Positions 1 through 64,000 of a DNA stretch of 64,000 bases are shown here, piece by piece. Numbering within the stretch: the first letter of the stretch is position 1; each line of letters starts with the position of its first letter. The stretch comes from Patescibacteria group bacterium (lineage in GTDB: Bacteria; Patescibacteriota; Kazan-3B-28). The position numbers and the translations under genes are program-made. The DNA lies in the NCBI GenBank assembly GCA_041649135.1, contig JBAZNQ010000001.1:445438-509437 (forward strand), read 5' to 3'. The notes beneath the pieces are model-generated. The model was not told the DNA's origin and ran no database searches. It saw only the letters and a list, made by a program, of their open reading frames with translations.

Positions 1-135
1 CAACGTCGAGGCCATCCTGGCCCTTAGCGTCGAAATACCGCTGGCGCCGTTGCCCTTCGTCGATTGTCGAATCCGGAGATTGAGCCGAACTCGTCAATAC
101 CATAAAGAGCAGCCACAAAACTACGAGACCTCTCA
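1..135 (-). CDS. Partial CDS (N-terminal ~45 aa) of a secreted protein; the C-terminus lies beyond the window start
   Basis: Minus-strand ATG at 133-135 with a GAGGAG RBS about 8 nt upstream. The N-terminus MRGLVVLWLLFMVLTSSAQS is signal-peptide-like. Confidence 0.3.
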
Positions 136-200
136 TTGTTAACTCCTCAAAGAGCAGTTTCCTACTCTCTAAGTATAGCCCCGCCTTATTCAAAGAACCA

Positions 201-226
201 AAAACCACCTCATGGTGGCCTATTCG
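201..226 (-). terminator. Intrinsic terminator hairpin (CCACCTCATGGTGG) followed by a T-run on the minus strand, downstream of the 268..621 gene
   Basis: 5-bp GC stem plus TTTTT on the minus strand, seen directly. Confidence 0.45.
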
Positions 227-267
227 TTTGTAATCCCACCGACTAACACAAATAAAAAACCAACCTG

Positions 268-621
268 CTAGCCCTTATCCCACTGATCAGCCCAAAAACC
301 CAATGTCGTGACAACTGAAGCATTCGTACTGGGTTCTAAAACCACTTTTTCTCTACCATACTTGGCAATCAGAGGAGTTATCACTTCGTCAGCCCAGGAT
401 GGAGTTAACACAGCGACCCCTGCGAAATCCAGTTCTATTTTTTCACTTTCAGGCAAGTTCTGTAACAATGACTCAACTACCAGAAACGCCTCCCTGCCAG
501 CCGGCCGAGACGAAAGTGTTGTACCAAATTTGTTCAAAATAATTTTCATCTCTCCCTTAATTAAACCATGTATTCTATCAACACATAAAGACCCCTGTAA
601 ATTTTGACACACCTCGGTCAT
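268..621 (-). CDS. STAS-like DUF4325-type small protein
   Basis: 117-aa ORF with a composition typical of the DUF4325/STAS-like family. Its start codon lies inside a Type-1 repeat (ATGACCGAGGTG = MTEV). Confidence 0.45.
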   Translation of the reverse strand: MTEVCQNLQGSLCVDRIHGLIKGEMKIILNKFGTTLSSRPAGREAFLVVESLLQNLPESEKIELDFAGVAVLTPSWADEVITPLIAKYGREKVVLEPSTNASVVTTLGFWADQWDKG

Positions 622-650
622 TTGACTCGTTTTTATTTAGTCATAGACCA
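595..650. repeat. Type-1 intergenic repeat (core ACCTCGGTCATTTGACTCGTTTTTATTT), truncated copy
   Basis: Near-identical to the copies at 2565-2640, 18670-18750 and 25425-25500. Confidence 0.8.
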
Positions 651-671
651 TTCCGTAACCTTGGCGAAGGA

Positions 672-770
672 TGGCTCCCTCTACTGGATAAGTTTAGAAC
701 TTTGGATTGGGTAAAAGTGAGGAAAGAGTTGGATGAGTTCAATATTACATTATCACCTGCTACACTCTGA
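672..770. repeat. Type-3 repeat: ORF-like fragment (…WLPLLDKFRTLDWVKVRKELDEF…*), homologous to 26098-26215
   Basis: About 75% nucleotide identity with the second copy. Several differences are synonymous in one frame. There is no start codon, so it is a gene-fragment relic. Confidence 0.6.
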
Positions 771-772
771 TT

Positions 773-1207
773 ATGGTAAAAATCGCTCTAATCATCGCAA
801 ACAAGCTCCGTGAAATATGGTGGTTTATAGCACGACCAACAACCCAAGGCGTAAAAGCCATTATTATCAATAATGATAAATTTTTGATGGTTAGGCTCAG
901 TTATTTTCCAAACACATGGACATTCCCTGGAGGCGGTATAAATAAAAATGAGTCCCCTAAAGAGGCTATCGTTAGAGAGTGCGAAGAAGAAACAGGAATA
1001 ACATTGAACAGTCCCAAGCTTATAAAAACCTTTCAATTTACTCACGAATACAAAAAAGATACCGTCTATGTCTTTCAAGCTCGCACACAAACAGATACTT
1101 TAGACCCCAATTCAAAAGAAATTATTGAAGCCAAATGGTTTAATAAAAACCAATTACCAAAGATGGGTAAAATTGCTCAGAATATATTCAAAAGCTCGCT
1201 CCTGTAG
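773..1207 (+). CDS. NUDIX hydrolase
   Basis: Nudix box GGGINKNESPKEAIVRECEEETGI (GX5EX7REUXEEXGU). Confidence 0.8.
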   Translation: MVKIALIIANKLREIWWFIARPTTQGVKAIIINNDKFLMVRLSYFPNTWTFPGGGINKNESPKEAIVRECEEETGITLNSPKLIKTFQFTHEYKKDTVYVFQARTQTDTLDPNSKEIIEAKWFNKNQLPKMGKIAQNIFKSSLL

Positions 1208-1390
1208 CGACTAATTTATTCTTGGCTCAGCAACTGGGTTCAGCATCCCCACCAACGCCAGCCCTCCGAAACTCCAAAGGAGTTGGAGCGAAGGATGGGG
1301 GGAGATAATTAAGGGCTTCTGGACAGGTCTGAACGCATCTCGGTCAATTATAGAACCTTAGGAGAAAAAGAGACAAATTAAAAGGGCGGT
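1205..1390. repeat. Composite intergenic repeat: Type-1 3' portion (TTGGCTCAGCAACTGGGTTCAG) plus a degenerate Type-2 (GGAGATAAT…TAGGAGAAAAAGAGACAAAT)
   Basis: Aligns with 4538-4710 and 18820-18930. Confidence 0.6.
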
Positions 1391-1397
1391 CCTATGT

Positions 1398-2477
1398 TCA
1401 GAACCGCCCTCCAACTGACCCAATTCGGTCGAACTGCTCTTCGGATATCGGACCATCAGGTCCTTCCAGAGGAGCTAGTTGAAATTTATATTGCCAACCC
1501 AACCGCTCCAAGGCTTCGATGGATGAAGCGTCGATCTGTCTACCCACGGTTGCATATTGATGCTGACCACTCATCGCCAATAGAGTTGTTTCAGCTAGAC
1601 AGGCATAAACTCGGCCACCATTCCGAGGCAGCCCAATGTCACTTGAAATGTTCACGCCTTCTCCAGGCAGAACCACTTCTCCGCTAGCTACCACCAGTAC
1701 ATCATCCCTAGACCGTCCAAACACATCAAACGGTCTGGCAATGTCACAAACGATTGCTCCCGATTTCAAATGAGCAATGTCGATAAGTGGTTGGTTGGCA
1801 GAAGTAGCTGTAATCACAATATCAGCACGAGCTACTTCCTCCTCTAGGTTCGTTCCTCGCGTCACTTTAATCTCTTCAGCTAACTGCTGCAGCCGGTTCT
1901 TACTGGAGGAAGAGGATAGTAGCACCATCTCCCCTACCTCGCCAGCTAATGATTTAGCGCAGGCTGAACCGATACTCCCTGTGGCACCTACAATCAGAAC
2001 CCGACTATTGCGCTTAACAATACCACACCGCTGACAGATTAAATCAATCGTCTGTCGTACTGCCACTACTGTATAGCCATTACCAGTAGTGACGGGGATG
2101 GGAGACCATTGACCAATAGTCTCTCCAGCATCTCCGAAGATGCTCGTATATGCCCCCAATCCAAAGACACTACACCCACGAAACGCTGCATCATAAGTAG
2201 CAACAATCACCTTCCAGTACAACGATTCTGGATTTTCAGAGAGTATCATTTTCGTCGTAGCTGGCACAGCGTACAACAAACCAGATACTGCCCTGTCACC
2301 AGAACACACATTCCGCACTTTCCCATACCGCATTGGCGGTATTGGCACCTGACTCATCAGAGTCTCGATTTTTGCAGTAGGCAGACCTAAAAGTTCTGCC
2401 CGTTGCACGATTGGCAACTTCCGCAAATCTTCATAGCGCAGAGGATGCACTATGAACCCGAATTTGGTCGTTCTCAA
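1398..2477 (-). CDS. NAD(P)-binding Rossmann-fold oxidoreductase, putative amino-acid/shikimate-dehydrogenase-like; TTG start
   Basis: GATGSIGS dinucleotide-binding motif in a 359-aa ORF. The family assignment is tentative. Confidence 0.5.
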   Translation of the reverse strand: MRTTKFGFIVHPLRYEDLRKLPIVQRAELLGLPTAKIETLMSQVPIPPMRYGKVRNVCSGDRAVSGLLYAVPATTKMILSENPESLYWKVIVATYDAAFRGCSVFGLGAYTSIFGDAGETIGQWSPIPVTTGNGYTVVAVRQTIDLICQRCGIVKRNSRVLIVGATGSIGSACAKSLAGEVGEMVLLSSSSSKNRLQQLAEEIKVTRGTNLEEEVARADIVITATSANQPLIDIAHLKSGAIVCDIARPFDVFGRSRDDVLVVASGEVVLPGEGVNISSDIGLPRNGGRVYACLAETTLLAMSGQHQYATVGRQIDASSIEALERLGWQYKFQLAPLEGPDGPISEEQFDRIGSVGGRF

Positions 2478-2564
2478 GGTGCACCTCCTTTAGGGTTACT
2501 GGTTTCATTATAGCCACAAAATACCCAGCCGAAGGGTTATCTACAAGAATAGCCCTCAACCGAA

Positions 2565-2640
2565 ATAGGCGCTTTGAGGCACCTCGGTCACTTTACTCGT
2601 TTTTATTTGGCTCAACAGCTCGGTTCGGAATCCACGCTCT
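2565..2640. repeat. Type-1 intergenic repeat (GGCGCTTTGAGGCACCTCGGTCACTTTACTCGTTTTTATTTGGCTCAACAGCTCGGTTCGG)
   Basis: Full-length copy. A TATAAT box and an AGGAGG RBS lie between it and the downstream minus-strand gene start. Confidence 0.8.
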
Positions 2641-2731
2641 GAACATTGATTTAACGTAAGAAGCATGCTAGTGTACTGGTTGTTTCGCGCATTAACAATT
2701 AATCCAAACAAGGAAAAAAGAGGCATCAGAA

Positions 2732-3538
2732 ATGGACTCCCATGATCTTGACGGCCTTATTGACGACTTGGACAGCACCATGAATTCTCTCTTTGCCGAT
2801 TCAAGGAAGAATTGGCGAAGCATCTGGGACAAAATCAGAGAGATTGGTGCTTCGTTCAAGGGAATACGTTATCCCACGCCAGAGGATAGAATTCGCGCGT
2901 GGGATCGATTTCAGTCCCTGGTTGAGCAGATTAAAAACGCTCAAGATGATGACCGGCGACAATGGGAACAAAAATGCCGGACATCTGCTTCCCACAAGGA
3001 CAGGATTCTAGGTTGCATCTACTCGCCCAACGCTCTCAGCGGCGGAATTGCTGATCTCGTCGTCTCCGCCGACAATAACGAGCTGTCAACTGCCTCATCT
3101 GCATTAAAGGGGGGATGGAACTTGCTTAGTTCCTGCAAAGACGAGATGTTAGGACGTGACAAACAGGAGGCCTTCAGGGCCTTGTCCAATGCTCAAGCTC
3201 TACTGAATCAAGCGTGGGACCATTACAGGTCTGCCAAACGATCCGCCCACGAAGCACAGCAACGAGCTTGGGAAGAAAAACAGCGAGCTTGGCAGCAAAG
3301 AGTCCAAGACAACATCGATAAACTCGAAACTCGAATCGACAAGCTAAATGAGATGAAAAACAGAAAAGAATCTCATATTTCACAGCTTCAGAGCGACATC
3401 AGCTGTGGCGGTAGCGACAACTATGTTGAGAGAGTGGAGGGCTGGATTGATGAAGAAGAAGGCCGACTCCAGGATATTAACGAGCAGATCAGCCAAGTCG
3501 AAGGATGGCTCAGCGAAGCACGAGACAAACTTCGATAA
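2732..3538 (+). CDS. Hypothetical coiled-coil protein
   Basis: 268-aa ORF, Q/E/R-rich predicted coiled coil, with a terminator downstream. Confidence 0.5.
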   Translation: MDSHDLDGLIDDLDSTMNSLFADSRKNWRSIWDKIREIGASFKGIRYPTPEDRIRAWDRFQSLVEQIKNAQDDDRRQWEQKCRTSASHKDRILGCIYSPNALSGGIADLVVSADNNELSTASSALKGGWNLLSSCKDEMLGRDKQEAFRALSNAQALLNQAWDHYRSAKRSAHEAQQRAWEEKQRAWQQRVQDNIDKLETRIDKLNEMKNRKESHISQLQSDISCGGSDNYVERVEGWIDEEEGRLQDINEQISQVEGWLSEARDKLR

Positions 3539-3568
3539 TGGTGATGAACCCTTTTTAGATACTAACAG

Positions 3569-3598
3569 CCCCTCGAATCTCGAGGGGCTGCTTTTTAA
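3569..3598 (+). terminator. Intrinsic terminator (AGCCCCTCGA/TCGAGGGGCT stem then GCTTTTT)
   Basis: Perfect 10-bp stem plus T-run, seen directly. Confidence 0.6.
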
Positions 3599-3642
3599 GT
3601 AGAGCTCCCAGGGTCAGGCTTACCCTAATCCAATCCCGCTCC

Positions 3643-4197
3643 TTAGATCTCAACATCTAGTTGACAGGGACACTTGCGTCGAAACATCCAGCGCCTGCCA
3701 CCCTGAAAATGATCACTCGGGAAACCCGGAGTCGCCCATAGTGAATGGCCTTGGTTGCTATGTCCAACACCAAAAATGAATGGAACGAAGCCCAAAATCC
3801 CACGAATCGGCTCCATGGCCACGAAACGCCATACGTTCCTGGATTGATTGTGGCACTGCTTGCACAACTCTGGACCGGCCCAGGCCGGTAGAAGGCCACC
3901 ACCGATATTGCTGATACCGGTAAAAATCTCGGCTAGAGTTGGGGAACGCTTATTCGTCAGTTCCCGGCCGGTAGCTTCCCCTACCTCCACTGTGTTGATT
4001 TCGAAACCCGCCTTGAATGCCGTTTCCGACATGATTTCTTGGGCAAAGGTCTCAACGCAATGACCGTCCCTCTCCAGCATCGCAATGTAGCTCGCTACAT
4101 CGTCGCAGCTCCGAGTCAGCGTCATCCATACTGGACGCTGTAGTAGCCGATAATGTGTTTTTGCAGCCACAGCAATGTGCTGATCTTGATCCATCAA
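3643..4197 (-). CDS. Hypothetical protein
   Basis: 184-aa ORF with no recognisable motif. Confidence 0.4.
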   Translation of the reverse strand: MMDQDQHIAVAAKTHYRLLQRPVWMTLTRSCDDVASYIAMLERDGHCVETFAQEIMSETAFKAGFEINTVEVGEATGRELTNKRSPTLAEIFTGISNIGGGLLPAWAGPELCKQCHNQSRNVWRFVAMEPIRGILGFVPFIFGVGHSNQGHSLWATPGFPSDHFQGGRRWMFRRKCPCQLDVEI

Positions 4198-4351
4198 GTA
4201 TCTCTTATTGGTTCGCCTTATTGTTAAGGCGTTGATGGGTGATTTCCCTGAAGAATTCAGGAGCCATCGACATTTTCAGGGTAGCGCAAAAGCTATCCAT
4301 TGTCAAAAAATTCCCGCTCTGGGGGCTACTTCTTAGTACACCTCAAAAGAG

Positions 4352-4710
4352 ACCCTTCGGACCTCGGTCACTTTACTCGCCTGCCCGCCCGTAGTCCGGC
4401 GGACGAAGGAGAGTTTTTATTTGGCCCCGTTAGCATTCCTTACTGAAAAACGAAGTTCCTTCTGTTATTTCAGTAGCGTCAGCTCCGGGACGCACCTGTC
4501 TGGCTCTTCTGTAATCCAGTAGATGTCGCCAACATGTGGCTCAACAGCTCGGTTCAGATTGCATCCCCAAGGAGATAATTTGGGACTTTTGAAAGGGAGC
4601 TCGGGCAAGTGGGTCAGTTGTAGAACCCATAGGAGAAAATGAGACAAATGAGACAGTGGCAGAGGGGTGTGTTTCACTATAGATTTTAGTTGGATTTTGT
4701 GACGTAATCA
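4352..4710. repeat. Full composite repeat (Type-1 with a 34-bp insertion, a TGGCTCAACAGCTCGGTTCAG block, and Type-2 GGAGATAAT…CCCATAGGAGAAAATGAGACAAATGAGACAGTGGCAGAGGGG…)
   Basis: Best-preserved copy of the family. The overlapping ORF 4465..4677 (MKHTPLPLSHLSHFLL…) is a translation of the repeat. Confidence 0.75.
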
Positions 4711-4726
4711 CCACCGCTTAATAGAG

Positions 4727-5497
4727 CTAATCTAGGGCGCCAATTATTGCCTTGAAATACTTCACCAATACAATCAGACTAATCCCAACCAGAAACAGAA
4801 CAGTTTGGTAAATCGTCATACTCAACGATCTTTCTCTGATAAGGTCTGGCGTCAACTCGGCCAATGCAACGTACAGAAACACGCCGGCGGTAAAAGGTGC
4901 TGCCAACGTCAAAGACACCTTGAATAAAACTGGTAATAACAGTGACACACCCGCTCCAACAAACGACATAAATACCGCGAGTACATTAATCCGATTTGCC
5001 AATAGATTACCAACCCCCGCTCGACGCAAAATGACATAATTCGAAATCTCTTGCGGTATTTGATGGATAACTACTGCAATAGTCGTAGCAATCCCGATTT
5101 GTAAACCAGCCACATAACTACTGGCTATCACCAAACCGTCAACAAAGCTTTGGGTGGAAAAGCCGAACATATTACTAACCGCCGCATGATTACGTCGAGA
5201 CATCCGCACTTTGTACTTCAACTCTCGCCAAGTAATAGTCTGCTCTAGCAAAAACATCAATACGACCCCAGCTACAATGGATACCGTTACAGATGTAGTC
5301 CAGCCATCGTGCACAGCTTTCGGCAATAGATAAATCAGCGCATCTCCAATCAGCGCCCCCGCCGCCAACGCCATAAAACAACCTAAAATTCGATTAAGAT
5401 GCTCCCCCTTCTTTGGAACAACTTTAACAATAAAGTTGGCCAGGATTGCCAACAACCCAGTGCTAACCAGTGCGTAGATATAAACCCAAGAGGCCAT
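4727..5497 (-). CDS. zupT: ZIP-family divalent metal (zinc) transporter
   Basis: Multi-TM protein with an HQIPQEISNYVIL motif, resembling the ZIP signature HNxPEGxA. Confidence 0.7.
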   Translation of the reverse strand: MASWVYIYALVSTGLLAILANFIVKVVPKKGEHLNRILGCFMALAAGALIGDALIYLLPKAVHDGWTTSVTVSIVAGVVLMFLLEQTITWRELKYKVRMSRRNHAAVSNMFGFSTQSFVDGLVIASSYVAGLQIGIATTIAVVIHQIPQEISNYVILRRAGVGNLLANRINVLAVFMSFVGAGVSLLLPVLFKVSLTLAAPFTAGVFLYVALAELTPDLIRERSLSMTIYQTVLFLVGISLIVLVKYFKAIIGALD

Positions 5498-5559
5498 TAC
5501 TTAAAAAGCGTTATACATATTACAACGTTGTCGCTATTAGTATAACCTACTTAAAACCT

Positions 5560-5640
5560 TGGAGACAAATGAGACAGTGGCAGGGCCTACTGTTTTGGGC
5601 TGGATTTTGGAGGAGTTTTGTAGCCTTGTGATGGGATAGG
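5560..5640. repeat. Type-2 repeat copy (GGAGACAAATGAGACAGTGGCAGGG…TTTTGG)
   Basis: Shares the GAGACAAATGAGACAGTGGCAGG core. Confidence 0.7.
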
Positions 5641-5775
5641 TTGGCAAACGGCTTTCATCAAAACGAGTAGTTTTGTAGCCTGTTCCAGGGCATCCTTCTT
5701 ACTGATTTTAACTCCAAACTCCTTCTCGTAGATTCGCTGGAATTCGGATATTTCTTTATCAGTTAATTGCATCAA
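5587..5775 (-). CDS. Small protein (62 aa), paralog of the 29413..29640 product
   Basis: Shared motif EFxRIYxKEFGVKISKKDALEQATKLLVLM versus EFARLYKNAYGIKLTHEQAESKAKALLNLVIAM. Confidence 0.4.
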   Translation of the reverse strand: MMQLTDKEISEFQRIYEKEFGVKISKKDALEQATKLLVLMKAVCQPIPSQGYKTPPKSSPKQ

Positions 5776-6065
5776 AAGAATCCCAAAGTAATACTTTTCT
5801 ATTATACCCCCGCCTCATAGGTGTTGGACTTAGTATACTTTGTGATACTTTATCATACTTTTATATACTTCCAGAGCGACTTTTTTTGACATTTATTATA
5901 TATGTGTTCTAAAATAATAGTAGAAAACCACAATTAGGTAATTAAGGAAACTAACGAGTTTCTTTTGCTGCACGGGAAACCCCGGACAAAAGCAGAAGCC
6001 AGTCAAGGCTGGCCAAAATGCATTGCCGGGTTTTTATACATATTAGTTAATTGAAGGAGGTCAGC

Positions 6066-6605
6066 ATGAAAGTGGTAATCACGTCAGATATAAAAAACGA
6101 AATTAAAATGCTACAAAGAATGGTCCCGTGGCTACAGCGAGGCAATTTAGAAGAAATCAGTCTCAAGCCAAATCATCCAGCCGTTGTTACCCACTTCCCT
6201 CTGAGCGAGGCGGTTAACAGTGAAACCACCGTTGCCAGGTTAGTCAAAAGAGGTCGAAGACTTTTTCTGGTCATTGATAAGTTAGAGATTAATATGGAAC
6301 TGCAGGAGTTCCAGTCCGACTCTCGTGCCAATATTCTAATGAATTACCTGCTTGAGCAGCGACCCGGAGAAATAATCAACATCCTGGAGTTACCCGATTC
6401 AATTCATGAGATTAGCGGACTGAAACTCAGAGACACTTTCCGAAAGATGCACCACTGGAAAGCATTTGAGAAGTACTTCATGCTCAAAAATACCAAACAA
6501 GATTTTGGGATTAGCAATCAGATATTTTTGACTCCACTAGAGACCAACCAGCTCCTCAAAGCATTTAATATCAAATGGCAAGAACCGGAACAAACAAGTA
6601 AATAA
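6066..6605 (+). CDS. Hypothetical protein
   Basis: ATG with a GGAGG RBS 6 nt upstream. It is the first gene of a plus-strand phage-like block. Confidence 0.5.
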   Translation: MKVVITSDIKNEIKMLQRMVPWLQRGNLEEISLKPNHPAVVTHFPLSEAVNSETTVARLVKRGRRLFLVIDKLEINMELQEFQSDSRANILMNYLLEQRPGEIINILELPDSIHEISGLKLRDTFRKMHHWKAFEKYFMLKNTKQDFGISNQIFLTPLETNQLLKAFNIKWQEPEQTSK

Positions 6606-6696
6606 CAGATGAGCGACAACGGAACATTAAAGAACTCCCGCTTGGGAGTTCTTTTTGATTCTACGATTGGGTCAGTTATATTTTTAAAAAGATCTT

Positions 6697-8022
6697 ATGA
6701 AAAAAGATACTTTGGCCGTTTGCTACCTGCCGGTCTCCGAGCTCAAACCGAGCACATATAATCCCCGTCGTTGGAATGAGTCAGCGATTCAACAGCTGAC
6801 CGACAGCGTCCGTAAGTTTGGGATGGTCGATCCCATTCTCGCAAATTCTGCCCCCGGCAGAGAAAACATTATTATAGGGGGTCATTTCCGCTTGAAGGTG
6901 GCCAAAGACCTCGGCATTAAAGAAGTGCCAGTTGTTTTCGTTAATATCCCCGAGATTGAGCGTGAAAAGGAATTAAACCTTCGCCTCAACCACAACCTTG
7001 GCGCTTGGGACTTAGACCTGTTAGCTGAGTTTGATCCCGCCCTCCTACAAGATGTAGGTTTTTCCAGCGAGGAAATGGACGAGATTACTGGTATCGATGA
7101 AAATCCCGAAACCTTTGACCTCCAAAAAGAGTTAGACAAACTGGGCATCACAGACATCGACATCCAGAAAGGTGACCTATGGAAATTAGGTGACCACTAC
7201 CTTGCTTGTGGCGATTCTACAGATGAAGCACATATCACTGGGCTGGTATGTGAAACCGCTCCATCATTCTGTTTGACCGACCCCCCGTACCTGTTGGACT
7301 ATCTCAAAGGCAAGAAAAAACATGGCAAACCAACTGAAGGGTTTGGCTTTAAACGAGATCGTAAATATCTCGAAACTGACAAACTGGACGACGACTTCAC
7401 CGAGAAATGGATGGCAAATATCGCTAAGGTCGCATCACCTAACTTCTCAATTCTCTGTTATGAAAATTGGAAGAACATTCCGATTATTTGGGGTGAGATG
7501 GCAAAGTACTGGAAGATCAAGAACATGATTGTCTGGCACACCCCCAACCGCAATCAAGGGTTCGCCGCGAAGTATAAGTTTTTCAGCAAGCACGATATCG
7601 CCATGGTCGGGCAAAGCGGTGAACCGACTATGAACTTAGAGCCGGAAGATGAGCTGTTGCAAAACGAATACGAAACGGCGTTGTTTGCCATTCAAGGTAA
7701 ACCCCAATGGGAGGGCTACGAGAAAGGTAAGAAGTACCAACCGACTGACTTCATCGAGTTTAATGTGGCCGACGAGAAAAGTTCTGGCCAAGGGATTATC
7801 TTTGGGGTTAAGCCAATCGAAATCTTAATCCCCTACATCAAGGTGCTGACTAAACGTGGAGATTGGGTAATTGAGCCATTCGGCGGTTCGGGCTCAACTT
7901 TGATCGCTTGTGAAAAACTCGGAAGAAAATGCTACATTTCCGAAAAATCTCCTACATACGCTTGTGTGATTCGGAACAGATGGGAAAAGCTGACCGGGCA
8001 GAAGGGAGTGAAAGTACGATGA
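6697..8022 (+). CDS. ParB-like nuclease N-domain fused to a DNA N6-adenine/N4-cytosine methyltransferase
   Basis: ParB-N motifs in the N-terminal half (GGHFRLKVAKDLG). A DPPY motif (LTDPPYL) and FGGSGST in the C-terminal half. Confidence 0.8.
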   Translation: MKKDTLAVCYLPVSELKPSTYNPRRWNESAIQQLTDSVRKFGMVDPILANSAPGRENIIIGGHFRLKVAKDLGIKEVPVVFVNIPEIEREKELNLRLNHNLGAWDLDLLAEFDPALLQDVGFSSEEMDEITGIDENPETFDLQKELDKLGITDIDIQKGDLWKLGDHYLACGDSTDEAHITGLVCETAPSFCLTDPPYLLDYLKGKKKHGKPTEGFGFKRDRKYLETDKLDDDFTEKWMANIAKVASPNFSILCYENWKNIPIIWGEMAKYWKIKNMIVWHTPNRNQGFAAKYKFFSKHDIAMVGQSGEPTMNLEPEDELLQNEYETALFAIQGKPQWEGYEKGKKYQPTDFIEFNVADEKSSGQGIIFGVKPIEILIPYIKVLTKRGDWVIEPFGGSGSTLIACEKLGRKCYISEKSPTYACVIRNRWEKLTGQKGVKVR

Positions 8023-8435
8023 AAACAATGAGCCAAAAAGAAGAAGTGTTGGAAATTCTCCGTCGAACACCCATCGTGGCCACAGCTTGTCAGAAATGTG
8101 GCATCAGTCGCGCGACCCTTTACCGTTGGAAACAAGAAAGTAAAACCTTCGCTCAGCAAGTGGACAAGGCATTAGCTGAGGGCTGCGACTTGATTAACGA
8201 CCTTGCCGAGTCTCAACTTTTGACGGCGATTAAAAATCAGAATCTCACCAGCATCATGTTCTGGCTCCGCAACAGACATTCGTCCTACGCCGAGAAGTTG
8301 CAGGTGATGGCACAAGTAGAACACAAGAATGCTACGTTGACACCAGCCCAACGAGCAATCATCAAAAAAGCATTCACGCTGGCCGGAATCTATAAGAATA
8401 AATTAATTGGAGGTAAAAATGTCGGATCAAAATGA
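8019..8435 (+). CDS. Phage terminase small subunit-like HTH protein
   Basis: ATGA overlap with the upstream gene. HTH (ATACQKCGISRATLYRWKQ). Sits immediately upstream of the large terminase. Confidence 0.55.
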   Translation: MKTMSQKEEVLEILRRTPIVATACQKCGISRATLYRWKQESKTFAQQVDKALAEGCDLINDLAESQLLTAIKNQNLTSIMFWLRNRHSSYAEKLQVMAQVEHKNATLTPAQRAIIKKAFTLAGIYKNKLIGGKNVGSK

Positions 8436-9960
8436 ACTACAAATTTTAATCAGTCAAATCATTAACAACCAAAAACTGCGAACAGAGGCGACGCGTAAAA
8501 ATCATTTTCTATTTTTCCACACGTACTTGGCTGATCACGTCGAATATTCAACGGCTCCCTTTCAGAAAGAAATGTTCGAACTAACCCAAGATGAAAAGTT
8601 AACATTCCTAGTGATTTGCGCTTTTCGAGGTTCGGCAAAGTCAACCTATATGAGTTTGTCATATCCGCTATGGGCGATTATGGGCGACCAGCAACGCAAG
8701 CACATCCTGATTACCAGTAAAACTCAATCGATGGTTAAACGAATCTTCGATAACCTCCGTAAGGAACTCAATGAAAACGCCTTGTTGAAATCCGACATGG
8801 GTCCTTTCCAGAGCGAACGAACCCAATGGGGTGGCGGTACATTGGAGCTAGAGAAATACGGAGCTCGAATTACTGTGGCATCCGTTGACGAGGGCATTCG
8901 AGGAATTCGACACGGAAAACATCGTCCCGACCTGATTATTGCGGACGATGTAGAGGACTTGGGTTCGGTTAGGACTAGGGAGGGTCGAGATAAAACCTAT
9001 GACTGGTTCAATGGCGACCTAATCCCAGCTGGCAGTAGGAACACTCGGATTATCGTCATTGGGAATTTGCTACACGAAGATTCACTCATTATGCGGTTGA
9101 GAGAAGAGATTAAGACCGGTAAGCGAGATGGCTTATTCAGGTTCTACCCTCTATTTGGGACTAACGGTGATTGTTTATGGCCAGGCAAATACCCCGACCA
9201 GACCAATATTGATGCCGAAAGAAAAAAGTTGGGTGATCCAGCCGCTTGGAGCCGAGAATATCTGCTAAAAATCATTTCGGATTCGGAACGAGCGGTTCAT
9301 CCGGGATGGATACATTACTACGACAAACTCCCACCTCATCGCAGCGAAAACCACAAGACAGATTTACGGTACATTGGCATTGCGGTTGACTTAGCCATCT
9401 CCGAAAAAGCATCGGCTGACTATACCGCCATAGTGTGCGGAGCCGTTTATGGTCGTGGTGAAGATATGAAAATCTATATCTTACCCGATGCGATAAACAA
9501 ACGGATTAATTTCCCCACCGTTAAGCACACCGCCACTAAGCTATGTGATGATTTTAAAGATCAAGGCTATGCCATCAAGTTGTGGTTCGACAATACTTCT
9601 TTTCAGGATGCATTCGGTCAGGACTTAGAGCTTATGGGGATTAAGGCCGAAGGATGCCCCACTCAAGGCAGTGACAAACGGACAAGGTTATCGATGACCA
9701 CTCATTTAATTCAGGAGGGCCGAATACTGTTCCCAAAACAGGGAGCCAGACCGCTCATATTACAGTTAATTGGCTTTGGTGTAGAAAAACACGACGACTT
9801 GGCCGACGCTTATACCATCCTGGCGCTGATGGCGATGAAACATAATAAACCCGACACCAACCCAATCTGTGCAAGATGGGACCGAGGTCCCTCTATAAAG
9901 GAAGATTATCTTCGAGGGTCAGGTGGTAGGGGCGGTTACCCATGGCATAGGATACTCTGA
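8419..9960 (+). CDS. Phage terminase large subunit
   Basis: Walker A FRGSAKST, Walker B LIIADDVED, and a C-terminal RNaseH-like nuclease (AVDLAISEK…DYTAIV; HDDLADAY). GGAGG RBS before ATG 8419. Confidence 0.8.
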   Translation: MSDQNELQILISQIINNQKLRTEATRKNHFLFFHTYLADHVEYSTAPFQKEMFELTQDEKLTFLVICAFRGSAKSTYMSLSYPLWAIMGDQQRKHILITSKTQSMVKRIFDNLRKELNENALLKSDMGPFQSERTQWGGGTLELEKYGARITVASVDEGIRGIRHGKHRPDLIIADDVEDLGSVRTREGRDKTYDWFNGDLIPAGSRNTRIIVIGNLLHEDSLIMRLREEIKTGKRDGLFRFYPLFGTNGDCLWPGKYPDQTNIDAERKKLGDPAAWSREYLLKIISDSERAVHPGWIHYYDKLPPHRSENHKTDLRYIGIAVDLAISEKASADYTAIVCGAVYGRGEDMKIYILPDAINKRINFPTVKHTATKLCDDFKDQGYAIKLWFDNTSFQDAFGQDLELMGIKAEGCPTQGSDKRTRLSMTTHLIQEGRILFPKQGARPLILQLIGFGVEKHDDLADAYTILALMAMKHNKPDTNPICARWDRGPSIKEDYLRGSGGRGGYPWHRIL

Positions 9961-9996
9961 TATATTCTATACTGCAGAGGTTTAATAAAACAACGT

Positions 9997-10071
9997 TGGT
10001 GCCCCCGAAAGGATTCGAACCTTTTCCAACTGCGTAGAGGGCAGTTATGCTATCCATTGCACCACGGGGGC
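9997..10071 (-). tRNA. tRNA, probably Arg (anticodon TCT), with an unusual C at position 33
   Basis: Manual fold: acceptor GCCCCCG/CGGGGGC, T-loop GGTTCGAATCC, encoded CCA. The anticodon loop CCTCTAC gives TCT; the isotype is uncertain. Confidence 0.6.
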
Positions 10072-10147
10072 TGGTGCCGAGAGAGAGAGTCGAACCTTCA
10101 ACCTGCTGCATAGGAGGCAGCTGCTCTATCCATTGAGCTATCTCGGC
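10072..10147 (-). tRNA. tRNA-Arg (CCT)
   Basis: Manual fold: acceptor GCCGAGA/TCTCGGC, anticodon stem GCTGC/GCAGC, loop CTCCTAT, encoded CCA. Confidence 0.7.
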
Positions 10148-10162
10148 ATACACAAAAAACAC

Positions 10163-10237
10163 TGGTGCCGAGGGAAGGAATTGAACCTCCTACGCAGAGC
10201 TTTTCAAGCTCTCGCTCTACCAATGAGCTACCTCGGC
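10163..10237 (-). tRNA. tRNA-Phe (GAA)
   Basis: Manual fold: acceptor GCCGAGG/CCTCGGC, anticodon loop TTGAAAA, T-loop TTCAATT, encoded CCA. Confidence 0.75.
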
Positions 10238-10506
10238 ATACAAAAAACACAACCATTCCGTCTCGTCCGAATTCGGACCTGACTTGGTTGTGTTTGCTTA
10301 TTGTCTTCTAAATCGTTTCACTACTCCTATTCTACTCCCCCAAGACTGTTGCACAAGAGACCGGAAAGGATGGATTGGCAACGCCAACCCCGTCCTATGC
10401 TCTTTGCGAACCTAGGGCTATACGTTCGTCTCTGGCCAGCCAGAGACCCCGAGGGCTGTACTACTTTGAATCTACACCGCCGAACTCTGTTAGACAAGGT
10501 ATCAGC

Positions 10507-11991
10507 CTATTTAATGTCAGATAAAAACTGGAAGATCTTAACCATCGCATAAGTGTCTAACTCACAGTATTTGGTTAGGTCTTTAAGAATCTTATCTTTC
10601 TCCTCGGCTCTTTTCCCATCTAAGACAGCTTCCATCCATAACCTTTGGGCGGCTCCACCGGCATGAATATCTAAATCCTTATATGAAAGTTCAGGGATAA
10701 GAACAGGCAATACCTGCTTGATTGAAGCACTCCCAAAGAAGTCCTTGTGAATGTAGGAACCAGTTGAGAAAGGAATCATCAAATCAACAATCCGATCATT
10801 CAGATCTTTATAAAAAGTTTTGAATTCTGGGAGTAGAAGTCCCAAAAACTCATTACAAGTCTTTTCAAAACCCTCAAACCAAACCAAGACCGTACCGCTA
10901 TCACCGATGTGCGACTTGAGCGATTCCGAGATTGGTTGTGCCGGGTTGCTGTTCTCGTGATGCAGATATTCAAAATGCTTTACCTCGCCTCCGGGCTTCT
11001 CGATGACGTGAAGAGAGTATTGAAACGGTAATTGTTTATACGGCCCTAACCCATCAAAGTACGGCACTACACTAGACAGGGTTTCGTAATCGAGGAAATA
11101 CAGGGGGTATTTTAGCTCAGACAAGAACTGCTTGATTTTTGGCTTGTCCACTAATACCTCGTCACACTTGGTTGCCTGAACTTGGCCTTGTTGTTTTACA
11201 CTAAGAGCAAAATCTTCCGGAATGTCTTTTATCTGCTTAATGCCCAATGTTTCAAGTTTGCCAATCTTACTCGCACCAGGAGCACAAAGATCATAAATAC
11301 TATATTCCTCTACCTCGGCAAGGGTCTTGAAGATCCCGAGCCAGTCATTGAAAGCCCCTAGCTTAGTCAAAGAAGGTGAAATATCTGGACACTCTTTAGA
11401 ATTCATCACCGCCAGAGCTTGTTTGATATTCTCTCTGGTAGTCTCCCGTAGTGCTTTGACTTGGTCAGTAACTTCAGTCATCTTGGCCAGATCTTTGGCC
11501 GTAACTTCTCCATTTCTAACATATTCATTGTTTACATGAACAACATAAATCTTGTTCACCTTGTAACCACAGTCTTCTAGCACTACCATCTGAAATGCCA
11601 AATCTGGCTCATGCTCTGGCTTAGCATGAGTGCTGGATTTAATCTCATAAAGATCGAACTCATTGTCCTTAACCCGAACCAACACATCGCAGATACAAGT
11701 AATGTCACCAGCTTCAAAGCGACCCTGCATAATAGTGATCGCCCCAGACTCTATCACTTGTTTCGTCTCGGCAGTTAACCTTGCGTATGCCTTATAGTCT
11801 CCTCGATCATATTCTAGCTTTGTGGCATCAGGGAAAAGCTGTTCGGCATATGTCTCGAACAGGAAACCAGCATCAAAAATCGCCTGTGTGTCTTCATCTA
11901 CAGGGGGTAATTTATCTTTGGCGTGTTTCTTGAGCCAGAGCCAGGCCGGATGGCGGAGAAACAACATATAATCTGACTTTGAGAGTTGCAT
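10507..11991 (-). CDS. DUF2779-like protein: N-terminal PD-(D/E)xK (RecB/Cas4-like) nuclease plus C-terminal RNaseH-like exonuclease domain
   Basis: D…EIK motif (CDVLVRV…DLYEIK) and a C-terminal FLDYETL… region. Confidence 0.55.
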   Translation of the reverse strand: MQLSKSDYMLFLRHPAWLWLKKHAKDKLPPVDEDTQAIFDAGFLFETYAEQLFPDATKLEYDRGDYKAYARLTAETKQVIESGAITIMQGRFEAGDITCICDVLVRVKDNEFDLYEIKSSTHAKPEHEPDLAFQMVVLEDCGYKVNKIYVVHVNNEYVRNGEVTAKDLAKMTEVTDQVKALRETTRENIKQALAVMNSKECPDISPSLTKLGAFNDWLGIFKTLAEVEEYSIYDLCAPGASKIGKLETLGIKQIKDIPEDFALSVKQQGQVQATKCDEVLVDKPKIKQFLSELKYPLYFLDYETLSSVVPYFDGLGPYKQLPFQYSLHVIEKPGGEVKHFEYLHHENSNPAQPISESLKSHIGDSGTVLVWFEGFEKTCNEFLGLLLPEFKTFYKDLNDRIVDLMIPFSTGSYIHKDFFGSASIKQVLPVLIPELSYKDLDIHAGGAAQRLWMEAVLDGKRAEEKDKILKDLTKYCELDTYAMVKIFQFLSDIK

Positions 11992-12085
11992 AAATTTATT
12001 TTGAACTATTTTTTACAATCTCTATCTCCTCTGGGGTAAGGTTATAGAGCCGATAAACCATCTGATTAATTTGATTTTCGTATTC

Positions 12086-14353
12086 TTAATTCAGGTTAAG
12101 AATTTGAAACTCTTTTAGTGAAGGGTTGTAAGAATATTTTACGCCTCTATTAATCTTCCAGCCGTTTGGTCCGTCTTGTACGACAATCCCTCCATCAAAG
12201 CCCTTCTTGCCTTTAAGCCATTTTTGGAGCGCTTCGGCTTTATATCTCGTGTCACCACTTTCTGCAGTTAAACCCGCTTTAGTATCAAAGATACAAACAG
12301 CGGCTTTTGTCTGTACTATCCAGTCAGGATAAAATAGTTTTTCTTTATTTTCGTCTGTGTTGTAGTAAGAAATTGAAAAATATTCGCTCCCAACATCGCC
12401 ATTCTTATACCACCAAATAACATTTTTGGATGATTCGAGAAATTTAATAAACGCCTCCTCATTGATCCGCCCAGAGTATGCTTTTTCTATCCAAAATGGT
12501 TCCATTGCTGATTTCTTGACTGGTAATGACTCATATTGATCAGTAAAAAATAGAGTACCACGAGGGATATCAATATGCTCGATGCGTCGTGCGCGAGAAG
12601 ATCGCCTATTCACTTCTTGCTCCCGAACGGGACGATATGTCGAAAGTGAATCGCCGATAAGTGGTGCAAGTACCCCTGCCGGGCTAACGAGATCATTTAC
12701 GATAATTCGATAGACGTCAGCTCGAGAGATACCAAGCTTATTCATTAACCAAACATTTAAGGCCGTTTTTAGTTTTCCCCATGATCGTTCAGGGGCGAAT
12801 TTTTTGTTTTCGTCAACCTGGTTGGCGATTATCTTAAAACAAAGAAGGTTATAGAGTCGCTCAAGGTCATGCCGTGACATTTCTTGATCATGACTTCCGC
12901 CCTCCGCAAAAAGTTCTTTTGTGAAATTATCATAGTCATCTATTTCTACGCCAACAATTAAACCGTTTGTTACTTTTGGTTTCAGGTTCAATCTCTTAAC
13001 ATCAAATTTTTTATCAGCAACCTGTTTAAAAGTTTCTTGGAATGAGTCTCCCAAGTCGTTGTAGTCAGTGCGAGTCATAAAAATCGACTCTAGTTGAATT
13101 GGCTTTACATTCTTTTTACGATAACTGGCATTCGGTGAAGGACGATTTTCCGTTTTTGATTTTGCATACTCAGCAAGTACTTCGTTTCTCTTATAGTTAG
13201 TATAGAGATAACCCAAATTCAACTCTGGTTTAGGAAAGTGATAACCAAATGGCATACGTAAGATTCGTCCCACGGTTTGAATCGCAAAAGTGGGATTTTT
13301 AATTTCCCTGAACATCACCAGTACACTTGCTCTGGGGCAGTCCCAACCAGTAGCGGCGGCCTGTTTAAAAAGCAGAAATGCTACTGGAGAGTCGCTCTTT
13401 TCTAAATCCTCAAGGTTCTCCTTTTCCCTTGAAAGCCAAACGGCAATCTCATCGTTTTTTAGACCCTTACGCTTCAGATACTCCGAAACTATTGCCTGTT
13501 TCGTTGTCCCACCTGCTTCTTTAGACGCCTGATCATCGTTTGGTAACTGAATAAGAACGAGCGGATTGACCTTTATATCCAGCTCTTTGTATAAAGCAAT
13601 AATCTCTTTGCGCTTATTGTAGGCAAGTTCTAGGAGTAATTCGTCCTGATCGAGATTTTTGATTGTTTGTTGCTCTAAATCCTCTTCGGTTTGAAAAACA
13701 ATCTTTTCCTTAATAAGACCTGCTTCAATAACGTCTAACCTCGGCACATCAACAAACTTATATATCTCTCCTAATTTTGGTTCAAACAATGGTGTAGCTG
13801 AAACTCGAAGAGTAATTTTGGGTTTTACTAAGGCAATTACCTCATCCGCCAAAGCTGATCGAGTCCCCAACTGCTCTTCATCTATAATCAATACAATTTT
13901 TATTCCTGCCTCATGACTTTCGTTAATAAAATTATCAAAAGTGAGTCCAGTTTCATTTTCACGACGCAACTTTCGGCTTGCTTTGTCAGTGGCTTTGATC
14001 TTCTGCCAATTTATGAAAAATACATTATTTCTCTGTAACCTTCCGCGAGATAGGTCATTCAGATCAATCAAATCCAACTCTGAAGCTCCACCGTAATACT
14101 CAAAAAGTTTCTTTTTGCTTTGCTCATACGAATCCTCGCTGAAAGAAAACCAAATAAACGAGACGTCGTTACCCTCAAACCGAGGATCACTAACAATATC
14201 CCGTAAAAACTGTGCGAGCATGATTGTTTTGCCAGAACCAGTTGGTGACTTAAAAACCAATGGAATATTCTGATTTGGATTCTTCCACAACTCAAGAAAG
14301 TCATTCTTGAGATTAGATATCGCAGCTTCCTGAAAAGGTTTTAATACCAACAT
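12086..14353 (-). CDS. res: Type III restriction enzyme Res subunit (SF2 helicase-nuclease)
   Basis: Walker A SPTGSGKT and a DEEQ box. 755 aa, immediately downstream of the mod gene. Confidence 0.8.
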   Translation of the reverse strand: MLVLKPFQEAAISNLKNDFLELWKNPNQNIPLVFKSPTGSGKTIMLAQFLRDIVSDPRFEGNDVSFIWFSFSEDSYEQSKKKLFEYYGGASELDLIDLNDLSRGRLQRNNVFFINWQKIKATDKASRKLRRENETGLTFDNFINESHEAGIKIVLIIDEEQLGTRSALADEVIALVKPKITLRVSATPLFEPKLGEIYKFVDVPRLDVIEAGLIKEKIVFQTEEDLEQQTIKNLDQDELLLELAYNKRKEIIALYKELDIKVNPLVLIQLPNDDQASKEAGGTTKQAIVSEYLKRKGLKNDEIAVWLSREKENLEDLEKSDSPVAFLLFKQAAATGWDCPRASVLVMFREIKNPTFAIQTVGRILRMPFGYHFPKPELNLGYLYTNYKRNEVLAEYAKSKTENRPSPNASYRKKNVKPIQLESIFMTRTDYNDLGDSFQETFKQVADKKFDVKRLNLKPKVTNGLIVGVEIDDYDNFTKELFAEGGSHDQEMSRHDLERLYNLLCFKIIANQVDENKKFAPERSWGKLKTALNVWLMNKLGISRADVYRIIVNDLVSPAGVLAPLIGDSLSTYRPVREQEVNRRSSRARRIEHIDIPRGTLFFTDQYESLPVKKSAMEPFWIEKAYSGRINEEAFIKFLESSKNVIWWYKNGDVGSEYFSISYYNTDENKEKLFYPDWIVQTKAAVCIFDTKAGLTAESGDTRYKAEALQKWLKGKKGFDGGIVVQDGPNGWKINRGVKYSYNPSLKEFQILNLN

Positions 14354-14357
14354 AGAC

Positions 14358-16121
14358 TTATAGACGGTTTAACTCTTTGTATACCTCAAGAATCGGCTCA
14401 GGGATATCCTCGACTCGGATATTTTCCGAAGAATATTCACCTTTATATTCATTTTTACCCCAGCTAAAAATGTATAAAGCAACCGGCATATCTTTCTTCC
14501 CCAAACTTTTGACTAACTCCTCCAGCTTTGATTTATCTTCCTGAAAATAAATTGCAGACATCTGTTCATGTCCTCGAAATATCTGCCACCAATCGTTCCT
14601 CTCGATTTCATTAAGTGTATCTTCTCGCACCGCAATCATCTCTCCGGCTTGATAGGTAATGCGAATTTTTGCCTCATCCGGCACTTTGTGGATTTGTTCA
14701 ATATCCACGAGGTCAGTTTGGTAATACCAGAAGTTGCTCGGAATACCTAATACTTTATCGTCATTTTTATTCTTATATCCATTAATGACAGCATTGATAC
14801 GGGGGTAGCAAACTGATTCGGCAATGCCCCCATTGCCGTCATTATTATTTTCGTTATTAGTACAGAGTATAAATTTACGGTTACCACCATCCGCCTTATT
14901 CATCTCTAAAACAGCATGCCCAGTTGTCCCTGAGCCAGCAAAAAAGTCTAAAATATTTGCGTTTGGACGTGCACCTACAACAGCAAAAATACAGTCATAT
15001 ACAGTATAAAGTGACTTGGGGAAATCAAAATCACAATCTGGGATTATCTCACGCAGAAGCTTTGTTCCATACTCACCTGCATCATATTTCTTATCCGTCC
15101 AAACGGTTTTGTATGTTCCGTAATCTTTTGCAATCATTATCTGGATCATTCCGCCGTGCGATTCCTTAACCTGAAGGATATCTTTTATTCCCTCAACACT
15201 CTGTCTTGCATATCGCCACTTTCGTTCAACGCCCTTTTCGTCAATTGGCCAAACATAAACACTACCATCTTTTTTCTTTTCGTTTGCCGACTTCGGATGA
15301 ACATCGTCAGATACAACATTACCGAAGCCAATAATCTTTCCACTTTTTATGATCAATGGGTAGAAACAATTTCTTGCATCTGTACGCTTAGACTCATTGC
15401 CCCAATTACGCAAATTGGAAATATAGACCTCATCCTTAGCAAGAGAACGATCGCCGATGGTCTTTTTATTCTTCGGAACAACAAAAATTGCATATTCATG
15501 AGTATAGGAAAAGTTAGTGCCTTGGACACCCTTGGGATTATGAATAATGGTTACCGTATGTTGTTCGTGTGTTGGGAACAATTGCTCAATCAGCACTCCC
15601 AAATGTGCCTGCTCATTATCATCAATCGCACAAATCATTACACCATCATCTTTCAATAAATCTTTTGCCAAGCTGAGGCGATGGCGCATAAATGAGAGCC
15701 ACTTACTGTGTCTGTATTCGTCATCCCGATCCACATAATCATTGTTGTATTTCCAGTTTTTTGCGCCTGTGTTATACGGCGGATCAATGTAGATGAGATC
15801 AATATTCTTTTTGTGGGTGTAGTTGAGAACCGACAGTGCGAGATAGTTATCACCCTCAATCATCAAGTTATTCGGATACGCCTCGTCCAAATTAAGGCGG
15901 TTTTTAACAACTTCTTTCAGAACGGGGACTTTGATTTTTGATTGCTCAACAACATCTTCCATCTTGTCTTCAAAAACCAGCCCAAGATTGTTCTTCTTGA
16001 GTTTTTTGATTTGAGCTTGTAAATCCGCCACCTCTTTTTGTAAATCTTTTCCAGACATAATAATCACCCTTAAGCCATTCGACTCTAGCTCTATTATGGC
16101 TTCTTGCGAAGCTTTTTCCAA
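14358..16121 (-). CDS. mod: Type III R-M Mod subunit (N6-adenine DNA methyltransferase)
   Basis: DLIYIDPPYNTG (motif IV) and FFAGSGTTGHA (motif I). Confidence 0.85.
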   Translation of the reverse strand: MEKASQEAIIELESNGLRVIIMSGKDLQKEVADLQAQIKKLKKNNLGLVFEDKMEDVVEQSKIKVPVLKEVVKNRLNLDEAYPNNLMIEGDNYLALSVLNYTHKKNIDLIYIDPPYNTGAKNWKYNNDYVDRDDEYRHSKWLSFMRHRLSLAKDLLKDDGVMICAIDDNEQAHLGVLIEQLFPTHEQHTVTIIHNPKGVQGTNFSYTHEYAIFVVPKNKKTIGDRSLAKDEVYISNLRNWGNESKRTDARNCFYPLIIKSGKIIGFGNVVSDDVHPKSANEKKKDGSVYVWPIDEKGVERKWRYARQSVEGIKDILQVKESHGGMIQIMIAKDYGTYKTVWTDKKYDAGEYGTKLLREIIPDCDFDFPKSLYTVYDCIFAVVGARPNANILDFFAGSGTTGHAVLEMNKADGGNRKFILCTNNENNNDGNGGIAESVCYPRINAVINGYKNKNDDKVLGIPSNFWYYQTDLVDIEQIHKVPDEAKIRITYQAGEMIAVREDTLNEIERNDWWQIFRGHEQMSAIYFQEDKSKLEELVKSLGKKDMPVALYIFSWGKNEYKGEYSSENIRVEDIPEPILEVYKELNRL

Positions 16122-16200
16122 ATCTGATTTTGTCTGGACTTCGCCACCCCTTCGGGCATCCTTGTCCTTGATATAGCCCTATAGACAAATGGAGAAAAAT

Positions 16201-17556
16201 ATGGCGAAAAATGAAGCAATTCTGGGAGCTCCCGAGGGGTCTTCGGAGGCCCTTGAGCAACCACAAGGAGCCAAGTACTGTCTCTATGCCCGGAAGTCCT
16301 CAGAGCAGGATGAACGGCAGGCCCTTTCCATAGATAGCCAAATTAAGGAGATGTTGGCGATGGCCGAAAGGGACGGGATAGAGATCGTGGAGACTATCAA
16401 GGAAAGCCACTCAGCCAAGGACTCAGGCCAAAGACCTGCCTTTACCGAGCTTCTACTGAGAATCCGAGAAGGTGATTTCAATGGCATTCTGACATGGGCT
16501 CCAGACCGATTAAGCCGAAATGCCGGAGACCTCGGCTCCCTTGTCGACCTTATGGACCAAGGGCTTCTGCATGAAATCAGAACTCATGGTCAGATATTCA
16601 GAAACTCCCCTAACGAGAAGTTCCTCTTGATGATTCTCTGTAGCCAAGCCAAATTGGAAAATGACAACAAAGGCGTAAATGTTAAGCGAGGGATGCGAAC
16701 CAAATGTGAAATGGGCTGGCGACCGGGAGTCGCCCCCATAGGATATCTCAACAACTACGCAGATAACACTATTACGGTAGACCCGGAAAGAGCTCCCATC
16801 ATCAAAGAAATATTCAATAAGGTGGCCAAGCAGGGAGATTCAGGGCGCGACATTTTCAACTGGATCAACAATGAGACTTCCTTTATTACTAGAGGGGGCA
16901 AAAAAATGCCCTTGAGCACAATTTTTCTGATTCTCAAAAATAGCTTCTACTACGGAGAGTACACATACGGCGAGGGAACCTACCACGGCAAACATGAGCC
17001 ACTTATCACAAAAGAGCTATTTGATGAGGTGCAAGTCAGAATTTCCAAACCCGCCCATGGCCGTCATGGCGAGAAATGTTTCGCCTTCGCCAGAATGATG
17101 ACCTGTGGCCAATGCGGAGCCGGAATTACTGCCGAAGAAAAATTCAAGCGATTAAAGAATGGCGATATGATACGCCATATTTACTACCACTGTACCGACG
17201 GCAAAAGACTCGGCTGTAAACAACCCTATGTTAGGGAGGCAGATCTCATCGAACAATTTGTAGAAATAGTAGACAAGCTAACCTTAGACAGGATAGGGAT
17301 GAAGGATAGGTTACAAGAAGAAATAGACCGCTACAACAAGTTTACGCAAGGCGTGTTGGGGATGGACCCTTCCACTCAGAAGATGCCTCGAGTAGATCTA
17401 AAAATGTACGCCAAGTACATCCTGCGAGAAGGTCGCAACGAAGAAAAGAGAGAGGTGCTGAGCCACATCCAAAACAAAGTTGTACTGAATCAAGGGAAAC
17501 TAAAACTACAGGATAATAAGCAAGCCAACATGCCGGAAGTAACCCGCGTCAACTAA
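16201..17556 (+). CDS. Large serine recombinase (resolvase/invertase N-domain, recombinase domain, zinc ribbon)
   Basis: YARKSS catalytic serine motif, DRLSRN, and a CGQCG…YYHC zinc ribbon. GGAG RBS before ATG 16201. Paralog of 29847..31451. Confidence 0.85.
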   Translation: MAKNEAILGAPEGSSEALEQPQGAKYCLYARKSSEQDERQALSIDSQIKEMLAMAERDGIEIVETIKESHSAKDSGQRPAFTELLLRIREGDFNGILTWAPDRLSRNAGDLGSLVDLMDQGLLHEIRTHGQIFRNSPNEKFLLMILCSQAKLENDNKGVNVKRGMRTKCEMGWRPGVAPIGYLNNYADNTITVDPERAPIIKEIFNKVAKQGDSGRDIFNWINNETSFITRGGKKMPLSTIFLILKNSFYYGEYTYGEGTYHGKHEPLITKELFDEVQVRISKPAHGRHGEKCFAFARMMTCGQCGAGITAEEKFKRLKNGDMIRHIYYHCTDGKRLGCKQPYVREADLIEQFVEIVDKLTLDRIGMKDRLQEEIDRYNKFTQGVLGMDPSTQKMPRVDLKMYAKYILREGRNEEKREVLSHIQNKVVLNQGKLKLQDNKQANMPEVTRVN

Positions 17557-17777
17557 TTTATTAAGCCCTGGATGCAGGTCGCTCGACCTGCATAATCAGT
17601 TGATTGACCCAAGTTGGGATATGCCCTAAGACAATCTTCGTAACCCTTGGTGGCTCGACCTTCTTTTAGAATAGGATAATCCTCTACGGAGAGCTGATCA
17701 CTACAGCTGACTGATGCCACACCGATAAACACAATAACCAATACGAGAATGATTGTGAAAATTAAAACTTTTTTCAT
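17553..17777 (-). CDS. Small secreted/lipoprotein-like protein
   Basis: Signal peptide MKKVLIFTIILVLVIVFIGVASVSC. Confidence 0.4.
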   Translation of the reverse strand: MKKVLIFTIILVLVIVFIGVASVSCSDQLSVEDYPILKEGRATKGYEDCLRAYPNLGQSTDYAGRATCIQGLIN

Positions 17778-17789
17778 CTTAGTAAACCT

Positions 17790-18386
17790 TTATTTATAGA
17801 GCGAGTAATATTCTTTCCCTGCTTGCCAAAGATATTGATCAATCGTTTTTGGATCATATTGTGTCAGCCCGTAGAATGTTCTGAACTCGTCAATAATCTC
17901 TCGGAACTTGGGATAATCCTTTAAGTCCTGGTTGCTAAACTTAGCAAACTGATCAGTTCGCTTGAAATGGAGCAATAGTTTTTCCACATAGGAATCGTAG
18001 ATTGGATAAATCTTGGGTTGGTGACGACTACAATACTTGGTGGCAAATGAATAAAAACGGCGAGTCTTTCCGCCGTTCATCTTTACCGTAGCAATCTGAT
18101 TAACAATTCCGAGGTCTCCCCGCTTCAGTCCTTCATCTATCCCCAAGCTCTGGATATGCCGAGCCACGGTCAGCGGATCAAGGATGTTCGTGCTGTATAA
18201 AACATTGAGAGAGCACACCTTAATCAGAATGTCGTCTAGATTGTTATTGAGAGGATAGGTTGTTAAAAATAGCTTATTTAAACTACTCTCCTTTAACCCA
18301 TCTTCCTTTTGTGAACCCCACGGTTTGAGATAGCGTTCTACCTCTTGTAGGGTTGGGCGTGGTATCGTTAGTCCTTCTCGGCTCAT
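17790..18386 (-). CDS. Hypothetical protein
   Basis: 198-aa ORF. Confidence 0.45.
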   Translation of the reverse strand: MSREGLTIPRPTLQEVERYLKPWGSQKEDGLKESSLNKLFLTTYPLNNNLDDILIKVCSLNVLYSTNILDPLTVARHIQSLGIDEGLKRGDLGIVNQIATVKMNGGKTRRFYSFATKYCSRHQPKIYPIYDSYVEKLLLHFKRTDQFAKFSNQDLKDYPKFREIIDEFRTFYGLTQYDPKTIDQYLWQAGKEYYSLYK

Positions 18387-18434
18387 GGTTGACCCTCTTT
18401 CCGGTGAGTCGCCCTGGCCTCTAATTGATTAATC

Positions 18435-18590
18435 AAAAGAGGGCAGACCTCACACCTAGTCAACCCATGACTTCTACTCCGAAGAATAGTCATCACGGTA
18501 AGTAGAGCATCTGCCCACCTCTGACCGTGATGACGGAGAAAAAAGTACTACAATTCGGAGTTGTAAATATACGAAAAAGCCATGGGTTGA
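18435..18590. other. Structured inverted-repeat element (GGGCAGACCTCAC…GCAGAGCATCTGCCC; GTCATCACGG…CCGTGATGAC), homologous to 29069-29230
   Basis: Shared blocks AAAAGRGGGCAGACCTCAC, GCAGAGCATCTGCCC and TTGTARATATACRAA. One copy lies near each serine recombinase. Confidence 0.6.
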
Positions 18591-18606
18591 CGCTTCCAGC
18601 ATAGCA

Positions 18607-18640
18607 TAAAAAACACCCCTGCGAAGGGGATGTTTTTTGG
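18607..18640. terminator. Bidirectional intrinsic terminator (AAAAAACACCCCTGCGAAGGGGATGTTTTTT)
   Basis: CCCCT/AGGGG stem flanked by an A-run and a T-run. Confidence 0.6.
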
Positions 18641-18669
18641 GGCTAATCTGGTTTTTGGGCTCCCAGACC

Positions 18670-18930
18670 GAAGTAGGCGCTTTAAGGCACCTCGGTCATT
18701 TGACTCGTTTTTGTTTGGCTCAACAGCTCGGTCTCGGTTGGTTTTCCACGCTAGTCCTCCATAGCGCTATCTATATCAGAAGAGGCTAATGACCTATTTC
18801 TGATGAGATAAAGCGTAGGATGGAAGGAGATAATCTAGAGGTTTTGAAAGGGTGTTTAGGGGGACAGGTTTTGTGTAACACCCATAGGAGAAAATGAGAC
18901 AAATGCGACAGTACTTTGGATGATTTTTAG
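18670..18930. repeat. Composite repeat (full Type-1 plus Type-2)
   Basis: The Type-1 core ends with …TGGCTCAACAGCTCGGT. Type-2 contains GGAGATAAT…CCCATAGGAGAAAATGAGACAAATGCGACAG. Confidence 0.75.
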
Positions 18931-18985
18931 TGTTGAGATCAGAATTTGATTCTTGAATTCTTCCTTTTACGGAATGGGGTAAGAA

Positions 18986-19804
18986 TCATTCTGCAATTAA
19001 TTTTTTAGAAACTGAACTATTCACCTTTTCTACGTACAACCTATCATTCTCTACTCTCAAATCGTTATAGTCCCCAAGATCCTGTCTAAAAGTTTTTTCT
19101 ATTTTATTGCTTTCTAAATCCCAAATAAACAAATAACCGTCGGACCAACGTGCACCAACTGGCGTCCCCCAAAAAGCCATTTTTGTATTATTGCTAAAAA
19201 ATAATACCGGCCAGTAATCTGATCTTCCTCCCATACTTATCAGCTGAACGCTTAAGATCGGCTCAATCGTCATCCCGAGTTCGGCGCTCATTATTGTATT
19301 CCCTTGCCAGCTTCTTTTAAATATCTTATCTCCGGAGATATAAAAATATCCGCTCTCGTCCGGTGCCACGGCTACAATGTTGCCTCCGATATGTATTTCT
19401 TCTATCGTGTTTTCGCCCTCTGATTTTGGCGATCGATGCACAATATAACCGCTTTCCATTGATGAAAAATTCGGATCGCTATATGCAATCAGGGCAAAGT
19501 CCTCTCCGCTATGGATGAGGCGGATATCATTGATTTCGCCTTTCAATTTGTATCGAAAATTTGGCGCATCATTTTTTCTGTCATGAATATTGATGACCGT
19601 AGTTTTCTCTTTGTTCCAAAGCCAAGGAGTATATTGATAGGCACTCAAACTCAATCCGGCACCTGTGTCGTTTGCTACTTCAGTGATATTTGGGAAATAT
19701 AGTTTTTCTGCCACTACAAAGCTGAATACTCCTGCGCCAATAATGACGGAGAAGATAATAATCGCAATTATCTTTAAAGCCTTCTTAGCGATTAAAGTCA
19801 TCAT
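18986..19804 (-). CDS. Membrane-anchored hypothetical protein (N-terminal TM, beta-rich ectodomain)
   Basis: The ORF track starts at a TTG inside the Type-2 repeat. The more likely start is the MMTLIAKK… Met preceded by a TATAAT box. Confidence 0.4.
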   Translation of the reverse strand: MMTLIAKKALKIIAIIIFSVIIGAGVFSFVVAEKLYFPNITEVANDTGAGLSLSAYQYTPWLWNKEKTTVINIHDRKNDAPNFRYKLKGEINDIRLIHSGEDFALIAYSDPNFSSMESGYIVHRSPKSEGENTIEEIHIGGNIVAVAPDESGYFYISGDKIFKRSWQGNTIMSAELGMTIEPILSVQLISMGGRSDYWPVLFFSNNTKMAFWGTPVGARWSDGYLFIWDLESNKIEKTFRQDLGDYNDLRVENDRLYVEKVNSSVSKKLIAE

Positions 19805-19829
19805 CTTGATAATATTATAGATTGTCAGG

Positions 19830-19870
19830 AGAAAATGAGACAAATGCGACGGTGGCAGGGGGGTATCAAA
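19830..19870. repeat. Type-2 repeat copy (CAGGAGAAAATGAGACAAATGCGACGGTGGCAGGGGGG)
   Basis: Fills the 22-bp gap between the ccdA stop and the next gene. Confidence 0.7.
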
Positions 19871-20564
19871 CTAACCACAGCCAAACGCCCAATCCCAACA
19901 TAATCACACCCGCAATCAAGTGCAGGATCCGAATGTTACTATCCTTCCATGCCGCTGTTCGAGTGGCCGTAGAATACCCCCAATAAATTGCTAATAGAAT
20001 AGCCACTAGAGGCAACACAAAAATCAGGTTGTAGTACAAAAGAATCCCCAGAGCAGATAGCCATGAAAACCCCTCACCCAACAATCCTAAGGTAAATAAA
20101 TATGGCCCACCCGTGCATGGAAGCTCGAAGAAGGTCACCAGCACACCAGCCCCAAATGCCGTCCAAGGCATTACTACACCAGACAACAAATCCTTGATTT
20201 TCGGTCGCCATCGTCTGGGGATTTCAGTCACAAACCCCAAACTCCCATACCAAAAATAGTCCTTGATGTTGGCAAGACCAATCAAGACAGCGATAACAGC
20301 AACCAATTTATGTAAGATTGGCGCAACCCCTGTTAAATGGATGGCCCCCAACAAGCCAACTCCGACTAGGTAATAAGCAACAAACAGACCTAATATAAAC
20401 ATCAACCCAGTAAATAGAATTGTCCGTTGTGACTTAATTGATAACAATCCGGTTAGCAAAAGTACCAGCACAGCAATGGCGCACGGATTGATAGAATCAA
20501 CTAAGGCAGCGCCGGTAATCGCCCAAAAAGTTGGTTCAGTTAAAATAGTCGGCGAACAACTCAT
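19866..20564 (-). CDS. ccdA: Cytochrome c-type biogenesis / disulfide electron-transfer protein CcdA (DsbD family)
   Basis: Two conserved Cys motifs in TM segments: INPCAIAVL and FELPCTGGPY. Confidence 0.8.
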   Translation of the reverse strand: MSCSPTILTEPTFWAITGAALVDSINPCAIAVLVLLLTGLLSIKSQRTILFTGLMFILGLFVAYYLVGVGLLGAIHLTGVAPILHKLVAVIAVLIGLANIKDYFWYGSLGFVTEIPRRWRPKIKDLLSGVVMPWTAFGAGVLVTFFELPCTGGPYLFTLGLLGEGFSWLSALGILLYYNLIFVLPLVAILLAIYWGYSTATRTAAWKDSNIRILHLIAGVIMLGLGVWLWLV

Positions 20565-20568
20565 ATTT

Positions 20569-20841
20569 TTATTCTATACGAATCGCTTTACCACGTACCA
20601 TGGCATCAGCCAACTTAGCATAAGCCCGTTGCAATATGCGACCAAAAGTGGCTTGAGATGTCTGCATTTTTTTAGCGGCAAGGGTTTGTTCTAATTTATT
20701 GAGATGGCGCAATCGAAGAGCTTCCCCCTCCTCTCTTTCCAGCACTACTATTTCAAGCTGACGCAAAGGGACACCCGCCGGCTTAAAAAATGTCACCGGC
20801 GGATGAAAATTCACCTTGCGTTGATTTCTTGGTCGAGCCAT
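20569..20841 (-). CDS. DUF134 (UPF0251) sigma-70 region-4-like DNA-binding protein
   Basis: PRNQRKV…FKPAGVP…ALRLRHL…MQTSQATFGRIL signature. Confidence 0.55.
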   Translation of the reverse strand: MARPRNQRKVNFHPPVTFFKPAGVPLRQLEIVVLEREEGEALRLRHLNKLEQTLAAKKMQTSQATFGRILQRAYAKLADAMVRGKAIRIE

Positions 20842-20842
20842 C

Positions 20843-21082
20843 TTAGCAGTTCTCCCCTTTCATCAATGTCTTACACTTTGGGCATGGAATTTCAGTGCAT
20901 ACCACCCCTCTTTGGGTATGAGGAATTTGGTGACCACACTTAGGACAAGTACAAACATTTGAACCAAGCGGTCTTCCGCCAGCCAACCCACGACCCTGAC
21001 CAAGTCCGCCTCGGCCACGGCCCAACCCCTGACCCAAACCTCGACCTGTATTACCTGTTCCGTCTCTTCCTGGCATAATCAC
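20843..21082 (-). CDS. Gly/Arg-rich small protein with a C-terminal CxxC…CxxC zinc ribbon
   Basis: GRGLGQGLGRGRGG repeats. CTCPKCGH…CPKCK. Confidence 0.4.
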   Translation of the reverse strand: MIMPGRDGTGNTGRGLGQGLGRGRGGLGQGRGLAGGRPLGSNVCTCPKCGHQIPHTQRGVVCTEIPCPKCKTLMKGENC

Positions 21083-21189
21083 CTCCAGAAATTAAGTCTA
21101 TAACATTATGAGTATATATTCATAACCAAAACCTGTCAAGCAAAGCTTAACTCACTCGAATCTCTTACCCTAAACTGACTATTGAATAA

Positions 21190-22296
21190 CTACTCCGACC
21201 GAACAAACTTGACCGCCAACAAAGTGGTAATCGGAACAGCCAAAGCGATGCCAATACTCCCCGTCAGAGCTCGCACTACCTCTACGGCAATTACCTCGTT
21301 ATTAATAACTTGACCAAAGGTTAAGAATGGCTCCTGATGAACGGTAAAAAGCAACAACAACGGTAAAGCCGCTCCGGCATAAGCTAAAAACAACGTATTC
21401 ACCATTGAGCCTAAGTGAGAAACCCCAACTCTCATGGCTTGCCAATACAATGCAGTAGCAGACATTTGCGGGTTTGCCTCTTTCAGCCCCACCACCACCG
21501 CCGTTTGAGAAACCACCACATCATCCAACACACCTAAAGCTCCAATCACCATACCAGCTAGTAATAATCCCTTAATATTGATCACTGTGTCAGTCAGCCC
21601 GATCAAGAACATACTTTCTTCGCTATTAAACCCCGTCAACCTAGTCAATTCCGTAAACCATACTGATAACAAGCCAGTAATTAACAAGGTAACTATCACT
21701 GAAGAAATAGCGATAGTCGAGGTGCGCTTAAACCCTTCTGTTAGATAAATTGCCATCACCAAAATCATCAAAGAGCCAACAATGCTCATTGTTAACGGGT
21801 CCCGACCTATTAGTATTTGGGGAAGAATAAATTTTAATATCACTACAAAGGTCAGTGCCAACACCAATAACGCCCTGACCCCCTTCCATCCACCCACCGC
21901 AACTACTATTGCGGCAAAAATAATTGCCAGCCATACCAATGGCGGCGTCCTGACAATGTTGAGAATATAAAAATTATCCGATCCATCAGACGATGGGCTT
22001 GATTGCACCATTACCTTATCGCCCACTTTGTATTCATTAGCCGACATCTCGTCGTATTGGGTGCCGTCATAGACAATCTCTTGCCCTTTCCGTTCACCAG
22101 TCAACACCTCAAGCTTTATTTTCTGTTGGATAGCCGTTGAACCATCCTCGCGAGATGAGATATTTTGTTCAATAATCTCTATCACCTTAGCTGAAAGCAC
22201 CGAACCACTGTTACTTGGTTCAGCAGTTTGGGCAAGGGCTACGCTGGGGCACAAAAATAAGATTGGCAAGATTAGAAACCATTTTTTCATGCCCAT
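21190..22296 (-). CDS. YibE/F-family membrane protein with an N-terminal signal peptide
   Basis: Signal peptide, then a soluble domain, then a polytopic region with a GVLDDVVVSQ motif. Confidence 0.5.
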   Translation of the reverse strand: MGMKKWFLILPILFLCPSVALAQTAEPSNSGSVLSAKVIEIIEQNISSREDGSTAIQQKIKLEVLTGERKGQEIVYDGTQYDEMSANEYKVGDKVMVQSSPSSDGSDNFYILNIVRTPPLVWLAIIFAAIVVAVGGWKGVRALLVLALTFVVILKFILPQILIGRDPLTMSIVGSLMILVMAIYLTEGFKRTSTIAISSVIVTLLITGLLSVWFTELTRLTGFNSEESMFLIGLTDTVINIKGLLLAGMVIGALGVLDDVVVSQTAVVVGLKEANPQMSATALYWQAMRVGVSHLGSMVNTLFLAYAGAALPLLLLFTVHQEPFLTFGQVINNEVIAVEVVRALTGSIGIALAVPITTLLAVKFVRSE

Positions 22297-22469
22297 ATTA
22301 TAACATTCAAAGATTAGCTCGGCATGAGCTAATACACTACCTACATATTGTTTAATCTAACCGATGAAAGAGTGAACCACTTTACGCACCCCTCCTATCT
22401 AACCATCCCTATCGGATAATAAACTGAAAATCTTCAGTCGGAGACAAATCAGACAAGGACGAGACGAAG

Positions 22470-22850
22470 TTACGATCTGTCTGTGGATTTCCCCACACCC
22501 AAAGGTTGTCCGTACCCTACCACTAAATACAGTATCCCCGGAATCAGTACAAGTAACATATTCATACTAAAACTTGCTTCTGTTGCCAGCGCCAACAGAA
22601 GACTAATCACCATCGGGATGATAATGAGATAGCCTCCGATTTTCTCACGCCACCAACCAACGGCCAATCCTATAAACATTATCGGCATCGCTGTCAGCAT
22701 GACATTTTCCCATAACGAATAATCAGGATTGATAAACGGCAACGGATTGCCGTAGCCAAAATAGAACATCAAACCAACCACTAATATCAACAAAGCGACG
22801 ATTCTGGCAAACCATCTCATAACTCCAACTTGTTCTTTTTCCATTCTCAT
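22470..22850 (-). CDS. Hypothetical membrane protein
   Basis: 126 aa with 3-4 TM segments. Confidence 0.4.
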   Translation of the reverse strand: MRMEKEQVGVMRWFARIVALLILVVGLMFYFGYGNPLPFINPDYSLWENVMLTAMPIMFIGLAVGWWREKIGGYLIIIPMVISLLLALATEASFSMNMLLVLIPGILYLVVGYGQPLGVGKSTDRS

Positions 22851-22886
22851 AATGTTCTTACTTTTGGTATAACTTCTTTCAATCGC

Positions 22887-23270
22887 TTAATAACCAATCA
22901 GCAACTTGGGGATATTCAGATTTCCCTCTATATATCCAATCGCTCGCTTCAGTTCTAATTGAGACAAGGCGGTATCCCGATCCATTCTTTCTCCAGCATA
23001 ACCAGTATAATATTTTTTCAAAATCGGCAGGGATCGTTCGTCGCCCAATTGTCCCAAAGCCCAGATCGTCGAATTACGAGACTCATATCCGTTACCCTCA
23101 TCATCCAAATATTGGGTCAAGGCCTCAACACAATCTCCGTCATAATGACCTTGAGCAATCTTGCATTGTTCACCAACACCATAACCAATAAAATTCAAGC
23201 TCAAAAGAAAAACAAAAAGACCCAATGAGATGACGATACCTAAACCATAAAGAATTGTGTGTTTATCCAT
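22887..23270 (-). CDS. Membrane-anchored HEAT-repeat protein
   Basis: N-terminal TM segment. IWALGQLGDERSLPILKK is a HEAT/PBS-lyase-like repeat. Confidence 0.45.
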   Translation of the reverse strand: MDKHTILYGLGIVISLGLFVFLLSLNFIGYGVGEQCKIAQGHYDGDCVEALTQYLDDEGNGYESRNSTIWALGQLGDERSLPILKKYYTGYAGERMDRDTALSQLELKRAIGYIEGNLNIPKLLIGY

Positions 23271-23273
23271 AAT

Positions 23274-23477
23274 CTAAAACCTATAACTAAATATTTCTTC
23301 AATCGACTTTTTAAAAACCCGGGCAATCCTAAAGGCCAATTCCAGAGAGGGAATGTATTTATCTTTTTCCACAGCGATTATCGTTTGCCGAGTTACGCCA
23401 CATTTTTGAGCCAAATCTTCTTGGGTCATGTTATGTTCGGCGCGAGAAACCTTGATTCGATTATTCATCTGCGCCAT
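23274..23477 (-). CDS. XRE-family helix-turn-helix transcriptional regulator
   Basis: [39 protein letters not shown] Cro/CI-type HTH. Confidence 0.75.
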
Positions 23478-23856
23478 ATTTTTTGTCGAAATAATTATAG
23501 GACAAAGAATAAATAGTAATCAGCAACAGCGCAATATAGCAAAAAACCACTCCCATTGATTCAAGGTAAAGGCTGGCGTGCTTTTGGGCAGAAAAAATAA
23601 AGAAGAGCCCAAGACAAGCCATCAGCATAGTCACGACCACATAAGTAACTTGAGAAGCTCTCCCGCTAATTGAAATCACTCTTTCATCCACAACCACTTT
23701 CTTAAACCGCTTCTTGGCCACAAATAGAAACAACATCCCAATTAATATGCCAGCAAAAGCCAGATAAAGATTGCTGGTGATGGTGGCCACAACCACTATT
23801 GTCCCGATTAATAGCCCAATCAACACCCTAATTTTTTGATACTGGTTATAACTCAT
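23461..23856 (-). CDS. Small membrane protein co-transcribed with the XRE regulator
   Basis: 17-nt overlap with the XRE gene. Three TM segments. Confidence 0.45.
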
Positions 23857-23989
23857 ACTCCTTATAATGTAAAGTATATCATACTAATTGTAAAGGGTAC
23901 TTTACACTACGTCAACAATGCCCTTGAGAACACTTGGGGTCGCTTGGCCCTCTTCATAAGCGGGTAAGGAGCACGCTAGTACTAGTTGG

Positions 23990-24060
23990 CTCAGGCAAGT
24001 GGTAAATGAGACGGTGGCAGGGGGGTCTGTTTCACTGTGGATTTTGAGAGGTTTTTGTGG
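23990..24060. repeat. Type-2 repeat copy (GGTAAATGAGACGGTGGCAGGGGGGTCTGTTTCACTGTGGATTTTGAGAGG)
   Basis: Shares its tail (TTTCACTATAGATTTTAG-like) with the 4570-4710 copy. Confidence 0.7.
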
Positions 24061-24109
24061 CGTAATGATTCTCCAACCTTACCGTACCCAATGAGCAGAC
24101 CCGAAGAAC

Positions 24110-24616
24110 TTAATATAGCCAACTGCGATATTTGGGCGTAGCATCTTTCATATCTTCATACAGCCACACCATCCGATCAGCAAACCATAATTTACTGATA
24201 ATAATCATAGCCCCACCAAATATGACTGACCATACCTGAAACATCGCTAGTCCCCAGATAAAGAAGAGCCCGCCGATTCCACCCACGGCGGATAAAATAT
24301 TGGGTAAAGTTTGATGATGTTGGGGTACTGGTATATTTTTACGATTCATCCAAACCCACTCGCCCAGCACTACTTTGGATGCCCAGTTGTTGGTACTTTG
24401 GGGCGCAGTAAAAACCCGTGGATTAAACCAGACCCACAACAGCACTATGACAATTGGAACAAGTGACCACCATCCGAGCCAAATTCTACTCCAAAAGGCC
24501 AGACCTATTAACGGCACCATAGAGAAACGAGAATAAACACTCCAGGGGCTAGAATGGCGTCGACGAGTCGGCTCGTCCATCCTAAAGGCTTTGGCAATAT
24601 TTTGTTCTAAAGTCAT
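24110..24616 (-). CDS. Hypothetical Trp-rich membrane protein
   Basis: 168 aa with multiple TM segments. Confidence 0.45.
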   Translation of the reverse strand: MTLEQNIAKAFRMDEPTRRRHSSPWSVYSRFSMVPLIGLAFWSRIWLGWWSLVPIVIVLLWVWFNPRVFTAPQSTNNWASKVVLGEWVWMNRKNIPVPQHHQTLPNILSAVGGIGGLFFIWGLAMFQVWSVIFGGAMIIISKLWFADRMVWLYEDMKDATPKYRSWLY

Positions 24617-24633
24617 AGCACGAACGAATCAAT

Positions 24634-25404
24634 CTACTCAACTGCAAATAACCCAACGCTATTGAAGTAGTGGATGAGCTTTCCCCCACTAGTAAGGATG
24701 ACTCGAATAGTCGGATAGTTATAGACATCACCAGTTAGACCTTTGGGAAGCTTGTAGCTGGTATCCTGCCAGATCCATTCATGAGCGGCGGCTACATTGA
24801 CCGGGTTCTCTTTGCTCGGCTGGTAGGTGAAGTCGTCCTGGAGCTGAGTGAAATTAGAGACATTTTGAGAGAGGAAGTCCATGGCGATGGTCTCGATTTG
24901 AGATTGGGTTTTGGTAGGAATATACAGAGAACCATAGCTGGCGCATTGGGAGGCATTGAGTCCCACACCTCCCAGTAGGTTCTGGATCTCTTCCGGATAG
25001 CGAACATGGATATCTACTATCTGATTATTACGAGCATCTATCTCGTACTCATAGACCTCGCACTGTTCATTGATGTATTGGGTTTGTTGAAAGACATAGA
25101 CTGGACGTTGCCACTCTGCCGGGGTATCAGTTCGCCATGCTCCATCACCCAGCTGGGTAGCTGTTCCAATAGTGAAGTTAGAGGGATTCTTTTGGGTGGT
25201 GATATATCTGACAGTCGGGTTGGAATCAGCCATGAGATGCATGAAGCGTTGGATGACAAGCTGGATTTGGGCGGTTACCGCAGTAGTCGGCTCTGGCAGT
25301 ACGCTAACATCCCGGGTTGATGACTTCGGACTCTGCCATGCCCAGATACCGATGGCTACAACAAAAACGACGGCTAAGATAGGAATTAGTTCGAGCTTCT
25401 TCAT
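24634..25404 (-). CDS. Hypothetical secreted protein
   Basis: N-terminal signal/anchor MKKLELIPILAVVFVVAIGIWA. Confidence 0.45.
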   Translation of the reverse strand: MKKLELIPILAVVFVVAIGIWAWQSPKSSTRDVSVLPEPTTAVTAQIQLVIQRFMHLMADSNPTVRYITTQKNPSNFTIGTATQLGDGAWRTDTPAEWQRPVYVFQQTQYINEQCEVYEYEIDARNNQIVDIHVRYPEEIQNLLGGVGLNASQCASYGSLYIPTKTQSQIETIAMDFLSQNVSNFTQLQDDFTYQPSKENPVNVAAAHEWIWQDTSYKLPKGLTGDVYNYPTIRVILTSGGKLIHYFNSVGLFAVE

Positions 25405-25424
25405 GGTTCTATTGTATACCTCCT

Positions 25425-25500
25425 AAAGGACGCTTTGAGGCACCTCAGTCATTTGACTCGTTTTTATTTGGCTCCGTTGGCTAGAAGAAGTCAGGACTTG
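25425..25500. repeat. Type-1 repeat, variant tail (…TTTGGCTCCGTTGGCTAGAAGAAGTCAGGACT)
   Basis: Same head as other Type-1 copies. Shares its tail with 26640-26700. Confidence 0.8.
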
Positions 25501-25515
25501 TAACAGTGTTCCATA

Positions 25516-26031
25516 CTAGACAACTAGCTCCCGCGCCCTTTTCAAGAGAGTAGCATCTCTTAATCGGATAAATTTGCCGACATACACATCTGGCTCACTC
25601 TCTTCAACCAATTTGATAGCCTCGTCCAAATCTACCCATATCGGCTTCATCCCCTCGTCTATCTCCTCAGCCTCGTAAGCCGTTTCACCATCACCCTCAG
25701 CAACCTGAGCGAGATAGCAGTAAGATATCTGCAGTTCATCTCGTTCATTTCGATATTCAATAATAATTCCCACTTCACCAGTCACCCGTATTGCATACCC
25801 AATCTCCTCTTTTGCCTCTCTCTGTAAAGCATCAGCTATTTGCTCACCTGCCTCAATCCCGCCACCAGGCAATTTGTAATATCCAGCATTACTAACATGA
25901 AGCAGGGCAATTTGATTTTTATCATTAAAAATCACTGCCCTCGCCGCCCTACGCAACTGATACGGCTTATCAGTTCTCGCTGGCAATCCAGTGCCGACTT
26001 CAGCATCAGATATTTCTAATAGTAATTCCAT
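25516..26031 (-). CDS. NUDIX hydrolase
   Basis: LPGGGIEAGEQIADALQREAKEEIGY Nudix box. Confidence 0.75.
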   Translation of the reverse strand: MELLLEISDAEVGTGLPARTDKPYQLRRAARAVIFNDKNQIALLHVSNAGYYKLPGGGIEAGEQIADALQREAKEEIGYAIRVTGEVGIIIEYRNERDELQISYCYLAQVAEGDGETAYEAEEIDEGMKPIWVDLDEAIKLVEESEPDVYVGKFIRLRDATLLKRARELVV

Positions 26032-26097
26032 GTCTATATCTTATCAGGTTCTAACTCCTATTCGGGGTACAAAAATAACCAGCTCCTATGGCTGGTT

Positions 26098-26215
26098 ATT
26101 CTCTGGCTCCCCCTGCTGGATAAGTTTAGAAAAGTTGACTGGATAAAAGTCAGAAGAGAGTTAGATGATTTTGTATTAAAAAATGTCGGGGTTTCACCGA
26201 CTTCTATCGCCTGAG
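26098..26215. repeat. Type-3 repeat/gene-fragment (…LWLPLLDKFRKVDWIKVRRELDDF…*), homologous to 672-770. Begins with TGGCTCCCCCTGCTGGAT, which resembles the tRNA-Asn 3' end TGGCTCCCGCGGCTGGAT.
   Basis: Direct comparison: 15/18 identity with the tRNA-Asn 3' end at 31410-31427. Confidence 0.5.
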
Positions 26216-26229
26216 CGATAGCCGTTACG

Positions 26230-26586
26230 TCAATTGAATTGCGGTGGGTAGGTCAACTGTCCCAGAAACCGAAATGATTCCCTGTCCAAGCGTTTGTGAA
26301 GACGCTTGAGCTTCTCCTGCTCTTCGCGGATAGTATTATCATACTTCCACTTAGGCGGGGGTTCGGGATACGTGGTCTTCATATAATCCCACTCATAATC
26401 ATCTGGGGCTGTCTGTCTGCGAACACGTAATTCCCCGATGAAAGCTTCCGTGGCAAGAATCTGTTTGTCAATTTCTTCCACAGAGGGCTGGTTGAAGACC
26501 CAATCAACTGCATCGTCAAATTGACGCAGAATCACCTTGGCTTTTAGCCACCGCAATAATTTCAAGTTGAGTATCAAGCTCAACAT
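26230..26586 (-). CDS. Hypothetical protein
   Basis: 118-aa ORF. Confidence 0.4.
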   Translation of the reverse strand: MLSLILNLKLLRWLKAKVILRQFDDAVDWVFNQPSVEEIDKQILATEAFIGELRVRRQTAPDDYEWDYMKTTYPEPPPKWKYDNTIREEQEKLKRLHKRLDRESFRFLGQLTYPPQFN

Positions 26587-26639
26587 AGGTTCATCACCTC
26601 CACTGATGATGATTTATATATATCAAAAAACTCGCTTTC

Positions 26640-26700
26640 AGTCAAGCTTTTCTTGGTTTGGCTCCGTTGGCTAGAAGAAGTCAGGACTATGCCTGCCTAG
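26640..26700. repeat. Type-1 repeat tail fragment (TTTGGCTCCGTTGGCTAGAAGAAGTCAGGACT)
   Basis: Identical tail to 25470-25500. Confidence 0.7.
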
Positions 26701-27217
26701 AAATAAACACGAGTTTCTGAGTTTCCCGATCATAGGTTATATAGACCTTGCCACTATAGCGCCCCTCGCTAGTAAGGTCGTTCAACAAAATTGCCAAAGT
26801 ATCAGCATCAGTGTCTGTTAGACCAGCAGGCATCAGCACATACAACTCCAACCCGCCTTTCGTAAGCGTTAAATCTACCACCTCTTTGGACCTTTTAATC
26901 TTTCGGAGCAGATCCTGTGCTAACTCTTTCCCAAATTCCTGAAAAAATCCTTGAGCCACAAGACCTATTGTTGTAGCCACCGACGTCCATATCCAAAAGC
27001 CTAAGGTCAGCCCACCATCGCCACCCCCCCGCTCTGGCAAAACCTCATAAATAGCCACCCTGTCATCTTCCGCCCCAGCCAACTCTCGTAATGGCGTCGG
27101 GTCCACTTCCCAGCCATTAAACACCACATCGATCCATGCAGTCCCCTCTAGATGGCTGAGCTGCGAACTATCAAATGGCTCATAATGCTCTCTATCCGCT
27201 TCTACAAATTTAGCCAT
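26687..27217 (-). CDS. Hypothetical protein
   Basis: 176-aa ORF. Confidence 0.4.
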   Translation of the reverse strand: MAKFVEADREHYEPFDSSQLSHLEGTAWIDVVFNGWEVDPTPLRELAGAEDDRVAIYEVLPERGGGDGGLTLGFWIWTSVATTIGLVAQGFFQEFGKELAQDLLRKIKRSKEVVDLTLTKGGLELYVLMPAGLTDTDADTLAILLNDLTSEGRYSGKVYITYDRETQKLVFISRQA

Positions 27218-27389
27218 AAAAATTCATTTTTATCCATTATTATAGCTTCCCAAACGAAGGTTTTCCAGATAATACGCCTCCTGCTAGCTATTACTCACAC
27301 TAGCCAAAGTTCTTGACCGAGTATCACATCCACTACATACTGTAAATAGCTCATCTACCATGCGTGGAAAGAGTACTAGACGCCGCCCT

Positions 27390-27893
27390 TTACTGGGCGG
27401 TGTTGGTTTTGCACCACTCTTCACATTCAGCTTCCAGTCTACGCTTGCGGTGGTCATACTCTACGGTATAGGCAGTCAACAATACAAAATACCCCTTATT
27501 TCTAGGTGCCAAAACAACCACATAGCTCCAATCTGAAAGTGCAATGCAAACATGAAGCTTATCCTTACGTTTTACTTCCCAAACCTTCAGACTAGCCGAA
27601 TTTTCAATCATCGGCCTGACCCAACACACTCTCTCGCAACGTCGTAAATCTGGGATCCTTGTTGCCTCCGTCTTGCCTTCTGAAACTAAGTGCCAGAACG
27701 TAATACCCTTTCCATTAAGGGGTGGAGCAAAACGACTAACGACTGGCAGACCCCTAAAAAGAGGCTTACTTGCAACAAAATCCTTGCAGTAATGAGCGTA
27801 AATAGCATCAATGTATTTATCCCAATTACCGCTATGTTCTCCGAGCTCAACAATCGCAGGCAACCAATCAATTGTCGCAACACCATCAGCCAT
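27390..27893 (-). CDS. Hypothetical protein with a possible PD-(D/E)xK nuclease motif
   Basis: IPDLRR…(21 aa)…WEVKRK fits PD…(D/E)xK. The call is weak. Confidence 0.35.
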   Translation of the reverse strand: MADGVATIDWLPAIVELGEHSGNWDKYIDAIYAHYCKDFVASKPLFRGLPVVSRFAPPLNGKGITFWHLVSEGKTEATRIPDLRRCERVCWVRPMIENSASLKVWEVKRKDKLHVCIALSDWSYVVVLAPRNKGYFVLLTAYTVEYDHRKRRLEAECEEWCKTNTAQ

Positions 27894-28584
27894 TTCGTGC
27901 CTCCCACCGCAACAAATTCAGCTTGTCTTCTCGAACCAGAGTGGTGGCCTTCAGACTATAACCAGAACGTTGTTTTATTTTAGCTATGATATCAAGTTTT
28001 GCCTGACTCGCCTGCAAACCACGTGCTGTGTATGATACTGCGCCCAATAAAAAGTCAGCCAATTGAAGAATCTCACTTTCGTGAGAGCGCATATTTTGAA
28101 TCTTTGCTACCACTTTCCTAGAGATATCCCCCAAGCTAGTGGCAAGCACATCATGCAGCTTCTTCACCTTATCCGCACTACGACTATCTTTGATGTCTAA
28201 GTATATGTCGTATTTATTTTCAGGATGCAAAATGACCCATAGCATCTCGTAGTACATTTTGTAATACCAATCGTCATGGGTCTGATTGTGCGCCTCATGA
28301 TTCAACACTCCCTTATCAGGTATCACCAGCGCCCTAAAGTGAAGATCGGAATTGTCGAAAAAATAATTCACCAAATCAAGATAAAAGGCTTCTTTGGCTG
28401 GGGAAACCTTTGACCACTTGATTTCAAAGCTACCACTAAGGCCATGCTCTTTTTTAATTTCCCGAATTCTTTGCGAAATCGGACGAACTTTTTCTATGGG
28501 GCACCATATGGCGCCCAGCGACATAGCCAGTTGTTTGTCATTTTCCAAGTGACAACTTTCGTCACAGTAAACATTAAAATCCAT
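27886..28584 (-). CDS. DUF3800-family protein
   Basis: N-terminal FNVYCDESCH motif typical of DUF3800. Confidence 0.55.
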   Translation of the reverse strand: MDFNVYCDESCHLENDKQLAMSLGAIWCPIEKVRPISQRIREIKKEHGLSGSFEIKWSKVSPAKEAFYLDLVNYFFDNSDLHFRALVIPDKGVLNHEAHNQTHDDWYYKMYYEMLWVILHPENKYDIYLDIKDSRSADKVKKLHDVLATSLGDISRKVVAKIQNMRSHESEILQLADFLLGAVSYTARGLQASQAKLDIIAKIKQRSGYSLKATTLVREDKLNLLRWEARNG

Positions 28585-28680
28585 ACTTCCTCCTGATAGC
28601 TAAAAGTGGGTGAAAACAACACCCTACATCATTTTACACCCAAATTAGGTTGCAAATAGACCATCCCATCTATCTTCTCT

Positions 28681-28860
28681 ATCGTGTCGGAAAACTCTTG
28701 ATTTTCCGACTGCTTCGTGGCGCAGTATAAAAAATCAGCTATCTGCTCGTTCCAAAAAACTCTTTTTTATCGTGTCAGGAAACTCCTTTTGCCGTGTCGG
28801 AAAATTACCCAACATGCCCTCGTTCAGGCAAAAGCGACCTTTTACCGTGTCAATAAATCA
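28681..28860. promoter_or_regulatory. Iteron/operator cluster: four direct repeats of (A/G)(T/C)CGTGTC(G/A)GAAAA. The first is a perfect palindrome, GTCGGAAAA-n7-TTTTCCGAC.
   Basis: Copies at 28681, 28769, 28791 and 28844. Confidence 0.6.
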
Positions 28861-28872
28861 TCGTTTTCTACC

Positions 28873-29043
28873 GCCCACCGTACATATCAACCCAAAAGAC
28901 ATACCCAGCCACAATCACAAAAATCACTAACGTAAAAATTCCAGAGGCCACTTCCCCAGCATACAAATACAGCAACACACCACTAAACAAGAATAGGGCA
29001 ATGGACATAATGAGACACAGAGGATAAATCTTTGGATCCATGT
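28873..29043 (-). CDS. Possible small hydrophobic protein (57 aa), below the ORF-track cutoff
   Basis: Manual translation: MDPKIYPLCLIMSIALFLFSGVLLYLYAGEVASGIFTLVIFVIVAGYVFWVDMYGGR. Confidence 0.25.
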
Positions 29044-29068
29044 TGATTAGGAGATAACTTATATCACA

Positions 29069-29230
29069 AAAGGGCAGACCTCACGCTTGGTCTACCCGAA
29101 ACCTCTTGCCCTGTTAGGAGCTGAGCGTCGCGGACAAGCAGAGCATCTGCCCGTCTCTGCCCACGACACCTCTCTCAATAGAGGCCTAACAGGAATTGTA
29201 GATATACAAATTTTGGTTTCAGGTAGACGC
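29069..29230. other. Second copy of the structured inverted-repeat element (GGGCAGACCTCAC…GCAGAGCATCTGCCC; CTGTTAGG…CCTAACAG)
   Basis: Homologous to 18435-18590. Lies about 600 bp upstream of serine recombinase B. Confidence 0.6.
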
Positions 29231-29412
29231 CCACATTTTACCTTGTGCGGACTTTTTTATCCACATTTTTATTTTCGCCCCATAAGATAAAGATATATTC
29301 CAATCGTTGCTCTGGAAGCTGATTTCGCACTAGACAGCCTGTTGCGAATCGATACAATGAAACTAGTTTCGACAGTTCACTTGTTCATTTAGCAATACAA
29401 CCAGTTCGCGGC

Positions 29413-29640
29413 ATGGTTAGCTGTGTTTTCAAATACATGGTTACTTCAATATCCAGCAAACGAGTCGCGGAGTTCGCACGTCTGTACAAGAACGCTTACG
29501 GCATCAAACTGACGCACGAACAAGCAGAGAGCAAAGCAAAAGCATTGCTCAATCTTGTAATTGCCATGTCCCCCTCCCAACCCAACGGTATATTAGTTAA
29601 CCAAAATCATCGAAATGAAAGACAAGTTAGTCCGTGTTAG
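29413..29640 (+). CDS. Small protein, paralog of the 5587..5775 product
   Basis: Shared EFxRxYxxxxGxKxxxxxAxxxAxxLLxLxxAM motif. Confidence 0.4.
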   Translation: MVSCVFKYMVTSISSKRVAEFARLYKNAYGIKLTHEQAESKAKALLNLVIAMSPSQPNGILVNQNHRNERQVSPC

Positions 29641-29818
29641 TAGTGAGTCCCATAAGCTCCTCAACCTATACGCTGTAGCCCAAGGTGAAAGCCTGAAAAG
29701 CGCCATAGAGCATCTCATCAACTCTGCAATTGAAGCCGACTCAGAGCTTCAGCCACTTTTCATTCAGCTTGCCAACCACTCTGCAACAAAACCAGCAGAA
29801 CCTGCTGGACTTAAATAA
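29615..29818 (+). CDS. Small ribbon-helix-helix-like DNA-binding protein
   Basis: KLVRVSSESHKLLNLYAVAQGESLKSAIEHLI is RHH/Arc-like. Sits immediately upstream of the recombinase. Confidence 0.35.
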   Translation: MKDKLVRVSSESHKLLNLYAVAQGESLKSAIEHLINSAIEADSELQPLFIQLANHSATKPAEPAGLK

Positions 29819-29846
29819 AAACTTCGAGTATTGGTTTGTGTTGACT

Positions 29847-31451
29847 ATGAAATATATTCTCTACGCTAGAAAGTCCTCAGAAAGTGAAGACCGACAAGTA
29901 CTGTCGGTGGATTCGCAAATTCAAGAATTAAAGGCATTAGCCAAACGCAATGGTCAGCAAATAGTAGCTGTCCTTCAGGAATCGATGTCAGCCAAAGACC
30001 CAGAAAAGAGGCCAGTATTTGAAGAAATGGTAGATAGGATCAAGGGCGGAGAAGCTCAAGGTATTATCTGCTGGAAACTCGACCGATTAGCCCGCAATCC
30101 CGTTGATGGTGGAACAATCCAATGGATGCTCCAAAGAGGCGATGTCACGCACATTCAGACAGCTGATAGAAGTTATTACCCCAGCGACAATGTACTTCTG
30201 ATGAGTGTGGAGCTTGGTATGGCAAATCAGTTTATTCGAGACTTAAGTCAAAACACCAAAAGAGGTCTACGCGCAAAGGCAGCTCAAGGACACTATCCTG
30301 GCTATTCAACTATTGGATATATGCACGACCCTCTAGTCCCTAAGGGGAAAAAATATATCATCCCCGACCCAGAACGATTCTCGATTGTCCAACGAATGTT
30401 GCGACTAATAATTGATGGGGAAGCTAACCCACCTCAGGCACTAAAGGTCGCCACAGAAGAATGGGGTCTTAGAAGTAGGCTCGGCAACAAGTTGCCACAA
30501 AGTACTATCTATCGAATCATCAAAGATCCTTTTTACGCAGGATACTATGAATACCCTAAAGCCAGTGGTAATTGGTTTGATGGACTACATGAGGCAATGA
30601 TTACCAGAAGCGAGTACGACACACTCCAAGCAATTATGAAACGACCAAGTAGAACCCGTCCCAAAACCCTAATCTTTGCCTATACTGGCCTAATCTACTG
30701 TGGAGAATGTGGTGGTATGGTCACTGCCGAAATAAAAAGAAAGGTCTTAAAGAATGGGGAAATCAGAATCTACATCTACTATCACTGCACCAAGCGGAAA
30801 AATCCTAACTGCACTCAAAAGTGCATTACCGAAGAGGAGCTAGAATCTCAACTCGTAGCCATTCTTAAGCGAGTAGAACTCCCAGAGGATTTCAGCGAGT
30901 GGGTCATCAAGCAACTAGAGCTCATGAACCGCCAATCTGCCGAAAACCGCCAAGCCATATTGCGCGACCTGCAAGCTAACTACCAAAATTGCACCAAGCG
31001 TATCGACACCCTTATAGACATGCGTACTTCCGAAGCTATAACTTCAGAAGAGTTTGATACCAAGAAAGTTCAGCTACTAGCCGAAAAGGAACGAATCCAC
31101 GAGCTCCTGAATGACAAGGATCGCGATGTTAACCAGACCGTGGTTAGAACCGAGACAATCATAAGATTAGCCGAGCAAGCCACCCTTAAGCTCAAAACTG
31201 GTAGCATTCTCGAGAAGAAGCGTCTAGTATCCCAATTATGTTCGAACCTGACACTGCTAGACAATAAGCTCACCCTAGAAGTAGAAAAACCATTTTCTAT
31301 CGCAGAACGGCTGGCCACAGAAGTGCATGCCATTGCTGAAGGGTTAGAACCGCAAAAAGACCGCTCACAGAGCGACCTTATTGCCGAAAAACTAGTTGAT
31401 TCTGATAACTGGCTCCCGCGGCTGGATTCGAACCAGCGACCCATCGCTTAA
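29847..31451 (+). CDS. Large serine recombinase; the 3' end overlaps tRNA-Asn on the opposite strand
   Basis: YARKSS, DRLARN and a C-x2-C…YYHC zinc ribbon. Start taken at MKYILYARK. Confidence 0.85.
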   Translation: MKYILYARKSSESEDRQVLSVDSQIQELKALAKRNGQQIVAVLQESMSAKDPEKRPVFEEMVDRIKGGEAQGIICWKLDRLARNPVDGGTIQWMLQRGDVTHIQTADRSYYPSDNVLLMSVELGMANQFIRDLSQNTKRGLRAKAAQGHYPGYSTIGYMHDPLVPKGKKYIIPDPERFSIVQRMLRLIIDGEANPPQALKVATEEWGLRSRLGNKLPQSTIYRIIKDPFYAGYYEYPKASGNWFDGLHEAMITRSEYDTLQAIMKRPSRTRPKTLIFAYTGLIYCGECGGMVTAEIKRKVLKNGEIRIYIYYHCTKRKNPNCTQKCITEEELESQLVAILKRVELPEDFSEWVIKQLELMNRQSAENRQAILRDLQANYQNCTKRIDTLIDMRTSEAITSEEFDTKKVQLLAEKERIHELLNDKDRDVNQTVVRTETIIRLAEQATLKLKTGSILEKKRLVSQLCSNLTLLDNKLTLEVEKPFSIAERLATEVHAIAEGLEPQKDRSQSDLIAEKLVDSDNWLPRLDSNQRPIA

Positions 31452-31484
31452 CAGGCGATTGCTCTACCGCTGAGCTACACGGGA
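31410..31484 (-). tRNA. tRNA-Asn (GTT)
   Basis: Manual fold: acceptor UCCCGUG/CGCGGGA, anticodon loop CTGTTAA, T-loop TTCGAAT, encoded CCA. Confidence 0.75.
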
Positions 31485-31503
31485 ATAACAAACTGCCTAC
31501 GGC

Positions 31504-31560
31504 AGTTAATATCCAATTTCCAATATCCAATTCTCAAGTGTCCAATATCCAATGCCCAAT
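31504..31560. repeat. CCAAT heptad tandem array (CCAATNN x ~7)
   Basis: 7-bp periodic. An inverted partner lies at 31941-31966. Confidence 0.7.
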
Positions 31561-31562
31561 AA

Positions 31563-31940
31563 TCAAGAAGCAGAGACTTTAGCTATCATTTTGTTTTTGA
31601 TGGTCGCCAGTATTTTAACTATTTCTTGCCCTTCCGTAAACACCCCATCAAGAGCCAATAAGTCAACCGATTTTCGAACCTTTAGTATTCTCAACCAGTA
31701 CAGTGTCTCCTTAGCCTCTTTTAGAGCAATTGAGAGTTTATGTATAAAGTCTTTGTCCGACTGCGCTTCGCTTGCCTCCATCATATTGGCAGCGATTGAG
31801 GTAGCTGACCGTACCAACTGGCCAACGAGAGGACGAGATCTAAAATCTAGCACTACACCGTCAGTCAGTTGCAAAACTCGGTCAGCCAATGCTTCACAGC
31901 GATCATAAATATCAATTTTGTTTCCAGCTCGTTCCCCCAT
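31563..31940 (-). CDS. Four-helix-bundle protein (23S rRNA intervening-sequence protein family)
   Basis: IANMMEASEAQSDKDFIHKLSIALKEAKETLYWLRI signature. Confidence 0.7.
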   Translation of the reverse strand: MGERAGNKIDIYDRCEALADRVLQLTDGVVLDFRSRPLVGQLVRSATSIAANMMEASEAQSDKDFIHKLSIALKEAKETLYWLRILKVRKSVDLLALDGVFTEGQEIVKILATIKNKMIAKVSAS

Positions 31941-31966
31941 TGAATATTGGAGATTGGATATTAAGT
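31941..31966. repeat. Inverted CCAAT heptad array (ATTGGAGATTGGATATT)
   Basis: Reverse complement of the 31504-31560 array. Confidence 0.65.
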
Positions 31967-31974
31967 CGAAAGAT

Positions 31975-33744
31975 TTATTTTAGGTAATCCTTGAGTTTTT
32001 TAGAATCTTTCGACTTTCTTAGCTTCATCAATGCCTTGGCTTCTATCTGCCGAATACGCTCACGCGTCACCCCGAATTCCTTCCCCACTTCTTCCAAGGT
32101 ATGCGCCCATTCGCCACTTAAACCAAACCGCAGCTTCAGGATTTTTTGCTCTCTGGGCGACAGCAAGTCCAATACTCCACCCACATCTCCCTTCAGCAAC
32201 TCGTAAGCTGAAGCCTCTTCTGGCGTCAGACTATCCTCGTCTTGGATAAAGTCACCAAGCAAAGAATCATCTTCATCGCCCACCGATTTTTCTAAGCTCA
32301 CGGTTTCCTGCGAAATTTTTAATATGTGATTGACCTTCTCCACTTCCAATTCCATTTCATTAGCAATTTCCTCCGGAGTCGGCTCACGACCTAATTCCTG
32401 CACTAGTTGTCGTTGGGTTCTGGCCAGTCTATTCATCGTTTCTACCATATGAACTGGAATGCGAATCGTTCTGGCTTGGTCAGCAATTGCTCTGGTAATT
32501 GCCTGCCGGATCCACCAAGTCGCATATGTAGAAAACTTAAACCCGCGTCGCCAGTCGAATTTCTCCACCGCTTTCATCAGCCCGATGTTGCCCTCTTGGA
32601 TCAAATCCAACAGCGACAATCCTCGGCCAATATATTTCTTTGCGATCGATACCACCAACCGCAAGTTGGCTTCGGCCAGTTGTTTCGAGGCTAACGTATC
32701 GCTCTGCTCCACTCGTTTCGCTAGTGCGACCTCTTCTTCGGCCCGCAATAGTGGCACCTGACCAATTTCTTTCAAATACATCCGTACCGAGTCATCACTA
32801 ATATCATCTTCCAATAAATGCGGATCGATCTTGATTTCCAACTTATTCCGCATTTTCTTTTGCGTTGCCTCGGTTTTCTTGCTCATCTTGTTGTCATCCG
32901 CCAACGCCCAAATCAAATCATCCCGCACATCCACTACCTCAATACCCTCTTCCATTAATAATTGGAAAAGTTGATCAAGCAGTTCTATCTGTTTTTCGAC
33001 ATTTGGAATTACCTTCTCAAGTTCCTGTTGAGTAATAAAACCCTTCGCCTTACCCGCCGATACTAGATCAGCCAACGGACCGGGCAGATTACCAATTCCT
33101 GATTCCTTGCGTTTACGCTTCTTCTTTGCCTTCTCTTCTTCCTCGTCTTCAATCTCAAAAATCTTCAGCTTAGGTTCCTCTGGAATTGGTTCGCCCAACA
33201 ATTCCTCTTCCGCTCCCTTGCGACCACGCTTTGTTGGCTTAGCAACCTTGGCTGGTGCAGAATGCTTGACGTTCTTTTTTACCACCTTTTTGACCGCCAG
33301 AGAACGTTTGACGTTCTTCTTCGGCTTTGCTTTTTTCGCCAGCTTCTTCACCACCTTCTTCTTGGCTTTCATCCCGAGCTTGCCGAGAGACTTCGCCAGT
33401 TTTTTAACTATCTTCTTTTTCACCACCTTCTTCGCCATTTTTTTCTTAACTACCTTCTTGGCCAATCGCTTTTGAATCGCCCGTTTCGGGGCGGTCTTTT
33501 TCACAGCCGGCTTTTTAATCGGTTTCTTCTTGACCACTTTTTTTGCTACTTTTTTACCTACCTTTTTTACAGACTTCTTAGATTTCATCCCGAGCCTGCC
33601 GAGGGACTTTGTCGGCTTTTTCCCGACGGTCGCTCGTTTCCGAACCACCGCCCGTCGCAGACCCTTCGTAGCTTTAGCGGAGTAGGGTTTACCCGTCGCA
33701 CCACGAGTTGCTTTCTTTTTCACAAGCTTTTTTTTGCTCGCCAT
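31975..33744 (-). CDS. rpoD: RNA polymerase sigma-70 factor RpoD with a ~200-aa Lys/Ala-rich histone-H1-like N-terminal extension
   Basis: Region 2-4 motifs ([27 protein letters not shown]; [19 protein letters not shown]). KKVVKKK repeats at the N-terminus. Confidence 0.9.
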
Positions 33745-33780
33745 AGAAAGTCCTTTCTATAGTTATTACTTTGTCATCCT

Positions 33781-33875
33781 GAATACAACGAAGGATCTAG
33801 GTCGCCACAGCAACCGCTATCGCCCCAACGGGGCCCCTTTGGGGCTAGATTCTTCACTCCGTTCAGAATGACAAA
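33781..33875. repeat. MITE-like palindromic element with terminal inverted repeats TTGTCATCCTGAA/TTCAGAATGACAA
   Basis: 12/13 matching inverted ends. Member of the GTCATyC…GAATGAC hairpin family. Confidence 0.6.
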
Positions 33876-35606
33876 CTACAGTTGATTCAATTCCTTCAAA
33901 AGTTCCGCTACTCTCACTTGATCGTTCTTGGCTTCTGCTTCAGCGATCGCCGCCGCCAATTCATTTCTCTTAACAGTCGCGGACCGGTTCAGCAATAGAT
34001 CTAAATAAAACTTCAGTTCTTTTCCCAAATCCTCTACTGGGACACCCACGTACCCTTGTTCCAAAACCAACATCAATTCCGAAACAGCAGTTTTAGTCGG
34101 TTCAGGTAGTTGTTTCAAAAAATCTTCAGCTCGGAAGGTAGCGTCAGCAGTATACCAAGCGCGTAAACTATCGTAAATGGTATTTGCCAGTCCGGAAGCC
34201 CATTTTATTCTCTTCCCTGCCGTCAGTAGTTCCGACAACAGGCTAGCGTCCAACATCGGTAGCATCACCACCCGTTCTTCCAGCCAAGTCGGGGACATCT
34301 CCTCGGTTGATTCGCCTGCCGGTTTCACAAACTTGCGATTTGGCTTTAACGATTTCTTCAGAGCATCATATAGCACCGCCGGTTCCACATCTACCGTTCG
34401 CGCCAACCGCTTAATATAGTGGTCACGTTCCACGGGATCGTTCACTTTTGTGATCACCGCCAGCAACTCTCGGGTTAGTTGTTTTTTATCTTCTAATTTC
34501 GTTACATCATACTTCCTAGCCGCCACATCAAAATAGAAGTCCATTACCGGCACAGCCGCATCGACCGCCTTTTCCCAGTTCTCCGGATTTTCCTTGATCA
34601 TCGAATCGGGATCTTTATGATTCCCCAGCAACACCACTTTCACCGTCATATCAAAATTATTGGCCAACTCGAGCGCCCTCCGCGTTGCCTCCCCACCCGC
34701 CGCATCCGCATCTAACGACAATATGATCTCCTTGCCATAACGATTTAACATTTGTAGTTGCTGTTCCGTTAGCGCCGTTCCCGAAATTCCTACCACATTT
34801 TTTACCCCTGCTTGATAGGAGCTAATCGTATCCATCTGCCCTTCCACCATCACTACTCGTCCTTCTTGCTGAATGGTTTGCTTGGCCAAATGTAGCCCAT
34901 ATAGCATTTCGCTCTTATGGAACAATGGCGTCTCTGGTGAATTCAAATATTTCGGAATTCCATTCGGATCCAATACCCGACCAGTAAATGCCACCACTCT
35001 ACCAAGACTGTCCCACAACGGGAACATCACCCGTCCCACAAATTTGTCGTATAAAAAGTTACCCTTACGCACTCCCAAGCCAGCTTTTTCAATATCCGCC
35101 TCTTTTGCTCCCTTTCGGATCAAAAACTCCGCCAACGCCCTCCCCGACTTTGGCGCAAATCCAATCCGAAATCCAGCCAGAGTTGCCGGTAGCATCCCCC
35201 GACCTACCATATATTCCTTTGCCGCTCTCCCCTCATCAGTTTCCAACAAAACTTTTTCATAAAACCTTGCCGCCGTTTCGTTGATATTCATCAAAGTCTT
35301 ACGAGTATCGATCCCCGACTGCGGCACTTTGGAAAGCTGGATTCCCGTCTGTTCCGCCAACATCGACAAAGCTTCCGAAAAGCCCATCCCTTCTTTTTCC
35401 ATCACAAACTTAAATACGTCCCCACCCCGTCCACAGCCGAAACAGTGCCAAATCTGTTTGTCAGGGCTAACCATAAACGACGGAGACTTTTCCATGTGGA
35501 ACGGGCACAGCCCTTTGTAATTGGTACCAGCTTTTTTGAGCGGCAAATACCGGCCGATGAAATCGACCAAATCGATCTTGCCTTTAATTTCTTCTAAATC
35601 AGTCAT
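33876..35606 (-). CDS. dnaG: DNA primase DnaG
   Basis: Zinc finger CPFHMEKSPSFMV…HCFGCGRGGD, plus a TOPRIM domain. Confidence 0.9.
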   Translation of the reverse strand: MTDLEEIKGKIDLVDFIGRYLPLKKAGTNYKGLCPFHMEKSPSFMVSPDKQIWHCFGCGRGGDVFKFVMEKEGMGFSEALSMLAEQTGIQLSKVPQSGIDTRKTLMNINETAARFYEKVLLETDEGRAAKEYMVGRGMLPATLAGFRIGFAPKSGRALAEFLIRKGAKEADIEKAGLGVRKGNFLYDKFVGRVMFPLWDSLGRVVAFTGRVLDPNGIPKYLNSPETPLFHKSEMLYGLHLAKQTIQQEGRVVMVEGQMDTISSYQAGVKNVVGISGTALTEQQLQMLNRYGKEIILSLDADAAGGEATRRALELANNFDMTVKVVLLGNHKDPDSMIKENPENWEKAVDAAVPVMDFYFDVAARKYDVTKLEDKKQLTRELLAVITKVNDPVERDHYIKRLARTVDVEPAVLYDALKKSLKPNRKFVKPAGESTEEMSPTWLEERVVMLPMLDASLLSELLTAGKRIKWASGLANTIYDSLRAWYTADATFRAEDFLKQLPEPTKTAVSELMLVLEQGYVGVPVEDLGKELKFYLDLLLNRSATVKRNELAAAIAEAEAKNDQVRVAELLKELNQL

Positions 35607-35804
35607 ATCCTTGCTCCAAATTCTAATTTCGAATCTCTAAATTCTAAACAAATCCCAAACTCTAACTTCCTAAACTGTTTCTCATGCGTCATCCCCGAAC
35701 CGACAACGATAGCACGTCGATATCGGGGATCCAGACAAAAACAGAAACATTTTTATTTTTAAGGTCTAGATCCCCGCCTTCGCGGGAATGACAACCAAGG
35801 AGGA

Positions 35805-35935
35805 CTCTACTCTCTACTCTCTACTCTCTACTCTCTACTCTCTACTCTCTACTCTCTACTCTCTACTCTCTACTCTCTACTCTCTACTCTCTACTCTCTA
35901 CTCTCTACTCTCTACTCTCTACTCTCTACTCTCTA
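35805..35935. repeat. Perfect heptanucleotide microsatellite (CTCTACT) x ~18
   Basis: Seen directly. The ORF-track entry 35788..36003 is a translation of it. Confidence 0.95.
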
Positions 35936-36515
35936 GCGTACCCACTGCCTCCACTATCTCCCCCCAGTTGTCAGCCCGAAGCACCGATGCCGGCAGCCGA
36001 TGATAGCCATTCCAAGGTTTGTTCATAACTATCAATCTTACTCCATGTTTCATCAAAGACTCCACATGCCGAGTATCGTCGTCTATCAGCACCTCACACC
36101 CTAGCCGTTCACATACCTCCCCCTTAGTCAAAGTTGGACTCCCATCTTTGGAGTAGCTATTAGTAAATTCAACCATCTTGAATGAATTGGGGAAGTTTCT
36201 GCCCAACCAATCATAAGTAATTTTCTGCACCACATTCTGTCTGCCAGTTACCACGTATAACTCGTGATCTTTTATCAACTCCTCAATTCCTTCTTGCGCA
36301 CCTGCTACCACCGGTAAATTTTGATAACTCTCTGTCTCAAAGAATCTATGGATATCATCAATCGCTTCCTCTAATGTATTCCCCAGAAATATTGGCCAAT
36401 GAGAATCCATCGCATCGTCAAAAGTCCACTCCGTACCATACTGCAGGTTATACCACTTCAAAAATTCCCGAATCTCCTCCGCCAGCACTTCATCTAAATC
36501 AACCGCAATTTTCAT
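35919..36515 (-). CDS. HAD-superfamily 5'(3')-deoxyribonucleotidase (NT5C-like)
   Basis: HAD motif I MKIAVDLDEVL at the preferred N-terminus. The longer ORF 35919..36587 probably over-extends. Confidence 0.55.
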   Translation of the reverse strand: MKIAVDLDEVLAEEIREFLKWYNLQYGTEWTFDDAMDSHWPIFLGNTLEEAIDDIHRFFETESYQNLPVVAGAQEGIEELIKDHELYVVTGRQNVVQKITYDWLGRNFPNSFKMVEFTNSYSKDGSPTLTKGEVCERLGCEVLIDDDTRHVESLMKHGVRLIVMNKPWNGYHRLPASVLRADNWGEIVEAVGTLESRE

Positions 36516-36526
36516 GCTGCAGTCTT

Positions 36527-37024
36527 TTAAACTCTCGCAAACAAAATCATATAATTGTTGCCAAACTTCTGGGCGCACTTCGGACAATAGGCGTAGTGAA
36601 TATAATATTCCTTTGCCTTTTTATTCTGGCCAGCCAAATACTGGTTCATCTGCCCAATGAATTTTGGGATAGAGTTATACCCGCCATCAAACACCTTAGC
36701 CACAAACGTCCCAGACAATGTTACATTTTTAGCATCGGGCACCACCCCAGTGGTTGAAATATGAATGTCGGACCGAAACGCCGTTGGATCCGAAAACAGC
36801 ACCAAAACACTTCCCTTGTCCTCCGCCACCATTTTGGCATCCTCCACCATTTTCCACATCTTGGTAATTTTGCTACCGATCATTGAAGGAAGTGGCATAT
36901 GAAAAAACGTCGGGATACTTTCCTTGATAAACGGCTTATTCTCCCAATTAAATTCTTTCCCGTCCCACCGAGCCACATCGAACTGCGGGCAACACACCTG
37001 ATCGTTCTGAAGTTGGTTATTCAT
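36527..37024 (-). CDS. Hypothetical protein
   Basis: 165-aa ORF. Confidence 0.4.
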   Translation of the reverse strand: MNNQLQNDQVCCPQFDVARWDGKEFNWENKPFIKESIPTFFHMPLPSMIGSKITKMWKMVEDAKMVAEDKGSVLVLFSDPTAFRSDIHISTTGVVPDAKNVTLSGTFVAKVFDGGYNSIPKFIGQMNQYLAGQNKKAKEYYIHYAYCPKCAQKFGNNYMILFARV

Positions 37025-37041
37025 CTCTTTTCTATTAGTTA

Positions 37042-37470
37042 CTATATTTTTATCTTATTACCCAAAAATGCCTCAAACGCCGGTAATAAATTTGGTATCA
37101 GGTTGTAATTTTGGAACTCCTTGGGATCAATCCACTCAAACGCATCGTGATCCTCACTTAGCACCACTCGGTCCGAGTTAGTTTCACATTCAAAGAACGT
37201 TCCGACGATCTGCCATTGCTCACCTCTAACTACTGGTCGCCATTCATTCACAAAAAACGGCTTTCCGATTTTCACAGTCAACCCTGTCTCTTCCATAATT
37301 TCCCGCAACAAACTTTCATCAAACCTCTGCCCCGGCTTTAACCTTCCCCCCGGTACATCAAACCTCGCCACATTCGACCCATCTTCATATTTGGTCGACT
37401 CGCGCAAAATCAAAACCTTCCCGTTGAAAACAATAAATGCTTTTGTTGCCACAAAAATTTTCGGTTCCAT
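37042..37470 (-). CDS. NUDIX hydrolase
   Basis: GGRLKPGQRFDESLLREIMEETGL Nudix box. Start moved to MEPKIF (GGAG RBS) because the longer ORF runs into the tRNA-Ser. Confidence 0.75.
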   Translation of the reverse strand: MEPKIFVATKAFIVFNGKVLILRESTKYEDGSNVARFDVPGGRLKPGQRFDESLLREIMEETGLTVKIGKPFFVNEWRPVVRGEQWQIVGTFFECETNSDRVVLSEDHDAFEWIDPKEFQNYNLIPNLLPAFEAFLGNKIKI

Positions 37471-37491
37471 AATTTCTCCTGGCGGAGGGTG

Positions 37492-37581
37492 AGGGATTCG
37501 AACCCTCGAGGGGCTTGCGCCCCAAACCGCTTTCCAAGCGATCGCCATAGACCGCTAGGCGAACCCTCCAATTAAACGCTC
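37492..37581 (-). tRNA. tRNA-Ser (GGA), long variable arm
   Basis: Manual fold: acceptor GGAGGGU/ACCCUCC, anticodon loop TTGGAAA, variable arm GGGGCGCAAGCCCC, encoded CCA. Confidence 0.75.
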
Positions 37582-37597
37582 CACGTTAATATTCAAT

Positions 37598-37660
37598 ATC
37601 CAATCTCCAATTTTTCAACCATCATAGCCCCATTGGACATTGGGCATTGGACATTAGCCC
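37598..37660. repeat. Inverted pair of CCAAT heptad arrays (TTAATATTCAATATCCAATCTCCAAT … ATTGGACATTGGGCATTGGACATT) with a ~20-bp spacer
   Basis: Matches the arrays flanking the four-helix-bundle gene. Confidence 0.7.
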
Positions 37661-37723
37661 GTAGGACTCTCCCTACTCCCAACTGCCCATATTATACCTG
37701 TCCCATTCATTGGCCGACAGCAA

Positions 37724-37750
37724 TAAAAAAAGGCGGGCTGTTGCCCGCCT
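37724..37750 (-). terminator. Intrinsic terminator (GGCGGGC-TGTT-GCCCGCC plus a T-run on the minus strand)
   Basis: Perfect 7-bp GC stem, seen directly. Confidence 0.7.
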
Positions 37751-37766
37751 CATCTAAGATACGCTA

Positions 37767-38240
37767 TTAACTCTGCGTGGAAGCTTCTTTGACCTGCCGT
37801 TGGACCCCAGCTATAGCTTGCTGCGTCTCCGCCACCTGCTGATTCGTTTTCTGTAGGAGCTTACTTGCTCCCTCTAGACCTGACCCCAGTATCATTAGCA
37901 GATAATGAAAATCTGTCCCGGTCGGGTCCTTCGCCGCACCCGCAATGTGCAAGTGGCAGAAAGCTGCACCAAGCTTCTTGTACAAATGGTCTAATAGGAC
38001 GCCCCCACAGCACTCCAGTACAATTTCCCTGCCAAGCAGCTCAAGCACGTGATATTGCTCGTCTTCCTCATCCCTGTTATCGACGTCCTCGTCCTCCAAC
38101 AGCGAAGGAAGCTCTGTGCCGCAGAACCCACATGTGCAGGCCCCCAAGACGACACCGAATGGAATGGACTTATGGGTCCAATCGTGCGTTTCACTATCAC
38201 CCAACGGTTTCGACACTATGGGTTGTTTGGGTTTGGACAT
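37767..38240 (-). CDS. Cys-rich hypothetical protein in a GC-rich (~58%) patch
   Basis: Start MSKPKQP with a GGAGGTG RBS. The plus-strand overlapping ORFs look non-proteinaceous. Confidence 0.35.
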   Translation of the reverse strand: MSKPKQPIVSKPLGDSETHDWTHKSIPFGVVLGACTCGFCGTELPSLLEDEDVDNRDEEDEQYHVLELLGREIVLECCGGVLLDHLYKKLGAAFCHLHIAGAAKDPTGTDFHYLLMILGSGLEGASKLLQKTNQQVAETQQAIAGVQRQVKEASTQS

Positions 38241-38693
38241 AGCCACCTCCAAGTTCTCAAAGGGGACACCAGCCCCCTCTGGTTTTGATGACTCCACTCT
38301 ACACCTCCCCAACCCCATTGAGCAAATAGCGTCCGCCAATAGCAAAATTGACCGCTTAGCCCAGCATGTTTGAGGAGCAAAGCGACGAGTTTGCGATTAA
38401 GGCAAGAAAGGTCAATTTTGCTCTATTGGCTAGCTATTTGTGATTGGGCGTCCTTTCGGTGCTACCGCTTTGGACGAGCAAAGCGGTAGCGAAAAAGAAA
38501 ATGGATTCCCGCCTTCGCGGGAATGACGACGGGGGTATGGGGGTTGACCCCCAGAATAAAACAACCTATACTGCCCTCATATAAAACCTAACCTTCTACT
38601 CCCCGAGACAACCTCGGGGCAAAGCCCCCTCACAGAGGCTCACCCATAGACAAGGCTGACTTCAGATAGGTAAAAGTTGCCAAAGGCAACCCC

Positions 38694-38763
38694 CATCACT
38701 GTTCACTATTAACTATTCACTCTTCACCCCTCACTATTAATTATTAACCATTAACTAACCCCT
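38694..38763 (+). promoter_or_regulatory. Heptad-periodic leader (TTCACTA/TTAACTA x ~9) directly abutting the rpsF start codon, with no Shine-Dalgarno
   Basis: 7-bp periodicity, seen directly. Confidence 0.7.
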
Positions 38764-39312
38764 ATGGCTACACAGGAAGAAATCACCTTCGGTAACTACG
38801 AAGTTACCCTGCTCATCTCCCCCGAGACACAGGAGATGGATATTCAAAAGCTTGTCACCAAGCTCCAGAACCAAATCGCCCAAAAGGGCGGCCGGATTCT
38901 ATTCACTAATCTCTGGGGCAAACAGCGCCTAGCCTATCCAATTGGCAAGTTCGAGTTTGGCCACTACGCCAATCTCGTTTTTAGCTATCCCTCGGCTCAA
39001 CTAAGTGATTTCAGTCACGACATCAAACTAATGCCGGAAATCGTCCGTCACCTTATCATTTCTCTCGATAAAGAGGGTGTGAAACCAGAAACAATGAGAC
39101 AGTTTGATCCGTTCAAGGAACAGGCCATGTCTTCTCGTACAACTACTGAAGGACGTTCGATATCCCCAGTCGCTCCAATTCGAGCTCGGAAAACTTCTAC
39201 TATCGGACGTCCGACATCCCCTGTTGAAAAACCAAAAGCATCCGACAAGGATGAGGCCACTCGTCTGAAAGAGCTGGAAGAAAAACTCGGCAAACTACTC
39301 GAAGAAGAATAA
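38764..39312 (+). CDS. rpsF: 30S ribosomal protein S6 with a C-terminal extension
   Basis: N-terminal S6 fold signature (YEVTLLISPE…). Operon with ssb and rpsR. Confidence 0.85.
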   Translation: MATQEEITFGNYEVTLLISPETQEMDIQKLVTKLQNQIAQKGGRILFTNLWGKQRLAYPIGKFEFGHYANLVFSYPSAQLSDFSHDIKLMPEIVRHLIISLDKEGVKPETMRQFDPFKEQAMSSRTTTEGRSISPVAPIRARKTSTIGRPTSPVEKPKASDKDEATRLKELEEKLGKLLEEE

Positions 39313-39321
39313 TAAAAGCAC

Positions 39322-39376
39322 CACAGGCGCTACCACAACTTTTCACTTACCACTTATAACTTTTAACTATCCAACC
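39322..39376 (+). promoter_or_regulatory. Heptad-periodic (CTTNNNA) leader abutting the ssb start codon
   Basis: Seen directly. Confidence 0.6.
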
Positions 39377-39859
39377 ATGCGCGATCTAAACAAAGTCATG
39401 CTCATCGGAAATCTTACTCGCGACCCAGAACTCCGCACAACGAACAGCGGACAAACAGTCGCTTCATTTGCCGTCGCCACCAACCGGTCTTGGAATGATG
39501 CTCAAGGCGTTCGCCAAGATGCCGTCGAATATATCGACATTGTGGCGTGGGGCAAGTTGGCTGAAATCGTTGGTCAAATCTACCGCAAAGGCCGTCGGAC
39601 TTACGTCGAAGGTCGTTTGCAAACCCGCAACTGGGAAGCACAAGACGGGACCAAACGCTACAAGACCGAAGTGGTCGCTTCCGACTTAATCTTGCTCGAC
39701 AAAGCCCCAGCCGGCGAAGTTGCGCCTCTGCAAAACAATGCGGGCAACACTGAAGGACATCCGACATCCCAAACTGCCGAACAGCCAGTCGCCGCAGCTA
39801 CCACCGATCCCCTCGCTACCGCCGCTGATGAAATCAACATCGAAGATATCCCCTTCTAG
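39377..39859 (+). CDS. ssb: Single-stranded DNA-binding protein
   Basis: OB-fold motifs and an acidic C-terminal tail ending DIPF. Confidence 0.9.
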   Translation: MRDLNKVMLIGNLTRDPELRTTNSGQTVASFAVATNRSWNDAQGVRQDAVEYIDIVAWGKLAEIVGQIYRKGRRTYVEGRLQTRNWEAQDGTKRYKTEVVASDLILLDKAPAGEVAPLQNNAGNTEGHPTSQTAEQPVAAATTDPLATAADEINIEDIPF

Positions 39860-39954
39860 AAAACTACTTGTCCCGTTAGAAATTTAGAAAACGGGCAAAC
39901 ACATTAAACAATCTTAATACATTCAATTCATACAAGCATAAATTTCTAATCGGG

Positions 39955-40215
39955 ATGGCATTCTCAAAAAAAACATCTCCCAGCATTAGCCGTCGTCGTC
40001 CGAGCACTCTGACCCCTCGCAATTTCAGTCTCTCTAGCGACGAGTTGAACTACATCGATTACAAAAATATCCGAATGATCCGCCGGTATATGACTCGGTA
40101 TATGAAAATCGAACCCCGCCGCCGTTCTGGCCTCACCGCCAAGCAACAGCGCGATATGGCCACCGCCATCAAGCGCGCTCGCTATATGGCTCTGGTCCCT
40201 TACACCCTCCATTAA
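39955..40215 (+). CDS. rpsR: 30S ribosomal protein S18
   Basis: YIDYKNIRMIRRYMTRYMKIEPRRRSGLTAKQQR signature. Confidence 0.9.
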   Translation: MAFSKKTSPSISRRRPSTLTPRNFSLSSDELNYIDYKNIRMIRRYMTRYMKIEPRRRSGLTAKQQRDMATAIKRARYMALVPYTLH

Positions 40216-40740
40216 ATGACCACCCAACTCCAGCAATATCGCGACTCCGCACTAACTACTGATGGTAGCGTCATCGGATTCTATGAGCGAGAGTTCTATG
40301 TTTTTTCCAACTTCTCCAGTTTTCAAGTGGAGTGGCACGGTCGCCTCTGGCCCACTTCGGAACACGCCTATCAAGCCGCTCACTTTTTTGACACCGCGCC
40401 AGAACTAGTTGAGCAAATCTTTCATGCCAAGTCAGCCCACGAAGCATTCAAAATTGCCAAAACTAACGCCGACAAAGCTCCTGCCAATTGGGAAGACATC
40501 AAAGTTGGCATCATGGAAGATATCTGCAAGCACAAGCTTCTCCAACACCGATACATCCAAAGAAAACTCTTACAAACTGGCGATCTGCCGCTAGTTGAAG
40601 ACTCCCCCGCAGATCCATGCTGGGGTTGGGGCAAAGACCGTCAAGGTCGCAATGAACTCGGCAAAGTCTGGATGAGACTCCGTGATTGGTTTATCGCCAA
40701 CACCGACTCCACCACCCAACAAAACCTATTAAAAGACTAA
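40216..40740 (+). CDS. NADAR/YbiA-family (DUF1768) N-glycosidase
   Basis: FYEREFYVFSNFSSFQVEWHGRLWPTSEHAYQAAHF signature. Confidence 0.7.
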   Translation: MTTQLQQYRDSALTTDGSVIGFYEREFYVFSNFSSFQVEWHGRLWPTSEHAYQAAHFFDTAPELVEQIFHAKSAHEAFKIAKTNADKAPANWEDIKVGIMEDICKHKLLQHRYIQRKLLQTGDLPLVEDSPADPCWGWGKDRQGRNELGKVWMRLRDWFIANTDSTTQQNLLKD

Positions 40741-40747
40741 CACCACC

Positions 40748-40785
40748 CTCTAGTGGCTAGTGGCTAATCCCTAAACTCTAACTTT
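40748..40785 (+). promoter_or_regulatory. Heptad-periodic leader (CTAGTGG CTAGTGG CTAATCC CTAAACT CTAACTT) abutting the efp start codon
   Basis: A 25-mer is identical to 62762-62787. Confidence 0.65.
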
Positions 40786-41346
40786 ATGCTTTCCCTCAAC
40801 GACATCAAAACCGGAGTGAACATCGAGCTCGAAGGCGCTCCCTATGAAGTGGTTAAATACCAACACTCCAAAATGGGACGCGGTGGAGCTGTCTTGCGCA
40901 CCACTCTCAAAAACCTGCTGACCGGCAACAACATTGAACGGACCTTCCATGGCGAAGAAAAATTCAATCCGGTCAATCTCGAACGTCGCAAAACTCAATT
41001 TCTCTACCGCCAAGGGAATGATTTTATGTTTATGGATAGTACCACCTTCGACCAATTTACTATCAATGGTTCTGTGATTGGCTTTGCTAATAACTTCCTC
41101 AAAGACGGTCAGGAAGTTGATCTGATTTTCTACAATGGCCAGCCAATCAATATTACTCTGCCAGCCAAAATGCCTTTCAAAGTTATTGAGTCGGAACCAG
41201 CTATCAAGGGCGATACTGCTACTAACCCGCAAAAAAACATTACCATTGAAACTGGTATGATTCTGCGAGCTCCCATGTTCATCAATACCGGCGATACGAT
41301 ACTGGTAGACACTCGCGACGGTTCATATATCGAGCGAGCCAAATAA
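40786..41346 (+). CDS. efp: Elongation factor P
   Basis: KOW/OB domains and a conserved loop SKMGRGGAVLRT. Confidence 0.9.
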   Translation: MLSLNDIKTGVNIELEGAPYEVVKYQHSKMGRGGAVLRTTLKNLLTGNNIERTFHGEEKFNPVNLERRKTQFLYRQGNDFMFMDSTTFDQFTINGSVIGFANNFLKDGQEVDLIFYNGQPINITLPAKMPFKVIESEPAIKGDTATNPQKNITIETGMILRAPMFINTGDTILVDTRDGSYIERAK

Positions 41347-41371
41347 CACACCAGCATCATCCCCAATACAC

Positions 41372-41535
41372 CCCGTCATTCCGGCCTCCACCTGCCCGCC
41401 TTTGGAGGGAGCCGGAATCCAGACAACAACAGAAACATTTTTTATTTTCTTTGCTGGATTCTCCGGTTCCATCCTTCGTTCGCCATGGCGAACTACGGAG
41501 GACTAACGCAAGCCGGAGAATGACAAAATTAAATA
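41372..41535. repeat. MITE-like hairpin element (CCGTCATTCCGGC…GCCGGAATCCAGACAACAACAGAAACATTTTTTATTTT … GCCGGAGAATGACAAAA)
   Basis: Shares the block CCAGACAAnAACAGAAACATTTTTATTTT with 35735-35765. Confidence 0.55.
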
Positions 41536-41539
41536 TCGC

Positions 41540-42037
41540 ATGATGAAAGAATTATTTGCTACCACCAAGAACGGACATTCTATCTGGTTTGATTCCCAGA
41601 CCTCTCACGCCGCCACCCATTTTGACGAGAATCCCGAGCTTCCACGACACATCAAAGATATTCTTTCAGACCTGTCGCCTACTGACGATGGTATTTATGA
41701 GGAAATTAAATTTGACCATCCGATCGGGATGACCGACTTGGTTACCACCGATAACACTGATGACATCGTCTACGCTAGACGAGCTGGACGAGAGGTCTAC
41801 ACTCGTTTTACTAAAAGTCGTCAGCCAGTATCTACCGATACTATTACTATCTGGCTCGTACGCCTACCCAGCGGAGATTATGACCTCGCCAGCGCTTGGT
41901 TTGGCACCAAGGTCCCGTCCTTCCCCGGCGACGAATGGGAAGTCCCTGAAAGCAAAGAATTTTGGAAAACCCACGCCCTAGTCTGGGGCAGACAAGCTAC
42001 AATTAAAGAAACAGAAACTACTGACTGTCCGTGGTAA
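41540..42037 (+). CDS. Hypothetical protein
   Basis: 165-aa ORF. Confidence 0.4.
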   Translation: MMKELFATTKNGHSIWFDSQTSHAATHFDENPELPRHIKDILSDLSPTDDGIYEEIKFDHPIGMTDLVTTDNTDDIVYARRAGREVYTRFTKSRQPVSTDTITIWLVRLPSGDYDLASAWFGTKVPSFPGDEWEVPESKEFWKTHALVWGRQATIKETETTDCPW

Positions 42038-42073
42038 AAACCCCAGCACATTTTGATTATTGGTTATTGGTAA
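42038..42073 (+). promoter_or_regulatory. Heptad-periodic (ATTGGNN) leader abutting the ychF start codon
   Basis: TTATTGG TTATTGG TAATTGA TTATTAA. Confidence 0.6.
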
Positions 42074-43183
42074 TTGATTATTAACTCTATGAGTTTAAAA
42101 ATTGGTATCGTTGGCCTCCCCAACGTCGGGAAATCTACTTTATTTAATGCTCTACTTGGTGCCAACCAAGCAACGGCTTCCAATTTCCCGTTCTGTACTA
42201 TCGAACCGAACACCGGCATCGTTCCCGTTCCCGATGCTCGTCTGGCCAAACTCTCCGAGCTGGAACATTCAGCTCAAATCGTCCCTGCTACCGTTGAGTT
42301 TGTGGATATTGCCGGTCTTGTGCGCGGCGCCTCCCAAGGTGAAGGATTAGGCAACAAATTCCTTTCTCATGTTCGCGAAGTGGACGCCATCCTTGAAGTC
42401 GTTCGTTTGTTTTCCGATTCCAATGTCACCCATGTTAGCGGCGATATTTCGCCCAAAGACGATATTGAGATCATCAATACCGAGCTTATTCTTGCCGACC
42501 TACAAAGTATGGAGGGACGCTTAGTCAAAGAAGAAAAGGCTGCCCGCGGCGATGCCAAACTTCAGCCCAAAGTAGATTTCTTTCTAAGAGTCCAAGAACA
42601 TTTAGGTAACGGTCTACCCGCTCGCTCAATGAACTTGTCTGACACAGAGCTCCTGTGGTTAAAAGAACTTCAGCTCATTTCCGCCAAACCCATTCTTTAC
42701 ATCGCTAATATCGACGGTACCCAAATCAAAGATGCCGTTACCCTTCTCAACCCAGTTCACGAACTTGTTACCAAAGACAACGCCGAGATTATCGCCATTG
42801 ACGCCAAGACTGAAGCCGAAGTCGTAGAACTTACGCCAGAAGAACGCATCGATTATCTTCGCGAAGCTGGTATTACCGAGTCAGGCTTGGACAAGGTTAT
42901 CCGTGCCGGCTACAAGTTACTCGGTCTCATCACCTATTTCACCGCCGGCGAAAAAGAAACCCGCGGTTGGACTATTCACAATGGCGATACCGCTCCCATT
43001 GCCGCCGGTGCCATTCATACCGATTTCACCAAAGGCTTCATCCGTGCTGAAACCGTTGGCTTTAATGATTTCATCAACAACGGCGGTTGGATCGGTGCCA
43101 AAACTGCTGGAAAGGTCCGAAGTGAAGGCAAAGACTACGTCGTTAAAGACGGCGATGTCATGCTCTTCCGCTTCAACGTGTAA
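42074..43183 (+). CDS. ychF: Ribosome-binding ATPase YchF (Obg-family GTPase)
   Basis: G1 motif GIVGLPNVGKSTLFNAL and a TGS C-domain. Confidence 0.9.
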   Translation: MIINSMSLKIGIVGLPNVGKSTLFNALLGANQATASNFPFCTIEPNTGIVPVPDARLAKLSELEHSAQIVPATVEFVDIAGLVRGASQGEGLGNKFLSHVREVDAILEVVRLFSDSNVTHVSGDISPKDDIEIINTELILADLQSMEGRLVKEEKAARGDAKLQPKVDFFLRVQEHLGNGLPARSMNLSDTELLWLKELQLISAKPILYIANIDGTQIKDAVTLLNPVHELVTKDNAEIIAIDAKTEAEVVELTPEERIDYLREAGITESGLDKVIRAGYKLLGLITYFTAGEKETRGWTIHNGDTAPIAAGAIHTDFTKGFIRAETVGFNDFINNGGWIGAKTAGKVRSEGKDYVVKDGDVMLFRFNV

Positions 43184-43251
43184 ACTTAATTCCCATCCCT
43201 CCCGCCATTGGAGGAGGAATGTATTGCCTGCCCGCGGACGGGAAAGATCCT

Positions 43252-44559
43252 CTAAAACCCACTCACCAGCCAACTGAAGAAATTCGAAACTCCTCTCAAC
43301 CACCCTTCGATACAGTCGTAGAATTCAGTTGTCGTAGTAGTAGTTCCTGGCAAACTCGGCGTCGGCGACACAGTACTTGGTGTCGTCGGTTGTTTCACAA
43401 CCGGTGCTTGGGCTCTTGGTACTACCGTAATCTTCCAAGTTACTTGCGCCCCCATCCATTGCTTCCATTCCACTACTGCTCCATAGGTTTCAGTATACAG
43501 TCCCGCTTTAGTCGGTGCTTTGATCGTAAACGTAAATCGACCAGTTTCACCCGGCACTACTACTCGGCGATTGCTTACCGAAGTATCGGCATTAGTTACC
43601 ACTACTGGGCGGTTAAACTTAATCCAGTTCCAATATCTAAATGGTGTAGTCCGATCTTTTGAAGTTCCTAACCGCACCGGATTTCTGCCATAGTTGTACC
43701 AAGGTATAGTACCTGTATTTTTCATCTCCACCCACACCTTGGCTGTTTGACCAGCCGTTAATGTCATCTCAACTGGCGATTGGCCAACCAATGCGTCAGC
43801 ATAATACGCCCCTCGTACCGTCACCAGATTCCCCCAACTGCTGAACCTTCCATTGCTGTTATAGGCAGTCAAAGAATATTGGCCAGCCTTAAATCCAACT
43901 GGCACTATCAGACTGACCCGACCATTACCCGACCACACCATCCGTAGTTGAGTCTCCCCTAATTTAAAGATCGTATTATATTCAAAATTCGCACCGATTA
44001 CTGTCAACGTCGTTTCGCTAGTATTATCAAACACGCTAGGGGTTACATCGTTAATTAACGGATAGACATTTTTCATCGAGTCACCCGAACCCCCACCACC
44101 TCCGGGAGTTGGAGTGGCTGGTGTAGTAATACTGAACACCGCATCGCTTATATCGTTGATCGATGCGTCACCGACCTTGCTAACTCTGATCGTCGCAACT
44201 GTAGTAGCCGCGCTCGTTACCACCCAAGGATATGTCCCATCGTTGGTAGTAGAGGCCACAATCGTCTCCCAACTGCCACCCACCGACCGCTGAAGTTCAA
44301 TTTTTACATCAGTAATCGTCGCCGTAGCAGTCCAAGTGATGTTTTGACTAGTATCAATCTCCCAACTCTCACCACCATTAGGTGCCACTACGGTAATAGT
44401 TTCCCCAGCCGGCAAAACCGTCACATTAAAGGTAGCTGTCCCACTAGTACCAGCTAGCGTCCACACACTTCCCAACCCTACAATTCCAACTGCCAAAACG
44501 GCCACCAGCTCACGCTCTAGCCATTGTAATATCTTATGAATTTTAAAGCTGATTTGCAT
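43252..44559 (-). CDS. Cell-surface/secreted protein with T/S/V-rich beta-sandwich repeats
   Basis: N-terminal signal anchor. Low-complexity T/V-rich Ig-like segments. Confidence 0.45.
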   Translation of the reverse strand: MQISFKIHKILQWLERELVAVLAVGIVGLGSVWTLAGTSGTATFNVTVLPAGETITVVAPNGGESWEIDTSQNITWTATATITDVKIELQRSVGGSWETIVASTTNDGTYPWVVTSAATTVATIRVSKVGDASINDISDAVFSITTPATPTPGGGGGSGDSMKNVYPLINDVTPSVFDNTSETTLTVIGANFEYNTIFKLGETQLRMVWSGNGRVSLIVPVGFKAGQYSLTAYNSNGRFSSWGNLVTVRGAYYADALVGQSPVEMTLTAGQTAKVWVEMKNTGTIPWYNYGRNPVRLGTSKDRTTPFRYWNWIKFNRPVVVTNADTSVSNRRVVVPGETGRFTFTIKAPTKAGLYTETYGAVVEWKQWMGAQVTWKITVVPRAQAPVVKQPTTPSTVSPTPSLPGTTTTTTEFYDCIEGWLRGVSNFFSWLVSGF

Positions 44560-44668
44560 CCAGCCGATTTTATTTTAGTTTTATTTTTAATTATAACACA
44601 AAACCTAACTTTAGTCAAGCTAGTTTAGTTCTGCTACAATATAACCATCTTGTACCCGAGGTGATGTT

Positions 44669-44920
44669 ATGACGAGTGGCAAGCATGTGGCCGATGATAG
44701 TCTCGCCAAGCAAATTGAAGTGCTGAACTCGGTCTTCATCCCCCATGAAGGACCGATAAGTATTCTCGTGCTTTGCGGCTCAACGGACGAGGCCGCTCTT
44801 GTCGCAGTCCAAGAAAGAATCCAGCACGCAGTTCAACCACTCCTGGATTTGCATCGCCAACTTAGCGACGAAGCAGCCATCGGTTTGGCCGATCCACACC
44901 TCATTCGTTCAGCGCCCTAG
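44669..44920 (+). CDS. Hypothetical small protein
   Basis: TACAAT -10 box and a GAGGTG RBS upstream. Confidence 0.3.
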   Translation: MTSGKHVADDSLAKQIEVLNSVFIPHEGPISILVLCGSTDEAALVAVQERIQHAVQPLLDLHRQLSDEAAIGLADPHLIRSAP

Positions 44921-45267
44921 CCCGGCACCCGCCGGGTTTTTCTTTGCCTAGTTCCCCTCTCCGCCATTGGAGCTTGAGCGTCCTGAATCAACCAAATCCC
45001 GAAAATAGAGCGTGCCCATGTTTGAGGAGCTGGCAAGCTCCGAGTTCGCCGAGAGCGAAGAAAGCTAATTTTATTAGGCGAACAATTACAACGACCCCAA
45101 AGGGGAGCCTTAGGCTCTGGCGGGCGACTTTGGTTACTTTTGACAAGCCAAAAGTATCGCTGGATCAAACGCCAGCTAGCGTTTGGCTTCCGCCGATGGC
45201 AATCGGCATATAAAAATAGATTCCAGCCTGCGCTGGAATGACAAAAAATAAGGAAGTATAGGAGGGA

Positions 45268-46236
45268 CTAGATTACTTTCCGTCTCTCTTGATATTTATC
45301 CTTCGGCATCGTAAAAATCATTTTCCCAGCTACTGTCTGAAAAACTCGCGTTACCACCGCATCAACTTCATGACCAATGTGTTTGTCTCCACCCTCAACC
45401 ACAACCATCGTGCCATCCTCCAAATATCCAACTCCCTGTCCAGCGTCTTTGCCCGCTTGGATCACTCGCAATTTCATCGCCTCCCCCGGCAACACCACCG
45501 GTCTTAACGCGTTATTCAATTCATTAATATTCAAAACCACCACATTCTGGATCCGAGCCACCCGATTCAGATTGTAATCTACCGTCATCAGCCGAGCCCG
45601 TAGTTTTTTGGACAATCGAATAATCTTGGAGTCAACATCTGGTTCATTAATAAAATCATCCTCCACCACTTCCAATTTAATTCCCCTCTCCCGCCTTAAT
45701 TCATCCAGCGTTTCCAAACCCCGCCGACCTTTGCCACGCCGCAAAGCTTCCTCTGAATCCGCCACCACCTGCAACTCTTCCAATACAAATCGCGGCACAA
45801 TCAGCCGACCAGACAAAAACCCAGTCCGCACCAACTCACCAATCCGCCCGTCAATAATTACACTCGTATCCAGTACAATTCCACTCTCGTTGCTTGCCTG
45901 ACCATCCCGCTTCAACTTTCTGGTTTCTTGCACTAGTGTCTGAATCAAACTAAACAGCTGATTTAACGAGCCAGCAATCTTCTCCCGCTGGTTATAAAAG
46001 AAAGTAGTGATTAACGCCACCGAAAAAACATTGATCAACAACGGCAGCCACACTCCCCATGGCGCCGATAATTTACCAAACGGTAACGACAGTAGTGTTC
46101 CCGCCGACAGTCCCACGATCACCCCCAACAGAGTCATAAAAAACACCGATGATGGTACCATCGTTATCTTCTTTGCCACAATGATATACACCACGGCAAA
46201 CAAAACCAAAATCCCAATCGCGAATTGCCAGATCAT
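45268..46236 (-). CDS. PIN/TRAM-domain membrane protein (YacL-like)
   Basis: N-terminal TM segments, a PIN domain (IVLDTSVIIDGRI), and a C-terminal TRAM domain. Confidence 0.75.
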   Translation of the reverse strand: MIWQFAIGILVLFAVVYIIVAKKITMVPSSVFFMTLLGVIVGLSAGTLLSLPFGKLSAPWGVWLPLLINVFSVALITTFFYNQREKIAGSLNQLFSLIQTLVQETRKLKRDGQASNESGIVLDTSVIIDGRIGELVRTGFLSGRLIVPRFVLEELQVVADSEEALRRGKGRRGLETLDELRRERGIKLEVVEDDFINEPDVDSKIIRLSKKLRARLMTVDYNLNRVARIQNVVVLNINELNNALRPVVLPGEAMKLRVIQAGKDAGQGVGYLEDGTMVVVEGGDKHIGHEVDAVVTRVFQTVAGKMIFTMPKDKYQERRKVI

Positions 46237-46285
46237 AATCGAATTTTAGATAAATCCCTATGAATAAAGCCAACCACCAAACAAG

Positions 46286-48772
46286 CTAACCACTAGATGC
46301 CACCGTTGCCTTTGCCCGCACCCGTGGCCGAACTGGCGTCAACGCCAGTTTATCACCAGCCTGCCCCACTCTAACTGTCGAACCTTTGGAGAACTCCTTG
46401 TTCAGGATACCCTCCGCCAGCGGGTCTTCGATCATACTTTGGATTAACCGTCTTACCGGTCTAGCTCCCAGCTCCGGCTCAAATCCGTGTTCAGCCAACC
46501 ACTGTTGAGCCTCTGTGGCAACATTCAGTTTAATTTTTTGTCTCTCCAATCGAACACTCAAATCGTGTAACTGTAATTGAACGATTTGCGCAATTTCTTT
46601 GGCTCCCAATGGATGGAAAACCACCGTTTTATCAAACCGGTTCAATAATTCCGGCCGGAATTTTTTCTTCACTTCATCCAACACCTGCTCTTTCACCTTT
46701 TCATAATCCTGCCCCACCACTGCGCTCTGGTTAAAGCCCAATACTGCTTGTCGGTTCAATGCTTCCGTCCCAACATTAGAAGTCAAAATTACAATTGTGT
46801 TGCGAAAAGATACCTTTCGTCCCTTGGCGTCAGTCAGAGAGCCGTCCTCCAACATCTGCAACAAAATGTTCATTACCTCCGGATGAGCCTTTTCAATTTC
46901 GTCCATCAACACCACCGCATACGGTTTGCGTCGAACCGCCTCAGTCAGTTTACCGGCCTCATCATATCCAACATATCCCGGTGGCGCCCCAATCAATCTC
47001 GACACCGCATGCCGTTCCATAAATTCGCTCATATCGATCTTTATCAGCGCATCACGGTCTTTGAAAACTTCCTCTGCCAGCACTTTAGCCAATTCCGTCT
47101 TGCCCACCCCAGTCGGCCCCAAAAATAAGAATGAGCCCATTGGCCGATCTGGATTACCGATATCAACTCGCGACCGCTTAATCGCTGACGCGACTACCGC
47201 GACTGCTTCATCCTGACCAATAATTCTCGTCTTCAATACTTTATCCAAATCGTGCAGCCGCTCCATCTCATCAGCCGCCAAATTGCCCACCGGAATATTA
47301 GTCCACTGGGAGACCACTTTGGCGATATCTTTTTCTTCCACTTTTGGCCAGCCGGTTTTCTTAGTTTTGTTGCGCTGTTTCAAGACTCCCTCAATTTTCT
47401 TCTTCAGTCGCATTTCTTGTGCCCGCAGTTTTGCCGCTTCTTCAAAATCCTGACGGTCAATCGCCTCTTCCTTCAAACCAACCACCTTTTCCAATTCTTC
47501 TTTTTCTACTTGAGCTACTTCCGGCTCGCTAATCCCTGCCGCGATCCGGACCGCTGAAGCCGCCTCGTCAATTAAGTCAATCGCCTTGTCTGGTAGGAAT
47601 CGATCGTTAATGTAGCGCACCGACAAATTCACCGATGCCTCAATCGCTTTATCACTAATCGTTACCTTGTGATACTGCTCATAATTCTGCCGCACACCTT
47701 TCATAATTTTGATCGTGTCCTCTGGCGTTGGTTCACTAACCATGACCGACTGGAAGCGTCGCTCCAATGCCGCATCTTTTTCGATATGCTTGCGATACTC
47801 ATCTAGTGTCGTTGCCCCGATCATCTGTAAAGCGCCACGGGATAGTGCCGGCTTCAATATATTAGCCGCATCCAAACTCCCTTCTGCACTACCCGCTCCC
47901 ACCAACGTATGTAATTCATCAACAAACAAGATGACATCTTTCGCCTTTGTCACCTCATCAATCATTTGGTTAATTCTATCTTCAAATTCACCCCGATACT
48001 TGGTCCCCGCTACCATCGCTGACGGGTTGATCGCCATAATCCGCTTACCCTTGATATTCTCCGGCACCTTACCATCTTTTACCAGCAAAGCTAGTCCTTC
48101 TGCGATTGCTGTCTTACCGATTCCCGGCTCGCCCAACAAGACTGGATTATTCTTGGTTCGACGATTCAAAATTTGAATAACCCGAGCGATTTCATTGTCC
48201 CGCCCGATGACGGGATCGATCTTCCCTTCCCGCGCCATTTGAGTAATATCAACACTAAATTGATCCAAGATCGGCGTAGTGGTCTTACCCTCTTTCCCAT
48301 CTGTCGCTCCTACTCTTACCCGCGGCTCACGATCCCGATTAGCTTCCATTAGCGCCGCTACCTGTGCCGCCGCTACTCCGGGGTCAATCCCCAATTCCAG
48401 CAACATGGCATAGGCCAAACTACTGCGATTTTGAACCATCGCAAATAACAAGTGTTCGGTTCCGATATAAAAACTACCATACTGGGCGGCTACCAATACC
48501 GCTCCCTCAATTAATCGCTTTGCATGTTCCGTCAGCCCAGCTCGTTGGCCAGCCGATTTTTGGACAAAACCCAAAACCATTTCTACCCGTTCGGCACTCA
48601 CCCCTAGGCTACTCAATATTTCATAAGCCGAGCCACTCTTCACATTTAACATCGCCATCAGCACATGCTCACTTCCCAAATGAAAATCTCCCAAATCCCG
48701 TGCCAACTTTTGAGCGTTCGTTAACACCTTCTTGGCGTTGGTCGTGAATTTGTCCAAAAAGTAATTTTCCAT
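46286..48772 (-). CDS. clpC: ATP-dependent Clp protease ATP-binding subunit ClpC
   Basis: Two Clp-N repeats, AAA+ D1 ([15 protein letters not shown]), a short UVR-like linker and D2 ([15 protein letters not shown]). Length 828 aa. Confidence 0.9.
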
Positions 48773-48793
48773 TTTTATCTCCCCCTTGGTTAA

Positions 48794-50008
48794 TTAAGCT
48801 TCTTCGTCACCTGCCGGTGTCTCCGGTTCTTCCGGTTTTTCTGATTCCGAAGGTTCTACCACCATTTCAGTCGGTGTTTCAGCTGATGTTTCTTCAGTTA
48901 CTTCAGCCGGCGCCATCTCAACTTCTTCTGCTACTTCACTTTCCGCTTCGGTTGCTTCATTTCTGTTCAAACCAACATGCGTACCTTTTTCTACTTCAAT
49001 CTGCCAAGCGGCCAATTTGCTAGCCAACCGGACATTCTGCCCCGCTTTACCAATCGCCAAACTTAATTGATCATCTTCTACCTTAATTAAAGCTGAATGG
49101 CTAGCTTCATCTAACACCACTTCTTTAATTTTAGCTGGCGACAATGCGTTGATGATGTACTGCTTCGCATTCTCATCCCACAGTACGATGTCGATTTTTT
49201 CCTCACCAATTTCTGCCATCACCGCTTGTACTCGCACTCCTCGCCGACCAACCAATGAACCAACTGGGTCGACTGCTTCTTGGGTGGAATGTACCGCTAC
49301 TTTTGATCTGACCCCAGCCTCCCGCGCTACACCCTTAATTTCCACCGTACCGGCAGCAATTTCTGGCACTTCCATTTCGAAGAGTCTGGCGATCATCTGC
49401 GGATGCGACCGCGACAATAGTACCTGCGGTTCACGTCCGGAATCATCCACTTTCACAATATAGAATTTCATCCGCTGACCAGAGTAGTACCGATCTACCC
49501 GTGATTGTTCGGATGGGAACAAAATACCGGTCGATTTACCGATATCAACCATCACCACATTTCCTTCCACTCGCTGAATCGTTCCATTAATCAGCTGCCC
49601 TTCCTTTTCTTTATATTCTTGGAAAATCATATTCCGCTCTGCCTCTCGCAACCGCTGTAAAATTACTTGCTTGGCAGTCTGCGCGGCTACCCGACCATAT
49701 TCAGCCGGTGGGAAAACTTCTTCCCGAATTTCACCGCCCACTTCGGCATCTTTATCAACTTTTTTGGCATCTTTTAAAGTGATCTCTTTCATTGGATCTT
49801 CAACTTCTTCCACGATTTTGTGTACAACAAACAACCGCGTCTTTTCCGACTTCGGATCGATCTGGGCAACTACTAGCTGCTCTTTCTGACCAAAATCCTT
49901 CCGATATGCTGCCGCCAGAGCCGCTTCCACCGTCTCTAAAACCGCTTCCCGACTAATCCCTTTTTCTTCGGCAATCTGTAAGATCGCTGCCATAAATTCT
50001 GATGCCAT
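48794..50008 (-). CDS. nusA: Transcription termination/antitermination factor NusA with an acidic C-terminal tail
   Basis: S1 and KH domain motifs. Confidence 0.9.
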   Translation of the reverse strand: MASEFMAAILQIAEEKGISREAVLETVEAALAAAYRKDFGQKEQLVVAQIDPKSEKTRLFVVHKIVEEVEDPMKEITLKDAKKVDKDAEVGGEIREEVFPPAEYGRVAAQTAKQVILQRLREAERNMIFQEYKEKEGQLINGTIQRVEGNVVMVDIGKSTGILFPSEQSRVDRYYSGQRMKFYIVKVDDSGREPQVLLSRSHPQMIARLFEMEVPEIAAGTVEIKGVAREAGVRSKVAVHSTQEAVDPVGSLVGRRGVRVQAVMAEIGEEKIDIVLWDENAKQYIINALSPAKIKEVVLDEASHSALIKVEDDQLSLAIGKAGQNVRLASKLAAWQIEVEKGTHVGLNRNEATEAESEVAEEVEMAPAEVTEETSAETPTEMVVEPSESEKPEEPETPAGDEEA

Positions 50009-50175
50009 AAAATTTGCTTAATTTATTTACCGGATGAGGTCTATTGCCATGTGTCTTATCTGACCACTAGTCGTTATTCCTCAATCCCTATCCTTATATA
50101 TTCATCATAAACCAGCAGGCTTGAGTATCAAACCTGCTATCCATGAGCACTCGGAGTATATCTTACATACCCACC

Positions 50176-50535
50176 TTAGTCAACGGTCTCAATCTCGCTA
50201 ATCAACTCTGGCTCCCCTTCACCCAAAATTGTTACCACTCCCAGCCCGACCGGCCAGCTCACCTCGCGCTCCTTTATCCATGTTAACGCCACCCGTTCCA
50301 TCCGTTTCAGTTTCATTCTCCCAATCGCTTCCGCCGGCAATCCAAATCTCTGACTGCTACGCGCCTTTACCTCTACCATCATGACTTGTTTCCCGTTAAA
50401 GGCGACCAAATCAACCTCACCCCATCGACAGCGATAGTTTCGTTCCACTATCTTCCAACCCCGCTTTTCCAAAAACTCCCCCGCCCTGTCCTCACCTCGT
50501 TGTCCCGTAGTTTGATTTTTCATCCCCACCAACAC
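50176..50535 (-). CDS. yraN: YraN-family (UPF0102) endonuclease
   Basis: GEDRAGEFLEKRGWKIVERNYRCRWGEVDLVA signature. Confidence 0.8.
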   Translation of the reverse strand: MLVGMKNQTTGQRGEDRAGEFLEKRGWKIVERNYRCRWGEVDLVAFNGKQVMMVEVKARSSQRFGLPAEAIGRMKLKRMERVALTWIKEREVSWPVGLGVVTILGEGEPELISEIETVD

Positions 50536-50595
50536 TATACCCCAATCTTCACAGACCCTTCGGAGTTCTGCTGGGAAGCGAACGTAATCTGCTGT

Positions 50596-50640
50596 TCCCT
50601 AATCTCTGACCCCTAGTCCCTAATCCCTATAGACTCCCCT
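50596..50640. repeat. Heptad-periodic (CCCTAAT/CCCTAGT) tandem array
   Basis: Seen directly, between the rnhB stop and the yraN start. Confidence 0.55.
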
Positions 50641-51316
50641 GTGTCAACTTATGGTGCATCATCATTTTCACTGGCGCAAAGCTTTTCCGATGCGCTGGAC
50701 AAACCCCGTGCTTAGCAATCCGTTCCTGATGTAGTTGCGTCCCATAGCCTTTATGGATCGCAAAACCAAATCGCGGATACTTATTATGTAGTTCCACCAT
50801 CAGCCGGTCCCGCACTACCTTCGCCACGATCGAACCAGCCGCAATTGACATTGATTTAGCATCGCCATCAATGATCCCACTACTCGGCGCCTGCTCAAAA
50901 TTAACTTTAAACCCATCCACCAAAATAAACTCCGGCTTAATTTTCAAAGCGTCAATGGCTTGCGCCATTGCTACATAGGTCGCTTGGGCAACTCCCAATT
51001 TATCAACCTCCTCCACTTCCACTATTCCCACCCCGGTCGCAACTGCCAATTCCTGGATCTTCGAAAACAACCCGTCACGTTGAGCCGGTGTTAGCTGTTT
51101 TGAATCATTAATCCCAAGTTTGTCCGGCAAGTCTTCCGGCAAAATCACCGCCGCGGCTACCACCGGTCCAGCCCACGCCCCCCGACCTGCTTCGTCGACT
51201 CCGGCGATCAATTTAATTCCCGTCGCTTTAAGCGTTGTCTCCAGTTCCAGCGTCGGGTTCAGCCACTGACTCGTCTTCCCCCTCGGTTTCGTGTAGTTGT
51301 TGTTCTGACTCATCAT
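50627..51316 (-). CDS. rnhB: Ribonuclease HII; the start is uncertain and the longer ORF overlaps the rplS tail
   Basis: LIAGVDEAGRGAWAGPVV catalytic motif. The upstream in-frame basic stretch may not be translated. Confidence 0.75.
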   Translation of the reverse strand: MMSQNNNYTKPRGKTSQWLNPTLELETTLKATGIKLIAGVDEAGRGAWAGPVVAAAVILPEDLPDKLGINDSKQLTPAQRDGLFSKIQELAVATGVGIVEVEEVDKLGVAQATYVAMAQAIDALKIKPEFILVDGFKVNFEQAPSSGIIDGDAKSMSIAAGSIVAKVVRDRLMVELHNKYPRFGFAIHKGYGTQLHQERIAKHGVCPAHRKSFAPVKMMMHHKLTQGSL

Positions 51317-51830
51317 TATTCGTCGAGGGTTGATTATCCTCTGTCTCGTTTGTTTCAGTTGATTGAGCTTCAGCCGCCTTACGTTTTTCTTCAGCCTGAA
51401 CTGCTTCTGCAATATCTTCTTCCGTAGCTTCAATCTTAGCTTCTGTATCCTGACCCAAAACTTCCGCCCAAGCTTCCTTCTGGCTCGTCTTATCCTTCAT
51501 CTTCAATGCTTTGCCAGTCAACGCCCGCAAATAGTACAACTTGGCTCGCTTTATATTTGAACCCCGCTTAAATTCTACTTTCGTAATGTTTGGCGAGTGA
51601 AGCAAGAAGACTTTTTCAACTCCGATGCCAGAGGAAATCTTGCGAACAGTAAAACTGGCATTCACACCTTTGCCATGGTTAGTCGCAATGACAATCCCTT
51701 CGAACACCTGAATTCTCTCTTTATTACCTTCCCGAATCTTTTGGTGAACTCGAACTACATCGCCCACTTCGATATCAGGGACGCTGGTCTTCTGGGATAG
51801 TTTCAAAATTGATTCTGCTTTTGAGGTCAT
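51228..51830 (-). CDS. rplS: 50S ribosomal protein L19 with a ~85-aa acidic C-terminal extension
   Basis: L19 core (VGDVVRVHQKIREGNKERIQVFEGIVIA) followed by an E/D-rich tail. Confidence 0.85.
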   Translation of the reverse strand: MTSKAESILKLSQKTSVPDIEVGDVVRVHQKIREGNKERIQVFEGIVIATNHGKGVNASFTVRKISSGIGVEKVFLLHSPNITKVEFKRGSNIKRAKLYYLRALTGKALKMKDKTSQKEAWAEVLGQDTEAKIEATEEDIAEAVQAEEKRKAAEAQSTETNETEDNQPSTNNDESEQQLHETEGEDESVAEPDAGTGDNA

Positions 51831-51926
51831 AACTTGGACATCCTACCAAAAGCTCGTCTCCAGCGCAAGCTTTTTACATCAAGAAAGCCCTGCTCCCCAA
51901 GAGGGGCAGGGCTTCATTAGATAGGT

Positions 51927-53954
51927 TCACTTTACGTCCAGCTGGATGCCGGGGGCAACTGGCGGAGCCAGAGTCTCCCAAGTCACTTTCACTAATTGAG
52001 ACTGTGACTGTGCCACTAAGTCCATCTTCAGCCTTCGGATTTGATCTCCGCTGACAAGATAAACATTAAAGTCCGCCCAGCTCTGTCCGAGCCCTCGACT
52101 ATCAATGTCCATCGCACTAATGCTTGGGATTGTTGATTGGTCAAAAACCTCCAAAACTGAATTGAGCTTCTGATTGAACAGACCCAGCCCAAACACCGAC
52201 ACCACCACTAGCTGGGTTTTATCCCCGACTGGTTTCAGCGCTAACAGACCAGTCCCGATTTTCATCGGCTGGCTGACCCCAACCGCCACCGACTTCGTTG
52301 CCTCTAGGGGCACCTCCTTATCCGCTACATTCACAGAATATAGCGAATATCCGCTCCCTTGCTTAATCGCGAAATAAACTTGCTCACCAATTAATACTGG
52401 CGGGCTATCCAACTCCATCGGCCCCGTTACCAGTATTTTGGCCATCCCTGCTTTATCGCGTAGCATCAAGTTGCCATCAGACACGAACGCGATCCATTTC
52501 CCATCATCACTCACACCGGCCAGACTGCTCTTACCGTCAATCGTCAGTTGAACAACTCGCCCATCATCCGACTGCACCGCAATAATATCTGACCGACCAG
52601 TCTGTGCTCGAGTTAAGATCAAATCATTGTTCAGCCACTGTGGCCAACTAAACTGGCCCGAGCCCAAACGCAGTTGAGTTAACGACTCTTGGCTATCCGA
52701 CCGAACCCATATCTCGCCTTGCTGATTGGCAAACACCAGTCTGGCGTCAGCCAATGTCGTACCGCTGGAATAAGACGGCAACTTAATATCGTCCGGCAGT
52801 TCTGGTAACCACAAGTCAAAGTTGTCCACTTTGCTCTGTGGCGGCAAAATTCGCGGAATCAGAATATCCATTACCGTCATCCACAATTCAGTCCCGCCAT
52901 TGTCTTGTAACATCTCGGAATGGTTGTGCATTGGAATAACGATAGTGTTCGCATCTTCAGCATAGCCACGAAAATGCTTCGAATCTCGTGACAGTGCCGA
53001 ATCCAGCGATACAATCCCGTCACTCGGTCCGGCTCCTAGTCTGTCTAGTGCTAAACCGGTAGCCCGATAATAGGCCGCATCCTGAACAGCACCAGCGTTG
53101 GTCGCTCGCGTAAACAATTGATCGCCCGCCAACAGCAAATCCAGATTTCTCTGAATTGAACCTTCATCAGACACATCAATCGTCCCACCCAAAAGATACC
53201 AATCGCTGGTCAGCGAATATTCCTTATAAGATTCCATCGCCGGAGGATAATCTACCCGTAACCACTTCACTCCCTCGGCGTTGAAATCGATCCCCAAATA
53301 ACCTGCCATCCAGCTAACTAACGACGCCAATATTTTACCGGTGTATGGGAATGCCTTCCCAATGCCCTGTTCAGCTGTTGCTTTATCAGCCAGCTCACAT
53401 CCCATGTGGGGCGTCGCCAATGTTAATACCGCATCGGTCTTTCGCCCCCCAGTCTCTCCCCAGTATCGGCGCAAAACCTTGCCGCCTTTACTGTGCCCGA
53501 CGAATTCGGACTTGGTTTTCCCAGAAGTTAAGTCTGGGTCACTTTCCAACTTATCCTCCAACCAACCAGCGATTTGAAGATCGGAAAACTTGGAGTTATA
53601 CCAATAGCCGTACCATTTGCTATCGCTATATAACTCTCTACCAGTCCGATCCCGATAAACGCCCTGACATGTCATCAGCGGCAACGCCATAGTAGTTTTT
53701 AGAGCCTCTTCAGTCGGACCATCCACATCAGTCGAACCGTTCAACCCTAGTACCACCACAACTGGTTTCCGACCATTCAACGGCTGATTATCGCTAAGTT
53801 CCACCCACCGACCCTTCGCACTCCATGCCTTCAGCCCATCGACCAGACTGTTTTGAACCATACTGTCTGGCACGCTCGCCCAGACAGCGGTCACGGCGGC
53901 GACAGCCACCAGACCCGTCTTCCACGACAAAAGCTTGGGTAGCATGATCGCCAC
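51927..53954 (-). CDS. Secreted alpha/beta-hydrolase (lipase-like GHSKGG) fused to a TolB-like beta-propeller
   Basis: Signal peptide, GxSxG motif (VGHSKGG), and a repeat-rich C-terminal half. Confidence 0.5.
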   Translation of the reverse strand: MAIMLPKLLSWKTGLVAVAAVTAVWASVPDSMVQNSLVDGLKAWSAKGRWVELSDNQPLNGRKPVVVVLGLNGSTDVDGPTEEALKTTMALPLMTCQGVYRDRTGRELYSDSKWYGYWYNSKFSDLQIAGWLEDKLESDPDLTSGKTKSEFVGHSKGGKVLRRYWGETGGRKTDAVLTLATPHMGCELADKATAEQGIGKAFPYTGKILASLVSWMAGYLGIDFNAEGVKWLRVDYPPAMESYKEYSLTSDWYLLGGTIDVSDEGSIQRNLDLLLAGDQLFTRATNAGAVQDAAYYRATGLALDRLGAGPSDGIVSLDSALSRDSKHFRGYAEDANTIVIPMHNHSEMLQDNGGTELWMTVMDILIPRILPPQSKVDNFDLWLPELPDDIKLPSYSSGTTLADARLVFANQQGEIWVRSDSQESLTQLRLGSGQFSWPQWLNNDLILTRAQTGRSDIIAVQSDDGRVVQLTIDGKSSLAGVSDDGKWIAFVSDGNLMLRDKAGMAKILVTGPMELDSPPVLIGEQVYFAIKQGSGYSLYSVNVADKEVPLEATKSVAVGVSQPMKIGTGLLALKPVGDKTQLVVVSVFGLGLFNQKLNSVLEVFDQSTIPSISAMDIDSRGLGQSWADFNVYLVSGDQIRRLKMDLVAQSQSQLVKVTWETLAPPVAPGIQLDVK

Positions 53955-53988
53955 CTCCTAATTGGTAATGTGCTACATCCTTTATTGT

Positions 53989-56900
53989 CTACTTTAACAG
54001 CGTCGTCAACTCACGTTCTAACGCATCGGAACGGACTGCTTTCGTATTTGTTTTAACTTTCTGCCACCGACCATTGCTAAAGATCTCCAGCATGACCGTT
54101 AAATCCCCCTGATATTTTTCCAGCGTCTGTTTTAGGTTAGTCAACTTACCATTCGTAAAAGTTCGTGGGATCTTGATCAGCATCCCGCTGCTGGTATATT
54201 CGAATCGCTGGATAATTGGTTTCACGAAACTCGGCCTGTCCTCTGCCCTTCTGGTGATCATGGCCGCTTCTTCTAGTTGCTTCAAATAGGCGTCATTAAT
54301 TTCATACGCTTCGCTTGCCAAGATTTTTGGCTCTGCCACTACCACAATATTTTCTCCCTGATTTTCCGCTCGCTCTTTGACATTGACTCTCCCCGCTACC
54401 AAAACAATTTTGTCGCGTTCCCATAATTTCCTAGTCGCATCCAAAACCCTTGGAAATACAATTGCCTCGATCGTTCCTCCTAAGTCCTCCAAAGTTACAA
54501 ATAACATTGCGTCACCGTTTTTGGTAAATACCTTCTGCACCCGATTTATCACTCCTGCCACCTTCACAGTCTTGTTGTCATCCGCCCCAGCCAAAGAGGT
54601 CACCTGTCGCACGATCCCTACCAATCGCGGCATGATTTCTTTCAATGGATGGCGTGACACAAATGTTCCTAAATATTCCTTTTCCCATGCTAATCTCTCT
54701 TGATCGGTGGCCGATTCTCCCGGCATCAACTTGATATTCTGTTGGGTCGCCGTCTCCTGCTCACCAAACATTCCCAGTTGATTCGAATTCATATGTCGCT
54801 GATACTCCAACGAGAAATTCAAGATCGCTTCAATATTCTCGTAGAGCGTCTTGCGCTCACCAAAATCATCCAACACTCCGGTCAAGATCAGACTTTCCAT
54901 CGTTTTGCGGTTAATCACTTCCCGCCCCGCTCGTTTCACAAAATCAACCAAATCCTTATATACCCCGTTCTTTTGCCGCTCCTCCACCATCATGTCAGAA
55001 ACCTTCCGACCAACATTTTTGATCGCATTCAATCCAAAAACGATCGCTCCGGTATCCTTGACGACCGCAAAGTCAGTAAAGCTTTTATTGATCGACGGTG
55101 GCAAAACTTCTATCTTCATGTGCTCGCATTCAGTAATGTTCTTGGCAATTTTGTCTAAGTCCTGCTGTTCAGAAGTCATCAAGGCCGCCATAAACGCGCT
55201 CGGGAAATGAGCCTTCAAATATGCCGTCCAGTAGGCGATTACCGCATAACTCACCGAGTGAGCTCGGTTAAACCCATACAAAGCAAATGGTTCTACAAAA
55301 TGAAATAGCTGTTCAGCAATATCCGATCGGACTCCGTGAGATATCCCGCCAGCAATAAATTTTTCTTTCTGTTCGTTTAAGAGCTTGACGTTCTTTTTCC
55401 CGATCGCCTTTCGCAACACATCCGCCTCACCCAACGTAAATCCGCACAGATCGCGAGCGATCTGCAACACCTGCTCTTGATAAACCGCGATCCCGTAAGT
55501 GTCTTTTAAAATTGGTTCCAATTTTGGATGGATATATTCAATCTTTTTTTGACCCCGCTTTCTGGCAATAAAATCCGGCAAGAATTGGATAGGCCCTGGT
55601 CGATACAATGCCACCATAGCCGCAATATCTCCAAACACAGTCGGCCTAAGCTCCTTAAGATTTTTGCGCATCCCCTCGCCTTCCAGCTGGAACACTCCGG
55701 TAGTATTTGCCGCCGCCAGCAATTCAAAAGTTTTTTTGTCATCAAAGGGTAGCTTGGTAACATCAACCTCTACCCCATCAACTTTTCGAATAATTCTTAG
55801 AGCATTTTTAATAATGGTCAGGTTTTTCAACCCCAAGAAGTCCATCTTCAATAGCCCCAAAGATTCCAGCGGGTACATCGAATATTGGCTCACCAAAACT
55901 TTGTCATCCGACGGTGAATATTGAAGCGGCATATAATTGGTCAAATCCATATCACCAATTACAACTCCGGCCGCATGAACCGACGCATGTCGAATCGTGC
56001 CCTCTAATTTCATCGACAAATCCAATACTCGCCTTACCGAGTCGCTGCCGGTATACATCTCTTTTAGCTCCGCCACTTCTTCAATATGTTTTGACAGCGG
56101 GGTAAATTTCCCTTGTTGCGGTGGCGGGATCAATTTGGCGATCCGGTCCACTTCTCCATACGGCATCCCCAGCACCCGACCAACATCCCGCACCGCCGCT
56201 CTGGATGCCATCGTCCCAAAAGTAATGATCTGGGCAACTTTGTCCGCCCCATATTTCTGACGAACATATTCGATCACTTCACCCCGCCGGTCATCCGCAA
56301 AATCCATATCGATATCCGGCATTGATACCCGTTCTGGGTTTAAGAATCGTTCAAACAGTAACCCATGTTCCATTGGATTAACCTCGGTAATTCGTAAAAC
56401 ATACGACACCATACTCCCAGCCGCGCTTCCCCGCCCAGGCCCCACCACGATCCCTTGGTTCTTTGCCCAATTCACAAAATCTGCCACGGTCAGCATATAA
56501 CCCTTGTATCCCATCTGGGCGATCACTGAAACTTCATAATCTACCCGCTCCTGAATTTCCGAAGTCATCCCGTCTTCAAATCTAAATTTAAGACCAACTT
56601 CAACCTGCTCCCCAAAGTACTGGTCAATCGTCTTTCCATCCGGCGGCACAAATGCCGGAAAAATAAACTTGCCCATCGGGATCTCCAAATTGCATTTCTC
56701 GGCGATCTTCACCGTATTCTCGATCGCCTCCGGCACATGTTGAAACGCCTCAATGATCTCCTCTGGATCTTTTACATGAAAATGCTCACTCATCATCGAC
56801 ATCCGATTGGTATCCGCCACCCGCGCTCCCGTTTGTACACACAAAAGTACATCCTGCGCTTCAGCATCTTCCAGACATAAATAATGCGCGTCAGCCGATG

Positions 56901-57525
56901 CCACCAGTGGAATATTCAGTTCCTGACTCATCCCGATCAGCGCATCATTCACCAAACCCTGCTCCGGAATGTTGGGGTGCGACTGCAATTCCAAATAATA
57001 GTCATCTCCAAAAACTTGCTTATGCCACAATATCAATTCCTTCGCCTTCCCCAAATTGCCTACCCGAATTGCCCGCGGCACTTCTCCGCTCAAACATCCC
57101 GACAAACACACCAACCCTTGGGAATATTTCTTCAGCGTTTCATGATCTACCCTCGGTTTATAATAAAACCCCCGCAAGTGCGCTTCGGTAGTCAGCTTCA
57201 TCAAATTCCGATAGCCAGTTAAATCCTTAGCCAACAAGGTTAAATGAAAATAATCCCGCTCACCCACCCGAGCTTCTCGGTCCGACATCTTGCCGGCTGT
57301 GATATAAATTTCGTTACCAATAATCGGCTTTATCCCCGCCGCCTTGCATTCTTTATAGAACTCGATCGCCCCATACATGACACCGTGGTCGGTCAGTCCA
57401 ACCGCCTCACCGCCTTGCTCAACTATCCGCTTCACCAAAGCAGGGATTTTAGTCAGCCCATCCAGCAGACTGTAATGGCTGTGCAGATGTAAGTGCACAA
57501 ACTTCACGTTAACCCCACCTCCCAA
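53989..57525 (-). CDS. dnaE: DNA polymerase III alpha subunit
   Basis: PHP domain HLHLHSHYSLLDG. 1178 aa. Confidence 0.95.
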   Translation of the reverse strand: MGGGVNVKFVHLHLHSHYSLLDGLTKIPALVKRIVEQGGEAVGLTDHGVMYGAIEFYKECKAAGIKPIIGNEIYITAGKMSDREARVGERDYFHLTLLAKDLTGYRNLMKLTTEAHLRGFYYKPRVDHETLKKYSQGLVCLSGCLSGEVPRAIRVGNLGKAKELILWHKQVFGDDYYLELQSHPNIPEQGLVNDALIGMSQELNIPLVASADAHYLCLEDAEAQDVLLCVQTGARVADTNRMSMMSEHFHVKDPEEIIEAFQHVPEAIENTVKIAEKCNLEIPMGKFIFPAFVPPDGKTIDQYFGEQVEVGLKFRFEDGMTSEIQERVDYEVSVIAQMGYKGYMLTVADFVNWAKNQGIVVGPGRGSAAGSMVSYVLRITEVNPMEHGLLFERFLNPERVSMPDIDMDFADDRRGEVIEYVRQKYGADKVAQIITFGTMASRAAVRDVGRVLGMPYGEVDRIAKLIPPPQQGKFTPLSKHIEEVAELKEMYTGSDSVRRVLDLSMKLEGTIRHASVHAAGVVIGDMDLTNYMPLQYSPSDDKVLVSQYSMYPLESLGLLKMDFLGLKNLTIIKNALRIIRKVDGVEVDVTKLPFDDKKTFELLAAANTTGVFQLEGEGMRKNLKELRPTVFGDIAAMVALYRPGPIQFLPDFIARKRGQKKIEYIHPKLEPILKDTYGIAVYQEQVLQIARDLCGFTLGEADVLRKAIGKKNVKLLNEQKEKFIAGGISHGVRSDIAEQLFHFVEPFALYGFNRAHSVSYAVIAYWTAYLKAHFPSAFMAALMTSEQQDLDKIAKNITECEHMKIEVLPPSINKSFTDFAVVKDTGAIVFGLNAIKNVGRKVSDMMVEERQKNGVYKDLVDFVKRAGREVINRKTMESLILTGVLDDFGERKTLYENIEAILNFSLEYQRHMNSNQLGMFGEQETATQQNIKLMPGESATDQERLAWEKEYLGTFVSRHPLKEIMPRLVGIVRQVTSLAGADDNKTVKVAGVINRVQKVFTKNGDAMLFVTLEDLGGTIEAIVFPRVLDATRKLWERDKIVLVAGRVNVKERAENQGENIVVVAEPKILASEAYEINDAYLKQLEEAAMITRRAEDRPSFVKPIIQRFEYTSSGMLIKIPRTFTNGKLTNLKQTLEKYQGDLTVMLEIFSNGRWQKVKTNTKAVRSDALERELTTLLK

Positions 57526-57644
57526 AGGTTAGAAGCTAGTATAAAACGTACTCCTAATTCTAACACTTTTACCCCGCCCAATAGGTATTTTATCCCGAGG
57601 AACCGAGGGGAACCCGCAAGATGAGATCCCGAGGAACCGAGGGA

Positions 57645-58259
57645 CTACCTTCTCCGCCGCCGGTCTGCGAATGTCAGACTCAACAGGAGCGAAATCACGA
57701 TTATCGCTCCCAGAGCCACTACTAGAACTACCGAGCTCATCACAAAATGAGTAAACCCGACCAATACCCCAGTCAGCCATTTGCCTATCTCCGTGTCTGC
57801 CAAAAACCACACCAACGCGATTAGCCCACCCAGACCGATCATCATGCCTGCCAGCAATTTAGGATGGGTTTCCCAAAAATAATTCAAACCCGAGAGCCAC
57901 CGGTCAAACCAACCCCGCTCCTGCCAATCCCGTCCGATCATATCTAAAATCCCCTGTAACAATGATGCCGTAGCCTTGTTGGCATCGCTTTTTGTTACTC
58001 GGTGACCAACATCTTCCAAAATATGACGACAGACTTTTTCCGCCGCTAACACTCCCCGAATGTCTTTAAATAGTTCCTCCGCATTGTGGATCTTGTCTTC
58101 CGTGGTTTCCCCAAAACTCACCTCACTTAAAACTTGATGAAAAATTTTAAACGCTTCCAGCACCGCCATCGCCCATGATGCATCTTCTTTGCTGACTAAC
58201 AATTTGTCCACCCGCTTCCATTCGGTCTCAACCGAAATCGTATTTCTAGTTTCCTCCAT
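57645..58259 (-). CDS. Hypothetical membrane protein
   Basis: C-terminal TM segments and an RRRRR tail. Confidence 0.45.
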   Translation of the reverse strand: MEETRNTISVETEWKRVDKLLVSKEDASWAMAVLEAFKIFHQVLSEVSFGETTEDKIHNAEELFKDIRGVLAAEKVCRHILEDVGHRVTKSDANKATASLLQGILDMIGRDWQERGWFDRWLSGLNYFWETHPKLLAGMMIGLGGLIALVWFLADTEIGKWLTGVLVGFTHFVMSSVVLVVALGAIIVISLLLSLTFADRRRRR

Positions 58260-58277
58260 ATCCCCATTCCCCTTCTT

Positions 58278-58380
58278 GTGTCATTCTGGTCGCTTCTGCC
58301 GTACGGCAGAAGCGACCAGAATCTTATAATAATAACCCCATCTGTCATCCCGCCATACACTAGTGATGGCGGGATCCAAA
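58278..58380. repeat. Two hairpin-family elements. The first is a perfect 40-bp palindrome (ATTCTGGTCGCTTCTGCCGTACGGCAGAAGCGACCAGAAT); the second is GTCATCCCGCCA…TGGCGGGAT.
   Basis: Seen directly. Upstream of leuS. Confidence 0.7.
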
Positions 58381-60795
58381 TTAAACAAAATTAATAACTC
58401 TGTCCCTCACAAAAATATGTTTGCTGGCACCCTCCGCCACTTTCTTTAGTTTCTCGTTTTGGTTCACCGCCGTCAGAACTTCCGCTTCACTCGCCCCTGC
58501 CGACATTTCAATTGTTCCTCGTAGTTTCCCCTTTTCCTGCACCGCGATCACTACAACTTTCGCCCGCGCTTTTTCGGGATCAAATTTTGGCCAATCAGCA
58601 TCCGTTACACTACCTTGCTGTTGTAACACCACTTGCCATAGCTCCTCCGCCAAATGCGGAGCGAAAGGGTTCAGTAACTTCGCAAAATCTACCAGCCAGT
58701 TGGTACTATCATCCTTGCTCACCTCGTTCACAAATTCCATCATACTGCTAATCGCCGTATTGAATTTTAATTCGGTAATATCTTCAGTTACTTTCTGAAC
58801 CAAACCATGGATGGCATCATTGTCGCCTCCCTTTTCCCCGACCCGCTCACCAATAATTCGATACACCCGTTCCAAGAATTTCCGTACTCCCGAGATACCA
58901 TTCGTATCCCAAGCGATCGCTTGATCAAACGGCCCCATAAACATTTCATACATCCGTACGGCATCAGCTCCATACTGGTCAATTAGTTCATCAGGATTAA
59001 TCACATTCCCCCGACTCTTACTCATCTTTTCCCCATCTGACGCCAAAATTAACCCTTGATGCCGAAGCTTCAAAAACGGCTCATCAAAATCTAAATAACC
59101 TAGTTTGTGCAAAGCCTTGGTAATAAATCTGGCATATAACAAATGTCCGTTGGTATGCTCTGCCCCACCAATATATAAATCTACCGGCATCCAGTATTTC
59201 AAAGACTCTTTACTAGCAAATTTCGTCTCGTTTTTCGGATCGCAATACCGTAAGTAATACCATGACGAACAAACAAAGGTATCCATCGTATCCAGCTCTC
59301 GATGCGCCCCCTTGCCATACTTTTCTTCTACCCCAGCCTGAAAAGTTTTTGAGTAAGCAAGAGGCGATTCACCATGTGGCTTAAAATCAACATCACTCGG
59401 CAACATCACCGGCAAATCCCTTTCATCCACCGCCACCACCTCCCACTCCTCCCCGCCTTTAATTGGTGAGATTGGTGTAGATTGGCGAGATTGTTTAGAT
59501 TCCCCCGCTGGTCGATAGACCACGGGTATTGGTGCTCCCCAATACCGCTGACGCGATATCAGCCAATCGTGTAATTTGTACTGCACCGTCACCTTCCCGC
59601 CAAATTTCTTGGCAATTTTTGCTGCCGCCCCTTTGGAGTCTTGCCCATCAAATTCACCCGAATTCATCAGCTCGCCATGTCCGGCATAAAATTTTTCATC
59701 CGATCCAATAACTTGAACCACCGGCAGATCAAATTTCTTAGCGAATTCAAAATCCCGCTCATCATGCGCTGGCACTGCCATGATCGCTCCCGTGCCGTAA
59801 TCCATCAGCACATAATCCGCAACCCAAATTGGGATCTCTTTTTTCGTAGCTGGATTAATCGCCATCACCCCCTTCAGACAAACCCCACTTTTCTCTTTTT
59901 GTGTCTGACGAGTTAGTGTGTTCTTCCGTCTTGCTTGCTCAATGTAATTTTGTACTTCCTCAAGATTCTGGATGCTAGATGCCAACTGCTGGATCAACTC
60001 ATGTTCAGGAGCTAGCACTAAATAAGTCGCCCCGAACAGTGTATCTGCCCTCGTCGTAAACACCTTGACTCGCGACTCGTTACTCGCGACTCGAAACTCT
60101 ATTTCTGCTCCTTCCGACTTCCCGATCCAATTTCGTTGCCCCGTCTTGGTCGACTCCGGCCAATCTAATTTATCCAACCCCACCAACAGTTCTTCTGCAA
60201 AATCCGTGATCTTGAAAAACCATTGCTTCAGTTTTTTCTGTTCGACTTGGCTGCCGCATCTCTCACAACAACCATTCACCACCTGCTCGTTAGCTAACAC
60301 AGTTTGATCCTTCGGACACCAGTTGGCATAAGCTTCCTTTTGATAAGCCAGTCCGTTGTCATATAAAACTTTGAACACCCACTGTGTCCATTTGTAATAA
60401 CTTGGATCAGCCGTATTCACTTCTCTACTCCAATCGTAGGCAAACCCAAACGATTTCATCTGCTGCGTAAATCGGGCAATATTCTTTTTGGTCGTTTCTG
60501 CCGGTGGTTGTCCGATTTTAATCGCATAGTTCTCCGCCGGCAAACCAAAAGCGTCCCAACCAATTGGGTGTAATACATTGTAGCCCTTCATTCGATAGTA
60601 CCGCGTAAAAATATCTGTCGCCGTAATCCCCCGCGGATGTCCAGTATGTAACCCATCTCCCGATGGATAAGTGAACATATCCAACGCATAAAACTTATGC
60701 GCCTTGTCGCCATCTACTGCCTTAAAAGTCTGGCGCTCTTCCCAATACTTCTGCCACTTCGGCTCAATCTGTTTGTGATCGTATTTGTCTACCAC
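58381..60795 (-). CDS. leuS: Leucyl-tRNA synthetase
   Basis: HIGH-class motif (HTGHPRG) and KMSKS. 804 aa. Confidence 0.95.
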   Translation of the reverse strand: MVDKYDHKQIEPKWQKYWEERQTFKAVDGDKAHKFYALDMFTYPSGDGLHTGHPRGITATDIFTRYYRMKGYNVLHPIGWDAFGLPAENYAIKIGQPPAETTKKNIARFTQQMKSFGFAYDWSREVNTADPSYYKWTQWVFKVLYDNGLAYQKEAYANWCPKDQTVLANEQVVNGCCERCGSQVEQKKLKQWFFKITDFAEELLVGLDKLDWPESTKTGQRNWIGKSEGAEIEFRVASNESRVKVFTTRADTLFGATYLVLAPEHELIQQLASSIQNLEEVQNYIEQARRKNTLTRQTQKEKSGVCLKGVMAINPATKKEIPIWVADYVLMDYGTGAIMAVPAHDERDFEFAKKFDLPVVQVIGSDEKFYAGHGELMNSGEFDGQDSKGAAAKIAKKFGGKVTVQYKLHDWLISRQRYWGAPIPVVYRPAGESKQSRQSTPISPIKGGEEWEVVAVDERDLPVMLPSDVDFKPHGESPLAYSKTFQAGVEEKYGKGAHRELDTMDTFVCSSWYYLRYCDPKNETKFASKESLKYWMPVDLYIGGAEHTNGHLLYARFITKALHKLGYLDFDEPFLKLRHQGLILASDGEKMSKSRGNVINPDELIDQYGADAVRMYEMFMGPFDQAIAWDTNGISGVRKFLERVYRIIGERVGEKGGDNDAIHGLVQKVTEDITELKFNTAISSMMEFVNEVSKDDSTNWLVDFAKLLNPFAPHLAEELWQVVLQQQGSVTDADWPKFDPEKARAKVVVIAVQEKGKLRGTIEMSAGASEAEVLTAVNQNEKLKKVAEGASKHIFVRDRVINFV

Positions 60796-60861
60796 CCCTG
60801 TAGTGTACCAAAAGATAAGCCCTCCCGCCTTTTCAGACAGAATAGCCTAGTGTGTCCTACC

Positions 60862-61191
60862 CTAGTCTTTCTTCCCGCCCTTCCCGAATCCTTCGATCAA
60901 AAACATCACACCAACCAATAACGGTACACCTCCAATAACCAGACCGCCCCACCATTGTTCCTTAACAATCATCACCAAATAGAATCCTCCCAAAAGAACA
61001 AAAATCCAACCGCCAAATTTGGGCCACCTCCACGCCACGATCGTTACCGCCAACACCACTATGGCAATTAGCGCATGTGATAAAGAATCCTGCCAACCAA
61101 AATCAGGGCCCAATCCTTCCAAGATAAACGCGGACAGAAAAACAACCACTAAAATCGCCAATCCCCGAGGGAACCAATATAGAAATTTTTT
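60862..61191 (-). CDS. Small membrane protein (MKKFLYWF…)
   Basis: The C-terminal third of the longer ORF is hydrophobic with TM segments. The N-terminal part of that ORF looks like an out-of-frame GC-rich translation. Confidence 0.4.
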   Translation of the reverse strand, partial: KKFLYWFPRGLAILVVVFLSAFILEGLGPDFGWQDSLSHALIAIVVLAVTIVAWRWPKFGGWIFVLLGGFYLVMIVKEQWWGGLVIGGVPLLVGVMFLIEGFGKGGKKD

Positions 61192-61230
61192 CATATTTCT
61201 ATTATACCCCGCCCCACTGATGGCAAATAA

Positions 61231-61261
61231 AAAAACCGCCTTGGCTTGATAGCCTAGGCGG
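61231..61261 (-). terminator. Intrinsic terminator (CCGCCTAGGCT-ATCA-AGCCAAGGCGG plus TTTTTTT on the minus strand)
   Basis: 11-bp stem with one mismatch, plus a T-run. Confidence 0.6.
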
Positions 61262-61285
61262 AAGCAGTAGGTCTGCTTAGTCCTG

Positions 61286-61576
61286 TTAGTTTCCGTTCCC
61301 GAAGGAACCGAGCTCGATCCAGCCGGTGCGATGCTGGGTGTTGAAGTAGCCGTGGCAGTCTTCACGGGTTTGGTCAGCGGGACCAGCCATTCCTTTGAAT
61401 AGCCAGTTGTTGCCGCTACCGTCCTCTTTGGCCATTCCCAGGATCTCGACGATGAAATGCTGTCCATCATCACCGTAGAAGTTGACGGGACGGGCGTATT
61501 GCCCACAAGGGGCAAAGAGGGCGAGCATCATATCGCCAACTGAGGGACCGCGCTTGAGCTGAGTACGAGCTGCCAT
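61286..61576 (-). CDS. Hypothetical protein encoded in a GC-rich (~58%) island
   Basis: AGGAGGT RBS 5 nt before the ATG, with a terminator downstream. Composition is atypical for the locus. Confidence 0.45.
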   Translation of the reverse strand: MAARTQLKRGPSVGDMMLALFAPCGQYARPVNFYGDDGQHFIVEILGMAKEDGSGNNWLFKGMAGPADQTREDCHGYFNTQHRTGWIELGSFGNGN

Positions 61577-61835
61577 GTGGCACCTCCTGGTAAAGTACAC
61601 CCGAGAGCAGAGTCGGGATCACTCTCTTATTCCTTGCGGAACGTCCCCTATATAGGTTGGCTTAAGGATACCCCGTCCATAGGCTTTTGTCAAGCAAAAA
61701 TCCGCTCCCACAAAGGAGATTTTCTATAGCCGCAGTACTATTCGCTGCCGCTCAAGTACACGGCACTCACCACTTTTTATACTTTTAATATCGTTCATGG
61801 CGGCGCCATGAACCCGAACGAATGTGAGTGGTTCG

Positions 61836-61913
61836 TGGTGGACCGGATGGGATTCGAACCCACGACCTCCTCGATGCCATCGAGGCGCTCTAACCAGCTG
61901 AGCTACCGGCCCC
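61836..61913 (-). tRNA. tRNA-Ala (GGC) with a G3:U70 identity pair
   Basis: Manual fold: acceptor GGGCCGG/CCGGUCC, anticodon loop ATGGCAT, T-loop TTCGAAT, encoded CCA. Confidence 0.8.
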
Positions 61914-62599
61914 TAACCAACTAATTCTGGAAGAACTTTTGAGGCTTGAATTATATCGTTAAATATCTGGGCAGAAAAGTAGGCAATTCTACAAACGCCC
62001 TTGTAATCTGCTTTGAGAGTAGGTTTGCCAACAGTCCTAGGATCAATTAGTGCCTTATAGAAAAGTTCTCTCTTAATCCCAGTGATCTTGCTCCAAAAAG
62101 CTTCCAAAGTTGGCACATCGCTATCAGCACGGCATTGTAAAGTCACACGGAACTTACTTTCGTCTATGTCATAACATTGTCTAAGAACACTTAGAAACGT
62201 CTGAATCATCAAGGGATCGGAGTTGGAAAACATCAGATCTGCTCTCCCTTTACCCCCTTCCGCCCAGTAAAGACAAACCAAAAGAAGCTTCCGAGCCGCT
62301 AAATTGGTAAACAATGGTGAAAACAACTCTCTATTGCCGATTTGTAGTTCTTCAGCCTGAATTAATCTCTTTTTTCTTTTGGCTTCAGCACCAATAATTC
62401 TTGCCTTGGCTAAGTTTTCCCTAGACAACATTCTCACCCTGCAATGATACTCTTCATTCATTCTGATATCGGCAAGCCAATAGCTCAAAGTACCTTTGGG
62501 AACTTTGTGCTTAAGTCGTTCAGATATCTCGGTGTATGTCAGCCCCCGACCTCTTAGCTCGATTGCAGCTACTCGAAAATCTCGATACTTGTTTGCCAC
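61913..62599 (-). CDS. HTH-containing protein, possibly a LAGLIDADG-like homing endonuclease, abutting tRNA-Ala
   Basis: N-terminal HTH (LTYTEISERL) and a single LYWAEGGKG motif loosely resembling LAGLIDADG. Speculative. Confidence 0.35.
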   Translation of the reverse strand: MANKYRDFRVAAIELRGRGLTYTEISERLKHKVPKGTLSYWLADIRMNEEYHCRVRMLSRENLAKARIIGAEAKRKKRLIQAEELQIGNRELFSPLFTNLAARKLLLVCLYWAEGGKGRADLMFSNSDPLMIQTFLSVLRQCYDIDESKFRVTLQCRADSDVPTLEAFWSKITGIKRELFYKALIDPRTVGKPTLKADYKGVCRIAYFSAQIFNDIIQASKVLPELVG

Positions 62600-62744
62600 A
62601 CCTAAATTGTACTACAGAGATAGTACATGTGAAGTTTGGATTCCGCTTCTAACAATAATCCGACTTACAATCGACGTATCTCGCTACTCGCCCTCGCCAA
62701 CAGCCATCGCTCGTCCGAATATAACAATTCCCGCCCCTAGATGC

Positions 62745-62800
62745 TAGATGCTATATCACTCCCCCTAGTGGCTAGTGGCTAATCCCTAGTGGCTAAATTA
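62745..62800. repeat. Heptad-periodic array (TAGATGC x2 … TAGTGGC x3)
   Basis: Shares a 25-mer with the efp leader. Confidence 0.6.
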
Positions 62801-63199
62801 GACTTCTATCTTCTTGGCAATCTTGCCCAAAATCGGCATTTCCCACCGCTTCCCGCGGAATATTGAATAAACGCCGAACAAGCTCAATGCCACAAACAAT
62901 ACCCAAGCGACTGCTCCCAACATTGCCGTAACCCCCAAATTCATACTTGGGAACAGCGCCACAAAAAACGACTCCAGCATAAACAGCAAAAACCACGCTA
63001 TTACTTCAGCCCCGAACAATACTAATCCTTGCTTGGCATGAAAGTAAACTTCATCCTGATCATGTCTTAAAATCAACGGCACAATAAACAAAATCGACAT
63101 ATACGACAACGCCGCAAACACCTTATCCTCCCCACCCAAACCACGGTGGCGAGATTCATGTTGGTCAGACACAGGTTGGTTATTTTCTTCCATAATCAC
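62798..63199 (-). CDS. DUF4870-family small membrane protein
   Basis: KVFAALSYMSILFIVPLI…FHAKQGLVLF signature. Confidence 0.55.
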   Translation of the reverse strand: MIMEENNQPVSDQHESRHRGLGGEDKVFAALSYMSILFIVPLILRHDQDEVYFHAKQGLVLFGAEVIAWFLLFMLESFFVALFPSMNLGVTAMLGAVAWVLFVALSLFGVYSIFRGKRWEMPILGKIAKKIEV

Positions 63200-63206
63200 A
63201 AACTTA

Positions 63207-64000
63207 TTACTTTTGTCTCTCTAAATATACTCTTGCCTCCAAAATAATCAATGCCAGAGCTAGAAAGAACAATAACCGTCCCTGTTGGAACGACACCGAC
63301 CAATGGTCCAGCATTCCCGCCACCAAAATCACCACCAGCGGCGCTCCCACCCATAGGTTCTTCCAGTCCTGCCGCACCAATTTGAACCACAGCCACAACA
63401 CCACTCCCACTAGCCAGAGCCACAGCGTAATCCCAATGGCTCCATTTTCTGCGGTAATCAATAAGTAAATGTTGTGTATCGGCTTGTATGTCCAAACCAG
63501 CTGTTCCGGATTTAGCGCTATCATCGCTACGGTGTAGTTGCCAGTCCCCAGCCCCGCTAAGTCATGACCCGTCACCGCCTGCCCCCATGTCTGCAGTCCA
63601 ACAATCCGTTCGGTCACTGATTTTGTTTCTAGTGCTGAATCCAACTCAAACCTGCCCGCCACATTCGGCCACTGCCACCATAACCCCATGCTCACTACCA
63701 CTAACATAACGCCGATTACCCAACCGCCCGATCGCCAACTTTTTTGTGTCAGCACCAAAACCACCGCCACTAATAAACTTATCATTGCCAACCCCCACGC
63801 CATCCGCGAAAATGCCAAGACCAACCCCAGCCCGATGACTGTCGCCAACCCCAACACCACCACCCGATATTTTTTGCCAACTTTAACAAATAATTTTATT
63901 AGCGGGAACACACTTACCACCAACAATCCCGCCAACATATTCGGATGTGGTAGCAGTCCATAAGCCCGAATCTGCCGATGCGTCTCATCACCCACCACCA
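63207..64000 (-). CDS. O-antigen ligase/polymerase-like (Wzy_C) membrane protein, partial (the N-terminus lies beyond the window end)
   Basis: Polytopic, with a PIHNIYLLITAENGAIG motif resembling the Wzy_C HN…E.G signature. Confidence 0.5.
   Translation of the reverse strand, partial: VVGDETHRQIRAYGLLPHPNMLAGLLVVSVFPLIKLFVKVGKKYRVVVLGLATVIGLGLVLAFSRMAWGLAMISLLVAVVLVLTQKSWRSGGWVIGVMLVVVSMGLWWQWPNVAGRFELDSALETKSVTERIVGLQTWGQAVTGHDLAGLGTGNYTVAMIALNPEQLVWTYKPIHNIYLLITAENGAIGITLWLWLVGVVLWLWFKLVRQDWKNLWVGAPLVVILVAGMLDHWSVSFQQGRLLFFLALALIILEARVYLERQK

Follow-up and report, generated by a model that had tools for sequence, protein, structure and literature searches.

A four-helix-bundle gene enclosed by inverted heptad arrays in a Patescibacteria genome and its likeness to rRNA intervening sequences

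The sporadic intervening sequences (IVSs) of 23S rRNA that bear an S23p gene and the abundant heptamer repeats of intergenic regions are two old oddities, and at the locus described here they are physically linked. A survey found heptamers to be the most abundant class of periodic repeats in prokaryotes, with “no clear clue” to their function (PMC6344855). The locus belongs to a 64,000-nt stretch of DNA, hereafter the window, from a Patescibacteria group bacterium of the Kazan-3B-28 lineage (GCA_041649135.1, contig JBAZNQ010000001.1, positions 445,438-509,437 of the forward strand), and coordinates are given relative to this window. It raises the question of what kind of unit is formed by a protein-coding gene placed between two heptad arrays in opposite orientation.

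Anatomy of the locus

The gene at 31563..31940 on the minus strand encodes a four-helix-bundle (4HB) protein of 125 amino acids, which matched PF05635 (E 6e-20, 71.8 bits, cut-off 33.8), TIGR02436 (E 2e-24, 86.1 bits, cut-off 24) and the PDB structure 2RLD (E 3e-15). It is located on the same strand as rpoD, encoding sigma-70, directly upstream (31975..33744, minus strand) and tRNA-Asn(GTT) directly downstream (31410..31484, minus strand). Its neighbors at a distance of up to 2 kb comprise rpoD, dnaG, tRNA-Asn and a serine recombinase, the last of which sits beyond tRNA-Asn in a region that varies among relatives. No transposase adjoins the gene and its arrays, and neither a reverse transcriptase nor a pair of template and variable repeats was found beside it. 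An Rfam scan of the window identified tRNAs only, and the element does not interrupt a 23S rRNA gene. Furthermore, searches of PADLOC and PHROG profiles for anti-phage defence and phage families gave no matches to the protein. The dN/dS values against orthologs are 0.06-0.11, and the open reading frame (ORF) is under strong purifying selection.

The preliminary description of this DNA had reported inverted CCAATNN arrays on both sides of the gene, and they are indeed present. CCAAT recurs at a 7-nt spacing in 31513-31560, with six units in two blocks of three, and ATTGG is found on the other side of the gene at 31946 and 31953. The arms at 31506-31531 and 31939-31964 form a 26-nt inverted repeat with 24/26 complementary positions (92%), and the complementarity extends past the CCAAT core. 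The 64-kb window contains no longer or better inverted repeat within 4 kb. The flank-pairing score of the gene was 42, compared to a mean of 15.3 for 1000 shuffles (sd 2.25, z 11.9, maximum 26), which ranks it first among the 55 genes of the window, where the runner-up scored 23 and the median was 15.

The 5′ arm (31938..31966, minus strand) reads TTAATAT-CCAAT-CT-CCAAT-AT-TCAATG on the coding strand. Its tandem heptamers, ATCCAAT-CTCCAAT-ATTCAATG, run into the start codon, so that the ATG is part of the last, degenerate heptad (TTCAATG) and falls within the stem, the complementary arm taking in its first two bases. No Shine-Dalgarno (SD) sequence was found upstream of this ATG. The 3′ arm consists of a distal block (31506..31531, minus strand; ATTGGATATTGGAAATTGGATATTAA on the coding strand), which provides the 24/26 match, and a proximal block of three ATTGG heptads right behind the stop codon (31542..31562, minus strand). 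The proximal block also forms inverted repeats, with 87% complementarity for one of these, and may be an alternative pairing partner for the 5′ arm. A weak promoter-like match, TTGAGA-18-GATATT, lies within the 3′ array.

Small hairpins are present on the outside of both arms. The 3′ terminal hairpin (31491..31507, minus strand), AACTGCC-GTA-GGCAGTT, ends 6 nt ahead of the tRNA-Asn 5′ end, and the outer 5′ hairpin (31963..32016, minus strand), with a perfect 13-bp stem and a 28-nt loop, spans the rpoD stop codon and abuts the 5′ arm. The orthologous loci L007, L168 and L169 have a hairpin of different sequence at the equivalent 3′ terminal position, and L007 has a short hairpin, AACCCTACGGGTT, at the outer 5′ position. 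We would thus describe the cassette as a PF05635 ORF between two complementary tandem-heptad arrays, with small hairpins at the outer ends and a total length of about 460 nt.

Tandem Repeats Finder identified a period of 7 at 31508-31561, 37588-37611 and 37631-37655, the latter two next to a tRNA-Ser gene. The intergenic spacers of the window contain many further period-7 arrays, built from different units. For this reason, heptads alone are unremarkable here, and it is the inverted, gene-bracketing layout that is special. No near-identical copies of the cassette were identified in the window, where the element at tRNA-Ser is the single related copy and contains no ORF.

Paralogs, relatives and the element at tRNA-Ser

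There are three 4HB paralogs in the genome, each with its own inverted arrays and each with a different unit: CCAATNN, a 9-nt xxxxCCAAT (29/31 complementary) and GTTAAAA. The suggestion that gene and arrays constitute one unit is thus borne out by 3/3 paralogs. Two of the three have no tRNA neighbor, the other paralogs sit within strings of genes on the same strand, and no RVT domains were identified in the paralog neighborhoods. In the relatives L088 and L171, 8-nt CAATTNNN units occur on both sides of the gene, and the two arms of a cassette change together.

The gene order dnaG-rpoD-cassette-tRNA-Asn is kept in the relatives. The 5′ arm is nearly identical in L007, L168 and L169 despite dS values above 1.7, and one arm of 25 nt is shared by L007 and the window without a mismatch. 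The arms are short in several orthologs, with two to three heptads and pairing at only 5-6 of every 7 positions. Since every close homolog is located in the same site between rpoD and tRNA-Asn, there is no sign of recent movement of the cassette. An rpoD scan of metagenome contigs yielded 80 loci, mostly from unrelated bacteria, of which L088-L090 were informative. The cassette is absent from L090, in which 29 nt separate rpoD from tRNA-Asn, and more generally it is syntenic within the clade and missing from the two most distant relatives recovered. The comparison of orthologous loci proposed earlier thus revealed both presence and absence of the cassette.

L088 is 81% identical to the window in dnaG and 94% in rpoD, but 52% in the 4HB gene and with different arrays. 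L007 is 58% identical in dnaG and 78% in rpoD, but 74% in the 4HB protein and with the same arrays. The 4HB allele tree thus conflicts with dnaG and rpoD. No target-site duplication was visible when occupied and empty sites were compared, but the sequences have diverged so far (rpoD 68-73%) that this is a tentative negative. A pattern scan of IMG/VR recovered no relatives, and a scan of a phage collection gave two weak matches. For the earlier idea of a mobile or insertable cassette, the evidence of movement is an old gain or loss together with the allele-tree conflict, and recent mobility is not supported by the sequences, all close homologs being in one site.

The element at tRNA-Ser(GGA) (37480..37569, minus strand) covers 37575..37668 on the minus strand. 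On the coding strand it is composed of a 5′ hairpin (37656-37668), TAAT, three CCAAT units (37631-37655), a ATGGGGCTATGA mini-ORF with spacer, an ATTGG-type array (37588-37611), ATATTAA and a 3′ hairpin (37575-37587). The units on the forward strand are of the types AATATCC at 37588-37611 and CATTGGA at 37631-37655, with 19 nt between them, and the arms are 19/25 complementary, which is weaker than for the arms of the 4HB gene. It retains a start-like end, CCAATGGGG, and a TGA ahead of the 3′ array. A -10 box, TATAAT, is located at 37692..37697 (minus strand) in the tRNA-Ser promoter GGTATAATATGGGCAG; a consensus promoter scan did not call it, and a good -35 box is absent. The position of this box places the element inside the transcribed leader.

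The element is retained with the same architecture in L007, whereas L089 lacks it and has the same promoter, GGTATAATATGGGCAG, about 32 nt from tRNA-Ser. The inverted arrays that the preliminary description noted at 37598-37660 are thus real, and the proposal that they mark an unoccupied or freshly excised site was rejected, given this conservation in L007 and absence from L089. Our preferred interpretation is that the element represents the cassette in miniature, without its ORF. The true empty sites, L090 and L089, are free of arrays, which argues that the arrays belong to the cassette rather than to the target.

The four-helix-bundle family and the 23S rRNA intervening sequences

A search for related loci, built on an alignment of 19 sequences, recovered more than 580 candidate PF05635 loci. 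Among 71 independent 4HB loci from many phyla, 69% had an inverted-flank score of at least 30. Only 3% of 64 neighboring control genes reached this score, and one of those two is itself a second 4HB gene. Pairing of flanks across loci did so in 5% of cases, and the difference between 4HB flanks and controls was highly significant (Mann-Whitney p = 1.5e-19). The arm period is 7 in 43/49 arms across phyla, and visual inspection also revealed inverted arrays in Rariglobus, Scytonema, Prevotellaceae and Phycisphaerales. Likewise, two 4HB genes on plasmids of Nostoc punctiforme PCC 73102 (NPUN_RS35560 on pNPUN02 and NPUN_RS34315 on pNPUN01) have inverted arrays and represent clean examples in a cultivable model. 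ORF-less inverted heptad hairpins were identified at other 4HB-bearing loci as well. Heptad-stem packaging is thus usual for 4HB genes of the Patescibacteria, Cyanobacteria, Bacteroidota, Planctomycetota, Verrucomicrobiota, Gammaproteobacteria and other phyla. In the literature searched, which contained few subscription journals, we found no paper that states this family-wide association, and it may have been described elsewhere. For genome annotation, the association explains why repeat finders report arrays beside 4HB genes, and such arrays mark the boundaries of the unit.

These results also bear on the idea that the arrays are generic tRNA-promoter elements and that other 4HB genes would lack them. 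Both other paralogs, the orthologs of relatives and the majority of surveyed loci carry arrays. Two paralogs are not near tRNAs and the tRNAs for Phe/Arg and Ala in the window have no arrays, and we therefore rejected the tRNA-promoter interpretation. A reading of the heptads as promoters with TTGAC-like cores was also dropped, the orientation of the core being inconsistent between loci by eye.

The closest known counterpart is the 23S rRNA IVS of Coxiella burnetii, which consists of an S23p ORF enclosed by a 28-bp terminal stem in 428-444 nt (PMC4990558), and the link to rRNA intervening sequences made earlier agrees well with this anatomy. Our comparison is based on that paper rather than on inspected IVS sequences. 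The protein family is the same, the size compares to about 460 nt here and the stem to our 26-nt repeat (24/26) around the ORF. Two to three tandem heptamers, GACAGAT in Coxiella, and one degenerate unit stand directly ahead of the ATG, the SD sequence is poor there and absent here, and the number of heptamer copies varies between strains or relatives. RNase III cuts the Coxiella stem in its middle, at the first repeat (PMC4990558), whereas such cleavage would be by analogy here. The two differ also in that the Coxiella element is inserted into helix 45 of the 23S rRNA and has a decaying, apparently untranslated ORF, whereas the window element is located in the rpoD/tRNA-Asn spacer and its ORF is under strong purifying selection. 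IVSs with S23p ORFs are also cited in that paper from Leptospira, Brucella and Haemophilus. No 4HB gene was located within rRNA at the 40 survey loci that were checked, and the IVS architecture of an ORF in a heptad-repeat stem thus reaches beyond rRNA.

Proposed RNA processing and alternative explanations

We lean towards the hypothesis that this is an IVS-type 4HB cassette, the arms of which pair in the RNA and are cut by RNase III. The cassette would reside in a transcribed spacer of a dnaG-rpoD-tRNA-Asn unit, where the A/C-rich 5′ array of CCAAU units, with the start codon at its end, may pair with the U/G-rich 3′ array of AUUGG units to give an imperfect, roughly 25-bp duplex around the entire ORF. 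By analogy with the Coxiella IVS, RNase III would cut this duplex, separating the RNA of the cassette from both the rpoD mRNA and the pre-tRNA-Asn. In this proposal, insertion into any transcribed spacer or rRNA would be harmless to the host RNA because the cassette RNA is detached. Once paired, the arrays would also hide the leader of the 4HB mRNA together with its start codon. The miniature, for its part, would ride in a tRNA-Ser leader that RNase P removes anyway.

Several observations are consistent with this hypothesis, among them the bracketing repeat itself, the concerted change of the arms, the family-wide association, the Coxiella precedent and the selection on ORF and arrays. The minimum free energy (MFE) fold of the RNA pairs the distal 3′ block with the 5′ arm around the ORF (z -4.1), and long-range arm pairing is predicted in the MFE folds of 8/8 cassettes, with 17-40 pairs versus 3-16 when the 3′ flank was shuffled. 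Transcription through the spacer is suggested by the placement of rpoD, cassette and tRNA-Asn on one strand and by the empty site in L090, where the 29 nt between rpoD and tRNA-Asn leave no room for a tRNA promoter. The position of the miniature between the conserved TATAAT and tRNA-Ser likewise fits a transcribed leader. Separate transcription is possible, since the stretch between the arrays and tRNA-Asn contains a hairpin resembling a terminator and a weak match to a promoter. A signature search identified no RNase III gene in the 64-kb window, and we assume that it is encoded elsewhere in the genome. We also counted G.U and A.C mismatches in the arms, a comparison aimed at separating RNA pairing from symmetry at the DNA level. 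It revealed no sense-strand excess of G.U but, if anything, the opposite (32 G.U versus 52 A.C at the strictest setting), a result that tells little either way, in part owing to the arm composition. Furthermore, the short arms of some orthologs and the 19/25 miniature are marginal substrates for RNase III, and the RNase III model gives no reason for why the arms should be tandem heptads rather than unique sequences.

An explanation that does address the heptads is a module for translation control, in which the A-rich array serves as an SD-independent leader and the 3′ array as an anti-leader, which covers leader and start codon as soon as the transcript is complete. It is compatible with RNase III processing, and we regard it as rather unlikely. 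The start codon is inside both the last heptad and the stem, and window arrays at 38698-38757 (before rpsF), 40750-40780 and 42053-42082 stop 5-6 nt ahead of SD-less start codons, similar to the TAACTGA repeats in Beggiatoaceae for which a translational role was proposed (PMC4679880). In some loci, such as L022 from Scytonema and L001, the 5′ array is however 55-65 nt away from the ATG. The 5′ arm is A-rich in 42/48 loci, but this polarity is uninformative about a role in gene expression, because for any inverted repeat it is independent of the gene orientation. Heptamer arrays outside the cassettes are also about 25 times more frequent at 4HB loci than at unrelated rpoD loci (0.080/kb versus 0.003/kb), an enrichment that is confounded by phylogeny. 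By extension, the 4HB protein might form an Avd-like pentamer that binds heptad RNA or DNA, autoregulates its own mRNA and acts on other heptad-led genes. PF05635 is homologous to Avd, a pentamer of the diversity-generating retroelements (DGRs) that binds nucleic acids and reverse transcriptase (PMC10053308).

If the arrays instead acted at the DNA level, they would be terminal inverted repeats and the cassette a small, non-autonomous element, which is moved or exchanged either by a distantly encoded recombinase or transposase or through recombination of arrays with each other, and the tRNA-Ser element would be a MITE-like derivative. Presence/absence at both sites, the conflict of the L088 and L007 4HB genes with dnaG and rpoD, and the ORF-less hairpins at other 4HB-bearing loci are all expected from such an element. 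Copies are located on conjugative Nostoc plasmids, one beside TnsA and XisH/XisI, and IVSs were earlier proposed to be transposition remnants or mobile elements (as cited in PMC4990558). However, paralogs in a single genome have entirely different arm units, which argues against a single enzyme recognition site, the diverged sequences give no hint of a target-site duplication at the two sites, and near-identical copies are missing from the window. The close homologs all occupy the same site, and the pattern scan of IMG/VR was empty. To our knowledge, the 4HB fold is not that of a known transposase or recombinase. We therefore consider a mobile DNA element to be quite improbable. MITE and REPIN families are also short intergenic elements bounded by inverted repeats, with ORF-less derivatives, but a genome contains them in many near-identical copies and they come with a cognate transposase. 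The cassettes described here differ from one another in arm sequence, have arms made of tandem heptads and are not linked to a transposase. By inspection, the cassettes are also unlike those of integrons, which form arrays with one attC site downstream of each ORF and an IntI integrase nearby, in that they are solitary and have tandem-heptad repeats on both sides.

Finally, slippage-made intergenic heptamers or tRNA promoter elements could flank the 4HB gene by chance. Heptamer arrays with many different units are frequent in the window spacers, no class of intergenic tandem repeats is more abundant in prokaryotes than heptamers (PMC6344855), and the promoter-like match in the 3′ array would fit a promoter element. 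It is nonetheless hard to believe in such a coincidence when inverted bracketing is found at 69% of 4HB genes and 3% of their neighbors and the gene ranks at the top of 55 in the window. Two array-bearing paralogs are moreover away from tRNAs, other window tRNAs have no arrays, the arm match goes past the CCAAT core and the arrays remain conserved between genes whose synonymous sites have reached saturation.

Turning back to the IVS-type cassette, one may ask whether it belongs to a broader system. As a long shot, PF05635 proteins and tandem heptamer arrays could together constitute one widespread system, of which the non-rRNA cassettes would be the general form of 23S IVSs, the ORF-less hairpins miniatures, and an Avd-like pentamer the trans-acting reader or co-maker of the heptads. 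The 4HB protein, as an Avd homolog, is a candidate partner of the heptad repeats. If true, this would provide a function and an origin for the STRR, TAACTGA, GGGAATC and other repeats, which have been unexplained since 1990. Avd belongs to the same superfamily of four-helix-bundle pentamers, and PF05635 is the commonest Pfam domain beside DGR reverse transcriptases (PMC10053308), whereas the window gene has no neighboring reverse transcriptase or template/variable repeats.

Among these repeats, the STRR sequences of Calothrix PCC 7601 are heptanucleotide repeats (as cited in PMC4692102). Like the arrays described here, they are intergenic tandem heptamers, and 4HB genes of the Nostocales are bracketed by arrays of such a kind, but the published descriptions are of direct repeats that are dispersed and without a known function. 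The units reported by Mazel and colleagues in 1990, CCCCAAT/CCCCAGT for STRR1 and TTGGTCA for STRR2, correspond to CCAATCC and CCAATGA after circular permutation or complementation. In the literature searched, STRR repeats were connected neither with any gene family nor with inverted pairing around an ORF.

In Xanthomonas, GGGAATC heptamer repeats form 70-75 pairs per genome in convergent, inverted orientation (Rehm et al., 2015, PMC4692102). These closely spaced pairs are able to form stem-loops and resemble the miniature at tRNA-Ser; whether a repeat is of the single or the inverted-pair type is preserved between species, and the length is variable (PMC4692102). They are, however, G-rich and were studied as G-quadruplex formers, with no mention of S23p or 4HB genes in that paper. 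The direct TAACTGA repeats of Beggiatoaceae, Cyanobacteria and Bacteroidetes (MacGregor, 2015, PMC4679880) form arrays that end just upstream of start codons, in phyla that are rich in 4HB genes. They are nearly always direct, with one inverted case in 170 sets, and no link to 4HB genes was made (PMC4679880). In our survey, TAACTGA arrays were identified near 4HB genes at the loci L022 and L040.

A four-helix-bundle gene between inverted arrays

The window derives from a metagenome-assembled genome of the Patescibacteria (CPR). Its four-helix-bundle gene (31563..31940, minus strand) encodes a protein of 125 aa that belongs to the 23S rRNA intervening-sequence (IVS) protein family (PF05635, E 6e-20; TIGR02436, E 2e-24) and also matches the pentameric solved structure 2RLD (E 3e-15). 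Its neighbors are rpoD (31975..33744, minus strand) and tRNA-Asn (31410..31484, minus strand). In coding orientation, TTAATAT-CCAAT-CT-CCAAT-AT-TCAATG leads directly into the gene; its last three bases, ATG, are the start codon, with no Shine-Dalgarno (SD) sequence before it. Six ATTGG heptads, arranged as two blocks, come after the gene, then a 7-bp hairpin and the tRNA. The two arms (31506-31531 and 31939-31964) are complementary at 24 of 26 positions, and no better inverted repeat spanning up to 4 kb exists in the whole window. With a flank-pairing score of 42 (z-score 11.9 against shuffles, shuffle maximum 26), the gene ranks first among 55 genes, the runner-up scoring 23. The inverted CCAAT arrays reported in the preliminary description are present.

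The same rpoD–tRNA-Asn spacer harbors a cassette with CCAATNN arrays in the relatives L007, L168 and L169 (protein identities of 74%, 68% for P0007 and 78% for P0003) and one with period-8 CAATTNNN arms in L088 and L171 (52% in both, P0008 in the latter). The two most distant relatives recovered lack the cassette; in L090 (rpoD identity 73%) an empty, array-less spacer of 29 nt separates rpoD from tRNA-Asn, and in L089 (dnaG 60%, rpoD 68%) other genes occupy the spacer. The contigs of L168, L169, L171 and L090 are without dnaG. We conclude from this comparison that the cassette is stable and syntenic within one CPR clade. The order of the identities is opposite for the cassette gene and its neighbors, in that L088 is the closer relative in dnaG and rpoD (81% and 94%, vs. 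58% and 78% in L007) and the more distant one in the four-helix-bundle protein, which suggests that the cassette was replaced through recombination rather than passed on by simple vertical descent. A dN/dS of 0.06-0.11 shows purifying selection on the ORF, and the arrays are almost constant although synonymous sites are saturated (dS > 1.7), one arm being identical over 25 nt between L007 and the window.

In L007, an additional CCAAT array upstream of the orthologous cassette (5927-5952), ending in CCAATGGGGGCTAG, looks like the 5' end of a second, truncated cassette, and the 3' module of array plus hairpin is duplicated (6383-6425 and 6437-6490). Beyond tRNA-Asn each relative differs, with unannotated genes in L007, DUF5655 in L168, and T5orf172 and an HsdM methylase in L171. 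In the window, the gene for a large serine recombinase with Resolvase, Recombinase and Zn-ribbon domains (29730-31451, plus strand) runs into the 3' half of tRNA-Asn, and this overlap suggests that an integrative element was inserted there. A small GIY-YIG-type ORF in L089 (8157-8533; MYTVYVIYNQQHDKIYIGQTESL...), located between a partial tRNA-Asn 5' duplicate and the intact tRNA-Asn, is apparently an insertion with partial duplication of the tRNA.

Inverted arrays across the protein family

Two paralogs in the same genome are also flanked by inverted arrays. P0019, between an M50 peptidase gene and folD, has xxxxCCAAT nonamers 5' and ATTGGxxxx 3' (29/31 complementary), and P0023, located after lepB, has AGTTAAA-type heptads 5' and TTTTAAC/TTTTCAC heptads 3'. 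Neither has a tRNA neighbor, and none of the remaining tRNAs in the window carries arrays, which rules out that the arrays are generic tRNA-promoter elements.

We surveyed 80 loci encoding relatives of the protein on GTDB contigs, at one genome per species, from phyla including the Patescibacteria, Cyanobacteria, Bacteroidota, Gammaproteobacteria, Planctomycetota, Verrucomicrobiota, Ignavibacteria and Acidobacteriota, and scored the 130 nt 5' of each gene against the reverse complement of the 130 nt 3' of it. A score of at least 30 was obtained for 69% of the 71 usable loci, compared to 3% of 64 neighbor genes from the same loci (Mann-Whitney, p = 1.5e-19) and 5% of cross-locus pairings (p = 1e-31); these controls rule out a coincidence with generic repeats. 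One of the two neighbor-gene hits is itself a second four-helix-bundle gene. The period is 7 in 43 of 49 arms, and the repeat unit varies between loci while both arms within a locus match, as exemplified by Rariglobus (CCAATGA/CCAAGGA x12), Scytonema (AGTCAAA x4-5), a Prevotellaceae MAG (AAATGTA) and Phycisphaerales (AATGACG). In the model cyanobacterium Nostoc punctiforme PCC 73102, two plasmid-borne genes display the same pattern (CAATTCG x4.5 vs. CGAATTG x4.5; GGTCGGA x4 vs. TCCGACC x4). Because of the survey, the tRNA-distant paralogs and the array-less tRNAs, we consider the inverted arrays to be a property of the gene family, not of tRNAs or of the window locus, and the search for arrays at other copies proposed in the preliminary description bore out the association.

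Among the individual loci, the cassette on N. punctiforme pNPUN01 is flanked by a TnsA gene and by xisH/xisI excision-factor genes, and in a gammaproteobacterial MAG (L017, 2001-2475) a tRNA gene directly follows the cassette, as in the window. The second-highest control in the flank test comes from a Kuenenbacteria MAG (L010, 3341-4015) and is an IS200/RAYT-like (Y1 transposase-like) gene located between inverted copies of a hairpin motif, ATCTTACGAGGTTCGACCTCGTAAGAT, an arrangement that resembles REP/RAYT systems.

Several elements of this pattern are already known. An ORF of this family (S23p) is found in rRNA IVSs that have inverted repeats and are excised by RNase III, and the Coxiella IVS contains heptamers (PMC4990558). 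STRR heptamers are on record from cyanobacteria, and inverted GGGAATC pairs from Xanthomonas (PMC4692102). Intergenic heptamers are generally abundant, with "no clear clue" to their function (PMC6344855). In the full-text literature, with subscription journals mostly outside the search, we found no statement that PF05635 genes outside rRNA are placed between inverted heptamer arrays across phyla, nor one tying heptamer repeats to this family. What we regard as new, an earlier description being possible, is the presence of an IVS-type cassette in spacers of mRNA and tRNA, together with the family-wide association, which makes both the role of heptamer repeats and the way in which IVSs arose accessible to experiment.

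A miniature upstream of tRNA-Ser

A second pair of opposed arrays (37588-37611 and 37631-37655) was correctly placed near tRNA-Ser in the preliminary description; they lie upstream of the tRNA, 19 nt apart, and are complementary at only 19 of 25 positions. The interpretation as an empty or excised site did not hold. The window and L007 share a composite that begins with a small hairpin, TAAT and 3-4 CCAAT heptads ending in ATGGGG, continues with 12-25 nt containing an early stop and an ATTGG-type array terminating in ATATTAA, and has another small hairpin before the tRNA. The promoter string GGTATAATATGGGCAG is common to the window and L089, which lacks the composite. As the TATAAT lies ~32 nt from the tRNA-Ser start in L089 vs. 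~122 nt in the window, the element appears to be an insertion of ~90 nt in a transcribed tRNA leader, inherited by two lineages. We therefore read it as a miniature cassette without an ORF, not as a vacant target; the arrays travel with the cassette. Comparable ORF-less inverted heptad hairpins occur near four-helix-bundle genes of other phyla (L015, L018, L051, L071, L072).

Possible modes of action

The closest object studied by experiment is the 23S rRNA IVS of Coxiella burnetii, in which an ORF of the same family is enclosed by terminal inverted repeats that form a 28-bp stem, with two or three tandem GACAGAT heptamers and a degenerate one immediately 5' of the ATG, a poor SD and a heptamer copy number that differs among strains; RNase III cleaves this stem near its middle, at the first repeat (PMC4990558). 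The window cassette repeats this anatomy, but outside rRNA. In the predicted RNA fold of 31485-32020 (minus strand) both arrays pair around the ORF (z -4.1), and long-range arm pairing was obtained in the minimum free energy structures of all eight cassettes tested (17-40 pairs, vs. 3-16 with the 3' flank shuffled). Judging from their positions in the rpoD–tRNA-Asn spacer, inside strings of same-strand genes or in a tRNA leader, the examined cassettes of this clade and genome all seem to lie within transcribed spacers; in L090, rpoD and tRNA-Asn are too close to leave room for a separate tRNA promoter. Given the Coxiella anatomy, the predicted pairing and these sites, the arms probably pair as a duplex in the primary transcript that would be cut by RNase III, which would free the host RNAs on both sides. 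Through this pairing, the leaderless-like start of the four-helix-bundle mRNA would be masked as well. Several observations weigh against these steps or do not bear them out. Some arms are short and pair at just 5-6 of every 7 positions, and tRNA-Asn has a hairpin resembling a terminator and a weak promoter-like match upstream of it. A G.U-versus-A.C mismatch test of the arms gave no support for sense-RNA pairing, and no rnc gene was found within the 64-kb window.

Mobility at the DNA level, as proposed in the preliminary description, is supported by presence/absence among relatives and by allele replacement. It is weakened in that the cassettes have no terminal sequence in common and no linked transposase, and that neither target duplications nor multiple identical copies were found. 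Much of the evidence is also compatible with control of translation by the arrays or with their being read by the protein, and either could coexist with RNase III processing. The family is homologous to Avd, the nucleic-acid-binding protein of DGRs (PMC10053308), and outside the cassettes and the 250 nt to either side, arrays of near-perfect period 7 amount to 0.080 per kb in the survey loci (19 arrays, none beside a recognizable further four-helix-bundle gene), ~25-fold more than the 0.003 per kb in rpoD loci of unrelated bacteria, a comparison confounded by phylogeny. Other periods show no comparable excess in the loci with four-helix-bundle genes. Translational control would be compatible with heptad arrays in short intercistronic spacers of the window (38698-38757, 40750-40780, 42053-42082 and 35618-35680; units CACTATT, CTAGTGG/CCCTAAA, TTGATTA/TTGGTTA and AAATTCT). 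Three of these end 5-6 nt 5' of SD-less start codons (rpsF and two other genes), a placement that resembles the TAACTGA repeats in Beggiatoaceae (PMC4679880), and the one at 35618-35680 lies 11 nt 5' of the dnaG start, which has GGAG before it.

The window contains further repeats. A perfect (CTCTACT) x18.7 array (35805-35935, 100% matches) reaches or overlaps the 3' end of an NT5C-like gene (35919-36587, minus strand) and is probably a recent expansion, since it is much longer and cleaner than all others in the window. Within leuS (58381-60795, minus strand), two short in-frame tandem arrays (59462-59501 and 60067-60099), one of CCAATCTxx-type units as in the arms of P0019 and the other of GAGTCGC heptads, encode approximately ...SKQSRQSTPISPIK... 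and ...RVASNESRV.... Between the end of leuS and the adjoining gene is a perfect, loop-free palindrome of 40 nt (58283-58322; ATTCTGGTCGCTTCTGCCGT / ACGGCAGAAGCGACCAGAAT).

What the first reader, a model, noticed from the sequence alone, without database searches (positions are those of the whole stretch)
35805..35935. Perfect (CTCTACT)x18 heptanucleotide microsatellite upstream of dnaG
About 131 bp of uninterrupted 7-bp tandem repeat is very slippage-prone. It lies in the 312-bp region between the NT5C-like gene and the dnaG start. The unit length is not a multiple of three, and its promoter-proximal location is the classic configuration for phase-variable promoter spacing. Its perfection implies recent expansion. 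It is the same period as the heptad leaders elsewhere.
Basis: seen in the sequence. Interest (0 to 1): 0.55.

Follow-up and report, generated by a model that had tools for sequence, protein, structure and literature searches.

The report
Hypermutable seven-base repeat before dnaG
A perfect 7-base repeat of at least 18 copies sits between a nucleotidase gene and the DNA primase gene of an uncultured Patescibacteria (CPR) bacterium; its length differs between otherwise identical assemblies, but it lies too far from the primase promoter to be a classic on/off spacing switch, so it is most likely an ordinary slippage-prone microsatellite.

Summary
Window 35805-35935 is a perfect (CTCTACT)x18.7 array. 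On the gene strand it reads (AGTAGAG)n. It lies between an NT5C-like gene and dnaG, which is followed by rpoD.

Two details need correcting. The array supplies the last five codons and the TAG stop of the NT5C-like gene. It ends 198 bp before the dnaG ATG and 156 bp before the only promoter-like site.

Length variation is supported. About 12 kb of flanking DNA from another sample is identical to the window. That sample nevertheless carries a 17-unit allele and an allele of at least 19 units. A strain about 4% diverged has the same perfect array. Three of four other contigs break in the array.

The count of 18 may be a floor. A simulated k=127 assembly collapses any longer array to exactly 131 nt.

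Closer relatives (81-91% DnaG identity) have no array. There NT5C and dnaG overlap by 4 nt (ATGA) or are 39-45 nt apart. The 312-bp spacer is therefore a lineage-specific insertion made of the array, a palindromic REP/BIME-like element and a new leader.

The classic -35/-10 promoter-spacing reading fails on geometry. Verdict: a real, hypermutable heptanucleotide repeat, probably near-neutral. It is a new member of a known kind and of modest interest.

The parts
35805..35935 (-). Perfect heptanucleotide array. It reads TAGAG+(AGTAGAG)x18 on the gene strand and (CTCTACT)x18.7 on the + strand.
   Evidence: TRF score 262 with 100% matches; sequence read directly; regex count. TAG stops occur in all three frames on the - strand and none on the + strand. 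The array is unstructured as RNA or DNA.
35919..36515 (-). NT5C-like 5'-nucleotidase gene (198 aa, MKIAV...GTLESRE*). Its last five codons and its TAG stop lie in the first units of the array.
   Evidence: Pfam PF06941, E=1.7e-13. The exact 198-aa product is called in three assemblies. NCBI MFA5010079.1, locus tag WC553_02520. C-terminal alignment with relatives.
35793..35804 (-). 12-nt junction TCCTCCTTGGTT between the array and the palindromic element. It reads AAGGAGGA on the + strand. It looks like a ribosome-binding site on + and like an anti-SD sequence on -.
   Evidence: Sequence. No start codon follows it on the + strand because the array contains no G.
35688..35792 (.). REP/BIME-like composite palindromic element. 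Two GTCAT-headed hairpin units lie in inverted orientation around an A/T-rich core, CCAGACAAAAACAGAAACATTTTTATTTT.
   Evidence: Inverted repeats I1 and I3. A second copy lies at 41375-41535 in the opposite orientation relative to its genes. A single unit lies at 38505-38527. Units also occur in distant CPR loci L008, L015 and L072.
35607..35687 (-). dnaG leader. It consists of degenerate heptads (GTTTAGG AAGTTAG ... AGAATTT AGAGATT CGAAATT AGAATTT), a promoter-like TTTAGA-17-TAGAAT at 35648-35620, and a GGAG ribosome-binding site.
   Evidence: TRF 35618-35648, period 7; promoter scan; sequence.
33876..35606 (-). dnaG (DNA primase, 576 aa).
   Evidence: Pfam Zn_ribbon_DnaG, DNAG_N, Toprim and DnaB_bind; NCBI MFA5010078.1.
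31975..33744 (-). rpoD (primary sigma factor, 589 aa), next gene in the dnaG-rpoD pair.
   Evidence: Pfam Sigma70 regions r1.1-r4.

Best explanation
The tract is a genuine long simple-sequence repeat with a 7-nt unit. It grows and shrinks in whole units by replication slippage.

It arose inside a lineage-specific 312-bp insertion. That insertion pulled apart an ancestrally overlapping, translationally coupled NT5C-dnaG gene pair. The array possibly nucleated on a GTAGAG seed at the 3' end of the NT5C-like gene.

It now acts as the stop codon and 3' trailer of that gene and lies about 200 bp upstream of dnaG. Beside it are a REP/BIME-like palindromic element and a new dnaG leader that carries its own promoter-like site.

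Length changes cannot alter either protein and cannot change -35/-10 spacing. The array is therefore most likely a near-neutral hypermutable by-product of a genome that readily makes heptanucleotide repeats, with at most a weak graded effect on read-through transcripts.

Shown here: the array exists, it is perfect, its length varies, it is absent from relatives, and its geometry rules out a -35/-10 spacer. Inferred: slippage as the mechanism, the seed, and the lack of regulatory function.
For: Length polymorphism against an invariant background:
- L213 (7,981 nt) differs from the window only by one missing unit and a boundary T>G change.
- L212 (4,220 nt) is identical to the window and its array runs past 18 units.
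- L083 and L214 are 100% identical.
- The 17-unit allele is shorter than k=141, so it must be supported by reads that span it.

The same perfect array occurs in a strain with 96% nucleotide identity in the NT5C gene and different neighbouring genes.

Relatives lack the array:
- L216 (91% DnaG identity), L217 (87%), L004 (81%) and L007 (66%) have an ATGA overlap of NT5C and dnaG.
- L218/L005 have a 39-45 nt spacer containing GGTAGAGGGGTAA at the homologous spot.

Geometry and structure:
- The only promoter-like site is 156 bp downstream of the array and 13 nt before the ATG.
- No Rfam family matches.
- The array does not pair with anything. The spacer RNA folds with z = -0.67 and the array is single-stranded in the MFE structure, and the DNA folds have about 0 kcal/mol.

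Genome-wide tendency:
- 8 period-7 arrays in the window against 0.2 in shuffles.
- 39 period-7 against 11 period-8 arrays across 648 kb of CPR loci.

The same unit forms arrays of 5-17 copies in at least 119 unrelated metagenome contigs with no shared flanks, so such arrays arise independently.

The literature reports heptanucleotides as the most abundant long SSR class, attributed to polymerase slippage (PMC4679880).
Against: - Both lineages that carry the array keep it long (at least 15 to at least 19 units) and perfect across about 4% sequence divergence. Selection on length or sequence could explain this as well as fast turnover could.
- No transcript data exist. The array may be transcribed into a dnaG-rpoD mRNA by read-through, since no terminator-like site was found between NT5C and dnaG.
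- The evidence for length variation comes from contig ends and one contig tip, not from reads.
- The true copy number in the window's own genome is uncertain.
Confidence: 0.6

Rival explanations
1. hmw-type rheostat. The array is transcribed as part of a long 5'-UTR or intercistronic stretch of a dnaG-rpoD mRNA, by read-through from the tRNA-Ser/NUDIX/hydrolase/NT5C operon. Its length would tune primase and sigma-factor expression in a graded way, through mRNA stability or processing.
For: - It is a heptanucleotide SSR upstream of a gene and its length varies.
- No terminator-like site lies between NT5C and dnaG.
- The ancestral arrangement is a co-transcribed, overlapping NT5C-dnaG pair.
- The array is retained perfect in two diverged lineages.
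- There is a precedent. Expression of H. influenzae hmw1A is inversely proportional to the length of its (ATCTTTC)n tract, which lies in the 5'-UTR (PMC12721329).
Against: - The hmw mechanism needs a long hairpin between the repeats and a complementary G-rich arm. Here the purine-rich array has no partner and stays unpaired.
- dnaG has its own promoter-like site and ribosome-binding site downstream of the array.
- dnaG and rpoD are essential housekeeping genes, which are unusual targets for stochastic tuning.
Confidence: 0.13
2. Functional heptad array of the STRR/TAACTGA type. The units would be binding sites for a single-strand nucleic-acid-binding protein (Csp or S1-like). Alternatively, on the antisense RNA, (CUCUACU)n is C-rich, G-free and unstructured and could load Rho to stop antisense transcription into the operon.
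For: - Heptad arrays are strongly enriched in this genome and lie mostly next to start codons and tRNA genes.
- Similar ATTGGAT/AATGTCC-type heptads recur in a distant Kazan-group locus, L009.
- The + strand transcript would contain no G and about 43% C, and it is unstructured.
- Published proposals exist for heptamer-binding regulators (PMC4679880).
Against: - The AGTAGAG unit is unique to this locus in the window.
- The array lies 198 nt from the start codon, unlike the other heptad sets.
- It has 18 perfect copies, whereas the others have 3-8 degenerate copies.
- No binding protein or Rho dependence was tested or could be tested here.
- The function of such repeats is unproven even in cyanobacteria and Beggiatoaceae.
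Confidence: 0.1
3. Distal promoter-element spacing switch (nadA-like), the nearest form of the first reader's idea. Unit changes would alter the distance or helical phase between an upstream operator or bending site and the dnaG promoter.
For: - The array is upstream of the promoter-like site and varies in 7-bp steps, which rotates upstream DNA by about 240 degrees per unit.
- There is a precedent in N. meningitidis nadA, where a TAAA tract lies upstream of the -35 (PMC2791445).
Against: - Everything upstream of the array is the coding sequence of the NT5C-like gene, and no candidate operator was seen there.
- 105 bp of palindromic element and a further spacer separate the array from the -35.
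- The target is a housekeeping gene.
Confidence: 0.05
4. Mainly an assembly product. The repeat exists, but its size, perfection and apparent polymorphism would come from de Bruijn graph collapse and tips rather than from biology.
For: - 131 nt is exactly the length a k=127 assembler would output for any array of 18 or more units.
- Contigs end in the array in three other assemblies.
- The 17-unit allele is seen only on a contig tip that reaches 27 nt beyond the array.
Against: - The array is present in four independent datasets with identical junctions.
- A 124-nt array inside k=141 contigs requires real spanning k-mers.
- In the same sample another contig shows more than 131 nt of array.
- Collapse can hide copies but cannot create perfect units.
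Confidence: 0.04

Closest known systems
Haemophilus influenzae hmw1A/hmw2A (ATCTTTC)n heptanucleotide SSR (PMC12721329; PMC8262952)
   Same: It has a 7-nt unit and a long perfect array of well over 10 copies. It is located upstream of a gene rather than inside it. Its length changes in whole units within populations.
   Different: The hmw tract lies in a mapped 5'-UTR. It pairs with a G-rich arm to form an RNase III-cleaved hairpin, and it controls a surface adhesin. The array here has no pairing partner. It lies upstream of the only promoter-like site and precedes the essential primase gene.
Intergenic heptamer direct repeats: TAACTGA sets of Beggiatoaceae, Cyanobacteria and Bacteroidetes (PMC4679880), and cyanobacterial STRR heptamers (from my own knowledge, not tested here)
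   Same: Tandem 7-nt units occur in intergenic DNA, with many sets per genome. Indels between strains come in 7-nt steps. Occasional long arrays are reported, up to 43 copies. Close relatives have shorter intergenic regions without the repeats, as seen here.
   Different: Those families share one unit sequence across many loci, usually within a few nucleotides of a start codon. Here the units differ from locus to locus. AGTAGAG occurs only at this locus in the window, and the array is 198 nt from the ATG. The host is a CPR bacterium, a group for which I found no such report.
Classic promoter-spacer SSR phase variation, such as dinucleotide or homopolymer tracts between -35 and -10 (from my own knowledge), and distal-element spacing at nadA (PMC2791445)
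   Same: A hypermutable tract in a non-coding region upstream of a gene.
   Different: A 131-bp tract cannot be a 16-18 bp spacer, and it lies 156 bp upstream of the -35-like hexamer. No upstream operator is evident. The gene is not a contingency gene.
Long simple-sequence repeats (unit 5-11 nt) of prokaryotic genomes, among which heptanucleotides are the most abundant class (Mrazek et al. 2007, as summarised in PMC4679880 and PMC4692102)
   Same: It matches in unit length, perfect head-to-tail structure, intergenic position, polymorphism in unit steps and a sporadic phylogenetic distribution.
   Different: Nothing essential differs. This is the class the array belongs to. The host phylum and the position inside the dnaG-rpoD neighbourhood are new details.

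Membership tests
Long simple-sequence repeat (slippage-generated microsatellite, unit 5-11 nt) | Uninterrupted head-to-tail copies of one short unit, far beyond chance | tested here: met
   18.7 copies with 100% matches, TRF score 262; 0.33 chance matches expected.
Long simple-sequence repeat (slippage-generated microsatellite, unit 5-11 nt) | Length differs between strains or populations in whole units while the flanks stay the same | tested here: met
   17, 18 and at least 19 units against 0 other differences in about 12 kb. This is contig-level evidence only. The figure of 18 may be a k=127 floor.
SSR phase-variation switch, promoter-spacer type | Tract lies between or overlaps the -35 and -10 elements, so that unit changes alter their spacing | tested here: not met
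   The tract is 131 bp long. The only promoter-like site (35648-35620) begins 156 bp downstream of it, and no hexamer pair lies within the array.
SSR phase-variation switch, promoter-spacer type | Expression of the downstream gene switches with tract length | not testable with these tools
   No transcript, reporter or read-level data are available.
hmw-type 5'-UTR heptanucleotide rheostat | Repeat is transcribed within the 5'-UTR of the regulated gene | tested here: inconclusive
   The promoter-like site lies downstream of the array. Read-through from the upstream operon is not excluded, since no terminator-like site was found.
hmw-type 5'-UTR heptanucleotide rheostat | Repeats pair with a complementary arm to form a long hairpin (the RNase III substrate) | tested here: not met
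   The array is fully unpaired in both the MFE and centroid structures of the 371-nt spacer RNA, with z = -0.67. It has no self-structure as DNA.
Intergenic heptamer direct-repeat families (TAACTGA / STRR type) | Many sets of tandem 7-nt units per genome, in intergenic regions | tested here: met
   8 period-7 arrays against 0.2 in shuffles, none at periods 8-13, and all 8 intergenic.
Intergenic heptamer direct-repeat families (TAACTGA / STRR type) | The same or closely related unit is reused at many loci | tested here: not met
   AGTAGAG occurs only at this locus in the window. Other arrays use ATTGGAT, AATGTCC, ACTATTA, TTGATTA, CTAGTGG or AGAATTT.
Intergenic heptamer direct-repeat families (TAACTGA / STRR type) | Sets lie within a few nucleotides upstream of a start codon | tested here: not met
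   This array ends 198 nt before the dnaG ATG. The feature is met by the other heptad sets, for example 6 nt before the rpsF ATG and 6 nt before the ATG at 42089.

The most novel reading that the evidence does not exclude
This CPR lineage may build promoters and leaders out of heptanucleotide arrays. Under that reading, the long perfect array upstream of dnaG-rpoD would be a selected, heritable but rapidly mutable 'volume knob' for the primase and primary sigma factor. It would give an ultra-small episymbiotic bacterium population-level variation in replication and transcription capacity. The retention of a long, perfect array in two lineages about 4% apart would then reflect selection rather than turnover.
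Probability: 0.07. Interest if true: 0.65.

Novelty: new member of a known kind. Interest (0 to 1): 0.3.

Why it matters
As a lone microsatellite it matters little. It does give a ready-made, highly discriminating strain marker for an uncultured Patescibacteria population. It also explains why short-read assemblies of this organism break at this point.

The context is more useful. This lineage has split an ancestrally overlapping NT5C-dnaG pair by inserting a heptad array and REP/BIME-like palindromic elements, and it carries many short heptad arrays at gene and tRNA leaders. I found no report of heptanucleotide repeats in CPR bacteria.

If array length were shown to tune dnaG-rpoD expression, that would be an unusual case of contingency-type regulation of core housekeeping genes.

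Tried and rejected
- **Known RNA family in the spacer.** The Rfam E-value scan of 35000-36600 gave only a chance miRNA hit at E=0.82. Rejected.
- **Intrinsic terminator between NT5C and dnaG.** None was found.
- **Promoter formed by the array itself.** No hexamer pair passes the scan.
- **Hairpin or cruciform made by the array.** Fold energies are about 0 kcal/mol on both strands.
- **The + strand ORF 35788-36003** (71 aa, MTTKEDSTLYSLLST...). It is an antisense reading of the repeat. Its ATG lies inside the palindromic element and has no ribosome-binding site. The AAGGAGGA just before the array is followed by no start codon, because the array contains no G. Rejected as a gene.
- **Array as part of the palindromic mobile-like element.** The second copy at 41375-41535 has no array. 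Rejected.
- **Shared origin with other (AGTAGAG)n arrays.** At least 119 metagenome contigs and 9 viral contigs carry the unit, but none shares the flanks. Rejected.
- **Search for more strains.** The exact right-junction 23-mer is absent from JGI metagenome contigs. Exact-protein look-ups for DnaG, NT5C, the hydrolase and RpoD found only two further samples, and the cluster look-up added one more.
- **H-DNA.** The tract is 6/7 purine on one strand but is not a true mirror repeat (by inspection). Not pursued.

Full report
**1. Observation**

Window 35805-35935 is an uninterrupted (CTCTACT)x18.7 array. TRF gives period 7, 100% matches and score 262. The sequence read directly agrees, and a regex finds 18 full units followed by CTCTA. 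Chance cannot produce this. A two-unit probe with up to 2 mismatches hits 19 times, 18 of them in the array, against 0.33 expected.

All neighbouring genes are on the minus strand, where the unit reads AGTAGAG. In order they are:
- tRNA-Ser, 37569-37480
- NUDIX
- Bact_hydrolase, 37024-36527
- NT5C-like gene, 36515-35919
- the array
- dnaG, 35606-33876
- rpoD, 33744-31975

First, the array begins inside the NT5C-like ORF, which ends ...cTA GAG AGT AGA GAG TAG, so the array supplies that gene's stop codon. On the minus strand every frame meets TAG within 21 nt. On the plus strand there are no stops. Second, the array ends 198 bp before the dnaG ATG.

**2. Organism and independent copies**

The closest DnaG homologues are all from Patescibacteria (CPR) MAGs. 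The exact proteins belong to an NCBI MAG, 'Patescibacteria group bacterium' (WC553_02520, 521-kb contig).

The locus was recovered from three other datasets:
- **ENA ERZ27247363.** Contig k141_2859426 begins 27 nt before the array and runs into dnaG. Contig k141_1975538 ends inside the array.
- **Logan SRR8542065.** The contig ends after 3 units.
- **JGI 3300037067.** The contig ends after 107 nt of array.

The repeat is therefore real, and it routinely breaks short-read assemblies.

**3.

- blastn shows that 7,981 nt of k141_2859426 match the window with no difference except at the array. It has 17 units instead of 18, and a T>G change at the first repeat base.
- 4,220 nt of k141_1975538 are 100% identical to the window. 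Its array then continues 2 nt past the point where the window's array exits, so it has at least 19 units.
- The Logan contigs are 100% identical.

The array is thus the only variable site in about 12 kb. Two length alleles coexist in one sample.

Caveats apply. This is contig-level evidence. The 17-unit allele sits on a contig tip, which suggests a minor allele.

A de Bruijn simulation shows that at k=127 any array of 18 or more units yields exactly 131 nt by the shortest path, and at k=141 any array of 20 or more units yields 20 units. The window's 18 may therefore be a floor. The 17-unit allele is shorter than either k and must be backed by spanning reads.

**4. Age and origin**

The JGI strain has 96% nucleotide identity (98% amino-acid identity) in the NT5C-like gene. 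It has different neighbours, with MazG present and NUDIX absent. It carries the same perfect array at the same junction. The array therefore predates one clone and has stayed perfect. That fits either rapid slippage turnover or selection.

Every more distant relative lacks it:
- L216 (91% DnaG identity, 690-kb contig), L217 (87%), L004 (81%) and L007 (66%) have NT5C and dnaG overlapping by ATGA. This is the classic translationally coupled arrangement.
- L218/L005 have a 39-45 nt spacer. At the homologous position they read GCGGTAGAGGGGTAA. This is a possible GTAGAG seed for the array (inference).

**5. What else is in the spacer**

Next to the array lies a 12-nt junction, TCCTCCTTGGTT. After it comes a composite palindromic element of about 105 bp (35688-35792). 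It is built of two GTCAT-headed hairpin units in inverted orientation around an A/T-rich core.

A second copy of this element lies at 41375-41535, in the opposite orientation relative to its genes. A single unit lies at 38505-38527. A related element fills the dnaG-rpoD spacer, which is 131 nt here against 21 nt in L216.

The last roughly 80 nt before dnaG are degenerate heptads. They contain the only minus-strand promoter-like site of the region, TTTAGA-17-TAGAAT at 35648-35620, 13 nt before the ATG, and a GGAG ribosome-binding site. No terminator-like site and no Rfam family were found.

**6. Genome-wide heptads**

Arrays of at least 3 copies with at least 80% lag identity number 8 at period 7, against 0.2 in shuffles. 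There are none at periods 8-13.

All 8 are intergenic. Apart from the array studied here, they lie upstream of a gene or tRNA start. Examples are 24 nt before tRNA-Asn, 19 and 62 nt before tRNA-Ser, 6 nt before rpsF, 6 nt before the ATG at 42089, and 12 nt before dnaG.

Across 80 CPR dnaG loci (648 kb), period 7 gives 39 arrays and period 8 gives 11. A Kazan-group locus shares the ATTGGAT/AATGTCC type. The nearest array-free relatives, L216-L218, have none.

This array nevertheless differs from the leader heptads in four ways. Its unit is unique to this locus. It has 18 perfect copies rather than 3-8 degenerate ones. It is far from the start codon. It abuts a stop codon.

**7. Mechanism**

The array has no self-structure as RNA or DNA and pairs with nothing in the spacer. 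The most economical reading is replication slippage in a long perfect repeat that lies in a non-coding trailer.

It cannot change either protein. It cannot change -35/-10 spacing, because the tract is 131 bp long and lies 156 bp upstream of the -35-like hexamer. I therefore rate it a near-neutral hypermutable SSR (confidence 0.6).

The rivals, with my confidence in each, are:
- an hmw-like graded modulator through read-through transcripts (0.13)
- a protein- or Rho-binding heptad array (0.10)
- a distal-spacing switch (0.05)
- mainly an assembly effect (0.04)

**8. Comparison with known systems**

The class is the long SSR, in which heptanucleotide units are reported as the commonest and are attributed to polymerase slippage (PMC4679880; PMC4692102).

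The nearest functional precedent is the H. influenzae hmw1A (ATCTTTC)n tract. It lies in the 5'-UTR, and expression falls as the tract lengthens. That mechanism depends on an RNase III-cleaved hairpin (PMC12721329), and the hairpin feature is not met here.

The TAACTGA heptamer sets of Beggiatoaceae, Cyanobacteria and Bacteroidetes share several traits with this array. These are 7-nt indels between strains, occasional long arrays, and relatives with shorter repeat-free spacers. They differ in reusing one unit next to start codons.

The same AGTAGAG unit forms arrays of 5-17 copies in at least 119 unrelated metagenome contigs and in 9 viral contigs, with no shared flanks. Such arrays therefore arise independently. 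I found no paper on SSRs or heptamer repeats in CPR bacteria.

**9. Verdict**

The tract is variable, but it is not a promoter-spacing switch. It is a new member of a known kind, with interest of about 0.3.

The decisive data would be spanning reads or amplicons for the true length distribution, and transcript mapping to show whether the array is in the dnaG mRNA at all.

Noticed in passing
window 31508-31567, 35618-35648, 37588-37611, 37631-37655, 38698-38757, 40750-40766, 42053-42082, 50596-50629, 62737-62795: Short degenerate heptanucleotide arrays of 3-8 copies with units ATTGGAT, AATGTCC, ACTATTA, CTAGTGG, TTGATTA, TAGGGAT and AGAATTT. They lie in intergenic DNA, mostly 6-62 nt upstream of a start codon or a tRNA gene. 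Period 7 is enriched (8 arrays against 0.2 in shuffles) and periods 8-13 are absent. Similar ATTGGAT/AATGTCC arrays occur in Kazan-group locus L009.
   Followed up: partly
window 35688-35792, 41375-41535, 38505-38527, about 33773-33872; also L008 432-451, L015 24-43, L072 5375-5392: A REP/BIME-like family. GTCAT(T/C)CC-stem-loop-stem-GGAAT hairpin units occur singly or as inverted pairs around a conserved core, CCAGACAAnAACAGAAACATTTTTTATTTT. They fill spacers that are much shorter in close relatives; for example the dnaG-rpoD spacer is 131 nt here against 21 nt in L216. The stems covary between copies (CCCGC/GCGGG versus CCGGC/GCCGG). No Rfam match was found in the one copy covered by the Rfam scan.
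   Followed up: partly
L216 2408-3004/3001, L217 2411-3004/3001, L004 and L007 upstream of dnaG: In relatives the NT5C-like gene and dnaG overlap by ATGA, which indicates translational coupling. The NT5C-dnaG-rpoD order is conserved down to 66% DnaG identity. The window lineage has lost the coupling.
   Followed up: yes
L010, L012, L013, L015, L016 (last 20 nt before the dnaG start): More distant CPR relatives have a GGTATAAT-type -10 box ending 8-10 nt before the dnaG ATG. This suggests leaderless or near-leaderless dnaG mRNAs in this group.
   Followed up: no
window 33100-33744 (N-terminal ~200 aa of RpoD): The primary sigma factor carries a roughly 200-residue lysine-rich, low-complexity N-terminal extension (KKVVKK/AKKV repeats) ahead of region 1.1. 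TRF also reports period-12 to period-17 repeats here.
   Followed up: no
window 29730-31451 (+), next to tRNA-Asn 31410-31484; L213 4505-7981: A large serine recombinase (Resolvase, Recombinase and Zn_ribbon_recom domains) abuts tRNA-Asn, with a DUF3800 gene beyond it. This is possibly an integrated element. A 23S_rRNA_IVP gene lies between rpoD and the tRNA.
   Followed up: no
window 37042-37548 versus tRNA-Ser 37480-37569: The 168-aa mechanical ORF for the NUDIX gene overlaps tRNA-Ser at its N-terminus. Other assemblies call a 142-aa product starting at MEPKIF, so the true start is near 37470.
   Followed up: partly
L137, L172, L100, L145 (unrelated metagenome contigs): In several unrelated contigs an (AGTAGAG)n array is followed within about 20 nt by the inverted (CTCTACT)n array. 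This gives a long hairpin made of heptads. No inverted partner exists in the window.
   Followed up: no
L084 1635-1662 and L088 343-370 (IMG/VR viral contigs): (AGTAGAG)x4 sits directly in front of AGGAG plus an ATG in two phage contigs. It is a heptad 'leader' with the same unit in an unrelated setting.
   Followed up: no
window 60067-60099: The period-7/14 repeat here (GAGTCGC...) lies inside a coding region that looks like leucyl-tRNA synthetase (...[21 protein letters not shown]; family assigned from memory, not tested). It is not an intergenic heptad array.
   Followed up: partly

Follow-up and report, generated by a model that had tools for sequence, protein, structure and literature searches.

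Heptanucleotide repeat arrays as probable slippage-made, unstructured leaders of core genes in a Kazan-like CPR bacterium

Introduction

In a 64,000-nucleotide stretch of DNA from a Kazan-like CPR bacterium, here called the window and analysed over its whole length, the start codons of rpsF, ssb, efp and ychF directly follow tandem 7-bp units, and no Shine-Dalgarno (SD) sequence precedes them. This arrangement raises two questions: how such arrays came to lie before core genes, and whether they have a part in the translation of the genes that they precede.

Heptanucleotide repeats in cyanobacteria have been known since 1990, with CCCCAGT, TTGGTCA and CAACAGT as the canonical units of STRR1-3. 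A/U-rich, unstructured leaders and enhancers without an SD are in turn associated with S1-dependent initiation, the T7 gene 10 ‘epsilon’ UUAACUUUA being an example. Closest to the situation described here are the TAACTGA heptamer repeats of Beggiatoaceae, cyanobacteria and Bacteroidetes, which mostly end 1 nt before starts, lack an SD and also occur within ribosomal-protein operons; S1, Csp and CsrA have been proposed as their binders, and B. subtilis CspB has been reported on heptamer repeats with one protein per heptamer (MacGregor 2015, PMC4679880). The features and hypotheses set out in a preliminary description of the window are the same as those that MacGregor gave for the TAACTGA repeats (PMC4679880). 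More generally, heptamers are over-represented among bacterial repeats and, at a given intergenic position, differ from one close relative to the next, for which slippage related to the polymerase footprint has been proposed (Rehm 2015, PMC4692102). In Haemophilus influenzae, the (ATCTTTC)n heptamer repeat of hmw1A/hmw2A is transcribed in the 5' UTR and acts through structure (PMC12721329, PMC8262952). A literature search found no report of heptamer repeats in CPR bacteria.

Results

The nearest named homologues of the window's ribosomal protein S6 belong to candidate division Kazan-3B-28 (CPR), at 44-49% identity, and metagenomic relatives share 65-91%. The gene order rpoD-dnaG-NT5C...rpsF-ssb-rpsR-efp-ychF...clpB-nusA is syntenic in relatives, and the identities of rpsF, ssb, efp, ychF and dnaG were confirmed, the first four as originally assigned. 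The first part of the window (1-31.4 kb) is a mobile/defence island adjoining tRNA-Asn, with two large serine recombinases, a type III restriction-modification system, a ParB-methylase and a Cas4-like protein. A YchF search of genome contigs returned matches of at most 58% identity from unrelated phyla, and these served as a control set.

When lags 3-15 were scanned over the whole window in 42-nt windows, a self-match of at least 80% was reached at lags 7 and 14 only, and at lags 10 and 12 a few windows reached 70%. TRF gives period 7 at 31508-61, 37588-611 and 37631-55, 38705-57, 40750-66, 42053-82, 50596-629, and 62737-53 and 62765-95, so that the 7-bp periodicity first noticed holds at every position named for it. 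Altogether 11 intergenic period-7 arrays lie in the window, all between 31.5 and 64 kb (Table 1). Every one exceeds its 20,000 shuffles (p 5e-5 to 1e-3, hence p <= 0.001 each), with lag-7 matches of 0.55-0.89 per array against at most 0.44 at any other lag. The window sequence is identical in four independent assemblies and is thus not an assembly artefact. None of the 11 arrays falls in the 31-kb island despite its larger non-coding DNA (p = 1.2e-5), and in the core half they account for ~16% of non-coding bases. A further TRF match of period 7/14, at 60067-60099, lies inside a coding region and was left out of the array count.

Table 1. Positions of the period-7 arrays and of the elements of the rpsF leader in the window.
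Feature	Position	Strand	Basis
AATATCC-family array, between the 23S-rRNA-IVP gene (3' end) and tRNA-Asn	31508..31567	+	TRF, lag scan, shuffles
Three units of the AATATCC family directly before the start codon of the 23S-rRNA-IVP gene (gene 31563-31940, minus)	31942..31962	-	shuffles
dnaG array, sense strand: gtttaga atttaga gattcga aattaga atttgga	35615..35649	-	TRF, shuffles
Perfect CTCTACT x18.7 array between NT5C and dnaG	35805..35935		TRF
Two inverted AATATCC-family arrays (37588-611, 37631-55) upstream of tRNA-Ser	37588..37655		TRF
rpsF promoter: -35 TTGACC, 17-nt spacer, -10 TATACT	38544..38572	+	promoter scan and relatives; context, outside the repeat
Conserved rpsF 5' UTR: AACCTTCT box, hairpin 38601-38619, CATAGAcAAGG SD-like box 38645-38655	38590..38655	+	leader alignments
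Spacer with small hairpin GTTGCC-AAA-GGCAAC (38676-38690), from SD-like box to heptads	38656..38693	+	window and L088 only
rpsF array, ten degenerate heptads of TTCACTA/TTAACTA type, up to ATG at 38764	38694..38763	+	TRF, lag scan
ssb array: cttttca cttacca cttataa cttttaa ctatcca, then ‘acc’, ATG 39377	39339..39373	+	p = 3e-4
efp array: ctagtgg ctagtgg ctaatcc ctaaact ctaactt, then ‘t’, ATG 40786	40750..40784	+	TRF, shuffles
ychF array: ttgatta ttggtta ttggtaa ttgatta ttaactc, then ‘t’, ATG 42089	42053..42087	+	TRF, lag scan, shuffles
TCCCTAA-family array over the RNase HII stop, ~60 nt upstream of yraN (UPF0102)	50596..50640		TRF, shuffles
CTAGATG x2.4 + CTAGTGG/CTAATCC array just past the stop of gene 62798-63199	62737..62795		TRF

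At least eight unit families are present within one 32-kb stretch, and the leader arrays among them are degenerate, with TRF matches of 65-88%. Two families recur at dispersed loci: AATATCC units lie at 31508, 31942 (reverse complement), 37588 and 37631 (reverse complement), that is, in both orientations, and the CTAGTGG unit lies at 40750 and 62765. The second pair includes an identical stretch that had been put at 25 nt and taken as the sign of a propagating element; the stretch is real and measures 24 nt (40750-73 = 62765-88), the variant unit CTAATCC included.

That the arrays abut start codons, as first claimed, is true of part of the set. Five of the 11 lie away from protein starts: two sites, with three TRF arrays between them, adjoin tRNA genes and three arrays stand at gene 3' ends, where the ends of only two arrays overlap the gene termini. 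In co-directional spacers, the start is the nearer end for 9 of 10 arrays (median distance 6.5 nt, vs 29 nt to the stop; p = 0.02), a bias absent from cyanobacterial control spacers (2 of 7). A scan for period 7 upstream of start codons, of the kind that the preliminary description had called for genome-wide, was run over 161 clade genes, and 12 of them have a lag-7 match of at least 0.57 at -35..-1 and two at -70..-36, compared with none of 322 coding windows. Eight further cases occur just after stop codons, some of which are probably the same arrays in short spacers. At this threshold lags 3-6 and 8 gave nothing in upstream windows or coding sequence, and just after stops lags 5 and 6 each reached it once, against eight times for lag 7.

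The absence of an SD from the array leaders was upheld. With a canonical anti-SD assumed, pairing at -5 kcal/mol or better is found for one heptad-led gene among 12, compared with 35% of other genes; the remaining 11 lack SD pairing, and the sole exception is dnaG (GGAGCAAGG), where GGAG stands between array and ATG. On the same assumption, 33% of all genes pair at this level vs 14% of shuffled leaders. As about two thirds of clade genes have no SD anyway, the arrays are not needed to explain SD-less initiation.

Array leaders are unpaired in single folds. The minimum free energy (MFE) of the region -40..+15 is -2.4 kcal/mol for heptad-led genes vs -7.9 for other genes (p = 1.5e-5), and G content is 7% vs 22%. 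Folding z-scores against shuffles are near 0, so that the openness is a matter of base composition and selection for it is not demonstrated by this comparison. Most start-abutting arrays are on the C-rich strand, and their poverty in G could therefore reflect a strand composition bias. The leader arrays are unpaired sequence directly upstream of AUG, in an mRNA whose transcription we infer, and such G-poor, unstructured leaders are compatible with the early idea of AU-rich enhancers of the S1 type. Several leaders contain UUAACU- or CUAACUUU-like strings, and many end in TAAC(T/C)-like units that resemble TAACTGA. TAAC or the ‘epsilon-like’ UUAACUUU was considered as a start-proximal motif and rejected, being enriched (19 observed vs 7.8 expected) no more than other AT-rich 4-mers.

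The history of one array can be followed at rpsF, which encodes a ribosomal protein S6 of 182 aa. TTGAC-N17-TATACT or a close variant is present in 10 of the 11 relatives whose fetched sequence extends to the promoter region, at an unchanged distance from the conserved leader; the sequence of L100 is cut off upstream. The array lies ~115-180 nt downstream of the TTGACC-N17-TATACT promoter, and because this conserved consensus promoter lies upstream, the array very probably sits in the 5' UTR. In ten relatives the leader ends in CATAGAAAAGGATTTTTCA(C/A)(T/C) ATG or a close variant, with an AAGGA SD-like box ~10 nt ahead of the ATG. A stretch of ~100 nt, missing in the other relatives, separates the ancestral AAGG (38652-55) from the ATG in the window and in L088 (91% S6 identity), which is its closest relative. 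The first part of this stretch is the hairpin-bearing spacer, absent from the ten others, and the second is the array, with the units catcact gttcact attaact attcact cttcacc cctcact attaatt attaacc attaact aacccct (lag-7 match 43/63, p <= 5e-5), which in single folds is unpaired along its full length as RNA. Judged from the leader alignments, the array is recent, found in the window and its closest relative only, and its arrival has evidently pushed the old SD-like box beyond range of the start. The leader of L088 has two fewer units (14 nt) and one further base difference. Array-less relatives retain an ancestral ‘...TTTTTCACT ATG’, and the match between its end, TTCACT ATG, and the array unit TTCACTA suggests that the array may have been seeded from local sequence. 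A search of the rpsF leader (38350-38800) against Rfam at permissive thresholds gave nothing better than E = 1.2, and at the gathering score only tRNAs were found.

The leaders of ssb, efp and ychF consist of five units apiece, with 1-3 nt left before the ATG; the ssb array folds with an MFE of 0 kcal/mol. These arrays lie within the string rpsF-ssb-rpsR-...-efp-...-ychF, which is syntenic and whose spacers have no terminator-like site on the + strand, and this speaks for their being part of the mRNA.

Comparison with relatives shows turnover at gene junctions. Relatives have heptads with other units (AACTTTT/CACTTAT, AAATTCT, CTTATCA, GATTGGT, TCACTTT, TTATTCA), or none at all, at the junctions of ssb, rpsR, efp, ychF and RNase HII-yraN. 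The ssb array is homologous in L093, consists of other units in L088 and is missing from L085, the relative with an AAATTCC array at the RNase HII-yraN junction; the ychF array has a degenerate homologue in L089. Both unit number and sequence thus vary between close relatives. Among the near-identical strains L081-L084, by comparison, no copy-number variation of leader arrays was seen, and L082 differs only at its ends. The rpsF-ssb spacer of the window is closer to that of a 70%-identity relative than to that of the 91%-identity relative. Hairpin-type small repeats have also spread in these spacers.

The most striking array of the window, the perfect CTCTACT repeat, had been missed in the preliminary description. 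CTCTACT repeat units themselves make up the end of NT5C, namely its TAG stop and the five codons before it, and in relatives this gene overlaps dnaG without any spacer. Contigs of one sample carry 18 vs 17 units; assemblies break at this array, and all short-read contigs end inside it. Since leader arrays are identical in near-identical strains, present-day slippage is seen at the perfect array only, and even there the difference could be an effect of assembly.

The inverted pair of AATATCC-family arrays could form a long imperfect hairpin, with a folding energy of -20 to -29 kcal/mol.

Discussion

By our comparisons, the arrays are members of the general heptanucleotide-repeat class known from cyanobacteria, Xanthomonas and Beggiatoaceae, here in a new lineage and with a putative function as leaders. 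They share with that class exact 7-bp head-to-tail units, non-coding location, dispersed families and variation, and no new kind of element is revealed. The interest of the CPR case is that it adds a phylogenetically remote and compact comparison set to an old question about heptamers. The data are unusually clean, coming from a tiny streamlined genome in which the arrays are confined to resident DNA, near start codons, and in which the rpsF array separates a conserved, SD-bearing leader from its ATG. There are practical consequences as well: start codons in these genomes are not callable by a search for SDs, and short-read assemblies break at perfect arrays.

The arrays resemble the TAACTGA repeats in several ways. 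In both cases 7-nt tandem units, in two to six or more copies and often with variant heptamers between them, lie mostly in the forward direction, end within a few nucleotides of the start, precede genes that usually lack an SD and occur inside operons for ribosomal proteins and translation factors; those described here in co-directional spacers are forward, with a median of 6.5 nt to the start, and 11 of 12 heptad-led genes have no SD. Unlike the TAACTGA repeats, they have no single unit and fall into at least eight families, they are longer and more degenerate, and their host, a Kazan-like CPR bacterium, has a small genome. Of TAACTGA itself the window has one occurrence on the + strand and six on the - strand, all of them isolated copies.

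The cyanobacterial STRR of Calothrix, Nostoc and Anabaena and the GGGAATC and GGGGA(T/C)T heptamers of Xanthomonas/Nostoc are likewise period-7 and intergenic (PMC4692102). As here, there are several unit families per genome, sometimes in inverted pairs, and length and sequence vary greatly at one intergenic position between close relatives. The host phylum is another, and the units of the window are rich in A, T and C and are not G4-forming. With a Kazan-3B-28 host, and with no TRF consensus equal to any of the three STRR units named in the Introduction, the arrays are not STRR in the strict, cyanobacterial sense. The cyanobacterial control loci are rich in heptads, and in five of the control sequences (L013, L015, L028, L046, L056) a heptad or heptad-like leader abuts the ychF ATG, the hosts of such leaders being Nostoc, Cuspidothrix, Anabaena and a Microcoleaceae bacterium. 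The preference for start codons sets the two apart, at 9 of 10 arrays in this clade vs 2 of 7 in the sampled cyanobacterial spacers. To A/U-rich enhancers without an SD, the arrays are similar in being G-poor, unpaired sequence directly before AUG; those enhancers are not tandem repeats.

We propose, as the probable reading of these data, that the arrays are slippage-made heptanucleotide simple sequence repeats (SSRs) that act as unstructured, SD-free leaders. They would arise and change one unit at a time, for which replication slippage is the simplest cause, sometimes after seeding from local sequence and occasionally with the same type of array appearing at a second locus, and in the Kazan-like lineage they would have come to occupy the resident chromosome's short non-coding spacers. 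Among the origins first suggested for the arrays, generation by slippage fits best, given the two-unit difference at rpsF in the relative with 91% S6 identity and the 17- and 18-unit forms of the perfect array.

In most cases the transcribed array would then form the final 20-70 nt of a 5' UTR or of an intercistronic spacer, where it would replace or displace an SD and leave a G-poor, A/U/C-rich and essentially unpaired landing zone for the ribosome. Translation of rpsF, ssb, efp and ychF would begin on this open leader independently of an SD. The arrays may be kept more often in the few tens of nucleotides directly ahead of a start codon because there they provide, or at least leave undisturbed, an open leader without an SD, and may thus be tolerated or favoured for keeping the start region open.

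A different reading gives the sequence of the heptads a meaning: each unit could be a recognition module for one OB-fold RNA-binding protein (S1 or a cold-shock protein), with such proteins covering the leader and recruiting or admitting the ribosome, and the arrays a selected translational enhancer or post-transcriptional regulon. The bias toward start codons and the recurrence of heptads at corresponding junctions of relatives even as their sequences turn over both speak for recognition, as do the retention of arrays in a streamlined genome, where they fill 16% of core non-coding DNA, the TAACTGA-like ends of many leaders, and the single CspB per heptamer and the S1, Csp and CsrA proposals already cited (PMC4679880). 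Sequence-specific recognition is made less likely, however, by the many families in 32 kb and by the turnover of units at one junction between relatives. Furthermore, TAAC near starts is no more enriched than other AT-rich 4-mers, TAACTGA is never in tandem here, some arrays are reversed, beside tRNAs or at 3' ends, and no cold-shock or S1 gene was found within the 64-kb window. We therefore consider such modules unlikely, if worth bearing in mind.

It is tempting to go further and imagine a selected, SD-independent ribosome-entry module in which the heptad is the footprint of an OB-fold (S1/Csp-like) protein or of the 30S mRNA channel, and which arose or spread separately in CPR bacteria, cyanobacteria and Beggiatoaceae. 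If true, this would explain why the unit is 7 nt long and why a streamlined genome of ~1 Mb gives ~16% of its core non-coding DNA to arrays that end ~6 nt before starts. We regard it as a doubtful proposition, somewhat bolder than the recognition modules just discussed.

Small mobile or gene-converting elements, inserting beside starts and owing their periodicity to the element itself, are an improbable source of the arrays. The identical 24-mer with its variant unit at 40750 and 62765 speaks for such an element, and the AATATCC family at four sites in both orientations is in keeping with it; so too are the affinity of the rpsF-ssb spacer to the 70%- rather than the 91%-identity relative and the spread of hairpin-type small repeats in these spacers. 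The arrays, however, are not bordered by terminal inverted repeats or target duplications and have no flanks in common, they vary in length by entire units, the unit family is mostly particular to the locus, and the rpsF unit matches ancestral local sequence. Of the propagating element first postulated, the recurrence of the 24-mer at two loci and of AATATCC at four places thus stands, while the unrelated flanks and at least one array that looks locally seeded go against it.

Phase variation, in which gain or loss of 7-bp units would tune expression through leader length or structure, is very improbable for the arrays as a whole and plausible for the perfect CTCTACT array only. The hmw repeats provide the precedent, as a transcribed heptamer acting via 5'-UTR structure (PMC12721329); on the reading proposed above, they resemble the arrays here in being heptanucleotides of a 5' UTR whose unit number slippage changes, and in being able to form a hairpin arm. 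The 17- and 18-unit CTCTACT versions in one sample, the two-unit difference between the rpsF leaders of close relatives and the long hairpin possible at 37588-37655 point the same way. The hmw repeats, however, are perfect, highly variable within populations and in control of an adhesin, whereas the leader arrays are degenerate, which makes them poor substrates for slippage, are identical in four assemblies of the strain and stand before housekeeping genes; the downstream products (S6, SSB, EF-P, YchF, primase and a UPF0102 protein) are not surface or host-interaction proteins. The likeness to a contingency repeat of the hmw type is confined to the CTCTACT x18.7 array, which lies downstream of a gene, not in a promoter or leader.

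That the arrays are UP-element or promoter arrays, as had been allowed at first, or internal promoters for leaderless or short-leader mRNAs, accords with their AT-rich sequence upstream of genes but is scarcely credible, as the rpsF array lies well past a promoter common to 10 of 11 relatives, the rpsF, ssb, efp and ychF arrays have no promoter-like match on the + strand, and such matches number 10 where shuffles lead one to expect 9.1. The only one of these inside an array and in the orientation of the gene is TTTAGA-N17-TAGAAT, a 9-of-12 match within the dnaG array.

Heptad repeats at the rpsF, ssb and dnaG junctions

The rpsF 5' UTR follows a conserved order in which a AACCTTCT box is succeeded by a hairpin and then by CATAGAAAAGGA directly before the ATG. 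In the window, a heptad insertion parts this conserved 5' UTR from the start codon. The leader may be of the S6:S18 autoregulatory type; Rfam holds no match to it. Downstream, the rpsF-ssb spacer (39313-39376) is far more like that of one relative (L093, 10532-10597) than that of another (L088, 831-887), yet S6 identity to the window is 70% for the relative with the similar spacer and 91% for the one with the dissimilar spacer. It follows that, in one lineage, this spacer was replaced or exchanged.

NT5C and dnaG overlap in relatives; here the perfect CTCTACT array lies between them and provides NT5C with its final five codons and its stop. Unit count differs between contigs of the same sample (18 in one, 17 in the other), and a T-to-G change is also present in the 17-unit contig. 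All short-read contigs terminate inside the array. A perfect AAGGAGGA directly adjoins its upstream side on the + strand (35790-35804), and no start codon follows it; read on the - strand, the same segment is UCCUCCUU, directly after the repeat. The inverted AATATCC-family arrays can fold, unit pairing with unit, into an extended hairpin with imperfect pairing, at -20 to -29 kcal/mol.

In five cyanobacterial control loci (L015, L046, L028, L056 and L013, at about 9960-10015), from Nostoc, Cuspidothrix, Anabaena and Microcoleaceae, ychF likewise has a leader of heptads, or of heptad-like units, right up against its start codon, with units such as AAAATCC/AAATCTC or TTTTGAC.

Features of the window and their coordinates
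Feature	Coordinates	Context
CTCTACT array, perfect, x18.7	35805-35935	between NT5C and dnaG
Conserved rpsF 5' UTR	38590-38655	homologous leaders in L085, L089, L092-L101 (fetched loci)
Two AATATCC-family heptad arrays, inverted orientation	37588-37655	upstream of tRNA-Ser
Dispersed hairpin element	35726-35795, 38504-38530, 41414-41530, 45219-45245	
Mobile and defence island	1-31484	adjoining tRNA-Asn
Large serine recombinases (two)	16189-17556, 29730-31451	island
Type III restriction-modification genes	12086-16121	island
ParB-methylase	6697-8022	island
DUF2779/Cas4-like protein	10507-11991	island
Dispersed-repeat families, 30-68 nt	600-740, 2559-2634, 4619-4700, 18667-18742, 18874-18912, 25420-25498, 26104-26171, 26657-26688	island

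A dispersed hairpin element

The hairpin element, laid out as GGATYC-stem-loop-stem-GAATGACRA and often preceded by CAGAAACATTTTTTATTTT, may represent a small mobile element of the miniature type, or else a structured RNA that has gone unrecognised. Its CCCGC-N4-GCGGGRAT core gave 4 matches against 0.09 expected by chance, these being two palindromic copies each counted on both strands. The element also occurs in the ssb leader of L089 and upstream of ychF in L099 and L168, and one copy, between efp and ychF, keeps its position across the clade.

Strand bias and the mobile island

Between 32000 and 64000, the + strand has a strongly negative GC skew, from -0.15 to -0.34, independent of gene orientation. 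This points to a replication-strand bias in which the G-rich strand carries most of the genes. In the island the skew is weaker, Shine-Dalgarno sequences are somewhat commoner and heptad arrays are absent. The 30-68-nt repeats of the island sit between small ORFs, mostly on the same strand, in an arrangement that is cassette-like.
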